NCBI GenBank assembly: GCA_947305585.1
Contig: CAMZDY010000001.1
Location: forward strand, 17,599 to 81,598
Source of the DNA: an uncultured Verrucomicrobiota bacterium
GTDB taxonomy: Bacteria; Verrucomicrobiota; Kiritimatiellia; RFP12; UBA1067
Length of the DNA: 64,000 bases
Direction: 5' to 3'
The notes beneath the pieces were generated by a model. That model saw nothing but the letters and a program-made list of their open reading frames with translations. It searched no databases and was not told where the DNA came from. The position numbers were made by a program, and so were the translations under genes. Below are positions 1-64,000 of the stretch, piece after piece (position 1 is the first letter of the stretch; each line of letters starts with the position of its first letter).

Positions 1-157
1 CACGCCGTCGAAGTATTCCAGCGCCTTTTTGAGCTGTACCTTGCCGCCGCTTACCGACGCGCTCGCGTACACCTCGATCTTCTCGATTTCGCCCGCCATC
101 GCCTGCAGGACCTCCTGCGTCTTCTGCCGGTCGTCCAGCCTCAAGATTTTAATCATT
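1..157 (-). CDS. Phage hypothetical protein, N-terminal part only (MIKILRLDDRQKTQEVLQAMAGEIEKIEVYAS...); the gene runs off the window
   Basis: ATG at 155-157 preceded by GGAGG; the ORF is open to the window edge. Not in the ORF track because it is truncated. Confidence 0.4.
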
Positions 158-523
158 GTTTTCCTCCTGTTGTGCAGTTAAATTCGTTTCGGCTGTCTCT
201 TCCGTCTCGTCGGCCTCTTCCTCCAGCTCTTCGAGCGTCGGGAGCACCTTGGCCTTGACGGCCATGTTGCTCCGCGTTGTCACGATGCCGAAGTACTCGT
301 TGGTGGTGGTGCATTTGTACTGCACGTCCACGCGGCAATTCTGCCGCACCCACAGCCGGGCACCTTTTACGTCCTCGTAGAGCTTCACGCCGAGGTTGTC
401 GCCGGAGTCGCTGACCTCCGGCCAGATCGTGCGCTCGCCCACGATGAGCGACACGCCCGTGTTCTTGCAGCCGCACAAAAGAGAGAGCGCCGCGAGCAGG
501 GCGAGTATCTGCCAGCGCTGCAT
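149..523 (-). CDS. Phage lipoprotein, 124 aa; possible o-spanin-like lysis component
   Basis: Internal start MQRWQILALLAALSLLCGC gives a signal peptide plus lipobox (LLCGC). Its ATG at 521-523 is 1 nt from the upstream gene's stop. The track's N-terminal extension (MRRRRR...) is implausible. Confidence 0.5.
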   Translation of the reverse strand: MQRWQILALLAALSLLCGCKNTGVSLIVGERTIWPEVSDSGDNLGVKLYEDVKGARLWVRQNCRVDVQYKCTTTNEYFGIVTTRSNMAVKAKVLPTLEELEEEADETEETAETNLTAQQEENND

Positions 524-524
524 C

Positions 525-863
525 TTACACCCTCCACTCGCTATACGCCAAGCGGAACGCCTCGGCCACCTTCTGCACCTCCGCCACCGTGAGTTGCAAA
601 TCGTCGAGCGCATCGCAAAGCGCCTTGAACGCCGCCACCGTAGCCGCGTAATCCTCGCGCCACTTGGCGGGACACCACTTCGCGCCTTTCTCCAGCACGG
701 CGAGAACCTTCTTCGCCGCCGCAAGCGTGGACTGCGCCCGCGCCTTGGTGGAGTCCTTCAGCCCCACCGCGAAGTCGTTGGCGAGGTCTAGGCAGTAGTC
801 CAATACCGCCTCCTTGCCGCCAAATACATACTTGAATCCCAGTTTTATCATTGTCCAGTTCAT
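525..863 (-). CDS. Phage hypothetical protein, 112 aa, in the putative lysis cassette
   Basis: Intact ORF tightly coupled to the downstream lipoprotein gene. No recognisable catalytic motif. Confidence 0.45.
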   Translation of the reverse strand: MNWTMIKLGFKYVFGGKEAVLDYCLDLANDFAVGLKDSTKARAQSTLAAAKKVLAVLEKGAKWCPAKWREDYAATVAAFKALCDALDDLQLTVAEVQKVAEAFRLAYSEWRV

Positions 864-903
864 CTTTTTGCTCCTTTTTTGGTTATATGAACAGAAATCT
901 TGT

Positions 904-1254
904 TTATCCCACCCTGCGCTTGCCGCGCTTGAGATTGAACCACATCCACCTGTCTAGCCCGTCATCGTTGGTGACCGCCTCGTTCAGCATCGCATGTGGC
1001 ATGGTCGTGCGCACCGCGTGAAGCCCATCCTTGCCGATTGCACCGTAAATGAGCGCGGCGATGCAGAACGCAAGAAGCGAGGCGAGAATGCCCACCACCA
1101 CCTTGTGATGCTTTTGCTCGTTGCGCATCAGCGAGATGAGTTCCTTGGTGTTCTCCACCATCCCCTTGAAGTAGCCGGATAGTTCGCTCGACACCTTCTC
1201 AAGGGCGTTGATGCGCTTGAAGATTTCCGAGTTTATCTCTCCCTGCGTTGCCAT
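904..1254 (-). CDS. Small membrane protein, 116 aa, with one hydrophobic helix (VVVGILASLLAFCIAALIYGAI); holin-like candidate
   Basis: Single transmembrane segment and a charged C-terminus. It sits next to the lipoprotein at the lysis end of the prophage. Confidence 0.4.
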   Translation of the reverse strand: MATQGEINSEIFKRINALEKVSSELSGYFKGMVENTKELISLMRNEQKHHKVVVGILASLLAFCIAALIYGAIGKDGLHAVRTTMPHAMLNEAVTNDDGLDRWMWFNLKRGKRRVG

Positions 1255-1266
1255 TGCTAGGCTCCC

Positions 1267-1392
1267 TTACTCCGTGATGTAGTCGTATTCCTCGGGCGTG
1301 ATGGTGCCGTCGCGCAGCATCTCCTTTACGCGCTCCAGGGTGATGCGTCCGGCTTTGTACAGCCGCTTGATGGATTCCACGTGCGCTCTCAT
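1267..1392 (-). CDS. xkdX: XkdX-family phage micro-protein, 41 aa (MRAHVESIKRLYKAGRITLERVKEMLRDGTITPEEYDYITE)
   Basis: Hand-translated; absent from the track because it is under 60 aa. Its C-terminal motif resembles the XkdX family found beside tail-fibre genes. Its ATG overlaps the stop of the upstream ORF. Confidence 0.45.
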   Translation of the reverse strand: MRAHVESIKRLYKAGRITLERVKEMLRDGTITPEEYDYITE

Positions 1393-1652
1393 ATCACGCC
1401 CTCCTCGATGAGTTGCAAAGTGTAGTCATCGATAACCTCGGCCTCCCGCCGGGCTGCCGACTCTTGCGCGCCGACGTACGCCGCGTACTGCGTTTCGGAC
1501 ATTATCGCCGATTCGCCGCACCACACCGTGACGCCATCCCGCTCGACCGCCTCGACCTTGCGCGTGACGCGCACCATCTTGCCTTTCAGCGCTTCGACGC
1601 GCGAGGGCTTCATGTTCCACTCCGCCAGCTTGAATTCGGCTTGATAATTCAT
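1389..1652 (-). CDS. Hypothetical 87-aa protein translationally coupled to the DGR reverse transcriptase; possible DGR accessory protein
   Basis: Start MNYQAEFK... sits at 1650-1652 and overlaps the RT stop (1649-1651). No recognisable domain. Confidence 0.35.
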   Translation of the reverse strand: MNYQAEFKLAEWNMKPSRVEALKGKMVRVTRKVEAVERDGVTVWCGESAIMSETQYAAYVGAQESAARREAEVIDDYTLQLIEEGVI

Positions 1653-2779
1653 GCCGCAAGTCTCCTCTCTTTCTGGTTGCGCATTGCTACCTTGCGGCGC
1701 ATCAGCGCGAAATTGATGCCGCAAAGGATGCATCTCGGGAACGCGGCATAACTCCCGAAAGCGCGGAACCTTCCGCCGTAAGAAATGAGTCGCTCCGCAT
1801 CGTACGCCGTGACGCGGATATGCTTGGCGAGCTTGCGCCGGATGTTCGCCCCCAGGCGCCTCGAGCGAATAAATACTTTGTCGCGGATCGAGAGCCGCGC
1901 GTGGGTGAAGTGGAAGCCGGTGAAGCGCACTTTTGCCGTGCCGCCACGACCGAAGCGGAAGATGGCAGCGGTCAGTTTAAGCCGCATATCCATCCGGCCG
2001 ATCCGGCGCGCCACTTCGTTTACCGTTTTTTTCAGTTCCCGCCGGTTGGTGTGAATAAATAGCATATCGTCGATATATCGCACGTAGACCTCGACGCAAT
2101 CCTTGACGGCATGGTCGTTTCGTGTGAGCGCAATATTGACGAACCAGGGACTCGTAAACAGCCCGATCGGCACTCCCCCCGTCAGCACCTCGCCGTCCGG
2201 GAGCTCGATTTTGTTCGCGTCTAGGATGAGCCGTACGATATTGAGCACCTTCCGGTCGCGGATTTTGCGGGCGATAGCCCGGTAGATTTCCGCTGTGGAG
2301 ATGGTCTGGAAGCACTTTTTGATGTCCAGCACCGCGCACCACTTGAGCGCCTTTCCGCCCTGGGCCACCTTTTTCATGATATGCTTGGCCATCGCTTCCT
2401 GGCCGCGCCCGGGGATCGAACCGCATGACCATTCGAAAAAGCCCGGCTGGAATATCGGCTGGATGATGTGATCGATGAGCAGATGGTGGATGATTTGCTC
2501 GTCGAAGTCCGGCTCCACAATGATGCGCTTTTTGCGCGCGATGCCATCGGCGAAGACGCGACCCCTGCGCACTTCCGGCGGGCGCCATTCGTCGCGCTCC
2601 AACATTCCCTTGATTCGGCAAACGGTGGCAGATACGTCCGCAAGCGCCGCGATCATGGCGGCCTTCTTGCGCTTGCCCTTGGCGGCGCGATAGATGGCAT
2701 CCTCGATGTTGTCGGGGTCTACCATCTTCTGCCATAGATTGTTATAACTTTTCGCCATCTTCGTCTTTGCCTTTTTCAT
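1649..2779 (-). CDS. DGR reverse transcriptase, 376 aa
   Basis: YIDD catalytic motif (VRYIDDMLF) and a GVPIGLFTSP motif of the DGR-type IGxxxSQ/P class. Lies immediately downstream of the TR. Start MKKAKTK preceded by AGGAG; the track's longer N-terminal extension was rejected. Confidence 0.8.
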   Translation of the reverse strand: MKKAKTKMAKSYNNLWQKMVDPDNIEDAIYRAAKGKRKKAAMIAALADVSATVCRIKGMLERDEWRPPEVRRGRVFADGIARKKRIIVEPDFDEQIIHHLLIDHIIQPIFQPGFFEWSCGSIPGRGQEAMAKHIMKKVAQGGKALKWCAVLDIKKCFQTISTAEIYRAIARKIRDRKVLNIVRLILDANKIELPDGEVLTGGVPIGLFTSPWFVNIALTRNDHAVKDCVEVYVRYIDDMLFIHTNRRELKKTVNEVARRIGRMDMRLKLTAAIFRFGRGGTAKVRFTGFHFTHARLSIRDKVFIRSRRLGANIRRKLAKHIRVTAYDAERLISYGGRFRAFGSYAAFPRCILCGINFALMRRKVAMRNQKERRLAA

Positions 2780-2927
2780 CTCCTCTTGCCTTCCTATGGG
2801 CTCGCGCGCTTTGTGGCTTTTAGCCCTACTTGCACGCTCCTTCCTCCGCTTTCGCGGATTGTCGCCCGATTTTCCGGGGTTGCCCCCGCGCGGAAATGGC
2901 AAGATATTAGTTTGAATTGATTATTCC

Positions 2928-3059
2928 ATAGGAATGCGAAGCGCCAATGTTCCAGTTCGCGTTCGAGGGGGCGTTGTTCAAGTTCGAGGCAAAGAGGCCG
3001 GCCGTGATGCCGTTCGTGACATTGCCGCCGCAGTTGAGCGCACGCACGCCAGAGGCGAA
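2928..3059 (-). repeat. DGR template repeat (TR), 132 bp, Asn(AAC)-rich
   Basis: Identical to 3184-3315 except at 14 positions, all of them A on the minus (coding) strand. Translates as ...NCGGNVTNGITAGLFASNLNNAPSNANWNIG... Confidence 0.85.
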
Positions 3060-3144
3060 AGCGGAACACCCGCCAAAACTTCTCACCAATCCCTTGTATT
3101 CATCTGTTTTTCTCCTTTTGTTTACTTCAAAATCTTTTAGCTCT

Positions 3145-3166
3145 CTAGGGGGTTAGCACCCCCTAG
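3145..3166 (-). promoter_or_regulatory. GC-rich hairpin (CTAGGGGG-ttagca-CCCCCTAG) just 3' of the VR; candidate DGR target-recognition hairpin
   Basis: 8-bp perfect G/C stem, 6-nt loop. Sits between the target gene stop (3172-3174) and the TR-proximal spacer. Confidence 0.5.
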
Positions 3167-3171
3167 GACCC

Positions 3172-4854
3172 CTAGAAGGCATGATAGGAAGGCGAAGCGC
3201 CAACGCTCCAGTACGCGTCCGAGGGGGCGCTGCACAAGTTCGAGGCAAAGAGGCCGGCCGTGAAGCCGTTCGGGACAGAGCCGCCGCAGGAGAGCGCACG
3301 CACGCCAGAGGCGAACCATGCTGCGTCGCAGAAATTGGTGGACGACGACCCGCCCGCGACACTAGGCAGCATCGCCACCAGATGGTCGAAGTGCATGTGC
3401 GTGATATAGACGCCAGACCCGCTCGTAGGCGACAGCGCATCCGTCTCGATGTACTTGCCGGCATAGTCGTCGTTGTCGCTTGACAGCCACACCGCCGTCT
3501 TGGAACCATCAATCATCGAGGGCGTGAGCTTGACGAGAATCTGCCCGTTGTAGATGGTTGCGCCCACAGGTCGCCGCCACCGGTGGCCCCAGAGATTTTC
3601 CATATTGAGGAACTTGACGCCGGTGGCGACATTCTGCGAGCCGTCGAAGTACGCGCCCCAGAACGCCCCCTTGTCTTTCATTGAGCCGCAATTGATCTGC
3701 AGGCTTGACGCGCCGCTCACGTAAGTACCGCCGATAGCCGCTTGAGAATCAAGCGTGCGGGTCAGAAGCGGGAAGAGGAGCCGGATCATCATCTCGTCGG
3801 CCCAGGTGGTGGGCATCCAGTTGGCGCCGTTGTTGGTGCCGTAGGAAAGCTCCTGCGCTTGCGTGGTATTGTTGCTCGGCTTCGCGCCGGTAGCCATCGA
3901 GCGCAGCACGCTATTGACGACCGCGCCCTCGAAGAGCGGCCAGCCGCAGAAATCGGCGAAGGTGCCGTCGCTCTTCATGTGCGTCCAGCAGAACCAGTCT
4001 TCGGTTTTGCGTACGTTCGAGAATCGCACCTCCACGGTGGAGCCCGAACGGTGGATATGGCAGAAAATAGGCTTGACGATGTTCATCGCGTTGCCTTGAT
4101 ACGCGGTATTCGCGACATCGCTCGCCGTACCGTCCAGCTTTTCCGCCAGGTTGTCGGGATTGAGGTAGTAGTCGATCTCGCCGCCGAAGGTGAGCATGGC
4201 GGGCTTGAAATTCTCCTCGACCCAACTCTTCCATGATCCCCAATTGAGCGCCGGGGTGGATAGCGAGAAATCCATATAGATGGGGTTGAAGTCCTCGCTG
4301 TCCTCGATGTAGGTGATGCAGGTGGCCGGGTTTGTGTCCAGCTCGTCGAGCGCGTAGCCGAAAGTCCACACCGGCGTCGCCGCGAAGCAATTGTCGAGCG
4401 ATTCGTTGTAGAAGCCGCTCGTCGCATACGGGAAGGCGCGGTAGCGGCTGGACACGGTGCCGAGCGTGTCGAGGTATGGCGCGTTGAGGTATTGGTTGCG
4501 CACCGTCGAAGTGACGACCGTGCGGGCGTTGGCGTCGGTGGGCGACGCGGGATATTCGCCGTCGTCGCGCGCCATGATGACGGTGCGAGACCAGAACGCG
4601 GCCGCGACGCCGTAGATGGTGACGTCCGCCGGATCGTGCCATTTGAGGTTCACGCCGCCCGATACCACCTCCGCGATGTGGTACTTGACGGGATTGATGG
4701 GTGTAGCCTGCTGCTTGAGCGCGGCGACATCCGTCTTGATTTGGGTGACATCTGCCGCGACGCCCTGAAGGGTCGTTTCCTGTGCGACGCCCGTAAGGTC
4801 GGACGGGGTGGTGACTTGGGCGGTGGGTGAAAGCTGGTTGATTGGCGTTGGCAT
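3172..4854 (-). CDS. DGR target protein, 560 aa; phage receptor-binding / tail-fibre protein whose C-terminus is the VR
   Basis: The VR occupies the extreme C-terminus (...FCDAAWFASGVRALSCGGSVPNGFTAGLFASNLCSAPSDAYWSVGASPSYHAF). RBS AGGAG before the ATG. Lies next to the tail-fibre gene. Confidence 0.75.
   Translation of the reverse strand: MPTPINQLSPTAQVTTPSDLTGVAQETTLQGVAADVTQIKTDVAALKQQATPINPVKYHIAEVVSGGVNLKWHDPADVTIYGVAAAFWSRTVIMARDDGEYPASPTDANARTVVTSTVRNQYLNAPYLDTLGTVSSRYRAFPYATSGFYNESLDNCFAATPVWTFGYALDELDTNPATCITYIEDSEDFNPIYMDFSLSTPALNWGSWKSWVEENFKPAMLTFGGEIDYYLNPDNLAEKLDGTASDVANTAYQGNAMNIVKPIFCHIHRSGSTVEVRFSNVRKTEDWFCWTHMKSDGTFADFCGWPLFEGAVVNSVLRSMATGAKPSNNTTQAQELSYGTNNGANWMPTTWADEMMIRLLFPLLTRTLDSQAAIGGTYVSGASSLQINCGSMKDKGAFWGAYFDGSQNVATGVKFLNMENLWGHRWRRPVGATIYNGQILVKLTPSMIDGSKTAVWLSSDNDDYAGKYIETDALSPTSGSGVYITHMHFDHLVAMLPSVAGGSSSTNFCDAAWFASGVRALSCGGSVPNGFTAGLFASNLCSAPSDAYWSVGASPSYHAF
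3184..3315 (-). repeat. DGR variable repeat (VR), 132 bp, encoding the last ~44 aa of the target protein
   Basis: 14 mismatches to the TR, all at TR-adenine positions (24 adenines in the TR; 14 differ). The 3' ends of TR and VR diverge completely, as expected for an IMH-type boundary. Confidence 0.85.
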
Positions 4855-4865
4855 GATTGCTCCTT

Positions 4866-5924
4866 TTACTCGTTTGCGGGAATTGCGGGGAAGTTCGTGA
4901 CAGATCCGCCAAGGGCTTCGATACAGGCCTTGACGCCCGCGAAGATGCCCTGCATGGTGGCAAAGTCGAAAGTCTGTCCGGATAGCGGAGTGACGGACAC
5001 CCCCGCCACCTTGTCGTCAACATACTTCTTGTTCGCGACCTGCCCGTCGGCGGACTGGTCGGTGAGGTGCGGCGCTATCGGCGTGCCGGTGAACGCAGGC
5101 GACGCAAGCGGGGCGAATAGTTCGCTGACCATCTTCGCTTCCCAGTGCGTCGTATCGCTATCCGGCTTTAGGCTGGATGCCGTCGCGGTGTAGCCTGATT
5201 TGCACCGATAGACTACACCGTTGTATGTGCAAAGGTTATTCACCACATACATCTTCCTCGTGAACGCTGGCGCAATCTGCTGAACGGCGGTGTAGACGTC
5301 GGAGAGAAGGGCGAGAATGCCGCTGGCATAAGGCAGGGCTTGGAAGTGTCCGTCAATCGTGAAACCGTATAGCGCTATAGCGAGACCGTTTGTGTCGCCG
5401 CGCTTAGTTTGCAACCAAGCGTCACCATCGGGTGCGTCTCTGTCGATTATCAAACTACCGCTTAGCGTCTGGTTGCCCGTGTTGCCGAGCTTGCCCGACA
5501 GCGCCTGCGCCACCTGCCCAGTAGTCGCATACACCCCCAAATCCGGCGTGTTCGAAATTTCTGAATACGCATAGGTAGGCTTATTATCGGCCTTGGCCCA
5601 GGAGGGAACGGTGGGATCCGTTTCGGTGTGGAGATACCGCCCGTCACTCTCGCCCTTCGTAAAGTAATTGGTCAGGCTCTGGTGCTCTTGCAATGCCGTC
5701 GCGCCCAGCGCCGCGCCCGACCGGATCGTCTGCAGGTCGCTGATCACATCCTGCTTCCCGGTCTTGAGCGTCACGATATCGGCTGCGTTGGTGGCGATCT
5801 GTATACGATTCTCCGCAATCGCCGCCGTATTCGTGCCGATCTCCGCCTCCAGCGCGCCGTCCTGCCGGTCCACATACTCCTTGGTGGCCGTTATGGCCAG
5901 CACTATCGCGAGTATCCAATTCAT
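4866..5924 (-). CDS. Phage tail-fibre / collar-like protein, 352 aa
   Basis: N-terminal hydrophobic or coiled-coil region; Gly/Thr/Ser-rich fibrous composition. Immediately upstream of the DGR target. Confidence 0.5.
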   Translation of the reverse strand: MNWILAIVLAITATKEYVDRQDGALEAEIGTNTAAIAENRIQIATNAADIVTLKTGKQDVISDLQTIRSGAALGATALQEHQSLTNYFTKGESDGRYLHTETDPTVPSWAKADNKPTYAYSEISNTPDLGVYATTGQVAQALSGKLGNTGNQTLSGSLIIDRDAPDGDAWLQTKRGDTNGLAIALYGFTIDGHFQALPYASGILALLSDVYTAVQQIAPAFTRKMYVVNNLCTYNGVVYRCKSGYTATASSLKPDSDTTHWEAKMVSELFAPLASPAFTGTPIAPHLTDQSADGQVANKKYVDDKVAGVSVTPLSGQTFDFATMQGIFAGVKACIEALGGSVTNFPAIPANE

Positions 5925-6190
5925 GCCGTCACCTCCACATACTCGTTATTCACCACGATATAATCCCCCGTCCAGATCGCACCGTAATCCTCCATGTCCT
6001 CGTCGTACTGCAGCACCTGCTTCTTGTAGTGCTTCACTCCGTTCGCATCCGTCTTGAAGTAAACGTACTCGTCGTCGCCCTTCTGCTGGAAGCTCGCCGT
6101 CGGCACGCTCGGCGTCACCGGCCGCTGCGGAATCACCTTCCCGCCCGGATAGAACTCTGCGCTGTCGCGCCGCTTGTCGATCTCCGCCAT
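5921..6190 (-). CDS. Phage hypothetical protein, 89 aa
   Basis: Intact ORF whose stop overlaps the tail-fibre start (ATGA). Confidence 0.4.
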   Translation of the reverse strand: MAEIDKRRDSAEFYPGGKVIPQRPVTPSVPTASFQQKGDDEYVYFKTDANGVKHYKKQVLQYDEDMEDYGAIWTGDYIVVNNEYVEVTA

Positions 6191-6206
6191 CTCCCTCCTC
6201 CTTCCT

Positions 6207-8291
6207 TTACCGCGCCTGGACGCTCTTCACGCCCGTGCGACCGATCTCCGCGTTTTCGCCGTACTGCCGCGACTGCATTTCGAGCGCCTGGATCCACTTT
6301 CCGGCCAACTCCTGGCTCGCCGCGCTCATCTCCTCGATCGCCGCCGGATTCTCCGACTGCATCTGCCGCCACCAATCGAGCCGCGCCTCGTAGTTCCAGC
6401 CGCCCTTCGTATCCATCTGCGGCATGATTCCCGCCTTGATTTTGACGAAGTTGTCCTGCTCGTCCTTGATGTCGTCCTGCGCCAGCTCTCCCGCGCTCTT
6501 GAAACTCGCCGCCGCCAGTTCCGGGAACATGAGCGTGAAGATCTTCCGCACCACCGGATCGGTGTCCACGCTGCCCTTGCGGTCCATCGTCTGGAGTACC
6601 GTCGCCAGCGTCTGCGCCTTTTCCATCAGCTTCTTGCCGTCCAGGTTGTTCGCATCGAGCTTGAGCGTTATCCCAAACGCCCCGCTCACATCCGCCGACT
6701 TCACGCCCTTCGCGTCCGCCGTCGCCGTCGCCCGCATCACGTATTCGTCCGAAGCGTTGTCCTGCGCCGTCTCCAGCAGCAGAATCAGGAAGTCCCGCCA
6801 CTGGTTCAGGAACCAATCCACCTCCTGCTGCACCCGGGCGCTCACATCCGTCTTGCCGTCGCTCACGCCCAAGGTCGCCCACAGTTCCGCGCGAATCTTC
6901 TCCTCCGCCTTGTCCGCGCTCGCCGGATATGCGGGCGGCTGCATGAATGACAAATCGTCGTTCACCCCCATCGGTATCAGAACGAACGGCTCGATGAGCG
7001 CGTTCCGCACCCGCGACCCCTTCGCCTTGATCGGCGGCAGATTCCCCACGATCGCATTGTTGGCCGCGCCGTCCCGGATGTGCTTGGCGATTCCCTGCGC
7101 CGGTGCCGCCAGTTCCGCAATTCCTCGCGCCCCCAAAATCTGCTGCGTGCGCACTTCCCGCCGGAAGAACGCCGCCGTCCACTTTCCGCGCCGTGTCCGG
7201 ATCGCCCGCTTGCCGAACGCGCTTCCGTCCGCATGCCCGATCACCGCCACATACCGCGTCGTAGTGCCGTCGTCGTCCGTCTCGGCCATGTAGCACCAGC
7301 AAATATTTACGAGGTCCTTCACCTCCTCGGCCACCGTCGTACTCGTCGTGTCGTGGAAGAAGTCCTGGCCCTTGTGCTCCAGCTCCGCCTTTACCCACTC
7401 TGCATCCCAATCCTGCTCGGCAATCCGCTCCTTGAGCTGGCTCTCCGTCACCCACTCGCCCCGGAACCACGGATTCGCATAGTCAAAGTCGTCCGTCGCC
7501 GTCGGCACGCAGAAATCGTCCCAGTACCTCAGCGCCTCCAGTTCCGGACCTTCGCTCGCCGCCACTTTGACCAGCACTTCGCACTCGCCCTCTTCGCCGA
7601 GCGCCGCCATCACCTTCTTTACGTCCTTGCGGTTTATCCCCTTGGCCTCGATAAGCCAATTCTCCACCGCTGCGCCATTTTGTCCTTCGCCCGCGATCGC
7701 CGTCCGGAAATTGATCGCCGCTTGTTCCGCCGATCCGCCCATCGCCGCCACGCTCGCGCTGTACTCCGCCTGCAGATCGTCTATATCGAGCTCCAGCACC
7801 CCATTGATCGACCGCTTGCGCCATTGCACGTCGAGCGCCGCGACTGCGGGACTGTCCACCAGCATGTGGTGCATCATCGCCAGCACCTCCGCCGCGCCCT
7901 TCGCCCCCAGGCTGTTCAATACCGCGCTTAAAAGTCTCCCCAGCTGCGCCGCGCGCATCTGCTCGTCCGGCTCGCCGCCACACCAAATCTCCGTCTCGCA
8001 GCTCCGGATCGCCATCGTGAATAGCGCCAGTTTCTCCAGATAGATCGTTTCGCCCCACCGTAGCCGCTGGTCGCTCGCACCCTCGAACGGCCACGCCAGC
8101 TCGCCCGGCCGGTCCTTCCTTAGTCCATTGACATTCTGCCCGTCCCACCGGCAATCGAACGCCGCCAAAAACTCCTGTCGGCACCCTATCGTATTCGCGT
8201 CCGTCAGTTCTCGCTGCCAATACTTTAGCTCGCCTTTGAGCTTTTCGAGCTCACCTTCCTTCAGCGTGGATTGCGTGCCGATCCTTCTCAT
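6207..8291 (-). CDS. Large phage structural protein, 694 aa; candidate portal or tail-tube protein
   Basis: Long acidic ORF between the capsid and tail-fibre genes with an RBS GGAGAG. No family could be assigned by eye. Confidence 0.45.
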   Translation of the reverse strand: MRRIGTQSTLKEGELEKLKGELKYWQRELTDANTIGCRQEFLAAFDCRWDGQNVNGLRKDRPGELAWPFEGASDQRLRWGETIYLEKLALFTMAIRSCETEIWCGGEPDEQMRAAQLGRLLSAVLNSLGAKGAAEVLAMMHHMLVDSPAVAALDVQWRKRSINGVLELDIDDLQAEYSASVAAMGGSAEQAAINFRTAIAGEGQNGAAVENWLIEAKGINRKDVKKVMAALGEEGECEVLVKVAASEGPELEALRYWDDFCVPTATDDFDYANPWFRGEWVTESQLKERIAEQDWDAEWVKAELEHKGQDFFHDTTSTTVAEEVKDLVNICWCYMAETDDDGTTTRYVAVIGHADGSAFGKRAIRTRRGKWTAAFFRREVRTQQILGARGIAELAAPAQGIAKHIRDGAANNAIVGNLPPIKAKGSRVRNALIEPFVLIPMGVNDDLSFMQPPAYPASADKAEEKIRAELWATLGVSDGKTDVSARVQQEVDWFLNQWRDFLILLLETAQDNASDEYVMRATATADAKGVKSADVSGAFGITLKLDANNLDGKKLMEKAQTLATVLQTMDRKGSVDTDPVVRKIFTLMFPELAAASFKSAGELAQDDIKDEQDNFVKIKAGIMPQMDTKGGWNYEARLDWWRQMQSENPAAIEEMSAASQELAGKWIQALEMQSRQYGENAEIGRTGVKSVQAR

Positions 8292-8312
8292 TTTATCTCT
8301 CCGTTAAAGTCA

Positions 8313-8332
8313 AAAAGGCTCTGGGGGAGCCG
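8313..8332 (-). terminator. Rho-independent terminator after the major capsid gene (GGCTC-ccccaga-GAGCC followed by TTTTT on the minus strand)
   Basis: Hairpin plus T-run 45 nt downstream of the capsid stop and about 20 nt upstream of the next ATG. Confidence 0.45.
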
Positions 8333-8377
8333 CCGCTTATATCGGACATCCCCCAAAGCCGTAATCCCTACCAAGGA

Positions 8378-9439
8378 TTATGCCCCCGTCACGACCGAAG
8401 CCGTGGCCGAAGAATTGTAAACGATCGCGAACTGGCCCACCGGGTTGCGGCAAGCGAGACGCAAAATCGCCTCGTGATAGCCGCGCGGACCGCCGCCACG
8501 GTCGGGCAGATCGAACGCGGTCAGCGATTCCAGCGTGTCGATCGACCAGAATTCCGGACGGATCACCACGCCGGACTGGAAGCACTCCGCTCCCTGCGTG
8601 ATTGCGCTGCCGTTGTTCGGCAACGTCGCGTTCAGCGTATTGCACACGAGCGACTTGAGCGTCACGCCGTCGTAGGTGAACTCGTCGCAGATGAGCTCGA
8701 TCTTGCGCGACTTCGGTTCGGTGCGCTGGATGAGGTTGGTGAATCCGCTCACCGTCTCCGCCTTGCCGAGGAAGTTGCTCATCGCCTGCTTGAGGTCGAT
8801 GCCGCACAGCATCGTCAGCTGCAGCTCTCCGTCGCCCGCCTGCTTGGCCGCCGCCGTGAGCGCACGCTTGAGCTCCGCTTCGGTCAAGAGCGCCGCCTTG
8901 GTGGAGATGCCGATCGTCGGCATGATCGCCGAGGGAATCGGCTGCACCAAGTGCGTGCTCGTCGAGAGCCAGCTCATCATGCCGCGCGTCTTCGCCACGG
9001 TCGAATCGCTCGTTCCGCGCGCCACCGCTTCCTGGGCGGAACCGAGCGCAAACTCGATCGAGCGCGCCACCTCTTCCGCGTCCTTGCGTATGGCGCGTGC
9101 CAACGCCGCCTCGCCCTTCTTTTCGGTGTAGCCCGGCAAGAGCTTCGTTTCGCGCGTCACGAGGTAGCCGCGCTTCGAGCGGAACTTCTGCGCCTGGATC
9201 TGCATCACCAGATTCGTGCGCTTGGCGAGGCCGGTCTCGTCGAAGTCGCCGCCTTCGACCGCACCTAGTTCGTAGGCGGGCGTATCGCCCTCCACTTCCA
9301 CCTCCTGCATCCAGCCGACGGGAGTCGGTCCGCGACGCAAGATCGCCTGGATCTTCATGTTGCGCCGAAAAGCCTTGATTACTTTGTCGTAGTAATCGTT
9401 GATCTTCAGCGCATGGTCAACTGTATAAAAACCACCCAT
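8378..9439 (-). CDS. Putative major capsid protein, 353 aa
   Basis: Right size and position after the scaffold-like gene, with a terminator after it. The track's plus-strand ORF 8474-9268 is its antisense shadow. Confidence 0.5.
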   Translation of the reverse strand: MGGFYTVDHALKINDYYDKVIKAFRRNMKIQAILRRGPTPVGWMQEVEVEGDTPAYELGAVEGGDFDETGLAKRTNLVMQIQAQKFRSKRGYLVTRETKLLPGYTEKKGEAALARAIRKDAEEVARSIEFALGSAQEAVARGTSDSTVAKTRGMMSWLSTSTHLVQPIPSAIMPTIGISTKAALLTEAELKRALTAAAKQAGDGELQLTMLCGIDLKQAMSNFLGKAETVSGFTNLIQRTEPKSRKIELICDEFTYDGVTLKSLVCNTLNATLPNNGSAITQGAECFQSGVVIRPEFWSIDTLESLTAFDLPDRGGGPRGYHEAILRLACRNPVGQFAIVYNSSATASVVTGA

Positions 9440-10191
9440 TATTTCTTTTTCTTTCTCCGCCTTGCCGCTATGAGATACTGGTCGAGATCATCGGGTTCTT
9501 CCACCTCGACGTCCTCCGTTCTCTCCGCGTTCGCGGGCGGTTTGGTTCTGCTCCGGTTGGGAGCGTCGCCTGGTTTCGGTTTCTTGCCCTTCGGAGTCTT
9601 CCCGTCCGGCTTCCAGCCTTGCTTTTTGGCCTTGAGCCCCAACGTGTAGATCTCCTTTACCTCCGCTTCCAGTTCCGCCCGGCGCTGGCCGAACTTCCCC
9701 TTCAGCTTCTCCTGGATTTCCTCCAGTTCGTCGATTCGTTCGAGCACTTCCGCGTACGTCATGGACTTGCCATCGCCGATCTCGTATTCGTCGGCCTTGT
9801 CGTGGACTCTCGTCCAGCGCGTGTAGGCTTTGATTACGCCCGGCAGCTGATCCATTTGCGCAAACGCGCTCGCCTCCTCTTTCGACATGAGGCCGGGTAG
9901 GATGCCCGTCACCTCAGCGGCGCGCAAAATGGCCTTGCCATCGTCGCCCGCGAGCGTCTGCGCCTCTTTCAACTTGTCCTGGAGCTCCTTTTTCTCCTGG
10001 ACCAGCTTCCGGATGCGAGCATTCGCTCCTTTCCCCTCTTCGAGTTCGTCGTCCTCGTCTTCGTCGTCGCCCGTGTCATCCTCGTCGCCGGTGTCGGTTT
10101 CCGGTTCCTCCACCTCCTCCGGGGTTTCTTCGGGTTCCTCGTTTTCGAGGTCTTCGGTCTCTTCAGGTATGTCGTCGTTGTTGTTTCCCAT
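9439..10191 (-). CDS. Scaffold-like protein, 250 aa, extremely acidic with a Lys-rich C-terminus
   Basis: N-terminal DE-rich tract, a coiled-coil-like middle and a KKKK tail. Sits between the large terminase and the capsid gene. Confidence 0.45.
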   Translation of the reverse strand: MGNNNDDIPEETEDLENEEPEETPEEVEEPETDTGDEDDTGDDEDEDDELEEGKGANARIRKLVQEKKELQDKLKEAQTLAGDDGKAILRAAEVTGILPGLMSKEEASAFAQMDQLPGVIKAYTRWTRVHDKADEYEIGDGKSMTYAEVLERIDELEEIQEKLKGKFGQRRAELEAEVKEIYTLGLKAKKQGWKPDGKTPKGKKPKPGDAPNRSRTKPPANAERTEDVEVEEPDDLDQYLIAARRRKKKK

Positions 10192-10291
10192 GTTGTTCCT
10201 TTGGCGGTTTGTTGAGGTGGGTTCGCCAGCCCCCAGGTTGACGCCGACTGCCTTTTTACGAGTTCTGGGAATGCGGCGCTATTCCCGCTCG

Positions 10292-10320
10292 ACGGCCCTA
10301 TTATATCATTTCCTGCCGTG
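10292..10320 (-). promoter_or_regulatory. Extended -10 promoter (TGATATAAT on minus) for the scaffold/capsid operon, with an upstream ACGGCAGGAAA element
   Basis: Minus strand reads ACGGCAGGAAATGATATAATAGG. The 18-nt core recurs at the int promoter (25475-25492). Confidence 0.4.
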
Positions 10321-10384
10321 AGCGCGGAACCGGTTTCCGCCGCTTTAAGTCTTTTTCCTGTCTATATAGACAGCTTTCCGGCCT

Positions 10385-12421
10385 CTACCACCATATTCTC
10401 GACCGTCTGGGCACCCCTGCGCGCCCCGGCGCTCTCGCCTGGACCTCGTGCTTTTCCGTCTCCGTCGCTGCCGTATATTCCGTAATCCCGCTCAAAACCC
10501 CGTACCGTATCAGGTCGATGAAATCCTTTACCGCGCCCTTCTGCCCGTCCGCCCCGGTGTACGTCTCGAGCGCGAATATCGTGTTCACGCACTCCTCGGA
10601 AATCTTTATCCTATCCCTCGCCAGCATGTCCCGTATTAGATTCAGCCCCTCGGCGATCGCCTGCCCGCTCGCCGGTTGGAATCCCTCCGCCAGCTTGCTT
10701 ACGTCCTCGAAGAGGCTTACGCTCGATCCGGCATGGATCTTCGACTGGCTCGCCGCCCGGCTGTCGATCACCCGGAACTCGATCTCCTCCTCCGTCCCGT
10801 CCGACTCGCTCCAGTTCTCCAGCTCCTCCCAATCCTTGCACTGCGCCATCGCCCCGTGCTTCTCCGCCCAATCCCGCCAATTCCGCCATCCCTCCAGTCT
10901 CGCCCACTCGAATTTGTAATTGAGGTAGCCGAAATTGAAACTCTCCGTCGCCTCGCCGCGCTCGCCGTCGTTGATCCCGCCCTTCCAGTCGCTCGCCACC
11001 GCCCACGGCCCCGGATACCCCACGCCCGGTATCTCGTAAGGCCCCGGCCACTCCCGGTATGCGTACAGCGTCTTCGTTTCCGGATCCCACCCCATATAGA
11101 GGAATGCCCAATTCCGCTCCGGTGCCGGATCGAGCACCATAATCCGCACCAGTTTTTCCGGTATCTCCTCTTTCTTCACCACGTGCCGCTCGCGCCGGAA
11201 CTCCGGCAACATCCGACCCTTCACCCGCTCGGCTATCCCGTAAACGCGCGTCTTTATGCTTTTCGCGGCGTTCTTGTTCGCCGCCGCCTTGGCAATGACT
11301 TCCGCCGGATTTCCGTACGGATTGTCTCGTCCATAAAACCAAACAACCGCTGCTTCTCCCCCGCGTGCAACGCCAATTCGCGGAGTGCGCTCGAATCTCC
11401 GTCCTGCAGGAATCTCGTCAAAATCGTCACCTGCTCTTTCAGCGAGAATCCGTTCAATGATTTTCTCAGGTCGGGCTTCGGGGATTCCAATATCTCCCGG
11501 CGCACCTTCATTTCGCCACGCTCTAAGTTTCGTGTATTCATCTTCATCGAGTCCCAACTCCTTCCAGGGCATCGGCCGCCCCAAATCTTCCGGCAGCATC
11601 CACGCCGTATGCCACCTGGTAACCTTCAGTCCTTCCAGATAGTCCGCCACCACCGGCGTCCACCCTTGGACCGGCGTAAAGCTGCAGATCATCGTGCCGC
11701 GCGTATCGGCAAGACGGAATCTCGCGCTTTCCAGGAACGCTTTCAGAAACTCCTCGTCCAGCCACACCAGATTGAGGCTCTGCCCCTCGAACACGTTGGC
11801 TGGATTCATCTCGTAGCTGATGAACCGCGCGTTCGATCCGTTCCCGAAGGTGATCTTCGAGTTCGAGAATCCGTTCTGCTTCGTATAGCTGATCTGCTCG
11901 TTCACGTCCCGGTTCCGCGCCAGCGCCACGTTCTTCGCCTTGTATTCGTTCGGCATGTAATGCCAGATTCGCGGCATCTGCACGTCCTTGCTCGTCGGCA
12001 GGCTCTGGGATCCCACATACACCGTCTTCTGTCCCTGCATCAATGTCTCGATCGTCAACCTCGACGCAAAGTCCGTTTTCCCGCTCCGGTTCGCCCCCAT
12101 GAGCAGTATCTCCCCCACCGGATGCTTGAACCCCAGCGCCGACCGCATCTTCGCCGCAAACTCCTCCCAGGCGAGATTGTATCTTTTCTCGATGTACTTC
12201 CGCTCCTGCTCGTTCGGCAGCGTATTTCGCATCAGCGCTTTCGTCACGTACCAGATTTCCGGCTCGTAGCCAAAGTGATACGGATCCTCCTTCGCCTCCT
12301 GGATTTTCCGCGCCCGCAGTTTTTCCAACACCTCGGCCGCCCGGGCCGCGGCCAAGCCCTTTACCGACGCGAATGCCTGCACCTGCTCGCCCGACGCCGG
12401 TTGATAGTAGGCGTCTCTCAC
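10385..12421 (-). CDS. terL: Terminase large subunit, 678 aa
   Basis: Walker A (GANRSGKT) and Walker B (LVWLDEEF), plus a nuclease-type C-terminal half. Confidence 0.75.
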   Translation of the reverse strand: MRDAYYQPASGEQVQAFASVKGLAAARAAEVLEKLRARKIQEAKEDPYHFGYEPEIWYVTKALMRNTLPNEQERKYIEKRYNLAWEEFAAKMRSALGFKHPVGEILLMGANRSGKTDFASRLTIETLMQGQKTVYVGSQSLPTSKDVQMPRIWHYMPNEYKAKNVALARNRDVNEQISYTKQNGFSNSKITFGNGSNARFISYEMNPANVFEGQSLNLVWLDEEFLKAFLESARFRLADTRGTMICSFTPVQGWTPVVADYLEGLKVTRWHTAWMLPEDLGRPMPWKELGLDEDEYTKLRAWRNEGAPGDIGIPEARPEKIIERILAERAGDDFDEIPAGRRFERTPRIGVARGGEAAVVWFYGRDNPYGNPAEVIAKAAANKNAAKSIKTRVYGIAERVKGRMLPEFRRERHVVKKEEIPEKLVRIMVLDPAPERNWAFLYMGWDPETKTLYAYREWPGPYEIPGVGYPGPWAVASDWKGGINDGERGEATESFNFGYLNYKFEWARLEGWRNWRDWAEKHGAMAQCKDWEELENWSESDGTEEEIEFRVIDSRAASQSKIHAGSSVSLFEDVSKLAEGFQPASGQAIAEGLNLIRDMLARDRIKISEECVNTIFALETYTGADGQKGAVKDFIDLIRYGVLSGITEYTAATETEKHEVQARAPGRAGVPRRSRIWW

Positions 12422-12730
12422 TTATTCCCTTCCGTGCGCTTGCCGCGCCGTGATCGCCCCGGAGAATACGAGCCCGAAATCCTTTAGCGCGCTCCGGTAT
12501 CCCCGCGCGAAAGTCATATCCAGGGCGTCCATCCGCTCCTTGCGCATCGTCCGGTGATCCATCGCGTCCGACAGCTGCAGCGCCACCGCCAGCGGAAACT
12601 GCCGCTCCTTGCCGTCGTTGCTCTCCAGATACTCCCTGAGTTCCTGGGGATCTATCGTCACGGTTATCGCATCGCGCAGCTTCCACTTCTTTTGCGCCTT
12701 GCGCGCAAAAATTTTTTCAAGTATTTTCAT
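12422..12730 (-). CDS. Putative terminase small subunit, 102 aa from the MKILEKIF start
   Basis: Small basic protein immediately upstream of and abutting terL. The track's longer extension was rejected. Confidence 0.3.
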   Translation of the reverse strand: MKILEKIFARKAQKKWKLRDAITVTIDPQELREYLESNDGKERQFPLAVALQLSDAMDHRTMRKERMDALDMTFARGYRSALKDFGLVFSGAITARQAHGRE

Positions 12731-13149
12731 ATCGCTCCTTTGCGTTTGGTGATTTCGCCCGGCACCCACTCGCCGCGTTTTTTGTCCCAATGTTCCCATC
12801 TGCCGCCCCGCCAGCGCTCGCGCACCTTCCCGTACTTGTTCGCCCGGCCGTTGGGACTGTCGAATGTCGGCACCACTCCGTCCGCGCACATCCAGGGATT
12901 CTCGATCTTGACCTCCTTCCAGAATCGCTTGTCGCTCAACACCTCGCTCCCGTGCGTCGCCACCGCCTCCATCACCGCCTCTTCGCTGTACCCGGCCACC
13001 CGGCCCTCGCCTTTTTTCGCGCCCACCGCCTCGCGCTGGGCCTTGAGCGTTTTGGCGTGATCGAAGTCGCGCCTTTTTATCTGGTCCATCCGCGCTTGCG
13101 CCCGGCCGACCGCCTGTTTGTCCACCGTTGGTTTATGTGCGATTCTCAT
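12727..13149 (-). CDS. Phage hypothetical protein, about 140 aa
   Basis: ORF between the dnaB-like gene and the putative small terminase subunit. Start chosen at MRIAHKP. Confidence 0.35.
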   Translation of the reverse strand: MRIAHKPTVDKQAVGRAQARMDQIKRRDFDHAKTLKAQREAVGAKKGEGRVAGYSEEAVMEAVATHGSEVLSDKRFWKEVKIENPWMCADGVVPTFDSPNGRANKYGKVRERWRGGRWEHWDKKRGEWVPGEITKRKGAI

Positions 13150-14915
13150 TGCCGCTCCTTGCCTCCCACCAAGTATACTTTTTCGTGTTTCCGCCTGTCT
13201 TGTTCGTTCCACTCGAACACTAGATGCTGCACCTCCGGATGCGCCGCCATCCGCGCCTTACGCCGCTCCTCGAACTGCGCCAGGGTTTCGCCCGCGAGTT
13301 TATACCCACGCTCCCCCATCGCCCCCGTCGCCTGCAAAACGTAATCGAGCTCCGTATACGTCCAATCGTCCGTCAGCGTCTCGAACTTCCCGCGCTCTAC
13401 GGCAATCTCTTTTCCGCCCACCATCTCGCGTGTCGGCTCCCCGTTTGGATTACCCGGCCGCAATAGGAAGTAGCTCGGATACATCACCGCCGGGAACTTC
13501 GCTGTCCCGCCCTGCTGGTTTTTGATTACGTCTATCCACACCGGCCGCAGTGTCTTCGCTAGGCTCACTTGCCCCCGGTGCCGCTCCTCCTTCTGCTCCT
13601 CCGTCTCGTGGATAATGTCGGTGAGCTTGTACATCGGCAGCATGTCGTCCGGATCCGCCCATGCCAGTTTCACCGGCGGCTGCTCTTTCCAGAATTTCCT
13701 CACCGCCTCGTCCTGGTACATCACCATCACCGTGCTGGCCGCGCGCGCAATCTCGGCCGAATCGCCGATCGCATCCAGCCCCACCTTGTCCGTCTTCGCC
13801 TCCCGGAGCTCCTTCTCGAATGCCCTGGACAGCTGCGCCAGACAAATGATCGGTATTTTCTTGCGCTTGGCGATCCGCTTTATGGCCTGCGTCGCCCGTT
13901 GCACCCGCGTATATTCCGGCATCTGCCCCTTGTCGCTCGTCGTCACCAGCTGGATATAGTCGATGATTACCGCTTTCCACCCCAGCACGTCCACCCCCAC
14001 ATCCACCTGCTGCGCGATTTTTTCCGCCTCATCTTCTTCGCTTACCCACACATTCCCGTATTTCACCGCGCTCTCGTATGCCGTCCGGAATTTCCTTAAG
14101 TCTTCGCTCGACCCGCCAAAATTGAGCTTACCCAAACTCACCCTACCCATCACGCAAGCATACCGGTCCACGTATTGCTCGGCCGCCATGTCGATGCAAA
14201 TGACCCCATGCTTGATTCCGATCGAGTTCCAGAATGCGCTCAAGTCCACCGCGATCGTCGATTTGCCCTGGCTTGCCAGCGCCGCAATCACGTGGAGTCC
14301 CGGCTTGATCCCGGTGTAGCACACGTTGAGGAAGTCCCACATCCACGGTAGCCCCTTCATGAAGTCCCACTGCTTCTCCACGAATCGCTTCTGGTGCAGC
14401 TCCTCTTTGTCCGCCACGCTCTGCTCCATAAATTCGCCGATCTGCCTCAGCCCTCCGCTCTTATCCCCGGCCTCGTCGCGCGCATCCTGCGCCGCCTGCA
14501 CCGTTCGCTGCAGCACCCAGTCGATCGTTTCTGGGCTCGCCTCGCTGAAAACCTTCGCCATCTTCTTCCGCCATGTGGCGTAGAGATAGTGCTTGCGCAG
14601 GTTTTCGAGGTAGTGCTCCAGGTGCGCCACGTTGACCGACTTCTCCGCGAGCTCGTTGATTGTCGCCCATGCGTTCTGGTCCTCGTTCGCCGCCACCACC
14701 AGGTTTACATCCATCGCCCGGTGCTCGCGCCACGTCTTGACTATCGCCTCGAATAGCTGTTGCCACCGCTCGGTATGGAACCACTCCTTCGTCACCCGCA
14801 TCCGGGAGATGACGTTATCCAAGTAGAAACTCGTCGTATCGTCGCCTTGCGCCAGCATCATCACCAGCGCCGACGCCACCGCCTGCTCGCATTCTCGGTA
14901 TTCGTTCTCGTTCAT
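13146..14915 (-). CDS. dnaB: DnaB-like replicative helicase, about 589 aa
   Basis: Walker A (ALASQGKSTIAV) and DnaB-type RecA-fold motifs (IIDYIQLV, ICLAQLSR); N-terminal DnaB helical domain. Confidence 0.75.
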   Translation of the reverse strand: MNENEYRECEQAVASALVMMLAQGDDTTSFYLDNVISRMRVTKEWFHTERWQQLFEAIVKTWREHRAMDVNLVVAANEDQNAWATINELAEKSVNVAHLEHYLENLRKHYLYATWRKKMAKVFSEASPETIDWVLQRTVQAAQDARDEAGDKSGGLRQIGEFMEQSVADKEELHQKRFVEKQWDFMKGLPWMWDFLNVCYTGIKPGLHVIAALASQGKSTIAVDLSAFWNSIGIKHGVICIDMAAEQYVDRYACVMGRVSLGKLNFGGSSEDLRKFRTAYESAVKYGNVWVSEEDEAEKIAQQVDVGVDVLGWKAVIIDYIQLVTTSDKGQMPEYTRVQRATQAIKRIAKRKKIPIICLAQLSRAFEKELREAKTDKVGLDAIGDSAEIARAASTVMVMYQDEAVRKFWKEQPPVKLAWADPDDMLPMYKLTDIIHETEEQKEERHRGQVSLAKTLRPVWIDVIKNQQGGTAKFPAVMYPSYFLLRPGNPNGEPTREMVGGKEIAVERGKFETLTDDWTYTELDYVLQATGAMGERGYKLAGETLAQFEERRKARMAAHPEVQHLVFEWNEQDRRKHEKVYLVGGKERQ

Positions 14916-15640
14916 GCCATCATCACCCCGCATTCCACGCTTGCCGTCGATTCGGCCGCGCTGCTTTTTTTATTTTTGGCTTCCGCCTCCCATCCTCCGG
15001 TTCTTATCCACCTCGGTAAGTTCCTTGCCGCCGGTGCGTAATCGAAGCTCTCGGCCTGCCACTTCTTGATCCAATCGGCCATCTGGCTCAGGAATCTGCC
15101 CGACTCCACCCCGCTCGCCAGTACTTCCCAAACCGCCTTGGCCACCCGCTTCCCGTTCGTCTCGTTGTCCATCCCCGGCAAGCCAGACCCCGCCAGCGCC
15201 TCCATCACCAGCTCCAAAGTCTCCTTCGCCTTTGAAATCAAGTCCTCACTCCCCTCCCCCCTAAGGGGGGATTTAGGGGGAATATTATTATATAGTCTAG
15301 TATAGTATAGTACGCTGACAGGCTTTTCCGCCGCTGACACTTGCTTACCAATGCTTAGTAATGCTGACTTGTGCTGACTGATGCTTACTTCATTCCGGTG
15401 TTTCTGTTGGGCTAGCCGGTTCTGCTCCCGCCTGCGCTGCTCGCTCTCCAACCGCTTGCTGTTTACGGTTTCCATCCCGGTTTTCAACGATTTTGCGAAA
15501 CTTGCGATTAGGCCGGAGCACTTCCGGCCGTCGATCGCCCCCATCAGAATCTGGAAGCGCTGCGTCTCGGTTAAACTTTCATCCCGGAGCATCGCCAGCA
15601 CCTCTTGGGTGAGGAGTACGCTCGAATATTCATTCTTCAT
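14912..15640 (-). CDS. Putative replication initiator / helicase loader, about 242 aa, carrying an internal origin-like repeat region
   Basis: Directly upstream of dnaB. Contains iterons and an AT-rich tract (see the 15251-15390 feature), the lambda O-gene-like arrangement. Confidence 0.4.
   Translation of the reverse strand: MKNEYSSVLLTQEVLAMLRDESLTETQRFQILMGAIDGRKCSGLIASFAKSLKTGMETVNSKRLESEQRRREQNRLAQQKHRNEVSISQHKSALLSIGKQVSAAEKPVSVLYYTRLYNNIPPKSPLRGEGSEDLISKAKETLELVMEALAGSGLPGMDNETNGKRVAKAVWEVLASGVESGRFLSQMADWIKKWQAESFDYAPAARNLPRWIRTGGWEAEAKNKKSSAAESTASVECGVMMA
15251..15390 (-). repeat. Origin-like region: G/C palindrome CCCCCCTAAGGGGGG, an AT-rich TATAGT-repeat tract, then four GCTGAC iterons and ATGCTTA(G/C) repeats
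   Basis: All seen directly in the sequence and embedded in the coding sequence of the replication protein. Confidence 0.45.
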
Positions 15641-15938
15641 TTTTGGTTTTCCTTGTTTTGGAATTTTTTGCTTTTTGCGCCCACTCCCGCTTCGCCGCAC
15701 GCCGCCTGTCCCCCGGACACCTGACGCTCAAGATAATATACCACTCCGTCCAGCTGACCTCCAACACCCCTTTTTTGTGCAGCGTATCGACGAGCGTTCG
15801 CCAATTGTTCGTCAGTACCTCGTTCGCCTCGCGCTTGTGCACCGCCAGGCGATTCTTGAACTGTAGCCGGATGAGCGCGAGTAGTCCCACCTCTTCCAGG
15901 GTGAAGCGTGTTGCCCGGATCTCCTCTAGCCAGTTCAT
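15630..15938 (-). CDS. Phage hypothetical protein, 102 aa
   Basis: Intact ORF in the early gene array. Confidence 0.35.
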   Translation of the reverse strand: MNWLEEIRATRFTLEEVGLLALIRLQFKNRLAVHKREANEVLTNNWRTLVDTLHKKGVLEVSWTEWYIILSVRCPGDRRRAAKREWAQKAKNSKTRKTKNEE

Positions 15939-15940
15939 CT

Positions 15941-16447
15941 TCAGTACTTTACGTCATTGAGGTCGCTCGCCCATACGAGCCTGCCGTCCTGGTCCAGGCG
16001 GCAATCGAACACTTCGCCTAGGCGCATCAAGGTTGAATCCTTGACCGTCGCCAGTTCGATCCGCCCGTTCGTCAACTCCACCGCCACCCGCCGCCGGTTC
16101 GGAAACGTGTTCTTGAGCCTGCAGCTGTAGACGCCATCGTTCGCCTCGATCGGCCGGATCTTGCCGACGAGCGCTGCCGTGGTCATCCCCAGCTCGTTCG
16201 CTTTCCGGTTCACCCAATCGAACGTCATCCCGGCATGGAACGCCACGCAGTTCCAGTCCTTGCCGAATGCCTGCTTGGTGCGCGCCTGCTGCAGGATCCG
16301 GCGACGGATCCCCAGCGCCCGGCAGACGGACACGTCGTCATATATCTCCGGCGGCGCTTCCTGCTCGTTCTCCGGCGGCGCTGCTTCGATCCCGGCCGAC
16401 TCGGCCTGCAGCCGCTTGAACCCCGTATCCCTCCTGTTCTTTCCCAT
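15941..16447 (-). CDS. Phage hypothetical protein, 168 aa
   Basis: Intact ORF in the early gene array. Confidence 0.4.
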   Translation of the reverse strand: MGKNRRDTGFKRLQAESAGIEAAPPENEQEAPPEIYDDVSVCRALGIRRRILQQARTKQAFGKDWNCVAFHAGMTFDWVNRKANELGMTTAALVGKIRPIEANDGVYSCRLKNTFPNRRRVAVELTNGRIELATVKDSTLMRLGEVFDCRLDQDGRLVWASDLNDVKY

Positions 16448-16502
16448 TTCAATCCTCCTTGTTTTTATTCGCTTTGAAGAGTTCTTCGTATGTTCTTGGT
16501 AA

Positions 16503-16790
16503 TCATTGCTTCACCTCCTCCGGCTTGCCCAGCGCTCGCCGTCCTTCCAGCACATCAATAACGCGGAGAAGTACGGCGATGCAGTTATAGGCTTCGCCAA
16601 TGACAATGGGGTGGGAGATTTTGCTTACACTGGCGAGGTCTACTGCGAACTTTACTTTCGCGCAGTCCTCTTTAATGCAAGCCTCCATGTCGAACTTGCG
16701 CTTGGGAATCAAAGAAGTCATCCAATGCCGCACCTCCGGCAAGCGATTATAAGCCTCGTTTATTGCTTCGGTGTCAAGGTTCGGTGTCAT
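16503..16790 (-). CDS. Phage hypothetical protein, 95 aa
   Basis: Intact ORF. Confidence 0.35.
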   Translation of the reverse strand: MTPNLDTEAINEAYNRLPEVRHWMTSLIPKRKFDMEACIKEDCAKVKFAVDLASVSKISHPIVIGEAYNCIAVLLRVIDVLEGRRALGKPEEVKQ

Positions 16791-16794
16791 TTAT

Positions 16795-17199
16795 TTACTC
16801 CTTGTAGTCTTCCGCGTTGATTGGCTCGGCTTTCAATTGCTCCTGGTAATACCCCCGTCCGAACGGCCGCGACTTCATCAGCTCTTCCTTGAGCCGCAAA
16901 CACACGGCGATCGCCTGGTTGCATTCCTCGATGGCATGCTCCTGGTTGTGTTCGACGATTACCGCCTCGTAGATCTCCAGAATCTCTTCGTGCAGCACCT
17001 TTCCCGCCGTGACTTTGCCTTGCGCGATGCGTTCGTCGTTGTCGCGTCGCCGCATGAGGAGCGACCACTTGATGAATAGCTCGGCTGCTTCTGGCGGATT
17101 TATCTCCTCCATCAGCAGATTGGCGAACTTTGGAAACTTCTCGCACGCGTGGTGGTATTCCGCCTCTACCCCCGCCATTAGTTCATCCCACGGTATCAT
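16795..17199 (-). CDS. Phage hypothetical protein, about 134 aa, acidic and helical
   Basis: Start MIPWDELMAG preceded by GGAGGAGG. Confidence 0.4.
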   Translation of the reverse strand: MIPWDELMAGVEAEYHHACEKFPKFANLLMEEINPPEAAELFIKWSLLMRRRDNDERIAQGKVTAGKVLHEEILEIYEAVIVEHNQEHAIEECNQAIAVCLRLKEELMKSRPFGRGYYQEQLKAEPINAEDYKE

Positions 17200-17747
17200 T
17201 TCCCCTCCTCCTGTCCAGTGCTCGCGTCTTCGGGCTTCGTGTATAGCATCTGTCCCCACACAAAGTCACAGTGACCATAGATTACAATCTTACAACATGG
17301 ACACTTCGAACATCTCGGATAGTTTTTACAGAACGCCATGAATCGCTCTGTTTGCTCCTTCGCTGTTCCCACGTCGCAGTTGCGCGGCGGCGCGGAGAGG
17401 GCGGCTTTCGCCTTCTTCTGGCATTCCTCTATGTGGTCGGCATATTCCGCTATGCGTTCTGCGTCGGTCAGACCATCTTCCATCGCGGCTTCATCTGTCG
17501 CGTCACAAAGGAGCACATACTCCAGCGCCTCGCGCATCTTCTGTACATTGCCAAGTTCCCGCTTGTAGGCGGCTACGAGGCGGTCGGCGAGATGCAACAT
17601 ATCGCACACAAGTGGCGAAAGGGCGTATGCATCCTCCGGCAATCCTTGATTCTGTGCGAGAATCTCCGCGATGATGTCGTGTATCGTTTCGGGGTCGTGG
17701 ACGCTCTGCACACTGCCGCATTCTGGTTTAGTGTAAAAACCGCTCAT
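17196..17747 (-). CDS. Phage Cys-rich protein, 183 aa; C-terminal CxxC/CxC cluster suggests a zinc-binding module
   Basis: C-terminus reads CKNYPRCSKCPCCKIVIYGHC. Confidence 0.4.
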   Translation of the reverse strand: MSGFYTKPECGSVQSVHDPETIHDIIAEILAQNQGLPEDAYALSPLVCDMLHLADRLVAAYKRELGNVQKMREALEYVLLCDATDEAAMEDGLTDAERIAEYADHIEECQKKAKAALSAPPRNCDVGTAKEQTERFMAFCKNYPRCSKCPCCKIVIYGHCDFVWGQMLYTKPEDASTGQEEGK

Positions 17748-17995
17748 AATTTTTTCTTTCCTTCCCGGAATTCTTTGATGCTTACAATTATAACTTGATG
17801 GTCACAACAGGTTTGAATAACCTTGTCCCAAAACTCTGTGATGCTTTTGGCGCAGCCGCAACACCACCTATCGTACACTTTCTCGCCGCCTAGCTTTCTA
17901 GCCTTAAAGTCAACAGCGTATACTTTGTATTCGCTGAAAGGGTTGGAAATATGCGTCTTTCTCAACCGCGCAATCCACTCTTTAATTTTCTTCAT
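17744..17995 (-). CDS. Phage small Cys-rich protein, 83 aa
   Basis: Start MKKIKEW after GGAGGAGG. Contains WCCGCAKS...TCCDHQ. Confidence 0.4.
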   Translation of the reverse strand: MKKIKEWIARLRKTHISNPFSEYKVYAVDFKARKLGGEKVYDRWCCGCAKSITEFWDKVIQTCCDHQVIIVSIKEFREGKKKL

Positions 17996-18016
17996 TTCCC
18001 CTCCTCCTGTTCTGTG

Positions 18017-18036
18017 CTCGCGCATTCATGCGCGAG
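18017..18036 (-). promoter_or_regulatory. Perfect 20-bp palindrome CTCGCGCAT-tc-ATGCGCGAG, copy 1, about 20 nt upstream of the RBS of the 83-aa gene
   Basis: Seen directly. A second copy lies at 20910-20929. Confidence 0.4.
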
Positions 18037-18043
18037 GTTTGCG

Positions 18044-18214
18044 TCATACGGCGGTCATCCATTTGCCGGTGGAAGTGCGGCGGATGCCGGGCGGGCAGAC
18101 GGCATCCTCGCCGTCGCCGTAGCCGGAGCCGTAGCCGTCGCCGTAGCCGGAGCCGGAGCCGTCGCCGTAGCCGGAGCCGTAGCCGGAGCCTTTTTTTATG
18201 CTCTTGCCGACCAT
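18044..18214 (-). CDS. Gly/Tyr-repeat micro-protein, 56 aa (MVGKSIKKGSGYGSGYGDGSGSGYGDGYGSGYGDGEDAVCPPG...)
   Basis: Hand-translated. Encoded by the 15-nt tandem repeat tract. Under 60 aa, so absent from the track. Confidence 0.3.
   Translation of the reverse strand: MVGKSIKKGSGYGSGYGDGSGSGYGDGYGSGYGDGEDAVCPPGIRRTSTGKWMTAV
18107..18190 (-). repeat. Imperfect tandem repeats (units GCCGTAGCCGGAGCC / GCCGTAGCCGTCGCC) encoding GSGYG/GDGYG repeats
   Basis: Seen directly. Produces mirror shadow ORFs on both strands (17982-18293 minus, 18028-18357 plus). Confidence 0.6.
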
Positions 18215-18513
18215 ACCGGCACCTCGCTAATCGACTTGATGGCTTCCGGCGTAGCCGGTATAACCTCAATCGCTTCCGTGAGCGACACTTCATCTACCTC
18301 GCAGGGGAACTTGCATTCGAGCGGCTTGCTTACGCCGTGCATTGCCAGTTCCGATAGACTTGCCGCCCCCGCCCAATACCAAAGCCGCCTCGCCTTGGTA
18401 AGTGTTACCTCCTTGCCTTTACGCGTCTGGAGCCATCCCGCCCAGGCTCCGGCCGAATATGTACGGACGATCACATACTTGCCTCGCGCCGCCTGTTTTT
18501 TTGTAGTTGCCAT
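18196..18513 (-). CDS. Phage hypothetical protein, 105 aa
   Basis: Intact ORF. Confidence 0.35.
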   Translation of the reverse strand: MATTKKQAARGKYVIVRTYSAGAWAGWLQTRKGKEVTLTKARRLWYWAGAASLSELAMHGVSKPLECKFPCEVDEVSLTEAIEVIPATPEAIKSISEVPVWSARA

Positions 18514-19000
18514 ACTTTTCTCCTTTGGTAGGTTTCTGTTTTATCTGGCACCACCCGGTGCCGTCAAATCCTCGACTATTCTGGTCAACCGGCTCGCAAA
18601 GCGCATTACCACCGGCGACTCTTTGCTCATCCAGCGGCGTTGCGCAAAGTCGCGCATTTCCCGCCCCAATTCTCTAAGCGCATCCAGGCTGTTCTTCAGA
18701 ATACATTTATTTCCACCCCCGGCGGCCGCGCACCCCCCGCCCTCCCCCCCCGCCCCCTTGCGGAAGGGGAGGGGCGAAATCGGGCCCTCGGCCAGACGCT
18801 CGGCGCTTACCTCTATCGGCTCGACCAGGTTTCGCAAAGTTCCTTCCTGGCCCTTCTGCCCGTCCGCACTTTCCTCTCGAAATTCGCACCTTTCCAAAAC
18901 CGACCCCCGTTCTTTCCCGGGCCTCTCCATCATCGACTCCCGATCGCTCTCACATCGAGCATCGCACCTCTCCGGCAGCATCTCCCGGCCATTCCTGCTC

Positions 19001-19040
19001 AAATTACCCACCGAATTACCCACCATTTCAAATTACCCCC
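19001..19040 (-). repeat. Three direct copies of AATTACCC(A), the reverse complement of the int-proximal TTGGGTAAT sites
   Basis: Copies at 19003-19010, 19015-19022 and 19032-19038, straddling the stop of the HTH gene. Confidence 0.5.
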
Positions 19041-19648
19041 GTATTTATTGGCCTTTTCCCACTTTCGTCGCTCTGTTCAACAGAGCAACATCCCTCGTTT
19101 CCGCTCTCCGTGGAACACTTCCCTTCACTTCCCTCATCACTTCCCGCACCCTCCTGCGCAAAATTTTTCCCCGCCCTCAACCCATCCATAAGTTCGTCAT
19201 AGTCGATCACTTCACCTTCATCGGCCGCCGCTTTTTTTACCGGCTTATCTGTGCTACCTTCCGTCTCTTTAGCCGAATCCTTAAATCCGCTCAACTTCAT
19301 CAGCTCGCCCATGCTCACTTCATCCTTATCGAGCTTATCATTCAGTACTTCCAGTGCTTTAAGTTCTATCATTCCCCTCAACGTCCGCTTTCTATCACTT
19401 ACAAAAAAAGGGCGCGCCGACTGCATATCCCGCAGCGCTGCCACCGTCCGTTTGCTCACCTGCCAAATATCCGCGATCGCGCTCACCGGTATGCCATACT
19501 CCAGCGCCTTGACAATCGACTCCGCCACCGCCGGATAGTTCTTCAGCAGCACACCCGCCGTATACGACTTCTCGTCGCGCAAGTCGGCCGCGCCGATCTT
19601 GTCCGGCAAGTACTGCTCCATCCCTGGTAGTGCCGATTGCTCAGACAT
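19028..19648 (-). CDS. HTH DNA-binding protein, 206 aa, with a Ser/Glu-rich acidic C-terminal tail
   Basis: Helix-turn-helix-like segment GIPVSAIADIWQVSKRTVAALRD. Confidence 0.4.
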   Translation of the reverse strand: MSEQSALPGMEQYLPDKIGAADLRDEKSYTAGVLLKNYPAVAESIVKALEYGIPVSAIADIWQVSKRTVAALRDMQSARPFFVSDRKRTLRGMIELKALEVLNDKLDKDEVSMGELMKLSGFKDSAKETEGSTDKPVKKAAADEGEVIDYDELMDGLRAGKNFAQEGAGSDEGSEGKCSTESGNEGCCSVEQSDESGKRPINTGVI

Positions 19649-19865
19649 CTCTCGCCATCCTTTGCCGCCTGGCCTGGTAATCCATCACGTCACGCCACAG
19701 AATAAACTTCACGCCGCTTTCCTCCTCTACCATATACGGCAACCCATACGCACCCTTCGATCGCCGCCACAGCTCCATCTTGCCGTACACCCAGTCGCGC
19801 GAATGCCCCATCGCCCTCGCGCACTGCGTCACCGTCATCTCCGATAGCTGCCCCTGCGCGCTCAT
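19641..19865 (-). CDS. Small HTH protein (excisionase / AlpA-like), 74 aa
   Basis: Internal start MSAQGQLSEMTVTQCARAMGHSRDWVYGKM. The track's GC-rich N-terminal extension was rejected. Confidence 0.35.
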   Translation of the reverse strand: MSAQGQLSEMTVTQCARAMGHSRDWVYGKMELWRRSKGAYGLPYMVEEESGVKFILWRDVMDYQARRQRMARDV

Positions 19866-20155
19866 TTCCGCTGTCTCCTCATCACCTCGATCATCTTGGC
19901 CGCGTCCATAAACGCCACCGGTGCCGACGCGCTCACGTGATACACGTCGTCGCCGCCCTCGAATTGGCAATGCTCGTGCCGGTTCGCGCCCATAAAACCC
20001 AGCACCTCCACTCTCCCGGCATACGTATCGGCAATCTCCGCGAACCTCGCCACGCCCTGCTCCACACCCACGCAGCACACCAACCGCCGCCGCTCCTGGC
20101 CCTGCACCGCCGGGAACGCCCAATACGCCTCGCCCTTGACGAACCTCTCAACCAT
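19862..20155 (-). CDS. Phage hypothetical protein, 97 aa
   Basis: Start MVERFVKGEAYW. Overlaps its neighbours by 4-8 nt, suggesting coupled translation. Confidence 0.35.
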   Translation of the reverse strand: MVERFVKGEAYWAFPAVQGQERRRLVCCVGVEQGVARFAEIADTYAGRVEVLGFMGANRHEHCQFEGGDDVYHVSASAPVAFMDAAKMIEVMRRQRK

Positions 20156-20477
20156 GCCGCACCTCCTTCGCTCTGTACCGCCTGGATGGCTGCCGCTCGC
20201 GCGTCCACCGCCCTTGATTGACCGTCCGCCACCGCCTGCCACTCTTGACGATTTCCCGCGCCGCATACGCCGCGCCTGCCCTCGCCACCAAAAAACGCCC
20301 CGCGCACACCGTGCCCTTCCGCGCGGCGCTCCACACCGCATTGATCGAGCACCGCGCCACCTTCGCCGCTTCCCACTTGTCCACGCCCGTCACCTCGTTG
20401 CCGGTGTCCAGGTCCAGCATCACGAACTGCTGCACCGCGCGCGGTCGCCTCGGAAACGCATACTCACTTAGCCTCAT
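20148..20477 (-). CDS. Phage hypothetical protein, 109 aa
   Basis: Intact ORF. Confidence 0.35.
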   Translation of the reverse strand: MRLSEYAFPRRPRAVQQFVMLDLDTGNEVTGVDKWEAAKVARCSINAVWSAARKGTVCAGRFLVARAGAAYAAREIVKSGRRWRTVNQGRWTRERQPSRRYRAKEVRHG

Positions 20478-20637
20478 CTTTCACCTCCTCCGCTCCGTCG
20501 CCCACCAGCGCTCGCACCAGCCTCAGCCCGTGCGCGTGCACCAGCGGTGTATCATGCTCCTTCTCCAACTGGTAATCCACTTCCATCACCAGCTTCTTCC
20601 CCTCGCGCGGCCTGATCCGTACGATAATCTTCATTTC
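20464..20637 (-). CDS. Phage micro-protein, about 56 aa (MKIIVRIRPREGKKLVMEVDYQ...)
   Basis: Hand-translated; overlaps both neighbours. Confidence 0.25.
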   Translation of the reverse strand, partial: EMKIIVRIRPREGKKLVMEVDYQLEKEHDTPLVHAHGLRLVRALVGDGAEEVKDEAK

Positions 20638-20888
20638 GCCTCCTCCACCCGCTCGAACTCGCCGGTGTAAATCTCGCGGTCCGCATCGAAATGATCCTTG
20701 AAAAACTTCCGCGTCACCCGGTAGCGCCGGTAGCCGGTAATACCGAACTCATCCTTGAATCGTACCAGCACCTCCTCCCCGATCTCGATCCCCCTCAAGA
20801 GCGTCGGCCGGGTCGTCGTAAACCGCCGCCCCTTCCTGGAGAGCCCGCTATTATCCCCCACCGTAATCTTCTTGATTTTGTTTTCCAT
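20631..20888 (-). CDS. Phage hypothetical protein, 85 aa
   Basis: Start MENKIKKITV preceded by AAGGAGG. Confidence 0.4.
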   Translation of the reverse strand: MENKIKKITVGDNSGLSRKGRRFTTTRPTLLRGIEIGEEVLVRFKDEFGITGYRRYRVTRKFFKDHFDADREIYTGEFERVEEAK

Positions 20889-20889
20889 C

Positions 20890-21078
20890 TCACACCTCCT
20901 TGTCCAATGCCCGCGCATTCATGCGCGAGATTCTTACTTGCTCGATACACGCCTGCGCCTGCCGCCGGATGCTGCGCCCTTCCTCTCGCGCCACCTCGCG
21001 CAGAAATTCCAGCTGCTCCGGATTCGCTGGCACCAGCACCAGTTTGTCGCTTTCGCCTGCTATCTTCGGTCGTCCCAT
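20890..21078 (-). CDS. Ribbon-helix-helix (CopG/Arc-like) regulator, 62 aa (MGRPKIAGESDKLVLVPANPEQLEFLREVAREEGRS...)
   Basis: MGRPK start, one beta-strand then two helices. Two operator copies lie immediately upstream. Confidence 0.45.
   Translation of the reverse strand: MGRPKIAGESDKLVLVPANPEQLEFLREVAREEGRSIRRQAQACIEQVRISRMNARALDKEV
20910..20929 (-). promoter_or_regulatory. Palindrome copy 2 (CCGCGCAT-tc-ATGCGCGAG), inside the 3' end of the RHH gene and about 25 nt upstream of the next ATG
   Basis: Seen directly: a 16-bp perfect core, 19 of 20 matching copy 1. Confidence 0.4.
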
Positions 21079-21092
21079 AATGTTTAGACACT
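21079..21092 (-). promoter_or_regulatory. Operator copy 1 (AATGTTTAGACACT), abutting the ATG of the RHH gene
   Basis: One of three copies sharing the AATGTTTAGACA(C/T)T core. Confidence 0.45.
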
Positions 21093-21115
21093 CTTAGGGT
21101 ATTAGAAAATTTTGC

Positions 21116-21269
21116 TTATGCAAAAATGTGCAAATGTTTAGACACTTTTTTGCCAGCAAAAAGTCTGGTGTAGTGTTTCAAAGCCTCTTCGATGGTGACA
21201 CCCATCGCCTTGGCCCGTTCGGTTATGAACTGCTGCGTCTCCTTCGAGAGTTTAGTGAAGTCGATCACG
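21116..21269 (-). CDS. Possible small RHH protein, about 50 aa, from a GTG start (VIDFTKLSKETQQFITERAKAMGVTIEEALKHY...)
   Basis: RHH-like pattern. The GTG is preceded by AAGGAAAGG. Overlaps the 3' end of the 92-aa gene. Confidence 0.25.
21133..21146 (-). promoter_or_regulatory. Operator copy 2 (AATGTTTAGACACT)
   Basis: 54 nt from copy 1; it flanks a TTGCA...TAATAC promoter-like stretch. Confidence 0.45.
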
Positions 21270-21543
21270 CTGCACCGCCTTTCCTTTTGTTGACAATACT
21301 TAAATGGACCATCTCCAGGGCGGCTTTGTACGCCGCCTTGTACTGGCGAGCGATCTCGCCGTTCTTCATGATCCCGCATCCGATGGCCTTTGACGTGATT
21401 CCGTCAATCACCATCTGCGTAATCGTCTCTCCTGTCTTGTCGCACACCAGCACCGCCAGCGCGCGCACTTCCGGATCGACGTAGCCACCCACCAACGTTT
21501 TCGTTGGCTTGTGCTTTCCGGACCTTCCGTTTTTCTCTCTCAT
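21265..21543 (-). CDS. RHH-type repressor candidate, 92 aa (KTLVGGYVDPEVRALAVLVCDKTGETITQMVIDGI...)
   Basis: Its own promoter carries operator copy 3 between the -35 and -10. Transcribed divergently from the plus-strand moron genes. Confidence 0.45.
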   Translation of the reverse strand: MREKNGRSGKHKPTKTLVGGYVDPEVRALAVLVCDKTGETITQMVIDGITSKAIGCGIMKNGEIARQYKAAYKAALEMVHLSIVNKRKGGAA

Positions 21544-21571
21544 GATGCCTTTCCTTGGTAGATACGCGAAT

Positions 21572-21601
21572 ATTATATCAAATGTTTAGACATTTTGTCA
21601 A
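21572..21601 (-). promoter_or_regulatory. Consensus sigma70 promoter TTGACA-18-TATAAT whose spacer is the AAATGTTTAGACATTT operator (copy 3, 21580-21595)
   Basis: Seen directly; 28 nt upstream of the 92-aa gene's ATG. Confidence 0.55.
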
Positions 21602-21625
21602 GGGGGTAAATGATATTTTTTCAAT

Positions 21626-21664
21626 ATCGCTCTTGCCCCCACTCCCAAAATATGCTATAATACT
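21626..21664 (+). promoter_or_regulatory. Promoter repeat A (TTGCCC-17-TGcTATAAT) driving plus-strand moron gene 1
   Basis: 39-nt element, 34 of 39 identical to 22399-22437. Confidence 0.5.
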
Positions 21665-21704
21665 GTGTGTTCTCCGCAAAACTACTACCAACCACAACTA
21701 ACCT

Positions 21705-22277
21705 ATGATTACTTGCCCCAATTGCCAGCACCGCTTTCCGATCGACCGCGCCGAAACTGTCGAGCATCCTTGGTTAATACTGTCACAACCATTTTTCGTC
21801 GCAACCAATCTGCGCATCATAACCAAGGATCGCATTATCAATCTGGCCGATATTGAAGATTGCTTTGTGAAATCCAGATATACGCCAACGTACATCACCC
21901 TACGCCTTACCGATTGGCTTTTCTCCCTTATTGCTCTCCCTGCGTTAATACTCCATTTCGTGCATTTCAAGGTTTTGGCGATCATTCTTTCAATCCTGGG
22001 CTTGCTTGGTTATTTTGTCTTGGTTGGCAAGTATTTGCTTCCGATTTTGGAATACCATTATAAAACACACACGCTGTATATAAAGCTTAAGGATGGTCCA
22101 ATCCTTTCCATTCCTGTTTCCGATCCGTATATTGCTCCCAGTATAATGCGCTGGACTAGGATTTCAGAAAAGGCTTCGGCACATGGCGTAATGGCACAGC
22201 CGGATCCTTTTTACGATTTAATCATCAAGCCCGAAGTTAGAAACTACAAACCGGAGCATCCCGAAGATTGGGAATAG
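21705..22277 (+). CDS. Moron protein 1, 190 aa: N-terminal CPNC zinc-ribbon-like motif, two adjacent transmembrane helices, beta-rich flanks (possibly a bacterial PH-like domain)
   Basis: Lower GC than its surroundings. Has its own promoter and a hairpin. It and the next gene are the only plus-strand genes in the prophage. Confidence 0.55.
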   Translation: MITCPNCQHRFPIDRAETVEHPWLILSQPFFVATNLRIITKDRIINLADIEDCFVKSRYTPTYITLRLTDWLFSLIALPALILHFVHFKVLAIILSILGLLGYFVLVGKYLLPILEYHYKTHTLYIKLKDGPILSIPVSDPYIAPSIMRWTRISEKASAHGVMAQPDPFYDLIIKPEVRNYKPEHPEDWE

Positions 22278-22290
22278 CCCCGGTTCTGCC

Positions 22291-22309
22291 GCGCCCCGTC
22301 CCGGGGCGC
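22291..22309 (+). terminator. GC hairpin GCGCCCC-gtccc-GGGGCGC after moron gene 1; no clear U-tract
   Basis: Part of a 39-nt repeat (22275-22313) duplicated at 23051-23095. Confidence 0.35.
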
Positions 22310-22398
22310 ACTTTGGCCGCAGAATTTCCCATTTTCCCTATTGACTTTTGATGGGGAAATATGATATCATATGAGGCAGAAACACCCAAAGTGGGTGT

Positions 22399-22437
22399 AT
22401 CGCTCTTGCCCCTACCACGAAAATGTGCTATAATACT
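22399..22437 (+). promoter_or_regulatory. Promoter repeat B (TTGCCC-17-TGcTATAAT) driving moron gene 2; the ATG lies about 10 nt after the -10, so the mRNA is near-leaderless
   Basis: Duplicate of repeat A. Confidence 0.5.
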
Positions 22438-22444
22438 TAGCAAT

Positions 22445-23053
22445 ATGTGCAAAAACTTCGTCACCAAAGCAAAGTCGTTCCTTGCCCGCTCTCGCGCCTG
22501 GATAGTTCGTATCGCCGTCAATCTTGTCAAAGCGGGCGCATCTTGCCTCAGTAATCTTTTATTCGTGGTGCTCGGCATAATCGGTATCGTTTCTACAGCC
22601 TTGTGGTGGCCACCATGTTCACCTATCTTAATCGCTACCCATCTTTTGTCTGGCACTGAGCAAAAGTGGTATGTCGAACCGTCGGACGAGTCTGACCAAT
22701 ATCTCATTTACACCCACACTGATAATAACCCTGAAAATACCGGCGTTGTTATTCTTGCAACTAAAGGAGATGACCAATACTATTACGGTATTGCTGCAAT
22801 TGCCTCGATCGCACAGCCGCTTGATCCATCCTGGCCGTTTATATCCGTATCGTTTGATGATAATGAAACACACTTAAAGCGTGTAATTATTGACCCCAAC
22901 CGACGCACACTTCTCTTGCCCGAGCTCTACGGCCCAGATATTTATCGCGTATCTGAAATAACCTTTGTATATCGGTCAACCACCGGTGAAGAAGTGTCTA
23001 CGACTATTGATCTGTCTGGTGTAAAACCTAAATTCGATCGGCTGCTTAAATAG
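22445..23053 (+). CDS. Moron protein 2, 202 aa from MCKNFVTKAK: N-terminal membrane anchor plus a roughly 150-aa exported or soluble domain
   Basis: Internal ATG placed directly after promoter B. One transmembrane helix (LLFVVLGIIGIVSTALWW). Low GC. Confidence 0.5.
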   Translation: MCKNFVTKAKSFLARSRAWIVRIAVNLVKAGASCLSNLLFVVLGIIGIVSTALWWPPCSPILIATHLLSGTEQKWYVEPSDESDQYLIYTHTDNNPENTGVVILATKGDDQYYYGIAAIASIAQPLDPSWPFISVSFDDNETHLKRVIIDPNRRTLLLPELYGPDIYRVSEITFVYRSTTGEEVSTTIDLSGVKPKFDRLLK

Positions 23054-23072
23054 CCCTCTCCCCGGTTCTGCC

Positions 23073-23092
23073 GCGCCCCGTCCCCGGGGCGC
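23073..23092 (+). terminator. Second copy of the GC hairpin (GCGCCCCG-tccc-CGGGGCGC), shared between moron gene 2 and the convergent toxin gene
   Basis: Abuts the toxin stop codon at 23095-23097. Confidence 0.35.
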
Positions 23093-23094
23093 AC

Positions 23095-23529
23095 TCACGC
23101 CGTCACCGCGCGCTTCACCGCTTCCGGCACCCTGCGACTCGCCACGATTCCCCGCGCTATCTGGTCCATCACCGCCGCCGGCATATCCTGGCACTTCACC
23201 GTGCGCTTGCGCTCCAGCATCTCCATAAACTCTGCTTTAGTCTTCTGGAATACGGTGTTGCAATTCACGTACGATTCTTTCGTCTGCCCGTCGAACGTCG
23301 GCAGATTTGGTATCGTCACCAGCGTCTTCGGATCGGCGCCCCATAGCTCGATCAGTTTCCGGTTCGTCGCACCTTGCGATGTCACCAGCACCAGATACAC
23401 CGTCGGATCCTTGCGCGGCTCGCTGTTGGCCACCACCAGGAAATGCAGCTCCTGGTTCGGCAACTCCGGCAGCACGGCCTTCATCATCGTGCCGCGCCGC
23501 AGAAAGAGATTAAGCTCCCATTCTTTCAC
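23095..23529 (-). CDS. Toxin partner of the Panacea antitoxin, 144 aa (or 130 aa from MMKAVL); MazF/PemK-like fold suspected
   Basis: 4-nt overlap with the upstream Panacea gene. The pattern HFLVVANSEPRK..PTVYLVLVTSQ...ESYVNCNTVFQKTKAEFMEML loosely parallels MazF core strands. Confidence 0.4.
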   Translation of the reverse strand: MKEWELNLFLRRGTMMKAVLPELPNQELHFLVVANSEPRKDPTVYLVLVTSQGATNRKLIELWGADPKTLVTIPNLPTFDGQTKESYVNCNTVFQKTKAEFMEMLERKRTVKCQDMPAAVMDQIARGIVASRRVPEAVKRAVTA

Positions 23530-24095
23530 AGCGCAGCCACCCAGGCGGTTTCTTCATAGGCGGCCTTGGCCGTCTTCACCCACTCCGGATCTGCGCTGCA
23601 ATATTCAACGCCCTTCGACGGGCTCAAAAAGAAATCCTCGAACTTCATCCTGCACTTGCTCCTGCCGGAATTGCGCGCCCGCCGCCACTCCGGGAACCGG
23701 TGCGTATAGGCGATTATGTCCGGATGCTTGCGATAAACCTCCACCGCCACATCCAGCGACTCCTTGTCCGCCTCCGACAACTGCTCGAACTGGTCGTTCC
23801 CGATCGCCACCAGGTTGGCTGCATTCTTCGTTTCCAGCGGCACCACTGTCAAGTATTTGCTGGAATATTTCGCCTCTTCTTTCGCCTCGCCCTTGAGTAT
23901 TCGCTCGGCATATACCGGTAGCGGCCCGTACTGCATTGCATTGTAGCAATCGCCGGTAATTGTTATTCCGCTCTTCCGGAGACTATCCCTGTCCGCCAGG
24001 TACAGTAGTTTGTACGCATGTAGCCGGTTTAAGCCGCCCACACCGCACTTGCCTGCCAGATACGCCACCGCCTGTACTATCTTCTGGTAGTTCAT
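23526..24095 (-). CDS. Panacea-domain (DUF4065, GepA/SocA-like) antitoxin, 189 aa
   Basis: Hallmark motif LNRLHAYKLLYLADRDSLRKSGITITGDCYNAMQYGPLPVYAERI. Confidence 0.6.
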   Translation of the reverse strand: MNYQKIVQAVAYLAGKCGVGGLNRLHAYKLLYLADRDSLRKSGITITGDCYNAMQYGPLPVYAERILKGEAKEEAKYSSKYLTVVPLETKNAANLVAIGNDQFEQLSEADKESLDVAVEVYRKHPDIIAYTHRFPEWRRARNSGRSKCRMKFEDFFLSPSKGVEYCSADPEWVKTAKAAYEETAWVAAL

Positions 24096-24163
24096 TCTTG
24101 TCTCTTTTTGGATTTTGTGCGTATATTATACCATATTTCGCCCAGCGTTGTCAAGCATTTTCT

Positions 24164-25354
24164 CTACGCCCTGATCCTCCCCACCACGATCGTCGGCACG
24201 TCATCCGTCACCGCGTACGGATCCGCGTAGTAGTATTCCACCGTCTCGCGCCGGTCGCCGGACAGCGCCACCGCGTACTTCGGCCCCATCTCGTGGTACA
24301 CCGTGTCGATACACAGCTTCCGCAACTCGTACACGCCCTTGCCCCACTCCTCCGGACTAAGCCCGCACTCCCGCCGCAGCAGATAGTTCAGCTCGTCGTG
24401 CACGTACCGCCCGGCCGGAATGAACACCTCGCCCTTCTCGCACATGTTCGGCTTGTACTTGAGCATCAGTTCCTGAATCGCCGGGGCGAATTTCCACCGC
24501 ACCACCCGGCCGCTCGATCCTTCCGTCTTGTGCGGCGTGTACACCAGCCACATCGCCCCGTCCTTCATTACGAAGTTCTCGCCCGTCAGCCGGATCACGT
24601 CGTTCGGCCGCATCGCAAACTGGTACACCATCGTCGCGAACGCGAACAGCCGCTGGTTCCTTTCCTCCTGGAGCCCGGTATACCACATGTCAATCTTGTC
24701 CTTCAGCTCTTGCCCCAGCCGCACATAACGCCGCGACTTCGCCGTCCCGCCCAGATCCGGCATCTCCGGCCGCACCACCTTGATTCCCATGTCCTCGTAG
24801 TATTCGTCCGTCCACTTCGCCGTCAGCCGCTGCAGCGCCGCGAGATACGTCTTGACCGTATCTCCCGCCACGCCCCGCGCCTGCAGCCGGTCCAGCACTC
24901 CCCTCAGCGTTCTCCGGTGCATGAGCTTGCGCACGCTGTCGTTTTCGCTCAACCCCGCCGCCACCATCACGTTCCGCGTCCCCAGCTGCGCCGACCGCAC
25001 GCTCTTCAGACTCGGCTTCTCCTTCCCGATCCGCTTCCACCGCCTCTCCACGATCTGGTCGTACGCCGCCATCATCTCGCCGATCGTCGGCACCTTCTTC
25101 TGCCCCTCGTTCTCGTCCCCGCCTAACTCCTGCTGCATCTCGTTGTACCAGCTCAAGTACTCCGCCTCCAGGATCGGCGTCGGCCGCAAACTCCGCGTCC
25201 CCGCTTTCCATCCCTTGACCGCGATCTCCGGATCGAGCTCGCACGTCTTGCTCACCCGCTCCCCGTTTATCATAGCCTGGAAGCGAATGCTCGCCTTGCC
25301 GCCACTGCCCAGCCGAAGCGTCACCCCCGGCCGAAGCGTCACATAGTTTTTCAT
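24164..25354 (-). CDS. int: Tyrosine recombinase / phage integrase, about 396 aa
   Basis: C-terminal catalytic region (…GVYELRKLCIDTVYHEMGPKYAVALSGDRRETVEYYY). Last phage gene before the host junction. Start MKNYVTL preceded by AGGAGAAA. Confidence 0.75.
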   Translation of the reverse strand: MKNYVTLRPGVTLRLGSGGKASIRFQAMINGERVSKTCELDPEIAVKGWKAGTRSLRPTPILEAEYLSWYNEMQQELGGDENEGQKKVPTIGEMMAAYDQIVERRWKRIGKEKPSLKSVRSAQLGTRNVMVAAGLSENDSVRKLMHRRTLRGVLDRLQARGVAGDTVKTYLAALQRLTAKWTDEYYEDMGIKVVRPEMPDLGGTAKSRRYVRLGQELKDKIDMWYTGLQEERNQRLFAFATMVYQFAMRPNDVIRLTGENFVMKDGAMWLVYTPHKTEGSSGRVVRWKFAPAIQELMLKYKPNMCEKGEVFIPAGRYVHDELNYLLRRECGLSPEEWGKGVYELRKLCIDTVYHEMGPKYAVALSGDRRETVEYYYADPYAVTDDVPTIVVGRIRA

Positions 25355-25388
25355 CTCGTTTCTCCTTGGTAGGTTAAGCACCACCTCG

Positions 25389-25463
25389 TTGGGTAATCGT
25401 TGGGTAATTTTGGGTAATTCTACCCCCATTTCCCGACATTTGCCGACACCTTCTTTGGGTAAT
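25389..25463 (-). repeat. Four TTGGGTAAT direct repeats between the int promoter and the int ATG; candidate integrase arm-type sites
   Basis: Copies at 25389-25397, 25400-25408, 25410-25418 and 25455-25463. Confidence 0.5.
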
Positions 25464-25472
25464 GCTACTTAT

Positions 25473-25502
25473 ACTATATCATTTCCTACCGTAAAATGTC
25501 AA
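25473..25502 (-). promoter_or_regulatory. Putative int promoter TTGACA-18-TATAGT (minus strand)
   Basis: Contains the 18-nt element shared with the capsid-operon promoter. Confidence 0.4.
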
Positions 25503-25641
25503 CCCCCAATCATATTTTATTTTTCCCACATGTTCCCCACCCCATCCCGTCCAGATGAGCTACAGGCCCTTAATTGCCGTTCGGATGTATATTATATCAT
25601 AATCCGCGCCGAAAAGTCAAGCCTTTTTCTGACTAATTTCG

Positions 25642-27936
25642 TCACGGATCCAGATAGAAGCGCCAAGCGCGAATACGGCCAGACTTGCTGTCTTGGCGGG
25701 GGGTATAGCGGAAGCCAGCCACCTCCACCTCGGCACCCATGTCGATGACCAGCCAGTGCGGAGGCTTGGGCAGAGCCTTGCTCCAACGCGAATGGTAGAA
25801 ATTGCTGATCTGGCCGTCGATGGCATTTTCGGCCGCACCATCCTCGAGCCCATCCTCCTCGCTGGACACGGAAACGAAATCCCACGAATCATGCGGCACG
25901 CTGCGGCCCTTGGAATCCAGAATCTCGAACTCGGCCACCGCCGCCACGTTCTTGCCGCTCCAGTCGCTATCCATCACGAATGCGAAGCGCCGCGCTTTCT
26001 TGGGGCTTGCCAAACGAACGTCGCGCGCATCGGAGGAATCCGGGAATTCGCCCTTGAGCTCTGGCGTGGCAGGCGGCGTAAACGGCTGCGACTCGCGCTT
26101 GGCGGCCACGATGAAATCGCAATCCGGGTGCATTTCGTCGAGGACGGGTTTATCCACGAAAGTAAGTCCCTCCGTCGGCACATTGCCCGCAAAGTCGAAC
26201 ACCACGAACTCGTTTTCACCCTGTTTGAGCCAACACCCGGGCACAAACATCGTCTGGGTGGGGCCGATGCCCCAGAAACGGCCGAGACCCTGTCCATTAA
26301 CCCACACGAATCCCTTCTGCCAACCGCGCACGAGGAGCCAGGTGTCGGCGGTCGAGGGAAAGTCCACCTTGAAACGTTTGAAAAGACAGGGCTCGTTCTT
26401 CAATGTGGACGAATAGACGATGGAATCAAGGAATTCCCGGGTGGCCGGGGCGGGATAGGCGTTCCAACCTTTGACTGGGGCACCATCGAGCGTGACCGGC
26501 GGCAGGAGCCCCTTCTCGGCATGGTTGATAGCCGTACCGAAGTGATAGCGACCCATGTTGCACACGACTATCGAGAGCATCTTGGTGCCGACCGGAATCT
26601 TGACTCCGCGATTGGCGAATCGCCGGCTCAAAAAGCCCACGTGCTTGCCATCCGCGAAGACCGCCGCCTGGTCGCGCAGGTTGGGCGTTTTGAGGATGCC
26701 GCCCTTGCCGTCCAGCTTGGCGGCGTAGACCATCGCGCCGTAGCCGAGCCCCAGCATCTCCACGGGCAACGGATCTTCCATGAGTTCGCGGTTGGCGGGC
26801 CGGGGGCTCCGGGGCGCGCCGATTTCCGCCTTGGCGGAGCTCTTTAGCGCCTGCACGGGCAAAGGACCGGGAACGGACGGCAATCCAGCCAATTCGGCAG
26901 GCGTCATGTACTTCTTCATGAGCTCCCGGAGCGCAAAAAACTTGGGCGTGGCGCCGCCCTGCTCGTCGATGGGCGCTTCGTAGTCGTAGCTGGAGGTAAT
27001 GGGGGCAAAAGGCGAGTTCTGTCCCGCCCAAACGTCAAAACTGGTGCCGCCATGCGCCATGTAGAGCGAGAAGGACCCGCCTACCGACAGCATGTAGTCG
27101 ATGTCGTCGATCATCTTCTGAACGGGTTTGGTGTGGTGGCGCTGTCCCCAAGTATCGTACCAGGCGGGATAATATTCGCCGCACATCAAAGGTCCGCGCG
27201 GTTGCACTGCGCGAAGTTTCTCGAAGGCATTCGTGGGGTTGGTGCCGAAATTGACCACCTTGACCGTTTCGGGAATGACACCTTTGGTGAGATGATAGGC
27301 GGGGTTGCAGGTGAAGATCGGCACCTCGAACCCGGCTTCGCGCAGCACTTTGTAGATGGCGCGGATATATTCGCCGTCATTGCCGAAGAATCCGTACTCG
27401 TTCTCGTCCTGCACCATCAGGATGGGACCGCCGCGCGTAACCTGAAGATCCTTGAGCTCGTCCGCCACGCGGGTCAGATATTCCTTGACCGGCCCCATGA
27501 AAGCGGGATCGCGCGTACGCAGCTTCACTTTGTCCGCACCTTTGTCGAGAAGCCACCAGGGGAAACCGCCGAACTCCCATTCGGCGCAAGCGTAGGGGCC
27601 GGGACGGAGAATCACCCAAAGTCCTTCTTCTTGGGCCAGGCGACAGAACTCGGCCACGTCACGATTGCCGGAAAAGTCGAACCGGCCGCGCTCGGGCTGA
27701 TGGTAATTCCAGAAAAGATACGCGCAGACGGTATTTAGACCCATCGCCTTGCACATCTGGAGGCGCTGCCGCCAATATGGACGCGGCACGCGGGCGAAAT
27801 GCATCTCTCCGCAACGGATCTGGAACATCTCGCCGTCGAGAATGAATGCGTCGCGTTCGGACGAAACCTCGAACGTGTGTTTGACGGGGGCGATAGCGGA
27901 AGCGAAAACAATAGCGGACATGGCGATCAGGTTCAT
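25642..27936 (-). CDS. Secreted GH35 beta-galactosidase with a C-terminal discoidin-like domain, 764 aa
   Basis: Signal peptide and GH35 core (RPGPYACAEWEFGGFPWWL). Confidence 0.85.
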   Translation of the reverse strand: MNLIAMSAIVFASAIAPVKHTFEVSSERDAFILDGEMFQIRCGEMHFARVPRPYWRQRLQMCKAMGLNTVCAYLFWNYHQPERGRFDFSGNRDVAEFCRLAQEEGLWVILRPGPYACAEWEFGGFPWWLLDKGADKVKLRTRDPAFMGPVKEYLTRVADELKDLQVTRGGPILMVQDENEYGFFGNDGEYIRAIYKVLREAGFEVPIFTCNPAYHLTKGVIPETVKVVNFGTNPTNAFEKLRAVQPRGPLMCGEYYPAWYDTWGQRHHTKPVQKMIDDIDYMLSVGGSFSLYMAHGGTSFDVWAGQNSPFAPITSSYDYEAPIDEQGGATPKFFALRELMKKYMTPAELAGLPSVPGPLPVQALKSSAKAEIGAPRSPRPANRELMEDPLPVEMLGLGYGAMVYAAKLDGKGGILKTPNLRDQAAVFADGKHVGFLSRRFANRGVKIPVGTKMLSIVVCNMGRYHFGTAINHAEKGLLPPVTLDGAPVKGWNAYPAPATREFLDSIVYSSTLKNEPCLFKRFKVDFPSTADTWLLVRGWQKGFVWVNGQGLGRFWGIGPTQTMFVPGCWLKQGENEFVVFDFAGNVPTEGLTFVDKPVLDEMHPDCDFIVAAKRESQPFTPPATPELKGEFPDSSDARDVRLASPKKARRFAFVMDSDWSGKNVAAVAEFEILDSKGRSVPHDSWDFVSVSSEEDGLEDGAAENAIDGQISNFYHSRWSKALPKPPHWLVIDMGAEVEVAGFRYTPRQDSKSGRIRAWRFYLDP

Positions 27937-27961
27937 GCGGTACTCCTCTTTCTGGTTCGGT

Positions 27962-28660
27962 TCAAAGAAATCTGGCGATCAGCGCGATAAGCGCGGTGTC
28001 GGTGCGGAGAATCCGGGGGCCGAGCGAATAGCGCAAAAAGCCAGCCGCCTCCAACGCCTCCACCTCCCCTTCCGTCCAGCCGCCTTCGGGGCCTATCGCG
28101 AAAACGACATTCGCACCGGAATTACGCGGAGGAAGCGGCGCTGGATTTCCATAGGGATGGGCCACGAGTTTGAGACCGTCCATCCGCTCCAGCTTCGGCA
28201 ACAGGCGACGGAAACTGCGTTCAACCGAAATCGTCGGCAGAATGCTTGTGCCGGATTGCTGGAGCCCTTCGACAAGAAACGGCCGATAATTCTCCGGTTT
28301 CAAGATGGTGGCGCCCCAAAAATCCTTCTCCACCTTGTTGGCCCCAATAAGGAAAAGTCGACGCAACCCAAGCGCGGCAAGTTGAGGCAATATGCGCTTG
28401 AACACACGGGGACGAGGTGGTGCAAGAACGAGATCGAACCATGGTTCCGGGCCGGAGTCGCCAGTCTCTACCGCCACCGCAACCTCGCCGTCTTCAATGG
28501 CAAGAATTTTGCCCGCACCGATTTTGCCGTCAATCACACCCACCTTGAGCACCTGTCCCGCCTCGCCATGCAACACCTCAAGAATATGCCGTGCGCGAGC
28601 GTCGTAGATTTTCGCCACGCCATCCTTGATTTCTTCCGGCTCGAACAAAATGCGGTTCAT
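27962..28660 (-). CDS. rsmE: 16S rRNA (uracil1498-N3)-methyltransferase RsmE
   Basis: RsmE-like PUA and SPOUT domain pattern. Its start overlaps the mutS stop. Confidence 0.7.
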   Translation of the reverse strand: MNRILFEPEEIKDGVAKIYDARARHILEVLHGEAGQVLKVGVIDGKIGAGKILAIEDGEVAVAVETGDSGPEPWFDLVLAPPRPRVFKRILPQLAALGLRRLFLIGANKVEKDFWGATILKPENYRPFLVEGLQQSGTSILPTISVERSFRRLLPKLERMDGLKLVAHPYGNPAPLPPRNSGANVVFAIGPEGGWTEGEVEALEAAGFLRYSLGPRILRTDTALIALIARFL

Positions 28661-31023
28661 CAGAAAAACGTCATCTGCCCCGGCAGTTCCGAGAGTTTCC
28701 GGCGGGGACGGCGCACCACGCGCGACTGTCCCGACACGTCGATTTCGTTGGCCTCTAAGTTGGATAGAATCTCGCCGGCACGCGCCACCACCTCTTGCGG
28801 GAGCCCGGCCATCGCACCCACGTTAATGCCGAAGCTTTTCTCCGCCACGCCGGGAACGATCCGGCGGAGAAACACCACGCGACCCTGTTCTTCCTTTACG
28901 CGCACGGTGTAGTTCTTTATGCCGGGGAAAAGGTCGGTGAGATCGGTAAGCTCGTGATAATGGGTGGCAAAGAGCGTCTTGGCCTTGCTCTCGGTACGTC
29001 CGTAAAGATACTCCGCCACCGACCAGGCTATGGAAATGCCGTCGAACGTACTGGTGCCGCGCCCGATCTCGTCCAGCACGATAAGCGACTTTCGCGTGGC
29101 GTTGTTGAGGATATTGGCCGTTTCCTGCATCTCCACGAGGAACGTGGAGCGTCCGCGCGAAAGATCGTCCCCCGCGCCTATGCGGGTGAATACGCGATCC
29201 AAAACTCCGAGCCGCATGCAGGAAGCCGGCACGAAACTTCCAATCTGCGCCATGATGGCAATGGTGGCCACCTGACGGATGTAGGTGGACTTGCCGGCCA
29301 TGTTGGGGCCGGTAATAAGCATGATCTGGTTGTCCGAACAATCGAGAAACGTGGAGTTCGGCACAAACGGTTCGGCATCGGGCAACTGCTCGATGATAGG
29401 ATGGCGACCGTCCTTGATCTCGAGAATGTCGCTTGAGTCGATCACTGGACGCACGTAACCGGCCGCGAGCGCGCGATCGGACAAACTCAAGATCGCATCC
29501 AGCTCGCCCAACTTCAAGGCCGTCTCCTGAATGGCGGCAGTGCGCAGATTCACGGAGTCCGCTATTTCCTTGTAAAGCTGCTGCTCAAGCGCAATGGCCT
29601 TGCCGGTGGCGCCCAGCACCTTTTCTTCGTATTCCCTCAATTCCGGCGTGACAAACCGCTCGCCCGTAATCAACGTCTGCCGGCGCTGATATTCCGGCGG
29701 CGCCAAATGGGCCAAGGACTTGGTGATCTCGATCACAAAACCGAAATTCTTGACATACTTCACCTTGAGCGACTTTATGCCGGTACGCTCCTGTTCCTTC
29801 GTCTGATATTCCGCGAGCCAGGAATGGCCGTCGCGGGCAATGGCGCGAAGTTCGTCCAGTTCGGCACTGTAGCCCGACGCGATAAACCCGCCTTCCGACA
29901 ACATTACGGCGGGTTCGGGGGCGATGGCATGGTCTATGAGATCCACAATGCCGGGCTCTCCGGTCAAAACATCGCCAACAAGCGGATTTATTGCGGGAAT
30001 CGGCCGGAGCGACTCCGCCAACGCCTTGAGGTCGCGAGGATTGGCGCGGCCCGCAGAAACCTTGGCTACAAGCCGGTCGAGATCGCGCACGCCGGAGAGA
30101 AGTTTGCGCAAAGTCCCCAGCGCCGCGCGGTCTCCCATAAAACGCTCTACCTTGTCCAGCCGGGCGTTGATGGCTTCCGGCAAGGCAAGAGGATGCAGGA
30201 TCCAATTCCGGATCGTTCGCGCACCCATCGGAGTTTTGGTGGCGTCAAGTACGCCAAGAAGCGATGCCTCTTTCGCCACCTCGCCTCCCGGCACCAGCTG
30301 GAGATGGCGACAGGTGGAAGCATCCAACACCAGCGCGTCGGACGCTGATACTACCCGTATCTTGCGGATATGGGAGATGGAGTGATGAAGCGTAACACCT
30401 ACATAATGGAGCAACGCCCCGGCCGCGCAAACGAGATCGGGATCTTCAAGACCGAATCCATCGAGACTTGCCACCTTAAAATGGCGCAACAACGTTTCCC
30501 TGGCCATGTCCAACGCGAAAGTCCAGGCGTTCTCTTCAGTCTTCGCCAGCGTCTCCATCGGCGAATAGCGCTCCACCGCACCGCCTTTCTCGCACAAAAA
30601 TTCGCCGGTCGCGAGATCCAGGAGCGCAATGCCCGAACCATATACCGACGCTAAATAGTTGGAACGGGTTTCGTCCATGATACCGTCTTCGGTGACGGTA
30701 CCGGGCGTGACGATGCGAGTCACTTCGCGCCGGACGAGCCCTTTGGCGAGTTTGGGATCCTCCACCTGGTCGCACAGGGCGGCCGTCTTGCCGGCGCGAA
30801 TAAGTTTGGAAAGATATCCGTTGAGCGCATGATATGGCACACCGCACATTGGCATGTCGCCGCGGTGCGTGAGCGTAGCCCCCAGAATGGGCGAGGCCAC
30901 AATGGCATCCTCGCCAAACATTTCGTAGAAATCGCCCAACCGGAACATGACGATCGCACCCGGCGGAACTTCGCGCTTGATCGCGAAGTACTGGCGCATC
31001 ATTGGGGTGAGCTCGGCCGCCAT
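28660..31023 (-). CDS. mutS: DNA mismatch repair protein MutS
   Basis: Walker A (GPNMAGKST) and the conserved MutS domain order. Confidence 0.9.
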   Translation of the reverse strand: MAAELTPMMRQYFAIKREVPPGAIVMFRLGDFYEMFGEDAIVASPILGATLTHRGDMPMCGVPYHALNGYLSKLIRAGKTAALCDQVEDPKLAKGLVRREVTRIVTPGTVTEDGIMDETRSNYLASVYGSGIALLDLATGEFLCEKGGAVERYSPMETLAKTEENAWTFALDMARETLLRHFKVASLDGFGLEDPDLVCAAGALLHYVGVTLHHSISHIRKIRVVSASDALVLDASTCRHLQLVPGGEVAKEASLLGVLDATKTPMGARTIRNWILHPLALPEAINARLDKVERFMGDRAALGTLRKLLSGVRDLDRLVAKVSAGRANPRDLKALAESLRPIPAINPLVGDVLTGEPGIVDLIDHAIAPEPAVMLSEGGFIASGYSAELDELRAIARDGHSWLAEYQTKEQERTGIKSLKVKYVKNFGFVIEITKSLAHLAPPEYQRRQTLITGERFVTPELREYEEKVLGATGKAIALEQQLYKEIADSVNLRTAAIQETALKLGELDAILSLSDRALAAGYVRPVIDSSDILEIKDGRHPIIEQLPDAEPFVPNSTFLDCSDNQIMLITGPNMAGKSTYIRQVATIAIMAQIGSFVPASCMRLGVLDRVFTRIGAGDDLSRGRSTFLVEMQETANILNNATRKSLIVLDEIGRGTSTFDGISIAWSVAEYLYGRTESKAKTLFATHYHELTDLTDLFPGIKNYTVRVKEEQGRVVFLRRIVPGVAEKSFGINVGAMAGLPQEVVARAGEILSNLEANEIDVSGQSRVVRRPRRKLSELPGQMTFF

Positions 31024-31025
31024 CT

Positions 31026-32126
31026 TCAGCGATGCTTCCAGAATACGCGGATGCCGGCCACGAGGAAGATGAGATATGGCAACACGGCCGCCGGAACGGG
31101 CCAGAGGAGACCCAAACTGGCAAGCACCATCCCTCCAATTACGATGCCGTAGAAAAGGAAGTACATGCCAAGCGCCCCCAAGATGCCCTTAAACACGCTC
31201 TGACGTCCTGACGCCACCCCGGCGGGAATGGCGATAAGCACGATAAGTACGCAGGCCCATGGCGCCAGAATACGCGAACAGATGTCGTACATGTACTGGT
31301 CGCGCTGGGGCCCGGCGATATCCTTGCGGGTCTGGAGAAAATGGAGCATGTCGCGAATTGAATTGTAGGCCCAGGCGCGGTTCTGCAGGATAAAATCCAT
31401 CGGACGCTCGGTAAACTGAGGGAAATTGCGGTATGGAAGCGCGTCCAATTCCGGGGTTGGAGTGGCTATTTCCGAACCGGCAGCGTCGTAATGCTGAACC
31501 TTCGCGTTGGTGAACCACCACTGTCCGTCCAGATACTCCGCCTTTTCGGCCGTAACCGTCATCAGCCGGGTGCCGCCCAACGGACGGTCAACCGCCACTT
31601 TGACGTCTTTCAGGATGTAGCCGTCGTCATCGCCGAAGGAGTCTACCGTCCAAGTGCGCGAATCGGCGGCATTGCGGAAGATGATGTTGTCTGAAGCCTT
31701 CATCTCCGCTTGCACGAAACGGGCATTCTTGAATTGGACCGCCCATTGCGCGGTGGCGGGCACGAAACTCTCGTTCACCCAATAGACGAAGCCGGCCATA
31801 AGTGCCGCCACGAGCAACATCGGAAATGAAATAGACAGGAAACTGATGCCGTTGGCGCGCATGGCCACGAGCTCGGAATGGCGGCAGAACGACCACATGG
31901 TATAGAGCGCCGCCAACATCAGCGCGGCCGGCGCAAGATAGTGGAAATAAGGCCCCAGATAGGCGAGGAAATACTTTACGAGCGTCCAGGCGTCGGCATC
32001 GGAAGCAATGATGCGGGAGAACGATCCAAACAGTTCGAAGAGAACATAGATCGAAATGAACCCAGTCAGACAGTAGAAAAGCGGAATCAGATATTCCCGC
32101 AATATGTAACGGCTCAAGATTCGCAT
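31026..32126 (-). CDS. LptF/LptG-family LPS export permease (YjgP/YjgQ)
   Basis: Start MRILSRYILREY, multi-transmembrane permease with a periplasmic beta-jellyroll region. Confidence 0.7.
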   Translation of the reverse strand: MRILSRYILREYLIPLFYCLTGFISIYVLFELFGSFSRIIASDADAWTLVKYFLAYLGPYFHYLAPAALMLAALYTMWSFCRHSELVAMRANGISFLSISFPMLLVAALMAGFVYWVNESFVPATAQWAVQFKNARFVQAEMKASDNIIFRNAADSRTWTVDSFGDDDGYILKDVKVAVDRPLGGTRLMTVTAEKAEYLDGQWWFTNAKVQHYDAAGSEIATPTPELDALPYRNFPQFTERPMDFILQNRAWAYNSIRDMLHFLQTRKDIAGPQRDQYMYDICSRILAPWACVLIVLIAIPAGVASGRQSVFKGILGALGMYFLFYGIVIGGMVLASLGLLWPVPAAVLPYLIFLVAGIRVFWKHR

Positions 32127-33040
32127 AGCGCCCCCGTAAGTTCGCCGACCGATTCGAAACCGTGGCGTTCGCAATAGTCCAAGATACCGTCATAAACCTT
32201 GGCGGCGGTATCCGGCGCGGAGAAAGTGGCGGTACCTATAGCCACCGCACTCGCCCCGGCGAGAAGAAACTCGATTGCATCCTTGGCTTCGTAGACGCCA
32301 CCCATCGCGAGAATGGGGAGTTTCGAAACCTTGTGCGCGTCGTATACCACCTTGACGGCCGCCGGATGCACGCAGCGTCCGCTCAATCCGCCGGTCCGGT
32401 TGCCCAGCACGGGAACGCGCTTTTCGATATCGATCACCATCGCCGGGATCGTATTGATGAGACTCAACGCGTCCGCCCCCGCATCTTCGCACGCCTTCAC
32501 GTAGGGCGCAATGGAGGGAACGTTGGGCGCGAGTTTCACGACGAGCGGCAAACTGGTGGCGGCACGGACCTTGGAAACCACCGAAAAAAGCACCCTGGGG
32601 TCCTGACCGAAAGTATGTCCGCCCGCCTTGACGTTGGGACAGGAAACGTTCATCTCGAGGGCACCTATCTGCGGTTTGCCGGCGGCGGAAAGCGTTTCGG
32701 CCACCTGGGCGTATTCGTCCTCCGATCCGCCCCAGATGTTGACGATGACCGGCGGCGCGTTCTTGACCAGGGAATAGAGCATCATATCGCGTTCAAGGAA
32801 GTGCTTCACCCCCATCCCCTGGAGCCCGATCGCGTTTACGAGCCCACCGGGCACTTCGGCGTGGCGCATCATGGCGTTCCCGGGCCAAGGCTCCATTCTC
32901 ACCCCTTTGGCGGTTACCGCGCCCAGTTTGGAGTAGTCCACGATGTCGCGGTACTCGTGTCCGTAGCCAAACGTGCCGGACGCGGTGGCCACCGGACTCC
33001 TCATCGCAAGCCCGCCGAGATTGACAGCCATGTTCACCAT
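32114..33040 (-). CDS. pyrD: Dihydroorotate dehydrogenase catalytic subunit (class 1B PyrD), 308 aa
   Basis: Start MVNMAVNLGG overlaps the pyrK stop by 7 nt. The track's 460-aa extension was rejected. Confidence 0.85.
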   Translation of the reverse strand: MVNMAVNLGGLAMRSPVATASGTFGYGHEYRDIVDYSKLGAVTAKGVRMEPWPGNAMMRHAEVPGGLVNAIGLQGMGVKHFLERDMMLYSLVKNAPPVIVNIWGGSEDEYAQVAETLSAAGKPQIGALEMNVSCPNVKAGGHTFGQDPRVLFSVVSKVRAATSLPLVVKLAPNVPSIAPYVKACEDAGADALSLINTIPAMVIDIEKRVPVLGNRTGGLSGRCVHPAAVKVVYDAHKVSKLPILAMGGVYEAKDAIEFLLAGASAVAIGTATFSAPDTAAKVYDGILDYCERHGFESVGELTGALCES

Positions 33041-33798
33041 ACCAGTTCCTCCGCTTTGAACACCGGCCCTTCGATACAACAACGCGAATTGCCGCGAACC
33101 GTTTTCTGGATGCAGGCGAAACAGGCGCCCATACCGCAAATCATATGGCGATCTACGGATATCCAGCCTGGAACCTTGAGCGCAAGCGCCCTTTCCGTAA
33201 CCGCTTTCAAAAGTCCGTCCGGCCCGCAGGTAAAGAGCTCGAACTTCTCGCCCTTCGCGCGCAATTCGTTGATGGTTTCGTCCAGCGGTCCCACCACGAA
33301 ACCTTTGTAACCGAGAGATCCATCGTTGGTGGACACCTTCGTTTCCACGCCCAACGCCTCGAACTTGTCCAGCGCCAAAAGATCGTCTTTGGTGCGCCCG
33401 CCCACGAACAGGATGGACCTGGGAAGTCGCTTCGCGAGGAAATGAAGCGGAGCCACGCCGAATCCGCCGCCAACGAGCAACGCCACGCCATCGCACTTGG
33501 CCGGGAAACCTCGTCCGAGCGGACCTTGGATCTCCACCGTCTCTCCGGGTTGCACCTTGGAAAGCGCGGCCGTACCGCGGCCAACCTCTTTGTATAGCAC
33601 GGTCACTTTGCCGTCTTGGGCGTCAAACACGGAAAAAGGCCGACGCAACGCCGACATCTCCAGCGTCGGCACCCGGATATGCACAAACTGTCCAGGTTGC
33701 ATCTCGGCCGCCTGCTTGGGCGCTTCCACCGTAAGATACCGGTATCCGGCGGAAAACTCCCGGTTCTCCAGCACTTTGGCCGTTTCATTATATTTCAT
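33034..33798 (-). CDS. pyrK: Dihydroorotate dehydrogenase electron-transfer subunit PyrK
   Basis: FAD/NAD-binding domain plus a C-terminal CxxC...C Fe-S motif (CGMGACFAC). Confidence 0.8.
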   Translation of the reverse strand: MKYNETAKVLENREFSAGYRYLTVEAPKQAAEMQPGQFVHIRVPTLEMSALRRPFSVFDAQDGKVTVLYKEVGRGTAALSKVQPGETVEIQGPLGRGFPAKCDGVALLVGGGFGVAPLHFLAKRLPRSILFVGGRTKDDLLALDKFEALGVETKVSTNDGSLGYKGFVVGPLDETINELRAKGEKFELFTCGPDGLLKAVTERALALKVPGWISVDRHMICGMGACFACIQKTVRGNSRCCIEGPVFKAEELVW

Positions 33799-34328
33799 GG
33801 CGCTGCATGACTCCTTTAAGCCCCTTCCACATTTCACGTTTCCGGGACTGCACTTCAGGCGCGTCCACCCCAAGGCGAACGAACAATTCCGGCGAATAGG
33901 TTACGTAGACGTTGGGATGGCGGGGCAGGTAGTTCCCGGGGCCCGTCCGTTCGTCGGGGAAAAACTTGCGGTTCGCCTCCGAGCCCAAGACCACATACAC
34001 CCGGGCGTCCGGCAATGGCCCCTCGACCACCGTCGTCGGCTCGATCTTCAATGCCGCCGCAATCTTGCACACTATTTCCGCCGCCTGGGACGAAAGCGGC
34101 GCGTGATGCAGAAAGACCACTTTCGTTCGCATTCCAGACGGTCTGACCGCGGCCGCGGCAACCGCCGGAGAAGAAACCGTCTTCTCCGGCTCGGGCAAAT
34201 GGCGGAAATTCCGCGCTTCGGCCGGACGCCGGAACGCGGACATATCCACCGCCACCGTCCGCTCGCCAAGCGTGCGCGACAATTTAAGCTCCGCTTCGAG
34301 CGAGCAAAGGATAAAATCCTTTACGGTC
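33788..34328 (-). CDS. Conserved hypothetical protein, about 180 aa from a GTG overlapping the galE stop (GTGA)
   Basis: Rossmann-like VVLGSEA segment. No family assigned. Confidence 0.3.
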
Positions 34329-35370
34329 ACTTGGCCTTCTTGGGAGCCTTCTTGAAGCCGTAGGGATTCTTGCTCTGCCAATTCCAGGCATCGCGGCACA
34401 TTTCCGCGATTCCGCGCTTGGCCTTCCAACCGAGTTCCTTGGCGGCAAGCGAAGGATCCGCCCAGCATTCGGCGATGTCGCCTGGACGGCGAGGCTGGAT
34501 CTTGTAGGGCACCTTGCGCTTGGACGCCTTTTCGAAAGCTTTGACGACCTGCAGCACCGAATAGCCGTTACCGGTGCCGAGGTTGTAGATTTTGAGACCA
34601 AGTTTGGGATTCTTCTCCAGCTTCTCGATAGCCTTGAGATGTCCGAGCGCAAGATCCACCACATGGATGAAATCGCGCACGCCCGTGCCGTCTACCGTCG
34701 GGTAGTCGTTGCCGAACACGTTGAGCTCGGGAAGCCGTCCTACCGCCACCTGAGCCACGTACGGCAGAAGGTTGTTGGGGATGCCGGCCGGATCTTCGCC
34801 GATGAGTCCGCTCTTGTGCGCGCCGATGGGATTGAAGTACCGCAGCAAAATTACGTTCCATTCCGGATCGGCCTTCTGCACATCCTTGAACACCTGCTCC
34901 ATCATGAGCTTCGTCCAACCGTAGGCATTGGTGCAACCGGGCGTCGGGAAGTCTTCGCGGATCGGAACGGACGCGGGATCGCCGTAAACGGTGGCCGAGC
35001 TGGAGAACACGATATTCTTGCAACCATGCGCCGCCAGGCACTTGAGCAGCGTGAACGTGCCTCCCAGATTGTTCTCGTAGTACTTGAGCGGAATGCGGGT
35101 CGATTCGCCCACCGCCTTCAGCGCCGCGAAGTGGATGGTGGCGTCGATTTTGCCTTCCTTGTCCAATACCTGGTTTAGTCCAGCCTCGTCGCGAATGTCC
35201 AGTTCGTAGAACTTGGGGGCCTTGCCGGTGATCTTGCGCACCCGCTTGAGCGACTCCTTGCAGCTGTTGCAAAGGTTGTCTACGATCACCACCTTGTGTC
35301 CGGCATTCAAGAGCTCCACCACCGTGTGGCTACCGATGAAGCCCGCTCCGCCAGTTACCAGAATTTTCAT
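34327..35370 (-). CDS. galE: UDP-glucose 4-epimerase
   Basis: TGGAGFIGSH and the YxxxK short-chain dehydrogenase motifs. Confidence 0.9.
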   Translation of the reverse strand: MKILVTGGAGFIGSHTVVELLNAGHKVVIVDNLCNSCKESLKRVRKITGKAPKFYELDIRDEAGLNQVLDKEGKIDATIHFAALKAVGESTRIPLKYYENNLGGTFTLLKCLAAHGCKNIVFSSSATVYGDPASVPIREDFPTPGCTNAYGWTKLMMEQVFKDVQKADPEWNVILLRYFNPIGAHKSGLIGEDPAGIPNNLLPYVAQVAVGRLPELNVFGNDYPTVDGTGVRDFIHVVDLALGHLKAIEKLEKNPKLGLKIYNLGTGNGYSVLQVVKAFEKASKRKVPYKIQPRRPGDIAECWADPSLAAKELGWKAKRGIAEMCRDAWNWQSKNPYGFKKAPKKAK

Positions 35371-35386
35371 ACTGTTTTCCTTTCTT

Positions 35387-38638
<3,252 letters not shown>

Positions 38639-38694
38639 TGCTTCTCAAACCTTTCTGGCAAAATAAAACTTATGGTTATATATTATACCATAAA

Positions 38695-39240
38695 TCACGA
38701 AAAAACGCAAGACCTTCGCTTGCGTTTCAGAGCAAAAATCGAAAGCCCCGCCAATGTCAGCAACCCCGACGACGGTTCCGGAATAGTGTTGTGCACATCA
38801 ATCACATGGGTAGACTCCATATACCAAGGATTGTAAAGCTCTTCGAACGACACGCTGCCGCTGGTAAGACTTCTGCTCCCGTACAGAATATAATCGGCAT
38901 CTCCCGGGAAAGTTGTCGTATTGAACAGCGCCAAGTAAGCCGAAGCCGCCGTAGTGTTCACACTGAAGTTTTCTGGATTGGTTGCGCTGTATATCTCACT
39001 TTTATAAATCACCGCCGAAGCCGGTATATCCCCCAAATCTTTGCTTCCGCTCTTAAGCAACGTGTTGAAATTTGACTCGTTAAAACTGGCGCTATCAATC
39101 AACATCATGTAATAACCCATCTCGTATGGACGCGATGTGTATTCATCAATCGGATATAGGCTCAGATTGTACTTGACATACACCGCCTCAGCCAAAATAG
39201 GCAAGCTCGAAACCGTCAACAATGCTATTATTCGTTTCAT
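38695..39240 (-). CDS. PEP-CTERM sorting-domain secreted protein, about 181 aa
   Basis: Signal peptide MKRIIALLTVSSLPILA and C-terminal PEPSSGLLTLAGLSIFALKRKRR. Confidence 0.65.
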   Translation of the reverse strand: MKRIIALLTVSSLPILAEAVYVKYNLSLYPIDEYTSRPYEMGYYMMLIDSASFNESNFNTLLKSGSKDLGDIPASAVIYKSEIYSATNPENFSVNTTAASAYLALFNTTTFPGDADYILYGSRSLTSGSVSFEELYNPWYMESTHVIDVHNTIPEPSSGLLTLAGLSIFALKRKRRSCVFS

Positions 39241-39254
39241 TATCTGTATCCTCC

Positions 39255-39989
39255 TTAAAGATCGTACGGCGGGGGCGAAACCCGCGCCTCGAAATCCTCC
39301 TGCGTCCACACCCGGTAGCGCTCCTCCTCCCGCACCGCCAGATATTCCCGGTATCCCTCGCGCCAGATCATGTAGGCGATGAGTAGCCGCACGAGCCCCC
39401 AACTGCCGCCGCTCAAGATGGCGTCAAGACCGGAAAATCCCAACACGATCGCAAGCGCCCTGCCCACCCACATGGCAATCAACGTGGCCTTTTCGCGATT
39501 GAAGAAAATGCGCATGACCGACCGGAAAATCCGTCCCCCGTCCATCGGAAAGCCGGGCAGCAAATTGAACGCCCCCAGCATCACGTTCATCCATCCCATG
39601 TAGTAGAACATCGACGCCAGCCAGCGATTGTGCGTGGGCACGGTTTCGAACAGGAGGAAACCGATCCCCGCCAGCACAAAGCTCACCAAGGGCCCGGCGA
39701 TGGCCGTAAGGAACTCCTTCCAGGCCTTCCGCGGGAGCGCGATTAGGCTCGCGCATCCGCCCAAGAGCGAAATCGTGATGTCGCGCGTGCGGTAGCCGAA
39801 CGCCGCCGCCGTAAGCGCATGGCCCAGCTCGTGCGCCACGATCGAAATGGCCAGAATCAAGGCCGCCCCCGCGCCGTACGTGAGCGAACCGGAGTTCACC
39901 ACCATCATCAAAAGGAGAAAAACGCAACTCGCATCCACATAGATCGGAATGTCGAAGAGCTCTCCCAGTTTGTATTTCCCGTTAAGCAT
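39255..39989 (-). CDS. Site-2 protease-family (M50) membrane metalloprotease
   Basis: HELGH zinc motif within transmembrane helices. Confidence 0.7.
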   Translation of the reverse strand: MLNGKYKLGELFDIPIYVDASCVFLLLMMVVNSGSLTYGAGAALILAISIVAHELGHALTAAAFGYRTRDITISLLGGCASLIALPRKAWKEFLTAIAGPLVSFVLAGIGFLLFETVPTHNRWLASMFYYMGWMNVMLGAFNLLPGFPMDGGRIFRSVMRIFFNREKATLIAMWVGRALAIVLGFSGLDAILSGGSWGLVRLLIAYMIWREGYREYLAVREEERYRVWTQEDFEARVSPPPYDL

Positions 39990-40941
39990 AAGACTTCAAA
40001 ATTGCGTATCCCCGCCGGTTGATGATTTCGACTTGCGGAAAATACTTCTCCTGCACCGGCCTCAAGTTTTCCGCGTTCTTTACTACCGTATAGCACGCAC
40101 CGCCCGGCTTGAGACAGCGCCGGGCCGTATCCAGAAACACCTCGGCGATGCGATAGTCGGAATAGTACGGAGGATTCCCCGCAAACACGTCGAATCCGGT
40201 TTCCTCCGTCCCGTTGTCGGACAAGACCACCTTGCCCTCCACGCCTAGGTTCTTCATGTTTTCTTCCGCCGCCTCGACCGCCCGCGTATGCGAATCGACG
40301 AGCGTAAGGTCGCACGGCACTACGGAATTGACGAGGAGACCCACCATTCCGGAGCCGCATCCCATATCCAGAAGTTTCGGTTTTTTCACTCCGGCCGCCT
40401 TCAGTTCCCGGCTCACCACCTCCGCCAGCGCCAATCCCCCCTCGTCGCTCCGGCGATGGCAAAAGCATCCCGGATACGAGCAAAGTTTAAGTTTGGGTCC
40501 GCCCGGCACGCTCGCTTCCCACTCCGCGCGGAATACGCGGTGGCGCTTCATGTCGCGAACCTTGTCCATAAGATCGTTCCGGTCTCGCTCGCGGCCCACG
40601 TAGTCGAGTTCCCATTTGCACCCCAGCGATGCGATCTCCTGCAGAAGATCGAGCGCCAGCTCGCCCGGCATGAGTTTGGGACCGGTGCGGAACTTTACAA
40701 GATCCCAATGTTCGTCCGGGATGTGCGGCGTACAGATTACGCGATCGCGCTTGAAAATCTTCTTGATCGAATGGTAGTGGTAGATGTCCAGAGTGTGGAC
40801 GGTCGTGTCACCCTCCAACATCCGGTTCGTAAGGTCGGAAACCTTATAGCCTACCAGCAGCGTTTTCAATCCGTTCAATCGTTTTTGCTTTGCCCACGAG
40901 TTCCAGCATCTCGAAAAGTCCCGGTCCGTCCATCCGTCCAC
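39982..40941 (-). CDS. Class I SAM-dependent methyltransferase (RsmC/RlmG-like rRNA methyltransferase family)
   Basis: SAM motif LLDMGCGSGMVG and NPPY substrate motif. Confidence 0.6.
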   Translation of the reverse strand: MDGWTDRDFSRCWNSWAKQKRLNGLKTLLVGYKVSDLTNRMLEGDTTVHTLDIYHYHSIKKIFKRDRVICTPHIPDEHWDLVKFRTGPKLMPGELALDLLQEIASLGCKWELDYVGRERDRNDLMDKVRDMKRHRVFRAEWEASVPGGPKLKLCSYPGCFCHRRSDEGGLALAEVVSRELKAAGVKKPKLLDMGCGSGMVGLLVNSVVPCDLTLVDSHTRAVEAAEENMKNLGVEGKVVLSDNGTEETGFDVFAGNPPYYSDYRIAEVFLDTARRCLKPGGACYTVVKNAENLRPVQEKYFPQVEIINRRGYAILKSYA

Positions 40942-42151
40942 TCACCGCCACCCTGACCGGATGCACCCAGGGCCCCATGCCGTTGCCCTGGCTCAGCTCC
41001 TTCACGAGCGCCTCCAAAACCGGCGCCCTCCAGTCCTCCACCGCCCCGAAACGCCCAGCGAGATCGAGGAGGATCTCCTTGACGCCCGGCTTCGCGAGCC
41101 GCTTCTCCACCGCCTTGGGATCCACAGGATAATCGTCGCCGAAGAGGTAGCTAACTGACGCGGGCATGTCGTTCAGCGTCTTGGTGCGGGGTTTCATCTG
41201 GGCTACGAAAAGCTCCCACCACTCGTCGCTCCTCCCGTCCGCGGCCGGCCCCACCTTCTCCATCGCGAGCGCCTTGAAGTTGGCGTCTGGGATCTGCTTA
41301 ATGTATTCGCCGTTCATCCACGCGAGCTTCTTGGGGTCAAACATCGCCGCCGTCACGTGCACCTTCTCGAGCTCGAAGAGTTTTATCATCTCTTCGCGGC
41401 TCAGGATCTCGCGGTCGTCGCCGGGGTTCCACCCGAGGAGCAGCAGGTAGTTGAAGAGCGCCTCCGGCAGATACCCCTGTTCGCGATATTCGCCCACGAA
41501 CGCCGCGCCGTCGCGCTTGGAGTAGGGCTTGCCCTGCTGATTGACGATCATCGAAAGATGGCCATACTTGGGGATCGGCGCGCCTAGGGCCTTGAAGATC
41601 TCGATATGCTTAAAAGTGTTCTCCACGTGGTCATCGCCCCGGATGATGTGCGTCACGCGCTGGTCGATATCATCCACCACGTTCGCGATGTGGAAGATGG
41701 GCGAACCGTCGCTCCGGACGATGGCGAAATCCTGCACATCCTCCGCCTTCTTGGACATGTGCCCCTTCACGATGTCGTCGAACTCGATCGTGCCTTCCTT
41801 GGGCATGCGGAACATGGTGACGATGCCGGTCTTGCCGTCGCGCGAAGTCTTCTCCACCTCGTAGGCGCGGCCCATCGCCTTCAGCTGCTCCACCACCTCC
41901 AGATGACGCTTGACGTTCTTTGTCTGGTAAAAGACCTCCTCGTCGTAATCGAGCCCCAGCCACTTCATGCAGTCGAACAGCACCTGGATTGCTTCCGGTG
42001 TGGATCTTTCGAGATCGGTATCCTCCACCCGCAACAGGAATTTGCCGCCCGTGTGACGCGCGAACAGCCAGTTGTAGATGGCCGCGCGGATATTCCCGAT
42101 ATGCACCTTGCCGGTGGGCGAAGGCGCGAAACGCACTCTTATGTCAGACAT
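40844..42151 (-). CDS. gltX: Glutamyl-tRNA synthetase
   Basis: HIGH-type motif (PSPTGKVHIGN) and KMSKS-class core. Start MSDIRVRF. Confidence 0.85.
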   Translation of the reverse strand: MSDIRVRFAPSPTGKVHIGNIRAAIYNWLFARHTGGKFLLRVEDTDLERSTPEAIQVLFDCMKWLGLDYDEEVFYQTKNVKRHLEVVEQLKAMGRAYEVEKTSRDGKTGIVTMFRMPKEGTIEFDDIVKGHMSKKAEDVQDFAIVRSDGSPIFHIANVVDDIDQRVTHIIRGDDHVENTFKHIEIFKALGAPIPKYGHLSMIVNQQGKPYSKRDGAAFVGEYREQGYLPEALFNYLLLLGWNPGDDREILSREEMIKLFELEKVHVTAAMFDPKKLAWMNGEYIKQIPDANFKALAMEKVGPAADGRSDEWWELFVAQMKPRTKTLNDMPASVSYLFGDDYPVDPKAVEKRLAKPGVKEILLDLAGRFGAVEDWRAPVLEALVKELSQGNGMGPWVHPVRVAVSGRMDGPGLFEMLELVGKAKTIERIENAAGRL

Positions 42152-43469
42152 TTTCCAATATTCTCCTGGCCCATTCGCGAGCCTTGCCGAACTGCGTGAA
42201 TCCATACGACTCGTTGGGGCTGTGGATGCGGTCTTCCGCCTGCCCCCAGCCAACGATGAGCGGAGACGCGCCGCTCACTTCCTTCAACACCGACACCACC
42301 GGAATCGAGGCTCCATCCCATTGGAACACCGCGCCTCTCGGATCCATCTCTTTCAAGACTTCCGCCGCAAGCCGGAACACCGGCGAATCGATGGGGAGGC
42401 GGAATCCTCCCGCGCCCTCCGCCTCTTCCGGAAACTCCACCTTCATTCCCGCGGGGCAATGTTCCTCCAGATGACGCTTGACACAATCGATCGCCCGGCG
42501 TGGACTCTGACCCGGCACGAGCCGCATCGAAATCTTGGCGATGGCGACGGCCGGAATTACCGTCTTGCTGCCCGCACCGCCATATCCCGAATGGATCCCG
42601 TTCACCTCGATGGTGGGACGGAAACCCAGCGCCTCCGCCAGATTCTCCGCTACAGTATCGGTACCGATATCTTTTCTGAAATCTTCTTTCGAGGGCGTGG
42701 ACTCGTTGGCGAGCCGGATTTCCTCCGCGCTCGGCGCTTCGATGCCGTCCATAAAGCCCGCCACCCGGATGTTACCTTTCTCGTCGTGCAGCGTGGCCAG
42801 CAACCGTGCGATTCCCAACGCCGCGTTAGGCGCCACCCCGCCGTATTCCCCGGAATGAAGATCGCGATTGACCCCCGTGAGCTTGACGGTGAAGTGGCAA
42901 ACGCCGCGCAATCCCGCCACGATCGAAGGACGCAAATCCGCTGCAGCCGCCGTATCGCATACGAGCATCACGTCGGCCGCCAGCCGCTTCCTCAAATCTG
43001 GCGCCATTTTGATCAGCGCGGGCGACCCGCTCTCCTCCTGTCCCTCAAGGCACAGTTTGATGGTAGGTGCAGGGAGCCCCTTCACCGACTGCCGGTCGAG
43101 ATAATCGCCCACTCCGGTCAAGAACGCGAAAAGCTGGCCCTTGTCATCCTGTGCGCCCCGGCAATAAACCCGGCCGTCTTTGACCGTCGGCTCGAAAGGT
43201 GGAGTTTTCCACTCCTCCAGCGGATCCGCCGGCTGCACGTCGTAATGGCCGTATACTAGCACGGTGGCGGGATTTTCGCCCTTGCGTTCGGCAATCAGAA
43301 CCGGAGGTGCGAAGTCTCTCGTTTCCAGCGCGACCGTAAAGCCCATCTCCTCCACGAACGCCTTGAGCCACATCGCGGTTTGCGTGCACTCCTTGAGCTT
43401 GGAGGGGTCGGAAGAGACGGACTCCAGCTTCAGAAGCTCGAAATACCGATTGAGAACCTTGGTTTCCAT
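42144..43469 (-). CDS. M20-family dipeptidase / acetylornithine deacetylase-like hydrolase
   Basis: HYDVQP...GAQDDKG...EGQEESGS metal-binding motifs. Start METKVLNRY. The upstream extension was rejected. Confidence 0.7.
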   Translation of the reverse strand: METKVLNRYFELLKLESVSSDPSKLKECTQTAMWLKAFVEEMGFTVALETRDFAPPVLIAERKGENPATVLVYGHYDVQPADPLEEWKTPPFEPTVKDGRVYCRGAQDDKGQLFAFLTGVGDYLDRQSVKGLPAPTIKLCLEGQEESGSPALIKMAPDLRKRLAADVMLVCDTAAAADLRPSIVAGLRGVCHFTVKLTGVNRDLHSGEYGGVAPNAALGIARLLATLHDEKGNIRVAGFMDGIEAPSAEEIRLANESTPSKEDFRKDIGTDTVAENLAEALGFRPTIEVNGIHSGYGGAGSKTVIPAVAIAKISMRLVPGQSPRRAIDCVKRHLEEHCPAGMKVEFPEEAEGAGGFRLPIDSPVFRLAAEVLKEMDPRGAVFQWDGASIPVVSVLKEVSGASPLIVGWGQAEDRIHSPNESYGFTQFGKAREWARRILENV

Positions 43470-44917
43470 TACGCTTTTTTCATCTGCGGGAAGAGCACCA
43501 CGTCCCGGATGCCGTCCATCCCCGTGAGCAACATCACCAGCCGGTCCACGCCGAACCCGAGGCCGCCGGTGGGCGGCATGCCGCACTCGAGCGCGCTGAT
43601 GAAGTCTTCGTCGATCTTCTCCGTATCCTCGCCCGCCTGGTGCTCCAACGCCTTGCGCTGCTCCAAGGGATCGTTCTGCTCGGTGTAGCCGGGACATAGT
43701 TCGCGTCCCGCCACCACAAACTCGAACACGTCCACGAGGCTCGGGTCGTCCTTGCACGCCTTGGCAAGCGGCACGAACTCGTGCGGCAGACGAGTCACGA
43801 AAGTAGGCTGACGCAACCCCTTCTCGATGATCTTGTCGTAGATTTCATGGGTAAGCATGAGCTCCGTATCCACGCCGTCCAGCTCCAGATTGACTTCGCG
43901 CGCCTGCGCGATCTCCTTGGCTTTGGCAAGCTGCGTGGCGAAATCGAGCCCGAACCAGTCTTCGCCCATCAGTTCCTTCACGAGATCCCGGTACGCCACG
44001 CGGCGGTAAGGCGGAGTGAAATCGATAATCTCCTTCTCCTCGCCGTATTCGATCTGACGCTTCCCCACCACCGTGTCGCACAGATGCGGCAGGAGACCTT
44101 CCATGATCGCCTCCATGCTCGTCCTGTCGCCGTAGGCCTCGTAGATTTCGCACACGGTGAATTCCGGGTTGTGGCTGCGGTCGATGCCTTCGTTGCGGAA
44201 GTCCTTGCCGAGCTCGAACACCTTGTTCATTCCGCCCACGATCAACCGCTTCAGATAGAGTTCTGGCGCGATACGGAGCACCATATCCTGGTCGAGCGCG
44301 TTGAACCGGGTATGGAACGGCTTGGCGGCCGCCCCTCCCGCCTGCGACTGCAGAATGGGCGTCTCCACCTCGTGGAAACCCCGACTCCACAAATACTTGC
44401 GCGTCTCTTTGATGATCTCCGAACGCATGAAGAAGCGATTGCGGCTATCGTCGTTCGTCATCAGATCCACGTAGCGCCGGCGATACTTCTCCTCCTGGTC
44501 CACGAGACCGTGAAACTTCTCCGGCGGCTGCTCCAGCGCCTTGGCGAGCATCGTCATTTCCTTGACGATCACGCTCTTCTCGCCCTTCTGGGTGGTGAAA
44601 AGCGTCCCCTCCACGCCGATAATGTCGCCGAGATTGAGCTGCTTGAAGGCCGCGAACTGCGTTTCGGAAAGCTCGTCGCGCTTGAAGATGAGCTGGAAAC
44701 GGTCCGTGCCGTCGTTCATGGTGGCGAAGTTCATCTTGCCCATCTTGCGGATCATGAGGAGCCGCCCCGCCACACGGGCGGACGCCCCCTCCACAAACGT
44801 CTCGCGGACGATCTTCAGATCCGTATGGTCGAACTTCGCTCCGTAAGGCTCGAAGCCCATTTCCTTAAGCGCCCGCATGCTCGCCAGGCGCTGCTCGCGG
44901 TACTCGTTACTCTCCAT
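43469..44917 (-). CDS. lysS: Lysyl-tRNA synthetase (class II)
   Basis: OB-fold N-terminus and class II motifs. Confidence 0.9.
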   Translation of the reverse strand: MESNEYREQRLASMRALKEMGFEPYGAKFDHTDLKIVRETFVEGASARVAGRLLMIRKMGKMNFATMNDGTDRFQLIFKRDELSETQFAAFKQLNLGDIIGVEGTLFTTQKGEKSVIVKEMTMLAKALEQPPEKFHGLVDQEEKYRRRYVDLMTNDDSRNRFFMRSEIIKETRKYLWSRGFHEVETPILQSQAGGAAAKPFHTRFNALDQDMVLRIAPELYLKRLIVGGMNKVFELGKDFRNEGIDRSHNPEFTVCEIYEAYGDRTSMEAIMEGLLPHLCDTVVGKRQIEYGEEKEIIDFTPPYRRVAYRDLVKELMGEDWFGLDFATQLAKAKEIAQAREVNLELDGVDTELMLTHEIYDKIIEKGLRQPTFVTRLPHEFVPLAKACKDDPSLVDVFEFVVAGRELCPGYTEQNDPLEQRKALEHQAGEDTEKIDEDFISALECGMPPTGGLGFGVDRLVMLLTGMDGIRDVVLFPQMKKA

Positions 44918-46100
44918 ACACGTTGTCCAGCGCGTCGCCGATCATGTCCAGCGCGTCCTCGAGGTCGCTTTCCTTGAGAATCAAGGGCGGCAGGAACCGG
45001 ACCACGTTCGTTCCGGCCGTAAGCGCCAGGATACCCATCTCCTTGAGCGCGTCCACCACTTCCTTGGGGTCGCCGTCCACCACGAGACCGATCATCATGC
45101 CCTTGCCGCGCACTTCGAGGAGCTTGTCGTACTGGTCCACCTTCTCCTGCAGCGCGTTCATGAAAAGTTCGCCCATTTCCGCCGCCTTCTGCGGCAGGTT
45201 GTTCTTTTCGGTGAAACCGATCACCGCCAACGCCGCCGAAGCCGCCACCGGGTTGCCGCCGAAAGTTGATGCGTGGTCGCCGGGACCGAACACGTCCGCC
45301 ACCTTCTCGCTACCCACCAAAGCGCCCATCGGGAGCCCTCCCGCCAGCGCCTTCGCAAGCGTGAACATGTCAGGCTTTACGTCGTAGCCCTGCCAGGCGA
45401 ACATCGTGCCGGTGCGGCCCATGCCCGTCTGCACTTCGTCTACGATCATCAGGAGATCCTTCTCGTCGCAAAGCGCGCGCACGCCTTCCATGAATTCCTG
45501 CGTGGCCGGGTTCACCCCGCCTTCGCCCTGCACCGCCTCCAGCATGATGGCCACCGTCTTGTCGGTCACGGCCGCCTTGACGCTTTCGAGATCGTTGAAG
45601 TCCGCATAGGCGAAACCGGTGGGCAGGGGATCGTACCCCTCCTGGCACCACGCCTGGCCGGTGGCCGCCACCATCGCGAGCGTCCGGCCGTGAAAACCAC
45701 CCCTCATCGTGATAACCTCGTAGCGACCCGTGGCGCTGCCGTACTTGCGCGCCAGCTTCACCGCCGCCTCGTTGGCTTCCGCTCCGGAATTGGCGAAGAA
45801 CACCTTGCCGCCAAGACCCGAAAGCTCCACCAGCTTCTTGGCGAGCGCCGTCTGCGGCACGTTCACGAAGAGGTTCGAGGAGTGGGTAAGGAACGAAGCC
45901 TGCTTGGCGACGGCCTCTGCGATCACCGGATTGCCGTAGCCGCACGTATGGATGCCGATGCCGGAGGTGAAATCGTAGTACTTCCTGCCGTCCACGTCGC
46001 TCACCGTCACGCCCTTGCCGCTCATCAGCGCCACGCTGGGAGTGTAGGTGGGCATCACCACGCTCTTGTAGATATCGATTACATCCGAATTTTTGCTCAT
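44907..46100 (-). CDS. argD: Acetylornithine aminotransferase
   Basis: Class III aminotransferase with PLP lysine region. Overlaps argB by 4 nt. Confidence 0.8.
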   Translation of the reverse strand: MSKNSDVIDIYKSVVMPTYTPSVALMSGKGVTVSDVDGRKYYDFTSGIGIHTCGYGNPVIAEAVAKQASFLTHSSNLFVNVPQTALAKKLVELSGLGGKVFFANSGAEANEAAVKLARKYGSATGRYEVITMRGGFHGRTLAMVAATGQAWCQEGYDPLPTGFAYADFNDLESVKAAVTDKTVAIMLEAVQGEGGVNPATQEFMEGVRALCDEKDLLMIVDEVQTGMGRTGTMFAWQGYDVKPDMFTLAKALAGGLPMGALVGSEKVADVFGPGDHASTFGGNPVAASAALAVIGFTEKNNLPQKAAEMGELFMNALQEKVDQYDKLLEVRGKGMMIGLVVDGDPKEVVDALKEMGILALTAGTNVVRFLPPLILKESDLEDALDMIGDALDNVYGE

Positions 46101-46957
46101 TCTGTTATCTCCGTTCCCACGCCGTCGCGCGTGAATATTTCCAGTATCAGCGAATGTGACATGCGTCCGTCCACCAGGTGCACCTTGCGCACCCCGGCCC
46201 GGAGAGCCTCTTCGCAACTTTCGATTTTCGGGAGCATCCCCCCGCCGATTACTCCCCCCGCCTTAAGTTCCGCCGTGTCCGGCAGCCTCAGCGAAGAGAT
46301 TAGCGATTCCGGATCGGTCGGGTCCTTCAACAGGCCCGGCACGTCCGACACCAAAGCGAATTTTCTTACCTTCAGCGCCTTCGCAAGCGCCGCCGCGGCG
46401 ATGTCCGCGTTTACGTTGTAGAGGTGCTGATCGCCCTTGCCGGTGGCGATAGGCGTGATGACCGGCACGATACTCGCGTCCAGCATCTCCACGACCGGCC
46501 TGGTATCCACTTCGCACACCCGCCCCACATAGCCCCGGTCGGGCTCAACTATCTTTTCGGCCGTGAAAATCCAGTTGCCGTGCAAAGGCCGGGCGTTCGT
46601 GCCGGTGCGCTGCAGGCGACGGATGATATCTGGATTCACCACGTTATTGAGCGTCCGGCGCACGATTTCCATCGTCTTTTCGTCCGTTACCCGCTGTCCG
46701 GCCACGAAAGTAGGCGTATTCCCGCTCTCCTGGATAGCCCGACTGATCGCCTTGCCGCCACCATGCACCAATACCACCTTGATGCCCACCGCCCGCATGA
46801 ACGAAATGTCGTTGATGACGGAATCGAGATTCTCCTCGATTTCCATCACCGAGCCGCCAAGCTTCACCAACACAACCGAACCCTTGAAGTCCTGTATGTA
46901 CGGCAATGCTTCGGTCAAAACCGCGGCCTTGGCCATAGCTGTAGATACTTTATCCAT
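46097..46957 (-). CDS. argB: Acetylglutamate kinase
   Basis: Amino-acid kinase fold (VLVKLGGSV). Confidence 0.85.
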   Translation of the reverse strand: MDKVSTAMAKAAVLTEALPYIQDFKGSVVLVKLGGSVMEIEENLDSVINDISFMRAVGIKVVLVHGGGKAISRAIQESGNTPTFVAGQRVTDEKTMEIVRRTLNNVVNPDIIRRLQRTGTNARPLHGNWIFTAEKIVEPDRGYVGRVCEVDTRPVVEMLDASIVPVITPIATGKGDQHLYNVNADIAAAALAKALKVRKFALVSDVPGLLKDPTDPESLISSLRLPDTAELKAGGVIGGGMLPKIESCEEALRAGVRKVHLVDGRMSHSLILEIFTRDGVGTEITE

Positions 46958-47000
46958 TTTGATATGATATTATATCATATTTCCGCCCAAATTGCAATAG

Positions 47001-47040
47001 AAAAAATGAAAAATCGAAAATAGGGCTATGGTGGATAGCC
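47001..47040 (-). terminator. Rho-independent terminator downstream of the transporter gene (hairpin GGCTAT-ccacc-ATAGCC plus a T-rich run on minus)
   Basis: Seen directly. Confidence 0.4.
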
Positions 47041-47074
47041 AAAGCGCGGACGAAAAACGCTCCCTCCGGGCTTG

Positions 47075-48055
47075 TTACAAACTAGCCTCTTTCTTCCCTT
47101 TATGGACGATCAAGGCATCGGCCAGATTAAACACGCCAGCCATCAACGCGCCGGAAATCGAATGCCATACGCACGATACGGCCGAAGCGATCGCCGCTTC
47201 CGGCATGACCGGGAAATGTCGCCCGGCCAGCACGGTCGCAAGTCCCGCATTCTGCATGCCGACCTCGATCGAAATGGTGCGCCGTTTGGGCTTGGTGAAC
47301 CCAGCGACCAGGCCCACCAGATAACCCAGCACGTACCCGAGCGAGTTGTGCAAGAACACCCCCACGAAAATAAGCATCCCCGATGATGCAAACCGGTGCC
47401 CGTGCGCCGACACCACCGCGCCCACAATGCAGGCAAGCCCCAGCACCGCCACGCCCGGCATCACTTTGATGGTTTCGCGGTAGACGGTTCGCCGTCCCAG
47501 CCAAGTGTTAAGCCCGAAGCCCAACGCCACCGGCAAAATCGTCACCAATAGGATCGACTTGAACATTCCGGCGGCGTCCACGTCCACGCTTTCGCCCGCC
47601 AACCACATCATGAGTAACGGCGTCATCAACGGCGCGGCCAGCGTGGAAAGCGAAGTCATGCCGACCGAAAACGCCACGTCGCCCTTGCAGAGAAAAGTCA
47701 TGATGTTCGACGAAACCCCGCCCGGACAGCACCCCACCAGCATCAATCCCACGCCCACCGGCTTGGGCAATCCCAGACTGTGCACCAGACACCAGGCGAT
47801 CAGCGGCATCAGCGTATACTGCGCCACCGAACCGATCACCATATCGAGCGGACGCGAAGCCAGAATGCGGAAATCCTCACCCTTGAGCGTCATGCCCATC
47901 GCGAGCATGATCACGCCCAAAATCGAAGTCTGCACGTTGCCGCGCACCCAACCGAATGCCTCCGGCACGAAATAGGTGGCTACCGCCACCCCCGCCACGA
48001 ACGCCGGAGTGTACTTGGACAGCCACGCCGACAATTTTTGCATCAAGGCCAACAT
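47075..48055 (-). CDS. Bile acid:sodium symporter (BASS)-family transporter
   Basis: Ten-transmembrane pattern with the BASS signature. Confidence 0.65.
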   Translation of the reverse strand: MLALMQKLSAWLSKYTPAFVAGVAVATYFVPEAFGWVRGNVQTSILGVIMLAMGMTLKGEDFRILASRPLDMVIGSVAQYTLMPLIAWCLVHSLGLPKPVGVGLMLVGCCPGGVSSNIMTFLCKGDVAFSVGMTSLSTLAAPLMTPLLMMWLAGESVDVDAAGMFKSILLVTILPVALGFGLNTWLGRRTVYRETIKVMPGVAVLGLACIVGAVVSAHGHRFASSGMLIFVGVFLHNSLGYVLGYLVGLVAGFTKPKRRTISIEVGMQNAGLATVLAGRHFPVMPEAAIASAVSCVWHSISGALMAGVFNLADALIVHKGKKEASL

Positions 48056-48098
48056 ATCGTCATCTCCAACCTCTCCATCCGGTTTGGCCGATCGGTCC

Positions 48099-48722
48099 TC
48101 AGATGAATCCGGCGGCCGCAAGAGCCGCTTCGGTGAGTCCGGACTCCGACTTGCGCGCCAGATACTTGCCGATCACGTCCCCCTCCAGATTCACCTTGTC
48201 GCCGATGCGCTTCCGTCCCAAGATTGTCTCCTGCAAGGTGGTAGGTATCACATCCACGCACAGATAGTCGTTGCCGATTTCGGTGATGGTGAGCGACACA
48301 CCATCGATGGCGATCGACCCTTTGACAACCGATTGCGCCGCCAGCACCCGTCCGCAACGCACTTTGAGTCTATAGTCGCGTCCCCGGGACGCTTTGTCCA
48401 CAATGGTCCCGCGGGAATCCACATGTCCCTGCACGAGGTGCCCGCCAATCGCATCGCCGGCGCGCAAAGCCCGCTCGAGGTTCACCTGCTCGCCAGGAAC
48501 GAGTTCCCCCAAACCGGTCCGTTCCTCCGTTTCCCGGAGCACGTCGGCCGTGAAGCGATCCGCAGAAAACCGCGCCACCGTGAGGCAAACTCCGTTTACG
48601 GCGATGGACTCGCCTTGCTCGAGCGGAACCGTCCAAGGCTCGAACGCGATCTCCAAGACGAGTCCCGCGCCCCGGCTAACGCGCTTGACGGTGCCGATCT
48701 TCTGGATTATACCCGTAAACAT
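48099..48722 (-). CDS. ribE: Riboflavin synthase alpha subunit
   Basis: MFTGIIQ start and duplicated lumazine-binding halves. Confidence 0.85.
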   Translation of the reverse strand: MFTGIIQKIGTVKRVSRGAGLVLEIAFEPWTVPLEQGESIAVNGVCLTVARFSADRFTADVLRETEERTGLGELVPGEQVNLERALRAGDAIGGHLVQGHVDSRGTIVDKASRGRDYRLKVRCGRVLAAQSVVKGSIAIDGVSLTITEIGNDYLCVDVIPTTLQETILGRKRIGDKVNLEGDVIGKYLARKSESGLTEAALAAAGFI

Positions 48723-49666
48723 ATATGCAGATCCTTCAATTTGCCCGCACCCAGCACGGCAGCATCGCGGATATGTCGTTCGCCGATCACTTTAGGGCAA
48801 AGTACGGTCAGCCACTCGTCCACCACGCCCAATTCCACGAGACTGGTGGCAAGGGTTGCGCCGCCCTCGCACAGAACATGGTTCATGCCCATCCGGCCAA
48901 GTTCCACCAACGCGGTATGGGGATTGTCGAAAACGAGCGTGCGGTTCTTGCCGTCCATGAAAATTTGGGCTTCTGCGGGCAGGCGACCCGACCGCGACAC
49001 CACCACCCGCACGAGGTCTGGATTGGGTTTGCCGTGCGACAACAGCGACGGATCGTCCTTGCGCACCGTACCCGCCCCCACCATGATGGCGTCCACCCGC
49101 TCGCGCAATTTCCCGGTGGCAATGCGAGACTCTTCGCTGCTGATCCACTTGCCGTCGCCCCAGTTGTCGGCTATCTTTCCGTCCAACGTCATCGCCAATT
49201 TGACCGTCACATAGGGAATGCCCGTCTTGACGCGCTTGGCGAACGGCCGGATCAACGCCTCCGCCTCCTCGCACGGCAGATGCTTGCAGGTTATGCCGTA
49301 TGCGGCCAAAGCGTCATGCGCCTTGTTGCGGTTCTTCGGATTAGGATCGGTGCAAAGATACGTCACGTGCTTGATTCCGGCCAAGATGATGGCGTCGGTG
49401 CAGGCCCCGACCTTGCCCGGCTTGGAGCACGGCTCCAAAGTGACCAGCAAAGTGTCCGGCTTGGATTTCGGATTGCGCCGTTTCCAATCTTCGATCGCCT
49501 CTACCTCGGCATGGTTTTCGCCGGCCTTGCGGTGATATCCCTCGCCTATGCACTTGCCCCGGGCGGTGAACAGCATGGCCCCCACCGGCGGATTGGGACG
49601 CGTATGTCCCTCGCCCAGACGCGCCAGCTCAAGCGCGCGATTTAGCGTATCGGTCGAGAATTCCAT
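48707..49666 (-). CDS. ribD: Bifunctional riboflavin biosynthesis deaminase/reductase RibD
   Basis: CMP/dCMP deaminase zinc motif (HAEVEA...PCSKPGKVGAC) plus a RibD C-terminal reductase domain. Confidence 0.85.
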   Translation of the reverse strand: MEFSTDTLNRALELARLGEGHTRPNPPVGAMLFTARGKCIGEGYHRKAGENHAEVEAIEDWKRRNPKSKPDTLLVTLEPCSKPGKVGACTDAIILAGIKHVTYLCTDPNPKNRNKAHDALAAYGITCKHLPCEEAEALIRPFAKRVKTGIPYVTVKLAMTLDGKIADNWGDGKWISSEESRIATGKLRERVDAIMVGAGTVRKDDPSLLSHGKPNPDLVRVVVSRSGRLPAEAQIFMDGKNRTLVFDNPHTALVELGRMGMNHVLCEGGATLATSLVELGVVDEWLTVLCPKVIGERHIRDAAVLGAGKLKDLHICLRV

Positions 49667-50081
49667 TGATGAGCGCCCTCGATTTGGGGGACGAGAACCA
49701 GTTGGCAAGATCCACCGCCTCGTTGATCACGACCGGAGCCGGCACGTCGCTGTTCTTGATTTCCCACACGCCCATGCGCAGCACCGAACGCTCTACCGTC
49801 CCCAGCCGATGCAGTTCCCAATCGTCCAGAAGCGGCGCGATGAGCGCATCGAGTTCGTCCCGGGTCTTGAGCACCCCCGCCACGCGTTCTTCGGCGAACT
49901 CCTTGAGTTGGCGGACGGCGGCCTGGTTCCTAGAGAGAATACCGTCCGGATCGGAACCTGCAAGGAGCTCCCATTCGTCAGTGATGAACGCGTTGATGTT
50001 TTCCGGCGGATTGAGATCTGCCGCGACGATCATCTGGATCGCCCATTCGCGCGCTTGCCGTCTAGTCGGTTTTCCGTGCAT
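49629..50081 (-). CDS. nusB: Transcription antitermination factor NusB
   Basis: NusB fold; follows ribD as in many genomes. Confidence 0.8.
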   Translation of the reverse strand: MHGKPTRRQAREWAIQMIVAADLNPPENINAFITDEWELLAGSDPDGILSRNQAAVRQLKEFAEERVAGVLKTRDELDALIAPLLDDWELHRLGTVERSVLRMGVWEIKNSDVPAPVVINEAVDLANWFSSPKSRALINGILDRYAKSRA

Positions 50082-50082
50082 T

Positions 50083-53000
50083 TCATTTTCCTCCCAGTTT
50101 CAGCCAAACTCTCAAAAGTTCCGAATCGCTCCAGGCCTGCGCCGTGCAGCCCTTTTGCGCATGCGGCGCGTCGCCGTCGGCGTTTTCGCTCAAATGCCCC
50201 ACGCAGCCCTGATTGAGATTCTCCACTGCCGACGCCAAAAGCGACAGCGCCGCACGCTTGGCGCGCGGTTCGAGCTCGGCCATGGCCTCGGCGAACAGCG
50301 GAAACGGCCACGCCCAAACGGTGCCGTTGTGGTAGGCGGGCTTGCGCGAAGTGTCTTCGTCGCCCGCGTAAACGCCGCGATAGAGCGGATGACCGGCGTT
50401 GAGCGAACGCATGCCCCCAGGCACGATCAGCTCTTCGGTGGCCGCCAGGATCGAAGGATCCTTCACGATGCCGAGCGTCACCAGGAAAAGCTGGTTGGGT
50501 CGGATCGTGTCTTCCGGCGTGGCATCGCGCGCCCGTTCGCCATTGGGCGCGGCCAGACAATCGCGGTACCCCTGTTCGCACTTGAAATACTTCTCCAGCG
50601 ACGCCCGTGCCAGGTTGGCGAGATCGTGCAGTCCCGTGAAGTCGAGCGCGCTGATCCACAGCGCCTGGATCTCCACCGGATACCCCACTCGCGGAGTGCA
50701 GGCGGGGTAGTTGGTGTCCATCCACGTGAAGTGCGAAGGACTCCATACGAGACCCGAATCAGCATCCATACGGATGCCGTTGGGCGTGCCCGTGCGGTAT
50801 TTGTCCACGATCCGTTCGCACACGCGCTTCAGCTCCGCAACCTCCACGCCCAGGGCGTCTAGCTCCTTGACGCACTCGATGAACCACAACTGGGCGTCGG
50901 TGGTGTCGCGGTTGCCTGCCGTCTGGCCGTAAATGATGTTGGGGAGCGTGCCCTCCTCCTCGAAAGCGGCGAAGGCCTGCAATATCTTGACGCTGTCCTC
51001 GATCTTCCCGGCCGCGATCATGCCGCGCATGAAAATGAAAGTGTCGCGTCCCCAGTCCAGGAACCAGGGATAGCCGGCGATCACGGTCTTGAGGTCGTCG
51101 CGCTTGACAATGTAAAGTTCCAACGCCTCTTTCATGGCCGCACCGAGCGTAAACTGGTCCGGACGCTCCGGAAACGCCGGGAAGTTGATGAGTTCCGGCA
51201 AGGTCATCGGATTCATCACCCCCACGAGCGACATCGTCTCGCCCACCTTCAAGTCGGCGCTGATCCAGCCAGGACTGTACAAATCGCCGCTCGGTTCCTG
51301 TCCGCGCGCCGCCTCCTCGTCATGGCCCACGTTGTACGTCCACTGGGGTTCGTGATGATAAGCGCCGTTCTCCACGCTCAGCCGGAACACGTCGTCGTAG
51401 GGACGGAAGGAGAACCCGTCCTCCATGTGCACCGTGCGCCGGGGGAAGAGCTCTTCCAGCCCCGCATAGGCTTTGGTGGTGGAGTGGAAACTCCGCCATT
51501 CGATATCCGGACGAAACACGAGTCTCACCTGGTCGCCCACGTCCAGATGGCCGGCGTCGACGCGAGTAACCTTGATCCGGGCCGCATTGATGTCGGGCCC
51601 CAGCGCCACCTCGAACCGGAACGCCGCCTCCTTGCCCATGCCGCACGGCACCACGAAATCCCATCTGGCGGCACGTCCGGCGGGGTCGGCCAGAAACTTG
51701 GTCTGGCAGTGTTTGTCGAACTCGCGGGTGTAACCTTCGCGCTGCAGCCAGCAACGCGTGCGCGCCCAAAGGTTGATGCGGTCGCTCGGAACGTTGGGGT
51801 TGGGATTGGCGGCCAGAATGGCGTCGTACTGCGAACGGATCTCGCCCCAGCCCACACGTATCTGGGCGGACGCCCCCGCGCCGTTGGAAAGAATGGTCCG
51901 CGCATCCGGCGCCCGACGGATTTCGGCTCCGTCAAGCGAAAGTTTGGCCCGGGCGCGCGCCGGCGAAGGCGCAATGAGAAAGGCGGATTTGACGCGCGTC
52001 GACTTGCCCGGGGTGTAGACTATCATCGAAATCACCAGCTCCCGGCAACGCGTGCCGTTTCCGTGATAATGGGGCGCGTCGAAAACCGCGCGGTTGTTTT
52101 CGCTCCACTGCACGCGGATCGTCTTGCCGGTCGAAGGATCGATGATGCGCACCCGGAAGCGATACGGCGCGCTCACCTCCACCAGCTCTTCCTCCGGCAC
52201 CACTACCGTGCGGTTCACGTCGCGCGGGAACTCCCAGTGGAAGCGCGGCTTGCCCAAAGGCACGAGTGCGGATTCTTCTTTCACCGCCATCGGCAGCCCG
52301 GCCTCGAGGCACTTCACTTCGCCCGGCTTCAGCGCCACGCTCCCGCCTAGCGTAATTTCGTCTCCCGTCAAAATGTCTCGCGCCACCGGGTGGTTGAACT
52401 TGGATTCGTCCCACTGGATGCGGGCCGGGGCGCCGGTATCGAGATTGGCGAGAATCAGCACCTTGCCGCGCAGCACCGCCAAAGTATTGCCCTCGCCGCG
52501 CGTCACCACCTCCAGATGGCTCGCACCGGCAAAGGCCGGGTGAGTGTCCAGAATCCGGTTGAGCGTGGAGATGAGCTCCACCATATTGTCGCGCGCACCC
52601 CAATCGAGCCGGTTCTTGCCGTGCACGTCGATCTTCTCGCGGCAATACCACTCCACGCCATTGGCGATTCCCCACGCCCCCTGCCACGACAATAGCGCCG
52701 CCAGTTGCACACGAAGCCGCGCATACGTCTTGCCGCCCTTGGCCAGCCGGTCGTTGTCGTGCGTTTCGGCGAAATGGACGAGAGTGCCGTACTTCTCGCT
52801 CCGCGCGATCGCCTGCGGCAGGTACCATTCGAACTGGCCACGATCGTACGTCTGGAAAATCTCCGAGTACGCCCAGTCGAGATTCGCCTCCTTGAGGAGC
52901 GCGTCCGTCACCCCCAGGTCGCCGCCCAGCCCCTCGAGCATGAAAATCGTGTCCGGATATTCCTCGCGCACCCTCGCCACGATATATTCCCAGGTCTCGA

Positions 53001-53898
53001 GCGGAATCATGTAGCCGGCGTCGCACCTGAATCCGTCCACGCCGTTCCGGCACCAGAAGAGGAACACATCGGCCATGTAGGCGCGAAGCTCCGGATTCGA
53101 ATAGTCCAGCTCCACGAGATCCGACCACACCACGCCCCAGGCGCCGGGACTCACGAAGCGTCCGTCCTTGGCGCGATGGAACCAGTCTGGATGGTGCGTC
53201 TGCAGGGTGGAGGCCCAGCCGGTATGGTTGGCGGGCAGGTCCACGAAGAAAAGCCCCTTCCGCGCATGTACGGCATCCACCAGCTCCAGGAACTGGTCGA
53301 GCGGAGTGGCGTATTCGTCGAACTCGGCCATCGCCGGATCGACCGACAGGAAATCGAGCGCAGCGAACGGACATCCGTATTCGCCCATCACGGCGTAGGT
53401 GGTGGGCACAGGGAAAGGCGGAAGCGTCTGGATGATCCGGAAGCCCATCCGGTCCATGATTAGCGGCAGCCTCCTCACCACCTCCCGGAAAGAACCGAAC
53501 TGACGCGGGAAAATGGTGTAGATGGAATTGTTTTTCCGCGTTTCGCGCGGCTCCACCTTGATATGGAAATTGGTGCCGTCGGGCCATTCGGGCACGTTGG
53601 AGCCGTCCGGGAAGAAGCAAGCCTTGCCGGAAAAGATACCCACCTCGTTGAGCGGGATTTCCGCCTCGTAGGTGGTTTCGCCAGTCTGCGGCAGGGGGAT
53701 ATCGGTCCAGGCTTTCGCCAACGGCACCTCCCCGCGCTCGGTTTCGGCGATGATCTCCGCCCGGCGCACTTTGGCGTTGCCGATATTGCACCGGAAAGCC
53801 GCCCGGCCGTTGCGCGGATAATCGAGATGCAACGACACCTTTAGCGTGTCGCCCCGCCACTTGAGCAGAAAATCTCCGGGATCAGGATATTGCGTCAT
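50083..53898 (-). CDS. Glycogen-debranching-type fusion enzyme, 1271 aa: N-terminal GH13/GlgE-like alpha-amylase domain plus C-terminal amylo-alpha-1,6-glucosidase (GDE_C) domain
   Basis: GH13 catalytic region (GFRCDAGY) and GDE C-terminal motifs (GYPWFLDWGRDTFI). Confidence 0.7.
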   Translation of the reverse strand: MTQYPDPGDFLLKWRGDTLKVSLHLDYPRNGRAAFRCNIGNAKVRRAEIIAETERGEVPLAKAWTDIPLPQTGETTYEAEIPLNEVGIFSGKACFFPDGSNVPEWPDGTNFHIKVEPRETRKNNSIYTIFPRQFGSFREVVRRLPLIMDRMGFRIIQTLPPFPVPTTYAVMGEYGCPFAALDFLSVDPAMAEFDEYATPLDQFLELVDAVHARKGLFFVDLPANHTGWASTLQTHHPDWFHRAKDGRFVSPGAWGVVWSDLVELDYSNPELRAYMADVFLFWCRNGVDGFRCDAGYMIPLETWEYIVARVREEYPDTIFMLEGLGGDLGVTDALLKEANLDWAYSEIFQTYDRGQFEWYLPQAIARSEKYGTLVHFAETHDNDRLAKGGKTYARLRVQLAALLSWQGAWGIANGVEWYCREKIDVHGKNRLDWGARDNMVELISTLNRILDTHPAFAGASHLEVVTRGEGNTLAVLRGKVLILANLDTGAPARIQWDESKFNHPVARDILTGDEITLGGSVALKPGEVKCLEAGLPMAVKEESALVPLGKPRFHWEFPRDVNRTVVVPEEELVEVSAPYRFRVRIIDPSTGKTIRVQWSENNRAVFDAPHYHGNGTRCRELVISMIVYTPGKSTRVKSAFLIAPSPARARAKLSLDGAEIRRAPDARTILSNGAGASAQIRVGWGEIRSQYDAILAANPNPNVPSDRINLWARTRCWLQREGYTREFDKHCQTKFLADPAGRAARWDFVVPCGMGKEAAFRFEVALGPDINAARIKVTRVDAGHLDVGDQVRLVFRPDIEWRSFHSTTKAYAGLEELFPRRTVHMEDGFSFRPYDDVFRLSVENGAYHHEPQWTYNVGHDEEAARGQEPSGDLYSPGWISADLKVGETMSLVGVMNPMTLPELINFPAFPERPDQFTLGAAMKEALELYIVKRDDLKTVIAGYPWFLDWGRDTFIFMRGMIAAGKIEDSVKILQAFAAFEEEGTLPNIIYGQTAGNRDTTDAQLWFIECVKELDALGVEVAELKRVCERIVDKYRTGTPNGIRMDADSGLVWSPSHFTWMDTNYPACTPRVGYPVEIQALWISALDFTGLHDLANLARASLEKYFKCEQGYRDCLAAPNGERARDATPEDTIRPNQLFLVTLGIVKDPSILAATEELIVPGGMRSLNAGHPLYRGVYAGDEDTSRKPAYHNGTVWAWPFPLFAEAMAELEPRAKRAALSLLASAVENLNQGCVGHLSENADGDAPHAQKGCTAQAWSDSELLRVWLKLGGK

Positions 53899-54721
53899 GG
53901 ATAATCTCCAAGCCTTGCTTGAGCGAGTCCTCGCTGACGTGGCTCTTGGGTTCGAACACCACGTGCGGAACCGTTTTCATCATTGCAGAAAGCGCCTTGA
54001 AATCGACCTTGCCGCCACCCGGCGCGAAGTGGTCGTCGTTGAAATCTTTCACGTCGTTGAGGTGCATGCCGGCGAACTCCAGCTTGCTGTAGGGCGACTC
54101 GAGAAACGGCCCCACCCACTTGTTGCACTCCTGCACCCGCCAATGGCCCGTGTCGAACCAAGGCTTGATCCATTTGGAGAATTGCGCCAGCTCCGGCCAC
54201 TCTTCCGGCATCGGGAACCCTTCCAGATACGGCATGTTCTCGAGTCCCAAAGTCACCTGACTCTCCTCCAGTTTCTTCGCCAGTTCCTCCAGTTCCGGCA
54301 ATACCGTCTTGAGCATCTGGCGCCCATGCTTGCGCCGCGCCTTCACCCGGTCGCTCCAGGGGAAGAATCCGTACGAGAACACCCTCCCCGCGTGCAGCAC
54401 TACCGTATCCGCCCCCATCGTGCGCGCAAACTCCACGTTCCGCACGATGTGCAGCTTGGCGATCGCCCGGGCGTCGCGATTCAAACTGGCGAGCGTGTAG
54501 AGTTCCGGATGGCCCCCCGGCGCGGAAATCGGCACCGGGCAGAACGAATGGACGCTCCCGATCTTGATCCGCCCGGACAGGCGCAAATACTCGCGCGACT
54601 CCTCCTCCGTAGTGGAATACCCCAGCTCCAATTCGCCGAAGCCCAACTCCAGCGCCTTGTCGATCCGCGCCTCCACGCCAGTTTCGCGCTTGAACCAGTT
54701 GGTGGAAAGACTCAGCCGCAT
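53882..54721 (-). CDS. Sugar phosphate isomerase/epimerase (xylose-isomerase-like TIM barrel), 279 aa
   Basis: Start MRLSLSTNWF. The track's 471-aa extension was rejected. Confidence 0.6.
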   Translation of the reverse strand: MRLSLSTNWFKRETGVEARIDKALELGFGELELGYSTTEEESREYLRLSGRIKIGSVHSFCPVPISAPGGHPELYTLASLNRDARAIAKLHIVRNVEFARTMGADTVVLHAGRVFSYGFFPWSDRVKARRKHGRQMLKTVLPELEELAKKLEESQVTLGLENMPYLEGFPMPEEWPELAQFSKWIKPWFDTGHWRVQECNKWVGPFLESPYSKLEFAGMHLNDVKDFNDDHFAPGGGKVDFKALSAMMKTVPHVVFEPKSHVSEDSLKQGLEIIHDAIS

Positions 54722-55479
54722 ACCAACCTGTCCATCATTTGGGAGATTACCGCATCGTCGCCGATCATCCGTTCGCATTGCCGGTAAGCGGTCTCCACCG
54801 CCTCCACGTTCCGGAACGCCTGGAAATCCTCCAGCCTGCCGCGCACCATCCAGTTCCTCACTTCGCGCATGATCGCGCCGAAAAACGCCTTCTTCACTAT
54901 CGCCTCGTTTTCGGGCTCCTCCGCCTCCTTCAGTTCCTTCAGCATCCCCACGAGACCGTACACGTCCTTTTCCCGCACCATCCGCACTATCTCGTCCATC
55001 GTCTCCGGATCGAGGAAATCGCCCGACACCTCCAGTTCGACGCGCTGAGTCCTGGAAACGATCGTGGGCAGGATCGCGTCCGGCGCGTCCGTCAACAGCA
55101 GGAACATCGTCTTGGGCGTAGGCTCTTCGAGCGTCTTCAGGAACGCATTGGCCGCCTCTTCGCGCATCCGGTCCGCCCCGCAGACCACCCCCACCTTCCA
55201 GCCTCCGCCGAAACTCGTGGAATTCATCGGCTCCACCAGTTTCTCGCGCATGCTCTCCACCTTGATGATCCTCGACTTTCCTTCCGGCTCCAGCCATACC
55301 ACGTCGGGATGGGTGCGGTTCTCGATCTGCTCGCCGGCGAGGGGGAAAAGTTTCTTCAGGATGCGCTCCGCGAGTTCCGACGCGTTGCCGCGCACGTCTC
55401 CGACTATCAGATAGCCGTTCGCCGTCTGGCCGGCATCGATCGCCCGGGCGATCAGGCTATAGGCGCTATCGACTTCCAT
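54712..55479 (-). CDS. holB: DNA polymerase III delta-prime subunit, 255 aa
   Basis: AAA+ clamp-loader core. Follows tmk. Start MEVDSAY. Confidence 0.7.
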   Translation of the reverse strand: MEVDSAYSLIARAIDAGQTANGYLIVGDVRGNASELAERILKKLFPLAGEQIENRTHPDVVWLEPEGKSRIIKVESMREKLVEPMNSTSFGGGWKVGVVCGADRMREEAANAFLKTLEEPTPKTMFLLLTDAPDAILPTIVSRTQRVELEVSGDFLDPETMDEIVRMVREKDVYGLVGMLKELKEAEEPENEAIVKKAFFGAIMREVRNWMVRGRLEDFQAFRNVEAVETAYRQCERMIGDDAVISQMMDRLVCG

Positions 55480-56084
55480 ATCTCCCGTTCCACCTCTTCG
55501 ATCGTCCCGGACGCGTCCACTAGCTTGATCCGGCCCGGTTCTGCCCGCTGCATTTCGAGAAATCCCGCCTTGAGCCGGCGATGGAACATGTTCCCCGCCT
55601 GCTCGATCCGGTCGGCGTGCGTGGCGGTAGTCTCCTCGCGTAGCCGCATCCGCGCTTGGGCCGTCTCCTCCGGCAGATCCAAAAGCAAAGTCAAGTCCGG
55701 CTTCAGTCCCCCGCAGGCGAACGAGTTCATCAGTTCGATCGACTTGAGATCCATCCCCCTGCCGTAGCCCTGATAGGCTTTCGTCGAATCGCTGAAGCGA
55801 TCGCTCACCACCCATTTGCCCGCCTCCAAGGCCGGACGCACCACCTTTTCCACCAGCTGCGCCCGGGCCGCCAGAAACAGCAACAGTTCGCACTTGTCCA
55901 CCGGCGCCTCTTCCAGCTGATCCTTGATGAGCGTGCGGATGCGTTCGTTGAGCACGGTTCCGCCCGGTTCCCGGGTAAGGACCACCTCGATCCCCCGCGC
56001 CGCCAGTTTGGCCTTCAGCCGCTTGATCTGGGTGGACTTGCCGCACCCTTCGCCGCCTTCGAACGTAATGAACTTTCCGCGCAT
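55452..56084 (-). CDS. tmk: Thymidylate kinase (the C-terminal 210 aa of a longer continuous ORF)
   Basis: P-loop FEGGEGCGKST and the DR(F/Y) lid. Internal ATG at 56082-56084. Confidence 0.8.
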   Translation of the reverse strand: MRGKFITFEGGEGCGKSTQIKRLKAKLAARGIEVVLTREPGGTVLNERIRTLIKDQLEEAPVDKCELLLFLAARAQLVEKVVRPALEAGKWVVSDRFSDSTKAYQGYGRGMDLKSIELMNSFACGGLKPDLTLLLDLPEETAQARMRLREETTATHADRIEQAGNMFHRRLKAGFLEMQRAEPGRIKLVDASGTIEEVEREIWKSIAPIA

Positions 56085-56660
56085 CGTCTTCTCCGTTCCC
56101 GTGAATTCCGGCATCGTGGCGCAGCCCGGGTGGCCGATCCCCGAAAAATCGAACGCCTTGAAGATGGTCAAAGCCAGAATCTTCAGATCGAGCCCCATGC
56201 TTTGATGGTCCACATACCACCCGTCCAGATCGAACTTCCTCTCCCACGAAATCGCGTTGCGTCCGTTCACCTGCGCCCAACCCGTGATGCCGGGCCTGAC
56301 GAGATGGCGACGCCGCTCCTGCTCGCTGTAGCGCGGCAGATAGCGTTCCGGCAAAGGACGCGGTCCCACGAGACTCATCTTGCCCGAGAGCACGTGGAAC
56401 AGCTGCGGCAGTTCGTCGATCGACAGTTTGCGGATGATCCTGCCCGCCCGGGTGAGCCGCACCTCGTCCGGTCCCTCGCCCGTCTTCATCGTCCGCAATT
56501 TCCGGAAGGCGAAAACCTCGCCGTCCTTGCCCGCGCGCCGGTCCACGTAGAAAACCGGACGGCCCATCGTCACCAGCACCGCCACCATCCCCAAGAGCAA
56601 CACCGGCAGCCACACCGGCAGGAAAAGAAGCGTCAGGAAAATATCGAACGCACGCTTCAT
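56085..56660 (-). CDS. Bacterial sugar transferase (polyprenyl-phosphate glycosyl-1-phosphate transferase) domain, in frame with tmk and with no intervening stop
   Basis: One transmembrane helix plus the conserved sugar-transferase C-terminal domain (SLVGPRP...GITGWAQV). Confidence 0.65.
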
Positions 56661-57778
56661 TTCTTCGCCACCGCCTTAAGAGCGCCCTTGCCGAGCCGGA
56701 TATCCAGTTCTTCCCCGTCCGACACCTCGCCCGAATCCTTCACCACTTCGCCCCCGGCCTTGGACACGATCGCATAGCCCCGGTCCAATACTGCATACGG
56801 GGAGAGTAGCGCCAACCGGGTGGACACCTTCTCGAGCCGCCTTTCGATCCGTTCGCCGTACAGTTCCAACGCCGCGCCCAACCCGTCCGAAAGATGGTCG
56901 AGCCGCTGCGCGAACCACTCGCCCTTGGCCGTCACCGCATTGCGCAACGAAACCATGTACCGGTTAAGCCGGTCCTGCTCCTTCGCGTATTCCGGCACCG
57001 AAAGTTCGGCCGCGATCGAAGGCGTACCCGCTCTCAGGTCGGCCGCCAGCTCCGTCAAAGTGAAATCGCTTTCGTGTCCGATCGCGGCCACTACCGGAAT
57101 CGCGCTATTCGCAACCGCCCTCGTCAGCGCCTCGTCGTTGAAGCAAAAAAGGTCTTCGAAACTTCCGCCTCCGCGCGCCACCACGATCAGATCCGGCTTC
57201 CATTCCCGGTTGAAATACTCTAGCGCCTTCATCACGCTCGACGGCGCTTCGTCCCCCTGCACCACGCACGGGAAAAGCCGCAGCTGCAGATAGGGGAATC
57301 TCCGGTTGAAAACCCGCGCCATATCGTGGATCACCGCTCCCGCTTCGCTCGTGCAGATGCCGATCTTCTTGGGCAGATACGGCAATTTCCGCTTCCTCGC
57401 CCGGTCGAACAGCCCCTCCTTCTGCAGTTTATCCTTGAGCTCCAGATACTTCTGCATCAAATCGCCTTCGCCCACGAGCTTCATGCGCCGGACGACGAGC
57501 TGGTAGTTGCCGCGCGGCGCATACACCCCCACCGCCCCCCTCGCCTTGATCTTGGCGCCGTCCTTGAACAGCGCCCTCTGCGCGCAAGCCGACAGCGCCC
57601 CCGCGAACATCACCGCGCCGATCTGCGCGCCTTCGTCCTTGAGCGTGAAATAGGCATGGCCGGACGGATACACCTTCCAGCCGGAAATCTCCGCTTCCAC
57701 GTCCACGCTCGAAAATTCGCCCTCCAGCAGACCCTTGATCTTCCGCGTGAGTTCGCTTACGCTTAAGGGACCTTCCAT
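56657..57778 (-). CDS. xseA: Exodeoxyribonuclease VII large subunit
   Basis: N-terminal OB-fold plus the XseA catalytic core. Confidence 0.75.
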   Translation of the reverse strand: MEGPLSVSELTRKIKGLLEGEFSSVDVEAEISGWKVYPSGHAYFTLKDEGAQIGAVMFAGALSACAQRALFKDGAKIKARGAVGVYAPRGNYQLVVRRMKLVGEGDLMQKYLELKDKLQKEGLFDRARKRKLPYLPKKIGICTSEAGAVIHDMARVFNRRFPYLQLRLFPCVVQGDEAPSSVMKALEYFNREWKPDLIVVARGGGSFEDLFCFNDEALTRAVANSAIPVVAAIGHESDFTLTELAADLRAGTPSIAAELSVPEYAKEQDRLNRYMVSLRNAVTAKGEWFAQRLDHLSDGLGAALELYGERIERRLEKVSTRLALLSPYAVLDRGYAIVSKAGGEVVKDSGEVSDGEELDIRLGKGALKAVAKK

Positions 57779-57779
57779 C

Positions 57780-58919
57780 TCAATGCTGCTCCTTGACGGC
57801 CCGCAAACCCACCGAAAAAATCGTCCCTACCGCAAAGAACGCGCTGAGCATGTTGGTGCCGCCATAACTGAAGAACGGCAGCGCCATCCCTTTTGTCGGC
57901 AACGCCCGGCACACCACCCCCAGATTGAACATCGCCTGGAAGAAGATGATGAACGCCATCCCGCAGACGAGATACCGTCCGAACCGGTCCGGCGCGTGTT
58001 CCGCGATATACATCGAAATCAGGAAAAACGCGGTGAAGAGCGTCAACACCCCCACCGAATACAACAGCCCCATCTCCTCCGCGCCGATCGCGAAGATGAA
58101 GTCGGTATGCGCCTCGGGGAGATACGCCTGCTTCTGCATCGACTGCCCGAGCCCCACTCCGGCGATGCCCCCGTTCTTGATCGCCACCAGACTCTGCCTC
58201 GACTGATACTCCGCCCTTTTCGCCGCCGGATCCATCTGCTCTTCCGTCTTTTGTCCGCTCTGCTCCGAAGACGTGGCGATGAACGCCGAGATTCGCGCCA
58301 TGCGGTTGGAGTTGTGCGCCACGTGCCAACCCACCACCGCCACGCCCAGAAGCCCGAACAGAAACAGCTGCCGTAGCCGCACCCCCGCCAGAAACATCAC
58401 CAGAAATCCCGCTGCCGCAATGACCATCGTCGATCCGAAATCGGGCTCTTTCATGACAAGCGCCGCAAGAATGCCGAAGATGATTGCCGACCCCACGCCG
58501 CCCTTCCAGAACAGCTCCACCCGCCAGGCCAGCCGGTCGAGATAGACCGCAGTGCAGATGACCGCCGCCAGTTTCGCCAGTTCGCTCGGCTGCAGATTGA
58601 AGAACGGAAGCTTGATCCACCGGCTAGACCCGTTGATGGGCCGGGTGAAAAGCACCGCCACCAAGAGCGCGCACATGATCGCGTAGAACGCGATTGTCAG
58701 CACCGGATATTTGCGCCAGTTGCGGTAGTCGAATTTTGCCGCCACGAACGCCAGCACCACCCCCAACGCGCAGAACGCGAACTGCCGGGTCAGGAAGTGA
58801 TACTGGTTGTGATGGATGCGCGCGGCGTTCACTCCTCCGGCGGAAGAGAGAACGACAAGGCCTAGAGTCGCCAACAGCGCGACAACTAGGCCCAACCAGA
58901 AAAGCGCGGCCTTGCGCAC
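57780..58919 (-). CDS. FtsW/RodA/SpoVE (SEDS) family peptidoglycan glycosyltransferase
   Basis: Ten-transmembrane SEDS pattern, in a dcw-like context near murD. Confidence 0.8.
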   Translation of the reverse strand: MRKAALFWLGLVVALLATLGLVVLSSAGGVNAARIHHNQYHFLTRQFAFCALGVVLAFVAAKFDYRNWRKYPVLTIAFYAIMCALLVAVLFTRPINGSSRWIKLPFFNLQPSELAKLAAVICTAVYLDRLAWRVELFWKGGVGSAIIFGILAALVMKEPDFGSTMVIAAAGFLVMFLAGVRLRQLFLFGLLGVAVVGWHVAHNSNRMARISAFIATSSEQSGQKTEEQMDPAAKRAEYQSRQSLVAIKNGGIAGVGLGQSMQKQAYLPEAHTDFIFAIGAEEMGLLYSVGVLTLFTAFFLISMYIAEHAPDRFGRYLVCGMAFIIFFQAMFNLGVVCRALPTKGMALPFFSYGGTNMLSAFFAVGTIFSVGLRAVKEQH

Positions 58920-58925
58920 TTTCCG

Positions 58926-59923
58926 TTACTGATTGTCGGCCGGGAGCTTGATCACCTGCCCGACCTTGAGCTGGTCGCCCTCTTCGAGACCGTTCAGCTC
59001 GCGGATCTTGGCTGCCGCCACTCCGTACTGGATGGAAATGCCGGTGATGTCATCGCCGTCCTGCACGGTGTAGTCCATCGTGGCCACCTGGGGAACGGCC
59101 GGAGCTTCCGCCGGAGCCGTCTCTTCCACTACCGGAGCTTCCGCCGGGGCTTCGGCCGCCGGACGTTGAGGCGCGATCGTCAGCTGCACGGGTTCCGCGC
59201 TCTTGGCCGCTTCGGGCTGGGGAGCCGCCTTCGCTTCGGCCTTGGCCACCGCGGCAGGAACCTTCAGCTTCTGGCCCACGCGGATGGTGCTGCCGGAAAT
59301 CCCGTTCAGCGACTTGAGCTGACGGATGTTGATGCCGTGACCGTAAGCCACCTTGCCGAGCGTGTCGCCCTCCTTCACCGTGTACTCTACCGTCTCGCCG
59401 GTGTAGGTGGTGGCCTGCGAGCTCTTGCCCGTAGTCTTTTCCCCGGCCTTCTTGGCGGGAGCCGCCATCGCGGGCTTGGTCTGCTCGCCCACGTTCACCT
59501 TGCCGGGCAGCTTGATGGTGGTGCCCAACAGGAGCTTGTCGCCCTTCAGCTTGGGGTTGGCGTCGCGGATGGCCTGCAACTTGATGTTGTAGCGCTTGGA
59601 AATGCCGCTCAGGGTGTCGCCGCGCTGCACGATGTAAGGCGTCGTTTCCTGCACCGGGGCGGGAGGCGGAGCCACTTTGCACTTGCAATCGGTCGCGCCG
59701 CACTTGCAGGGGGCCTGATGGACCGTACCGGCCGGACACATGCACCGGGGCGCCTCCTCGACCACCACCACGTCTACGGTTTCGGTCTGCTCCGCTTCCG
59801 GAGCCGCCTCCACCTGCTTCACTTCGTCCTGCACTTCGGGACGATAGGGCTTGAGATAATCGGGATCCTTGCACCCGGAAAGCGTAGCGACTGCCGCCAC
59901 GCCCACAACCAACGCGATCTTGT

Positions 59924-59927
<4 letters not shown>
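58926..59927 (-). CDS. Lipoprotein with three LysM domains and a Cys-rich CxC cluster
   Basis: Lipobox LSGC, LysM repeats (YTVKEGDTLGKVA...) and CMCPAGTVHQAPCKCGATDCKCK. Confidence 0.65.
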
Positions 59928-63194
<3,267 letters not shown>

Positions 63195-63419
63195 TCAGTC
63201 TTTCACTAGATTAAAACAATGTTAGTATCTAATATTATATCATATTCCGGCCAAAAAATCAAGCGTTTTCTTGCCGAAATAACTCGCCGGAATCGCCGAT
63301 CTTGCCCCGTTCGCCTGGCCTCAGACCCCATTGTCCAGTTGGCTGGGCGTCAGCCCGGCCCAAGTATCCGCGCGCACTTTCCCAAGCCCAGGCCAGGCTC
63401 AGCGCATCTCAACCGTCAC

Positions 63420-64000
63420 TTAGTCGTCTTTGCGGTCCTGCTGAGCCGCTTCTTGGAGCTTCTGCTCTCGTAGTTCCTCGAACGCCTTTTTCCGTTGCTC
63501 CTCCATCTCAATCATGCGACGCAGTCTGCGGCTTCTGAGCGAATCGCCTTCCGAACGCTTGATGGCGGCGCCCTCGCCGGTCCTTCTGCGCGGAACGTAT
63601 AGACCGCTGCCCGAAGCGCGCTGACGCCACTTTTCCGCCTCCTGATCGTAATAACGAAACAGACGGTTGATCGCTATCGCATCGCCCTTTTCCGCAGCCT
63701 TCCGGTACCACTTGATCGCTTCGATTTCGTCTGGCTCGACCATCGTCCCGACCTCGTAACAAGAACCGAGATTCGTCATCGCGACACCAATCCCCCGGTC
63801 GGCGGCGAAACGCAACAACCTCATGGCTTCCTCCGCAGGAAACTCCTCCTCTTCGATATGCTGTGCACGACTACTCCCCAGGCAGCATGCCCAAATATTG
63901 TTCATCGCGCAAAGGTCCCCCTTGCCCGCAGCCTTCCGGTACCACTTGAACGCTTCCTTGAAGTCCTTTTCCACGCCAAGCCCCTCGCTATAACACACGC
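63420..64000 (-). CDS. Sel1/TPR-like repeat protein; the N-terminus may lie beyond the window end
   Basis: Repeated AxxWYRKAAxxG Sel1 signatures. The ORF reaches the window edge. Confidence 0.55.
   Translation of the reverse strand, partial: VCYSEGLGVEKDFKEAFKWYRKAAGKGDLCAMNNIWACCLGSSRAQHIEEEEFPAEEAMRLLRFAADRGIGVAMTNLGSCYEVGTMVEPDEIEAIKWYRKAAEKGDAIAINRLFRYYDQEAEKWRQRASGSGLYVPRRRTGEGAAIKRSEGDSLRSRRLRRMIEMEEQRKKAFEELREQKLQEAAQQDRKDD

Follow-up and report, generated by a model that had tools for sequence, protein, structure and literature searches.

Diversity-generating retroelements (DGRs) have been catalogued in the tens of thousands, with many among them from gut phages, and about 74% include avd. 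To our knowledge, all mechanistic work on DGRs has used the Avd-dependent Bordetella element. In that element, carried by phage BPP-1 and ordered mtd-VR / avd / TR / Sp / brt (VR, variable repeat; TR, template repeat), the reverse transcriptase (RT) is inactive without Avd, RT residue Q187 contacts the incoming dNTP, and the DGR RNA includes cis-priming and 'cPRT stop' elements (bioRxiv 10.1101/2023.10.23.563531). A hairpin downstream of the VR is required for homing in BPP-1 (PMC3240598).

Avd is not universal, as DGRs of Architecture A lack it (PMC5758913). The Avd-less 'Architecture A1' accounts for 29% of 372 curated DGRs, has a core of target, TR and RT on a single strand, lacks avd, HRDC and MSL genes, and was inferred by its authors to undergo Avd-independent homing (Wu et al. 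2018, PMC5758913). Two further points of reference are: (i) the RT-10 motif of Rfam, an RNA situated between the TR and RT of DGRs with a presumed role as primer or scaffold for reverse transcription (Weinberg et al. 2017, PMC5737381), and (ii) TaqVP of Thermus aquaticus (PDB 5VF4), a DGR variable protein with its variable residues in a C-terminal domain of C-type-lectin fold.

The locus described here resides in a 64,000-nt stretch of DNA (the window) of a gut Kiritimatiellia bacterium (GCA_947305585.1, contig CAMZDY010000001.1). It is read, with a probability of about 93%, as an intact DGR of the Avd-less 'target-VR / TR / RT' architecture on a prophage integrated in the Kiritimatiellia chromosome, a location to be added to the first-pass annotation. 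By core organisation the element belongs with the known Architecture A. It shares with BPP-1: (i) adenine-specific transfer of information from TR to VR, (ii) a tail-protein gene whose 3' end holds the VR and whose product has a variable domain of C-type-lectin type, (iii) downstream of the VR, a GC-rich hairpin that has a 4-nt loop, (iv) a structured spacer RNA between TR and RT, with a TR 3' end predicted to pair with the spacer beside a spacer adenosine, (v) a predicted long-range duplex that brackets the TR, and (vi) an RT that aligns with bRT over its full length. The system is of a well-known type and, with its standard AAY-rich TR, lectin-fold target and hairpin after the VR, is ordinary as a DGR; its lineage is Avd-less and has its own conserved RNA. 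What it offers is a clean, compact and recently active example of the Avd-less architecture, together with the record of a prophage that bears a DGR in the Kiritimatiellia, gut bacteria that have been little studied. The cassette spans approximately 3.9 kb; no promoter or terminator calls were obtained for it. Gut prophages of Kiritimatiellia, Gastranaerophilales, Bacillota and others carry DGRs of the same Avd-less lineage.

The repeat pair and its target

A repeat search of the window returned a single direct repeat pair of 132 nt, the TR (2928-3059) and the VR (3184-3315), with 89% identity and a spacing of 256 nt; these and all other features of the cassette lie on the minus strand. Base-by-base comparison exactly reproduced the 14 differences of the first-pass annotation, which fall at TR positions 2935, 2948, 2950, 2957, 2963, 2974, 2977, 2978, 3008, 3017, 3022, 3023, 3034 and 3035. 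At each of the 14, the TR has T on the plus strand (A on the minus strand) and the VR has C, A or G (plus strand), so the mismatches stay confined to TR adenines upon realignment and take up 14 of the 24 present, an outcome with a probability of 7.2e-13 if 14 mismatches were placed at random. All 24 adenines occupy codon position 1 or 2, nine AAY codons are counted in the VR frame (in agreement with the Asn-rich TR first noted), and the codon design is such that no adenine substitution can create a stop codon. Similarity between the repeats ends abruptly on both sides when the alignment is extended, and the sharp divergence noted earlier at the repeat end was thereby borne out. Position 2935, the mismatch closest to the 3' end, is substituted in all VRs of 22 lineages; instead of a random hit, it may be the first base to be templated or a fixed IMH/IMH* difference. 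A TR/VR pair of this A-only kind is found just upstream of the RT in approximately 100 of 144 related RT loci.

The VR encodes residues 514-557 of a 560-aa tail protein (3172..4854; phrog_5302 'tail protein', E 5e-59), consistent with its earlier placement in the last ~44 residues. The tail-fibre-like gene immediately upstream (4866..5924) encodes a 352-aa protein with weak tail-fibre matches (phrog_2631, 7032 and 8713, E ~5e-6) and a sub-threshold match to CBM_5_12; the 3' 249 nt of this gene fall inside the block that the window has in common with three related loci (L001-L003) at 97.5% identity. The C-type-lectin fold that had been expected of the target C-terminus is supported: an AlphaFold2 model of the target (pLDDT 90.6, pTM 0.88) was searched against the PDB with Foldseek, and TaqVP 5VF4 chains were the sole matches at E<=0.001 (E 7.6e-11, prob 1.00). 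The two proteins differ in that sequence identity is 14-15%, TaqVP is a bacterial protein while the window target is a phage tail protein, and TMq is 0.34 because the window target has large extra N-terminal beta domains. Mtd (1YU0-4) is a weaker match to the model than TaqVP and, as a whole chain, bears weak structural similarity to the target; Pfam Mtd_N is present in one target homolog. Position and fold suggest a receptor-binding role for the modelled protein.

Downstream of the VR is a hairpin- or cruciform-forming inverted repeat (3145..3166; CTAGGGGGT-GCTA-ACCCCCTAG) with a 9-bp stem and 4-nt loop, which starts 18 nt past the VR and 6 nt past the stop codon. A stem of 9 bp was reached in none of 100 shuffles. 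Of 89 unique related loci, 69 have a G-run/C-run hairpin of at least 7 bp, mostly with a 4-nt loop, that lies 18-38 nt past the VR. The abrupt repeat boundary, as at an IMH, and the GC-rich hairpin are as known for DGRs, and the hairpin fits the BPP-1 element (PMC3240598), except that the loop is GCTA rather than the GRNA of BPP-1, a mismatch to the consensus at position 2.

The reverse transcriptase

The RT gene (1649..2758) encodes 369 aa and most likely starts at ATG 2758, to judge from the sequences of homologs that likewise begin MAKSYNN; ATG 2779 is an alternative start. The earlier start at 2902, a TTG that opens a mechanically called reading frame, is less likely. The protein matches RVT_1 (E 1.4e-19) and phrog_1423 (E 3e-68). 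When a profile of the RT family is compared with the PDB, the Bordetella-phage bRT (8ub7) is the best match (E 8e-42), ahead of group II RTs (2e-31) and retron RTs (1e-13), as anticipated for an RT of the DGR clade; with the single sequence as query, by contrast, group II RTs score marginally above bRT. DGR-clade membership of the RT that adjoins the TR is, thus, supported by the family profile, phrog_1423 and the A-only repeats of its relatives. Every match to NCBIfam models is far below its cut-off.

The reading frame is intact, and the catalytic Asp residues, the YIDD motif noted earlier and all invariant residues of the family are conserved. Motif 4 reads P-I-G-L-F-T-S-P in the window and close relatives, with Pro where bRT has Q187 (S-P versus S-Q). 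The first-pass label of a 'DGR-type GxxxSP' motif is imprecise, as the canonical form is [LIV]GxxxSQ; the diagnostic Ile is present here, as is the Gly, and the terminal Gln is replaced. Distant members of the same RT family (P0035-P0046) retain the canonical IGxxxSQ; the IGxxxSP form is a derived state within the DGR clade and no argument against DGR membership.

Other RT-bearing elements were considered. A group II intron was rejected, as no GIIM/maturase domain is present, the TIGR04416 score of 98 bits falls short of the cut-off (300), and no intron RNA appears in Rfam scans. Retrons and defence RTs (DRT, Abi) were also rejected: NCBIfam retron and Drt scores are far below cut-offs, PADLOC matches reflect generic RT similarity, and no retron RNA is found in Rfam.

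Spacer RNA, proposed homing mechanism and candidate accessory genes

Between TR and RT is a conserved structured RNA (2782..2908), the DGR 'spacer' RNA, described by a covariance model (R1) that has a single match in each of 76 of 100 sources, on the strand of the RT and ending at the RT start. Its elements in the window are helices H1 (2875-2888, GCAA loop), H2 (2846-2857, GAAA loop) and H5 (2815-2825), and pairings P3 (2864-2867:2798-2801) and P4 (2832-2837:2804-2809). In the R1 alignment, 94.9% of cells are paired; shuffles reach 68%, and slid partners give 33-44%. Compensatory changes occur in 16 of 20 pairs. A 501-nt query (2700-3200) had no match among 4227 Rfam families, RT-n families included, even at E<=10. 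Although similar in position and presumed role to RT-10, the TR-RT spacer RNA of BPP-1, the RNA is a family distinct from RT-10 in sequence and structure.

Two pairings that involve the TR are predicted, both of which covary, and parallel the 'cPRT stop' and cis-priming elements of the BPP-1 DGR RNA (bioRxiv 10.1101/2023.10.23.563531). The putative long-range duplex that brackets the TR joins an upstream strand (3081..3088; TGGTGAGA) to a spacer strand (2897-2904; TCTTGCCA). In the window alone its 8 bp are not above chance (81 of 200 shuffles). Among close relatives the duplex covaries (GGTAAGA:TCTTACC, GACAAGA:TCTTGTC and GGTGAGACG:TGTCTCATC), and distant loci have equivalents of 9-14 bp with unrelated sequences. 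The putative template:primer duplex pairs the TR 3' end (2926..2934; TTCCTATGG) with a spacer primer strand (2791-2799; CCATAGGAA). Duplexes of this kind of at least 8 bp are found in 26 of 48 unique loci; in 22 of these 26 the TR base immediately 5' of the duplex differs from the VR, and in 21 it is A. The pairings predict the cis-priming site, with adenine 2935, just 5' of the TR strand, as the first templated base in the window, whereas this base is G in BPP-1.

From these features a homing cycle is proposed. The TR (3059-2928) would be transcribed together with the structured spacer RNA (2908-2782). On the evidence of covariation and of the Bordetella-phage mechanism, the long-range duplex 3088-3081 / 2904-2897 would bracket the TR, the TR 3' end (2934-2926) would pair with the spacer segment CCAUAGGAA (2799-2791), and a spacer adenosine at approximately 2791 would act as cis-primer beside TR A2935. 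The RT (2758-1649) would then make cDNA of the TR that is faithful except opposite adenines, as indicated indirectly by the A-only pattern. By analogy with BPP-1, the 3' end of the tail-protein gene would receive the cDNA in place of the VR (3315-3184), with the GC-rich hairpin (3166-3145) as an aid to targeting. Diversification would affect 15 A-containing codons, of which 14 are seen to vary, and could yield up to ~1.6e14 variants of what is probably the ligand-binding face of the C-type-lectin-like tip of the tail protein; a change in host-receptor specificity is the presumed purpose. Directly testable hypotheses for how an RT may function without Avd follow from the bracketing duplex, the conserved RNA and the adenosine predicted to prime.

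The accessory gene avd is missing from the cassette. No Avd-like Pfam match was detected in the ORFs of the cassette or in neighbouring genes called in relatives, and no Avd-like ORF in the VR-TR gaps of relatives; the VR-TR gap of the window, 124 nt, is too short to hold avd. As the BPP-1 RT needs Avd, the Bordetella biochemical mechanism is not simply transferable to this element. What takes its place, if anything does, is viewed in two ways that turn on a conserved acidic ORF of 87 aa (pI 4.8; 1389..1652), which may be an accessory factor or, instead, a gene of the tail module.

The chances are about even that the 87-aa ORF stands outside the DGR, as a tail-fibre-module gene (a chaperone or an XkdW-position protein) that is merely syntenic, with the RT working with RNA alone or host factors. 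The ORF is followed by a 41-aa XkdX-like ORF (1267..1392) that overlaps its stop codon and is of a kind typical of tail-fibre modules; this last gene of the shared cassette block ends where homology with L001-L003 ends (1267), and its orthologs in L001 and L006 carry Pfam Phage_XkdX. The 87-aa protein is acidic, whereas Avd binds nucleic acid and is not acidic, and one related locus (L151) has a non-homologous 97-aa ORF at the same position. Conserved neighbours of DGRs may, as cautioned (PMC5758913), be phage genes. Arguing for a tie to the DGR, the ORF start overlaps the RT stop codon, the ORF adjoins the RT down to ~30% RT identity and across different phage backbones, and the homologs found were beside DGR RTs only, with none in deposited phages. 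The ORF has no detectable relation to the acidic CH1 of Architecture A1, which is 160-169 aa (PMC5758913).

A bolder proposal, which we consider doubtful, is that the Avd-less lineage runs a distinct, Avd-independent form of mutagenic retrohoming in which the lineage-specific RNA scaffolds and cis-primes the reaction, which starts on the template adenine substituted in every VR examined, and in which Avd is replaced as RT cofactor by the 87-aa acidic protein, whose translation is coupled to that of the RT. If so, the natural Q187-to-P change would show that Q187 is dispensable for adenine-specific infidelity. A small system of two or three components (RNA, RT and perhaps the 87-aa protein) would suit tools for targeted mutagenesis in vivo.

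Natural variation and recent activity

The first-pass annotation held that the element has been active, and natural variation among related loci agrees. The TR is 100% identical in the window and L001-L003, while the surrounding block differs by 2-3%. The VR of the window differs from that of L001-L003 at 14 positions, all of them TR-adenine sites. Divergence is, thus, 10.6% in the VR compared to 0% in the TR, 0.6% in the spacer RNA and 0.6-2.4% in neighbouring segments, as expected of VR turnover against an invariant TR. Two target proteins (P0053 and P0167) agree at all 516 residues that lie outside the VR but differ at 11 of the 44 that it encodes, in each case at an A-containing TR codon. 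As these targets are isogenic outside the VR and yet carry different VRs, the lineage has, on this sequence comparison, been active very recently.

That the element is a fossil, once active but now inert in this genome, with TR/VR differences that are historical, is highly improbable. Such a state would fit the missing Avd, the non-canonical motif 4 and the finding that L001, L002 and L003, from three samples, have one common VR. The shared VR implies that turnover is slow enough for different samples to have the same VR. Against inertness, the RT is intact with all of its invariant residues, the TR and spacer RNA are the least diverged parts of the block, different VRs sit on otherwise isogenic targets, and A-only VR divergence prevails throughout the Avd-less family. 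An alternative in which part of a gene was duplicated in the ordinary way (with decay of a copy, or gene conversion) and lies by chance beside an unrelated group II intron, retron or defence RT can be dismissed. The marginal single-sequence preference for group II RTs and the sub-threshold RT matches to group II, retron and DRT models weigh little against mismatches of which all 14 fall on a single base in one of the copies, a pattern that recurs in ~100 related loci, and a profile that places bRT first by 10 orders of magnitude.

Deposited phages contain no close relative of the cassette. The closest RT in deposited phage genomes is that of Lactobacillus phage LBR48, which aligns over 94% of the window RT with 29% identity. 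RTs of the same family in Levilactobacillus prophages are accompanied by A-only TR/VR pairs and by a match to the spacer-RNA model.

Adenine-directed repeats in a minus-strand cassette

The window carries a bona fide, recently active diversity-generating retroelement (DGR) of the known Avd-less architecture. The cassette is encoded on the minus strand and opens with a tail-fibre-like gene (5924-4866), followed by the gene of the 560-aa target protein (4854-3172), of which residues 514-557 are encoded by the variable repeat (VR), a perfect hairpin with a 9-bp stem and 4-nt loop (3166-3145) and the template repeat (TR, 3059-2928). A conserved 127-nt RNA element (2908-2782) lies between the TR and the gene of the 369-aa reverse transcriptase (RT, 2758-1649), whose start, MAKSYNN, matches that of its homologs. 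An 87-aa ORF (1652-1389) overlaps the RT stop, and a 41-aa XkdX-like ORF (1392-1267) is last in order. A scan for promoters and terminators returned signals at or below shuffle expectation. The 124-nt VR-TR gap includes a strong Shine-Dalgarno-like AAAGGAG and an ATG (3101-3119, minus strand) that open just a 6-codon mini-ORF; a similar RBS-ATG is present in L004, a related locus. The mini-ORF overlaps a match to the Rfam model 'freshwater-2' (3101-3182), which is sub-threshold (22.8 bits vs a gathering score of 49.9) and is judged to be chance.

A repeat search of the region detects a single pair of direct repeats (2928-3059 and 3184-3315) of 132 nt, 89% identity and 256-nt spacing, with no second VR in the window. 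Compared base by base, the two copies differ at exactly 14 positions, all of which are T on the plus strand, and hence A on the coding (minus) strand, of the 2928-3059 copy, while the VR holds any of the three other bases at these sites. If mismatches fell at random, the chance of all 14 landing on one of the 24 adenines of the TR would be P = 7e-13. The coordinates, repeat length, mismatch count and adenine count of the first-pass annotation are all correct on this recount. Homology between TR and VR breaks off sharply at both ends. Read in the VR frame, all 24 TR adenines occupy codon position 1 or 2 and nine codons are AAY; no substitution can create a stop codon, and about 1.6e14 protein variants are possible from the TR adenines.

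The same design is widespread among relatives. When one uniform repeat detector was applied to 144 loci encoding RT relatives (27-98% identity), about 100 showed, immediately upstream of the RT, a pair of repeats of 90-132 nt with all or nearly all mismatches at adenines of the RT-proximal copy. In three distantly related loci (L015, L018 and L019, at about 3536-3757 each), a wider VR-TR gap contains a third, degenerate repeat copy, which can be read as a VR-like peptide and is perhaps what remains of a TR or VR. Distant target homologs were considered as RT-less contexts, and none proved to be so: L151 and L152 share the architecture, and L150 stops at a contig edge.

Reverse transcriptase and accessory genes

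The RT is assigned to the DGR type by its family profile. Used as a single sequence, the RT scores about equally against bRT, the RT of the Bordetella phage BPP-1 DGR, and against fragments of group II RTs. When 38 members of its family are combined in a profile, 8ub7 ranks first among solved structures (E 8e-42, full length); it beats group II RTs by ten orders of magnitude and is identified as the Bordetella-phage bRT (bioRxiv 10.1101/2023.10.23.563531) because the residue numbering of I181, G182 and Q187 agrees. Clustering with retron or group II RTs, which had been named as evidence against a DGR, is not favoured: the group II model reaches 98 bits vs a cut-off of 300, NCBIfam and PADLOC give sub-threshold generic RT matches only, and domain and Rfam scans of the RT and cassette find neither a maturase domain nor an RNA of group II introns or retrons. 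Motif 4 reads PIGLFTSP in the window RT and close relatives. The GxxxSP within it had been taken for a DGR-type motif but is not the DGR signature; since distant members of the same RT family keep the canonical IGxxxSQ, GxxxSP is a derived state. The nearest RT among deposited phage genomes, that of Lactobacillus phage LBR48, is 29% identical, and the nearest genome-derived relative, in a 'Verrucomicrobia' MAG, is 56% identical. Related loci in genomes and viral contigs were found only with the family alignment as query; the single RT sequence confirmed none.

No Avd-like protein, the accessory protein of BPP-1, is encoded in the cassette or its relatives. Some relatives have a wider VR-TR gap that might have encoded an Avd-like ORF; this idea was rejected, as the gaps contain only spurious ORFs or a third copy of the repeat in degenerate form. 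This architecture is already known, as Architecture A (Avd-less) accounts for 29% of 372 curated DGRs, for which an Avd-independent mechanism is inferred (Wu et al. 2018, PMC5758913). The acidic 87-aa ORF (pI 4.8) comes immediately after the RT in 32 loci, among them some with an RT identity as low as about 30%, and its homologs are RT-adjacent in every context examined. Its structural model (pLDDT 80) is a beta4 fold with a long helix and has no significant fold match; Pfam and NCBIfam return nothing, and tblastn against deposited phages gives no match. Two roles are conceivable for the ORF: it may act as a DGR cofactor that stands in for Avd, or it may belong to the tail module. Of secondary interest in this element are this RT-coupled ORF, the S-P variant of motif 4 and an uncatalogued family of spacer RNAs in which a priming site is predicted.

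Spacer RNA and predicted priming site

The TR-RT interval (2908-2782) is strongly conserved and, on the minus strand, forms two GNRA-capped hairpins and the nested helices P3, P4 and H5. Thirteen sequences were used to build a covariance model, which matches 76 of 100 sources (the window and 75 related loci), once each, on the RT strand and with its end at the RT start. The resulting alignment is itself fitted to the model; pairing is seen in 94.9% of its cells vs 68% for shuffles and 33-44% for slid partners, and 16 of 20 pairs show compensatory changes. Rfam has no family for this RNA at E<=10 (2700-3200), RT-n motifs included, among them RT-10, which is the BPP-1 spacer (Weinberg et al. 2017, PMC5737381); at gathering score, the whole window matches no relevant family. 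The element looks like a lineage-specific spacer RNA of Avd-less DGRs.

Two longer-range pairings join the element to the TR. A predicted bracket duplex, 8 bp long in the window, pairs 3088-3081, upstream of the TR, with 2904-2897, where the element has its 5' end; close relatives show covariation in this duplex, and distant loci form it from unrelated sequences of 9-14 bp. The second duplex pairs the TR 3' end (2934-2926) with the conserved 3' end of the element (2799-2791); of 48 unique loci, 26 have it with a length of at least 8 bp. In 22 of these 26, TR and VR disagree at the TR base that immediately precedes the duplex on its 5' side (A in 21 of the TRs; C in 13, T in 8 and G in 1 of the VRs); the spacer nucleotide that closes the duplex is A in 19. 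The geometry matches that of the cis-priming TR:Sp (spacer) duplex and 'cPRT stop' duplex of BPP-1; thus, the priming adenosine is predicted to lie near 2791 and A2935 to be the first templated base. Among the TR adenines that are changed in the VR, the one at position 2935 (3191 in the VR) lies closest to the 3' end and directly abuts the TR:spacer duplex on its 5' side; the equivalent adenine is substituted in every VR examined (22 lineages). It may be the base that is templated first and always misincorporated, or the difference may be a selected one between IMH and IMH*. Hairpin H2 is complementary to the TR 5' boundary over 11-12 nt, but this pairing was set aside, as it is not kept in relatives.

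None of 100 shuffles equals the hairpin that follows the target gene (3166-3145). In 69 of 89 unique loci, a hairpin whose stem pairs a G-run with a C-run over at least 7 bp, in most cases around a 4-nt loop, lies 18-38 nt beyond the VR, in agreement with the description of phage DGRs by Guo et al. (2011, PMC3240598).

Target variation, cassette exchange and prophage context

The target is assigned to PHROG tail proteins (E 5e-59), while Pfam and NCBIfam return nothing. Its AlphaFold2 model (45-sequence alignment, pLDDT 90.6, pTM 0.88) has just three PDB matches at E<=0.001, all chains of TaqVP, the DGR variable protein of Thermus aquaticus; variants of Mtd, the BPP-1 target, rank lower. The fold prediction, proposed earlier as a check, thus matches a DGR variable protein, and we infer a receptor-binding role.

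Recent activity is evident from close relatives. A 3.85-kb block of the window (5114-1267) recurs at 97.5% identity in three metagenome contigs (L001-L003); it comprises the tail-fibre end, target, TR, RT, 87-aa ORF and XkdX-like ORF. Within the block, divergence is 0 in the TR, 0.6% in the TR-RT spacer, 10.6% in the VR and 1.5-6% in the rest, and all 14 VR differences fall at TR-adenine positions. The target cluster at 90% identity has three sequences, across whose VRs 14 of 15 A-containing codons vary; two target proteins, P0053 and P0167, have no difference over the 516 residues beyond the VR, against 11 over the 44 that the VR encodes. An invariant VR beside a varying TR had been named as contrary evidence, and the opposite is seen: the TR is invariant and the VR hypervariable at A sites. 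RT profile, target fold and VR variation agree in supporting the first-pass reading of an active DGR. L001-L003 do not share the phage genes that flank the block in the window, and their own flanking genes are unrelated to these at the DNA level; therefore, the DGR and tail tip move as a module between phage backbones.

The left 25 kb of the window is prophage, including a DnaB-like helicase, while the right 38 kb, from about 25.6 kb (25642-64000), is bacterial chromosome with carB, mutS, gyrB, ftsW, xseA, nusB, a Sel1-repeat protein and a GH35 beta-galactosidase with an F5/8 type C domain. Protein clusters at 90% identity or more around carB, GH35 and ftsW include NCBI entries labelled Kiritimatiellia bacterium (MAG), and on this basis the chromosome is assigned to Kiritimatiellia; an exact look-up of gyrB finds no record. 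The DGR phage is thus integrated as a prophage in a gut lineage that has been little studied. No deposited phage matches 1-12000 in megablast, an exact 28-mer of the TR/VR core is absent from IMG/VR, and a tRNA scan finds no tRNA genes. The structural module (8378-12421, minus strand) is compact, with a terminase (12421-10385, weak Terminase_6N match), a 250-aa ORF, an SU10-type major capsid protein (9439-8378) and then a 694-aa ORF, a portal candidate free of any family match. Two related DGR phages (L005, 13176-14726; L006, 6614-8185 and 8667-9556), with backbones very different from that of the window prophage, encode a 516-523-aa protein with sigma-70 regions 2-4 and a >2800-aa protein with faint DUF285 matches.

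Follow-up and report, generated by a model that had tools for sequence, protein, structure and literature searches.

An accessory-gene slot of a Kiritimatiellia prophage that holds different cargo genes between the same putative promoter and hairpin modules

PHROG and Pfam searches of the window, by which we mean the whole 64-kb stretch of DNA analyzed here, revealed that this Kiritimatiellia genome carries a prophage, in which genes for a helicase, terminase, tail proteins and an integrase surround a slot with two small genes (gene 1 and gene 2). The PHROG and Pfam matches around the slot are on the minus strand, whereas the two cargo genes are on the plus strand; independent gene calls on related contigs also show the cargo as the sole opposite-strand gene. 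Both observations are compatible with the statement in an earlier note that no other plus-strand genes lie within 25 kb of prophage. The locus is an accessory-gene slot of the prophage, with cargo of putative function. An early-promoter/immunity region lies on one side and a Panacea-type toxin-antitoxin and integrase module on the other, which is the position that an earlier note on this DNA had claimed. The features are as follows.

21265..21543, minus strand: ORF of 92 aa, first gene of the early operon; no Pfam or PHROG match
21572..21601, minus strand: early (lytic-direction) promoter from a promoter scan, TTGACA-18-TATAAT, 12/12 matches with TG
21625..21681, plus strand: promoter module copy 1, with -35 TTGCCC at 21633-21638 and extended -10 TGCTATAAT at 21653-21661
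21705..22277, plus strand: gene 1, ORF of 190 aa
22278..22319, plus strand: hairpin module copy 1, stem 22291-22298 / 22302-22309, loop TCC
22320..22397, minus strand: candidate decayed early promoter region, TTTGGG-18-TATCAT (22390-22361), then 28 nt and an ATG (22332-22330)
22398..22454, plus strand: promoter module copy 2, with -35 TTGCCC at 22406-22411 and TGCTATAAT at 22426-22434
22445..23053, plus strand: gene 2, ORF of 202 aa
23060..23102, no strand assigned: hairpin module copy 2, stem 23073-23080 / 23085-23092, loop TCCC
23095..24154, minus strand: toxin-antitoxin module with its own promoter (Pfam and promoter scan)
23095-23529, minus strand: candidate toxin of 130-144 aa, weakly PemK-like (E = 0.022, sub-threshold)
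23526-24095, minus strand: Panacea/SocA antitoxin (Pfam SocA_Panacea, E = 2e-14)
24154-24125, minus strand: toxin-antitoxin promoter from the promoter scan, TTGACA-18-TATAAT
24164..25429, minus strand: tyrosine-type integrase of 396-421 aa (phrog_1 integrase, E = 7e-8)
25642-27936: host GH35 gene, beyond the prophage end

Judged by eye from its sequence pattern, the 92-aa protein of the early operon looks like a ribbon-helix-helix protein, and it is probably an operator-specific regulator. The palindrome AAATGTttagACATTT (21580-21595) lies within the early-promoter spacer and is a putative operator, with 6-bp arms that are not significant on their own. The neighboring toxin-antitoxin module has a type II layout, in which the SocA_Panacea antitoxin gene is followed downstream by the overlapping small candidate toxin ORF. 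The prophage ends near position 25569, where similarity to the related element L006 stops. An Rfam search of positions 21000-24200 returned no RNA family.

Two repeated modules bracket the cargo genes. The copies of the promoter repeat are 77% identical over 57 nt and share the core TCGCTCTTGCCCC-N7-AAAATrTGCTATAATACT. A promoter scan scored both sites as TTGCCC-17-TATAAT with an upstream TG (10/12 matches), and TGCTATAAT occurs in the window at these two copies only. The hairpin repeat (~42 nt) is identical between its copies except for an extra loop C and the last few bases, and after the stop codon of each ORF it folds into an 8-bp stem made up entirely of GC pairs (GCGCCCCG/CGGGGCGC), closed by a loop of 3-4 nt. 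With up to three mismatches allowed, the promoter and hairpin patterns gave two matches each in the window, compared to none in 100 shuffles. Thus, the duplicated modules described in the earlier note are present, each exactly twice in 64 kb and on either side of the two plus-strand ORFs. Assuming that Kiritimatiellia use promoters of the sigma-70 type, both promoter modules would be the genes' own promoters of this type. The hairpins have no U tract and neither was called by a terminator scan, so it is their position that points to a role in termination. Copy 1 is the putative terminator of gene 1. Copy 2 lies between the convergent gene 2 (plus strand) and toxin gene (minus strand) and is therefore a putative bidirectional terminator, as well as the putative right-hand homology arm of the slot. 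Hairpin copy 1 and promoter copy 2 are ~85-95 nt apart, with unrelated sequence between them.

The GC content is 0.43-0.49 over positions 21600-22950 compared to 0.52-0.68 in the flanks, and GC3 is 0.50 for gene 1 and 0.45 for gene 2 (0.45-0.56 for all cargo genes) compared to 0.71-0.89 in phage and host genes. Both measures agree with the earlier observation that the two genes are lower in GC than their surroundings. With a putative promoter and a hairpin of its own and a deviant composition, each gene looks like an ordinary kind of phage moron, the class to which the earlier note had assigned them.

Hydropathy divides the gene 1 product into an N-terminal CxxC/His/Cys beta domain (residues 1-70), two membrane helices (~71-110) and a C-terminal soluble part (111-190), with a predicted N-in/C-in topology. 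Over residues 4-70, gene 1 shares 33% identity with the C-terminal repeat of a 338-aa protein, which is the cargo of related elements (BLASTP E = 5e-5). This alignment scored 68, compared to 26.4 ± 4.6 for shuffled sequences, and 0 of 2000 shuffles reached 68. Homology of the gene 1 N-domain extends to both repeats of the 338-aa protein, and the two proteins have in common the CxxC beta domain and the two-helix membrane segment. A likeness between their C-terminal tails was not significant in shuffles and was dropped. Gene 1 has a single CxxC motif (C4 and C7) together with His21 and Cys53, which are kept in the alignment with the 338-aa repeat. The Pfam family Zn_ribbon_4 matched sub-threshold (E = 0.008-0.026; 14.9-16.5 bits compared to a cut-off of 30.3) and over residues 2-15 only, which is the first knuckle. 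Because gene 1 has only one CxxC knuckle, the domain is not a canonical zinc ribbon, and the zinc-ribbon-like N-terminus proposed earlier was not borne out. For the N-domain of the 338-aa protein, the sole listed match was to bPH_3 (PF14470) (E = 0.27; 12.2 bits, below the cut-off of 23). The AlphaFold2 model of gene 1, built from a three-row alignment, reached a pLDDT of 53.6, which is too poor to judge the fold. The 338-aa gene has a dN/dS of 0.27 between the related elements L001 and L006; by this ratio and the homology of the gene 1 N-domain, the cargo genes are real genes. Gene 1 itself is recorded on a single contig. Its leader is ~43 nt long without a Shine-Dalgarno sequence and, unlike the other three cargo genes, it is not leaderless.

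The ATG of gene 2 (22445) lies 10 nt after TATAAT, in keeping with the near-leaderless start that had been proposed from the sequence. The public gene call (230 aa, from 22361) begins upstream of the gene's own promoter, and the ATG at 22445 appears to be the better start. The protein has a basic N-terminus (seven K/R and no acidic residues in positions 1-34), one membrane helix (~35-56) and an acidic C-terminal domain of ~146 aa, and the predicted topology is N-in with the C-terminal domain outside the inner membrane. This domain is apparently beta-rich in a low-confidence AlphaFold2 model (pLDDT 48.7 from a single sequence), which is too poor for a fold search. Gene 2 and its upstream promoter region were also found in an independent Logan assembly (7.4-kb contig). 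Comparison of gene 1 with gene 2 showed no homology beyond the hydrophobic helix. The suggestion that the two genes form a pair was not supported: each has a separate promoter and hairpin, the distant gene 1 homologue is solitary in every relative found, and gene 2 is unrelated. Gene 1 and gene 2 would thus be independent transcription units, each with a putative promoter and terminator.

Searches with gene 1 and gene 2 against Pfam, PHROGs, PADLOC and NCBIfam gave nothing at E ≤0.1 save the sub-threshold zinc-ribbon knuckle, and isolated domains gave nothing significant against family libraries, DNA-binding domains included. When gene 1, gene 2 and the 338-aa cargo were used in a word-indexed search of 5.8 billion protein clusters, no proteins other than these and one 94% relative came up. 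When 1.84 billion representatives were searched in full with an HMMER profile for the gene 1 family (gene 1 and both halves of P0027), only the inputs and P0028 were recovered, and P0028 was rejected as a spurious tandem-repeat protein. Nothing below E = 0.6 was found in a PDB sequence search, none of 50,697 phage genomes was matched in tblastn, and exact-protein look-ups of P0001, P0002, P0025, the 396-aa integrase and a 62-aa protein retrieved no record. Across these profile, cluster, PDB and phage-genome searches, with the full HMMER search covering the gene 1 family, neither protein matches a characterized family, in agreement with the earlier note.

Comparison with related elements, which lie on contigs of the same host lineage, revealed what else the slot can hold. 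The window is 98.6% identical to L001 over positions 20474-21662 and 97.6% identical over 23050-30000. Between these matching flanks lie 1387 bp with two genes in the window, compared to 1022 bp with one 338-aa gene in L001. Promoter copy 1 is identical in L001 as far as TATAATA, and the break points fall right after this -10 box and at the TAG stop codon (23050). The window has two units where L001-L003 have one, with the extra DNA between conserved genes. A protein identical to the 92-aa regulator candidate was found on ~10 contigs; three places were shown, all with a single 338-aa cargo gene, and the remaining contigs were collapsed because their neighbors were mostly shared. L006 is a more distant, heteroimmune relative with a different 77-aa early gene and a different promoter-spacer palindrome. 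It lacks the toxin-antitoxin module and has the same slot layout, with its hairpin directly adjoining the integrase stop codon.

The signals around the cargo are conserved to different degrees. The -35 TTG and the extended -10 are kept in four promoter copies and the spacer is variable; L006 keeps the -35 TTG and TGCCATAAT, the leaderless spacing and the hairpin, with a diverged promoter spacer. The spacing from TATAAT to ATG is 10 nt in three of the four known copies (the cargo genes of L001 and L006, and gene 2). The L001 hairpin carries a C-to-T change that retains a G.U pair. Because relatives with near-identical flanks hold another gene between the same promoter and hairpin, the locus is an exchange slot and not a local duplication. 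This survey, in which a handful of samples yielded three architectures and four alleles of the cargo, supports the "modular cassette-exchange site" of the earlier note. The flank motifs were found in neither IMG/VR nor GTDB species genomes, and two chance matches in JGI metagenomes lay in unrelated high-GC DNA without a hairpin; the integrase gave no match in GTDB genomes and the Panacea protein none in IMG/VR. The cargo genes of L001 and L006 are 94-95% identical, whereas their regulators and spacer palindromes differ. Conversely, the window and L001 share the regulator and operator region, but their cargo differs (33% identity over one domain). From these sequence comparisons, cargo is decoupled from immunity.

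The DNA upstream of promoter copy 2 hints at the origin of the second unit. Positions 22320-22397 are collinear with the true early promoter and the start codon that follows it, and their alignment to the early promoter region scored 18.5 compared to 6.7 ± 5.4 for shuffles, of which 50 of 2000 scored at least as high (p ~0.025). This suggestive similarity indicates that the segment is probably a stub of another phage's early promoter region, and that the duplicated unit may reach ~80 nt further upstream of promoter 2. Cassette 2 was probably imported from a related phage, and the stub would mark that event.

Both the architecture of the slot and the replacement of its cargo are seen directly in these data. 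On balance, we favor the view that the locus is a hypervariable slot of temperate phages and integrated elements in uncultured Kiritimatiellia, with swapped cargo that likely encodes anti-phage membrane proteins. The slot sits back to back with the early promoter, ahead of the toxin-antitoxin/integrase end, and consists of a putative sigma-70-type extended -10 promoter, an ORF that is near-leaderless in three of four known copies and a GC-rich hairpin right after the TAG stop. Because the promoter and hairpin are conserved and the enclosed ORF differs, both modules may act in cargo expression and, at the same time, as short homology arms that let co-infecting relatives exchange the cargo by recombination. 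In the window, two complete tandem units have replaced the usual single 338-aa gene, and the second unit probably came from a relative of other immunity specificity, bringing the decayed early-promoter stub with it. For these elements, we infer that the promoters and terminators are active, that the genes are expressed in the lysogen and that they act against phages. Both genes would encode small proteins of the inner membrane, each expressed from a promoter of its own and presumably during lysogeny.

Gene 1 would represent the resident cargo family, in which a membrane hairpin lies between two cytoplasmic parts, the CxxC/His/Cys beta domain and the C-terminal portion. Gene 2 would be an unrelated single-pass protein with a large domain outside the inner membrane. 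Each protein most likely shields the lysogen from other phages at the envelope, independently of the other. Gene 2 would most plausibly act from the periplasmic side, blocking the entry of DNA or a step at the receptor, and gene 1 could be a membrane-anchored blocker or a sensor/effector on the cytoplasmic side. Since the AlphaFold models were unusable, it is only position and membrane location that tie the proteins to an anti-phage mechanism, and from these we infer superinfection exclusion or abortive infection.

Among known systems, the slot comes closest to morons and to the promoter/stem-loop cassettes that take part in shuffling in T4-like phages. A moron brings a promoter and a terminator of its own and deviates in GC content, and membrane exclusion proteins such as HK97 gp15 are among the moron products (PMC3594210). 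Like the lambdoid morons, of which HK97 gene 15 is an example, the units described here consist of a single ORF with a putative sigma-70-type promoter, a downstream hairpin and deviant composition; the window carries an additional unit compared to its close relatives, and the predicted products are, like gp15, small inner-membrane proteins. The differences are that the slot is found at the immunity/integrase end instead of the tail operon, that one promoter and hairpin set recurs with different ORFs, and that the products are not similar in sequence to gp15 or to other moron products. In T4-like phages, promoter/stem-loop motifs mediate ORF shuffling (PMC2839356, PMC4122927). Like the modules of the slot, the conserved promoter and stem-loop motifs of these promoter-early stem-loop (PeSL) cassettes lie on either side of orphan ORFs, directly against stop and start codons. 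Insertions and replacements that distinguish close relatives break at the motifs, which supply short stretches of homology for the shuffling of modules. However, a PeSL is a compact composite whose stem-loop lies next to the promoter or overlaps it, whereas the modules here are separate. There are ~50 PeSLs per genome in lytic myoviruses, compared to two copies per module in one slot of a temperate phage, and PeSLs carry a Shine-Dalgarno sequence, whereas translation here appears leaderless.

With respect to position, the slot resembles loci of other temperate phages. In actinobacteriophages, prophage-expressed membrane defense genes adjoin the repressor and integrase genes (PMC6426606). The genes of cluster N mycobacteriophages, Gordonia phage CarolAnn and Sbash (PMC6426606), and lambda rexAB/cI, likewise lie between integrase and immunity region, run opposite to the lytic genes and encode membrane proteins that are lineage-restricted orphans; Sbash 30/31 also have their own promoter, which is putative here. 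The cargo genes have no homology to any of these (PADLOC, Pfam and PHROGs were negative), and RexA/RexB are a co-transcribed sensor/effector pair as opposed to the separate units of the window. P2 and P4 elements have variable hotspots between conserved flanks (PMC9122126). As in these hotspots, the slot is a fixed locus with conserved flanking genes and an adjacent toxin-antitoxin module, and its cargo differs among near-identical elements. In contrast to the hotspots, the cargo matches no known defense system, the conserved flanks include expression signals, and the junctions are precise to the ORF.

We also considered that the genes could act in lysogenic conversion or host physiology, contributing to envelope, transport or stress tolerance with no action on phages. 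Many moron products have non-defense functions (PMC3594210), the gene 2 domain is predicted to lie outside the inner membrane, and neither protein matches a defense model. However, neither matches a transporter, enzyme or envelope family either, and cargo turnover between flanks that are 98% identical suits an arms race better than housekeeping. The position beside a toxin-antitoxin module and an immunity region is also typical of prophage defense genes (PMC6426606), and we regard a purely host-directed role as unlikely. Another reading, which we find distinctly improbable, is that gene 1 and the 338-aa family control the lysis-lysogeny decision as membrane-anchored regulators, transcribed divergently to the early promoter on leaderless mRNA at the position of lambda cI. 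The message for lambda cI from PRM is leaderless; the gene lies back to back with the early promoter in a conserved near-leaderless arrangement, its product has a CxxC domain of metal-binding type, and no helix-turn-helix repressor was detected on the cargo strand. Against such control, cargo and operator region vary independently in both comparisons (L001 with L006, and the window with L001), no DNA-binding domain was detected in the protein, and the unrelated gene 2 sits behind a copy of the same promoter module as a second tandem unit.

Site-specific recombination of the integron type, with the hairpins as sites for the adjacent integrase, would account for a hairpin after each ORF, for junctions precise to the ORF and for the L006 hairpin that lies directly against the integrase stop codon. 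Integron attC sites have paired core sites and a GTTRRRY motif. The hairpins here are simple 8-bp GC stems without either, each cassette has its own putative promoter whereas integron cassettes are promoterless, and the integrase matches generic phage integrases (phrog_1). Because the flanking genes are homologous as well, ordinary homologous recombination is enough without a site-specific system, and we rejected the integron reading as highly improbable. The same verdict applies to the idea that the tandem arrangement arose when two strain variants were mis-assembled from the metagenome, or that it is a local duplication without meaning. The window does come from a metagenome-assembled contig, the only one with gene 1, but the two units hold unrelated ORFs behind diverged promoter copies, the junction at 22320-22397 is unique sequence, gene 2 with its upstream promoter region recurs in the independent assembly, and the same flanks surround other cargo in other samples.

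A bolder extension, which we consider doubtful, is that gene 1 and the 338-aa protein define a new lineage-restricted family of prophage membrane proteins, with a CxxC/His/Cys and possibly PH-like cytoplasmic domain plus a membrane hairpin, that blocks or aborts superinfection by a mechanism unlike those of known exclusion proteins, and that the flanks (conserved promoter, leaderless ATG and TAG-hairpin) act as a portable "expression socket" with which temperate phages of an uncultured PVC-group phylum swap and tandem-stack whole ORFs at precise junctions. The uncultured host makes functional tests hard. The slot adds an instance to known phenomena (morons, prophage hotspots and PeSL-type shuffling) rather than a new principle. 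The phage biology of its host phylum, Kiritimatiellota, is essentially unstudied; it is reasonable to consider the two orphan membrane proteins as candidate exclusion factors of a new kind, and the flanks offer a simple sequence handle for collecting more cargo alleles from raw sequencing data. If our interpretation holds, the locus would be a clean natural example of a temperate-phage plug-in slot for fast-changing, lysogen-expressed genes, in which shared expression signals would double as recombination arms and the cargo would change while its surroundings stay ~98% identical.

We found that the two orphan membrane-protein genes on the plus strand of the prophage occupy a conserved promoter-ORF-hairpin slot, in which the ORF differs among near-identical elements, and that the window holds two such units (cassettes 1 and 2). 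The prophage extends from window position 1 to ~25569, and its minus-strand genes encode a DnaB-type helicase, large terminase, tail, tail-fibre, reverse transcriptase and integrase proteins. The cassettes and their neighbours are arranged as follows.

21601-21572, minus strand: early promoter of perfect consensus, left of cassette 1 and back to back with it
21705-22277, plus strand: gene 1, 190 aa
22445-23053, plus strand: gene 2, 202 aa
right of the cassettes, minus strand: PemK-like ORF (weak match, E 0.022)
right of the cassettes, minus strand: Panacea/SocA antitoxin gene (E 2e-14), with a perfect TTGACA-18-TATAAT promoter
right of the cassettes beyond the toxin-antitoxin genes, minus strand: integrase gene

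The early promoter precedes the gene for a 92-aa protein and the remaining early genes. As the earlier note had remarked, both ORFs are lower in GC than their flanks (0.43-0.49 versus 0.52-0.68), and their GC3 values of 0.50 and 0.45 compare with 0.71-0.89 in neighbouring phage and host genes.

A repeat search identified a direct repeat of 57 nt at the two promoters (21625-21681 and 22398-22454, 77% identity) with the core TCGCTCTTGCCCC-N7-AAAATrTGCTATAATACT. It also returned a GC-rich repeat (22278-22319 and 23060-23102), the copies of which differ by one extra loop C and a few terminal bases. The promoter scan called TTGCCC-17-TATAAT with an upstream TG at both promoter repeats, and TGCTATAAT is confined to these two sites in the window. 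Both GC-rich copies form a hairpin with an all-GC 8-bp stem and a 3-4-nt loop, without a U tract; the sequences flanking the slot are CTCTTGCCCC...TGCTATAATA and GGTTCTGCCGCGCCCCGTCCC. With up to three mismatches allowed, the promoter and hairpin motifs each have exactly two matches in the 64-kb window and none in 100 shuffles, which bears out the claim that both modules are duplicated around the two genes.

Identical copies of the 92-aa and Panacea proteins are present on ~10 other contigs. In L001, L002 and L003, contigs of related elements from the same host lineage, a single opposite-strand gene encoding a 338-aa protein lies between the 92-aa and Panacea genes. Reading the L001 sequence, we found the promoter ahead of this gene and the hairpin behind it, the latter with a single C-to-T change that keeps a G.U pair. 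BLASTN aligned the window with L001 on both sides of the cargo:

window 20474-21662 with L001 11070-9882: 98.6% identity
window 23050-30000 with L001 8859-1910: 97.6% identity

The replacement is thus limited to window positions 21663-23049, with one break point two bases past the -10 hexamer and the other at the TAG stop codon. The more distant relative L006 shares 91.7% identity with the window in the early region and 95.5% in the integrase. It differs in having a 77-aa first early gene, another early-promoter spacer palindrome and no toxin-antitoxin module, and it retains the hairpin, adjoining the integrase stop codon, a 338-aa gene of 95% identity and a promoter with the -35 TTG and TGCCATAAT. 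The earlier note had staked its proposal of a cassette-exchange site on the flanking repeats recurring in relatives; they are present in L001 and L006 around other cargo, and the slot reading is supported, by no more than three architectures.

Two further observations concern these relatives. In L001 (6556-18408), the end carrying the integrase, toxin-antitoxin, cargo and early-regulator genes is ~98% identical to the window and lies at the same integration site by a GH35 gene. In the window this end continues into a full-size prophage, and in L001 into a ~12-kb element with a main gene encoding a 1608-aa MuF/ART polyvalent protein; the ~12-kb element could have arisen by degradation of a prophage, or could be satellite-like and share the lysogeny module. 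The toxin-antitoxin module of the window (23095-24154) consists of the antitoxin and a small, weakly PemK-like partner under its own perfect consensus promoter. In L006, which lacks it, the integrase stop (...T-A-stop) adjoins the hairpin (4500-4560), and in the window the toxin stop (...T-A-stop) is placed likewise. The arrangement suggests an insertion or deletion of the module at this hairpin junction.

The end of each of the four cargo genes reads A-TAG, with CCC and the hairpin module coming next. The gap from TATAAT to ATG is exactly 10 nt in three of the four (L001, L006 and cassette 2), and the predicted 5' UTR is therefore only a few bases long. Gene 2 is accordingly predicted to be near-leaderless, as had been proposed. 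Gene 1 departs from this pattern: its 43-nt leader is C- and A-rich and has no Shine-Dalgarno sequence. The public call of gene 2 (P0003) is 230 aa long and starts at 22361, 5' of the promoter of gene 2; a second assembly has it at 220 aa. This annotation is probably too long, and because the spacing from -10 to ATG is conserved, we favour the 202-aa form starting at 22445.

In the 338-aa protein, the C-terminal repeat aligns to residues 4-70 of the gene 1 protein (33% identity, E 5e-5), and none of 2000 shuffles reached the real score against either of its two repeats. The shuffle test also relates these repeats to each other. C4, C7, H21 and C53 of gene 1 are conserved in the alignment, and in both proteins a hydrophobic stretch of 45-64 residues follows, fitting two membrane helices. 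Because of this N-domain homology and the shared two-helix-like stretch, we place gene 1 in the resident cargo family, as a member that is shorter and has diverged strongly, with a predicted N-in/C-in topology. Purifying selection acts on the 338-aa gene (dN/dS 0.27, L001 versus L006). Sequence comparison revealed no similarity of gene 2 to this family; its product combines a basic N-terminus and a single membrane helix with an acidic ~146-aa domain, for which a location outside the inner membrane is predicted. Sub-threshold matches linked gene 1 to a zinc-ribbon knuckle and the N-domain of the 338-aa protein to bPH_3, a bacterial PH domain (E 0.27). Searches of four profile libraries, the PDB and phage genomes yielded no further homologue of either window protein, and 5.8 billion protein clusters contained no further one of these or of the 338-aa cargo, in agreement with the view that neither protein belongs to a characterised family. 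A complete HMMER search of 1.84 billion representatives, for which the query was the profile of the gene 1 family only, likewise added no other homologue. AlphaFold models of gene 1 and gene 2 had pLDDT values of 53.6 and 48.7, too poor for a comparison of folds.

The slot promoter faces away from the early operon, clear of the putative operator, and would be active in the lysogen. The hairpin would terminate transcription in both directions, and homologous recombination within the conserved flanks would swap the cargo. L001 and L006 carry the same cargo with different regulators, whereas the window and L001 carry the same regulator with different cargo. Because the cargo varies independently of the early regulator and operator region, it is not the immunity determinant. 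HK97 gp15 is a membrane moron product (PMC3594210), and genes for prophage-expressed membrane defence proteins adjoin those for repressor and integrase (PMC6426606). By analogy with both, protection of the lysogen against other phages is the most likely role of the cargo, a reading we hold tentatively. Other lysogenic-conversion roles are a good deal less likely, and a part in the phage's own regulation is improbable. The two genes had also been proposed to work as a superinfection-exclusion or abortive-infection pair; nothing points to joint action, and both the pairing and the function are unproven.

Hairpin 1 and promoter 2 are separated by 78 nt (22320-22397) that read TTTGGG-18-TATCAT, 28 nt and ATG on the minus strand, collinear with the genuine early promoter (TTGACA-18-TATAAT, 28 nt, ATG). 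The alignment score exceeded 97.5% of shuffles (50 of 2000 were equal or higher). This stub could be a decayed early promoter of another relative, brought in with cassette 2 through illegitimate joining immediately past hairpin 1, an origin for the tandem that is plausible but weakly supported. Early-promoter spacers carry the palindromes AAATGT-n4-ACATTT in the window (21580-21595) and ACAGGT-n7-ACCTGT in L006 (~3397-3415), and the stub contains CACCCA-n3-TGGGTG (22383-22397). None is statistically significant alone. The spacer palindromes vary along with the first early gene (92 aa versus 77 aa), a pattern that would fit distinct immunity specificities.

Elsewhere, the prophage contains a diversity-generating retroelement (1649-4854):

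1649-2902, minus strand: reverse transcriptase (phrog_1423, E 3e-68)
2928-3059: template repeat (TR) of a 132-nt TR/VR pair
3184-3315: variable repeat (VR), at the 3' end of the tail protein gene
3172-4854, minus strand: tail protein gene (phrog_5302)

All 15 differences between TR and VR fall at adenines of the template copy. On the minus strand, an intergenic motif recurs 5' of at least three early genes (18003-18039, ~20896-20930 and 17207-17227). It comprises a 9-bp-stem hairpin, CTCGCGCAT-ga-ATGCGCGAG, then GCACTGGACAGGAGG and ATG; the third copy has the 3' part only, and matching sequences are present in related loci.

The slot is not integron-like, and is similar to the variable hotspots in P2/P4 elements (PMC9122126). 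Its units agree with morons, the independent transcription units of prophages, in composition and as extra DNA; in sequence alone, the consensus match ahead of each ORF and the hairpin behind it would correspond to a moron's promoter and terminator. As in the promoter-early stem-loop (PeSL) cassettes of T4-like phages (PMC2839356, PMC4122927), unrelated orphan ORFs are framed by one recurring promoter and stem-loop, and the break points fall at these motifs. PeSL elements are defined structurally as a compact composite motif in many copies, whereas the window modules are neither compact composites nor numerous. The slot represents a known kind of prophage feature in a new instance, with new orphan proteins.
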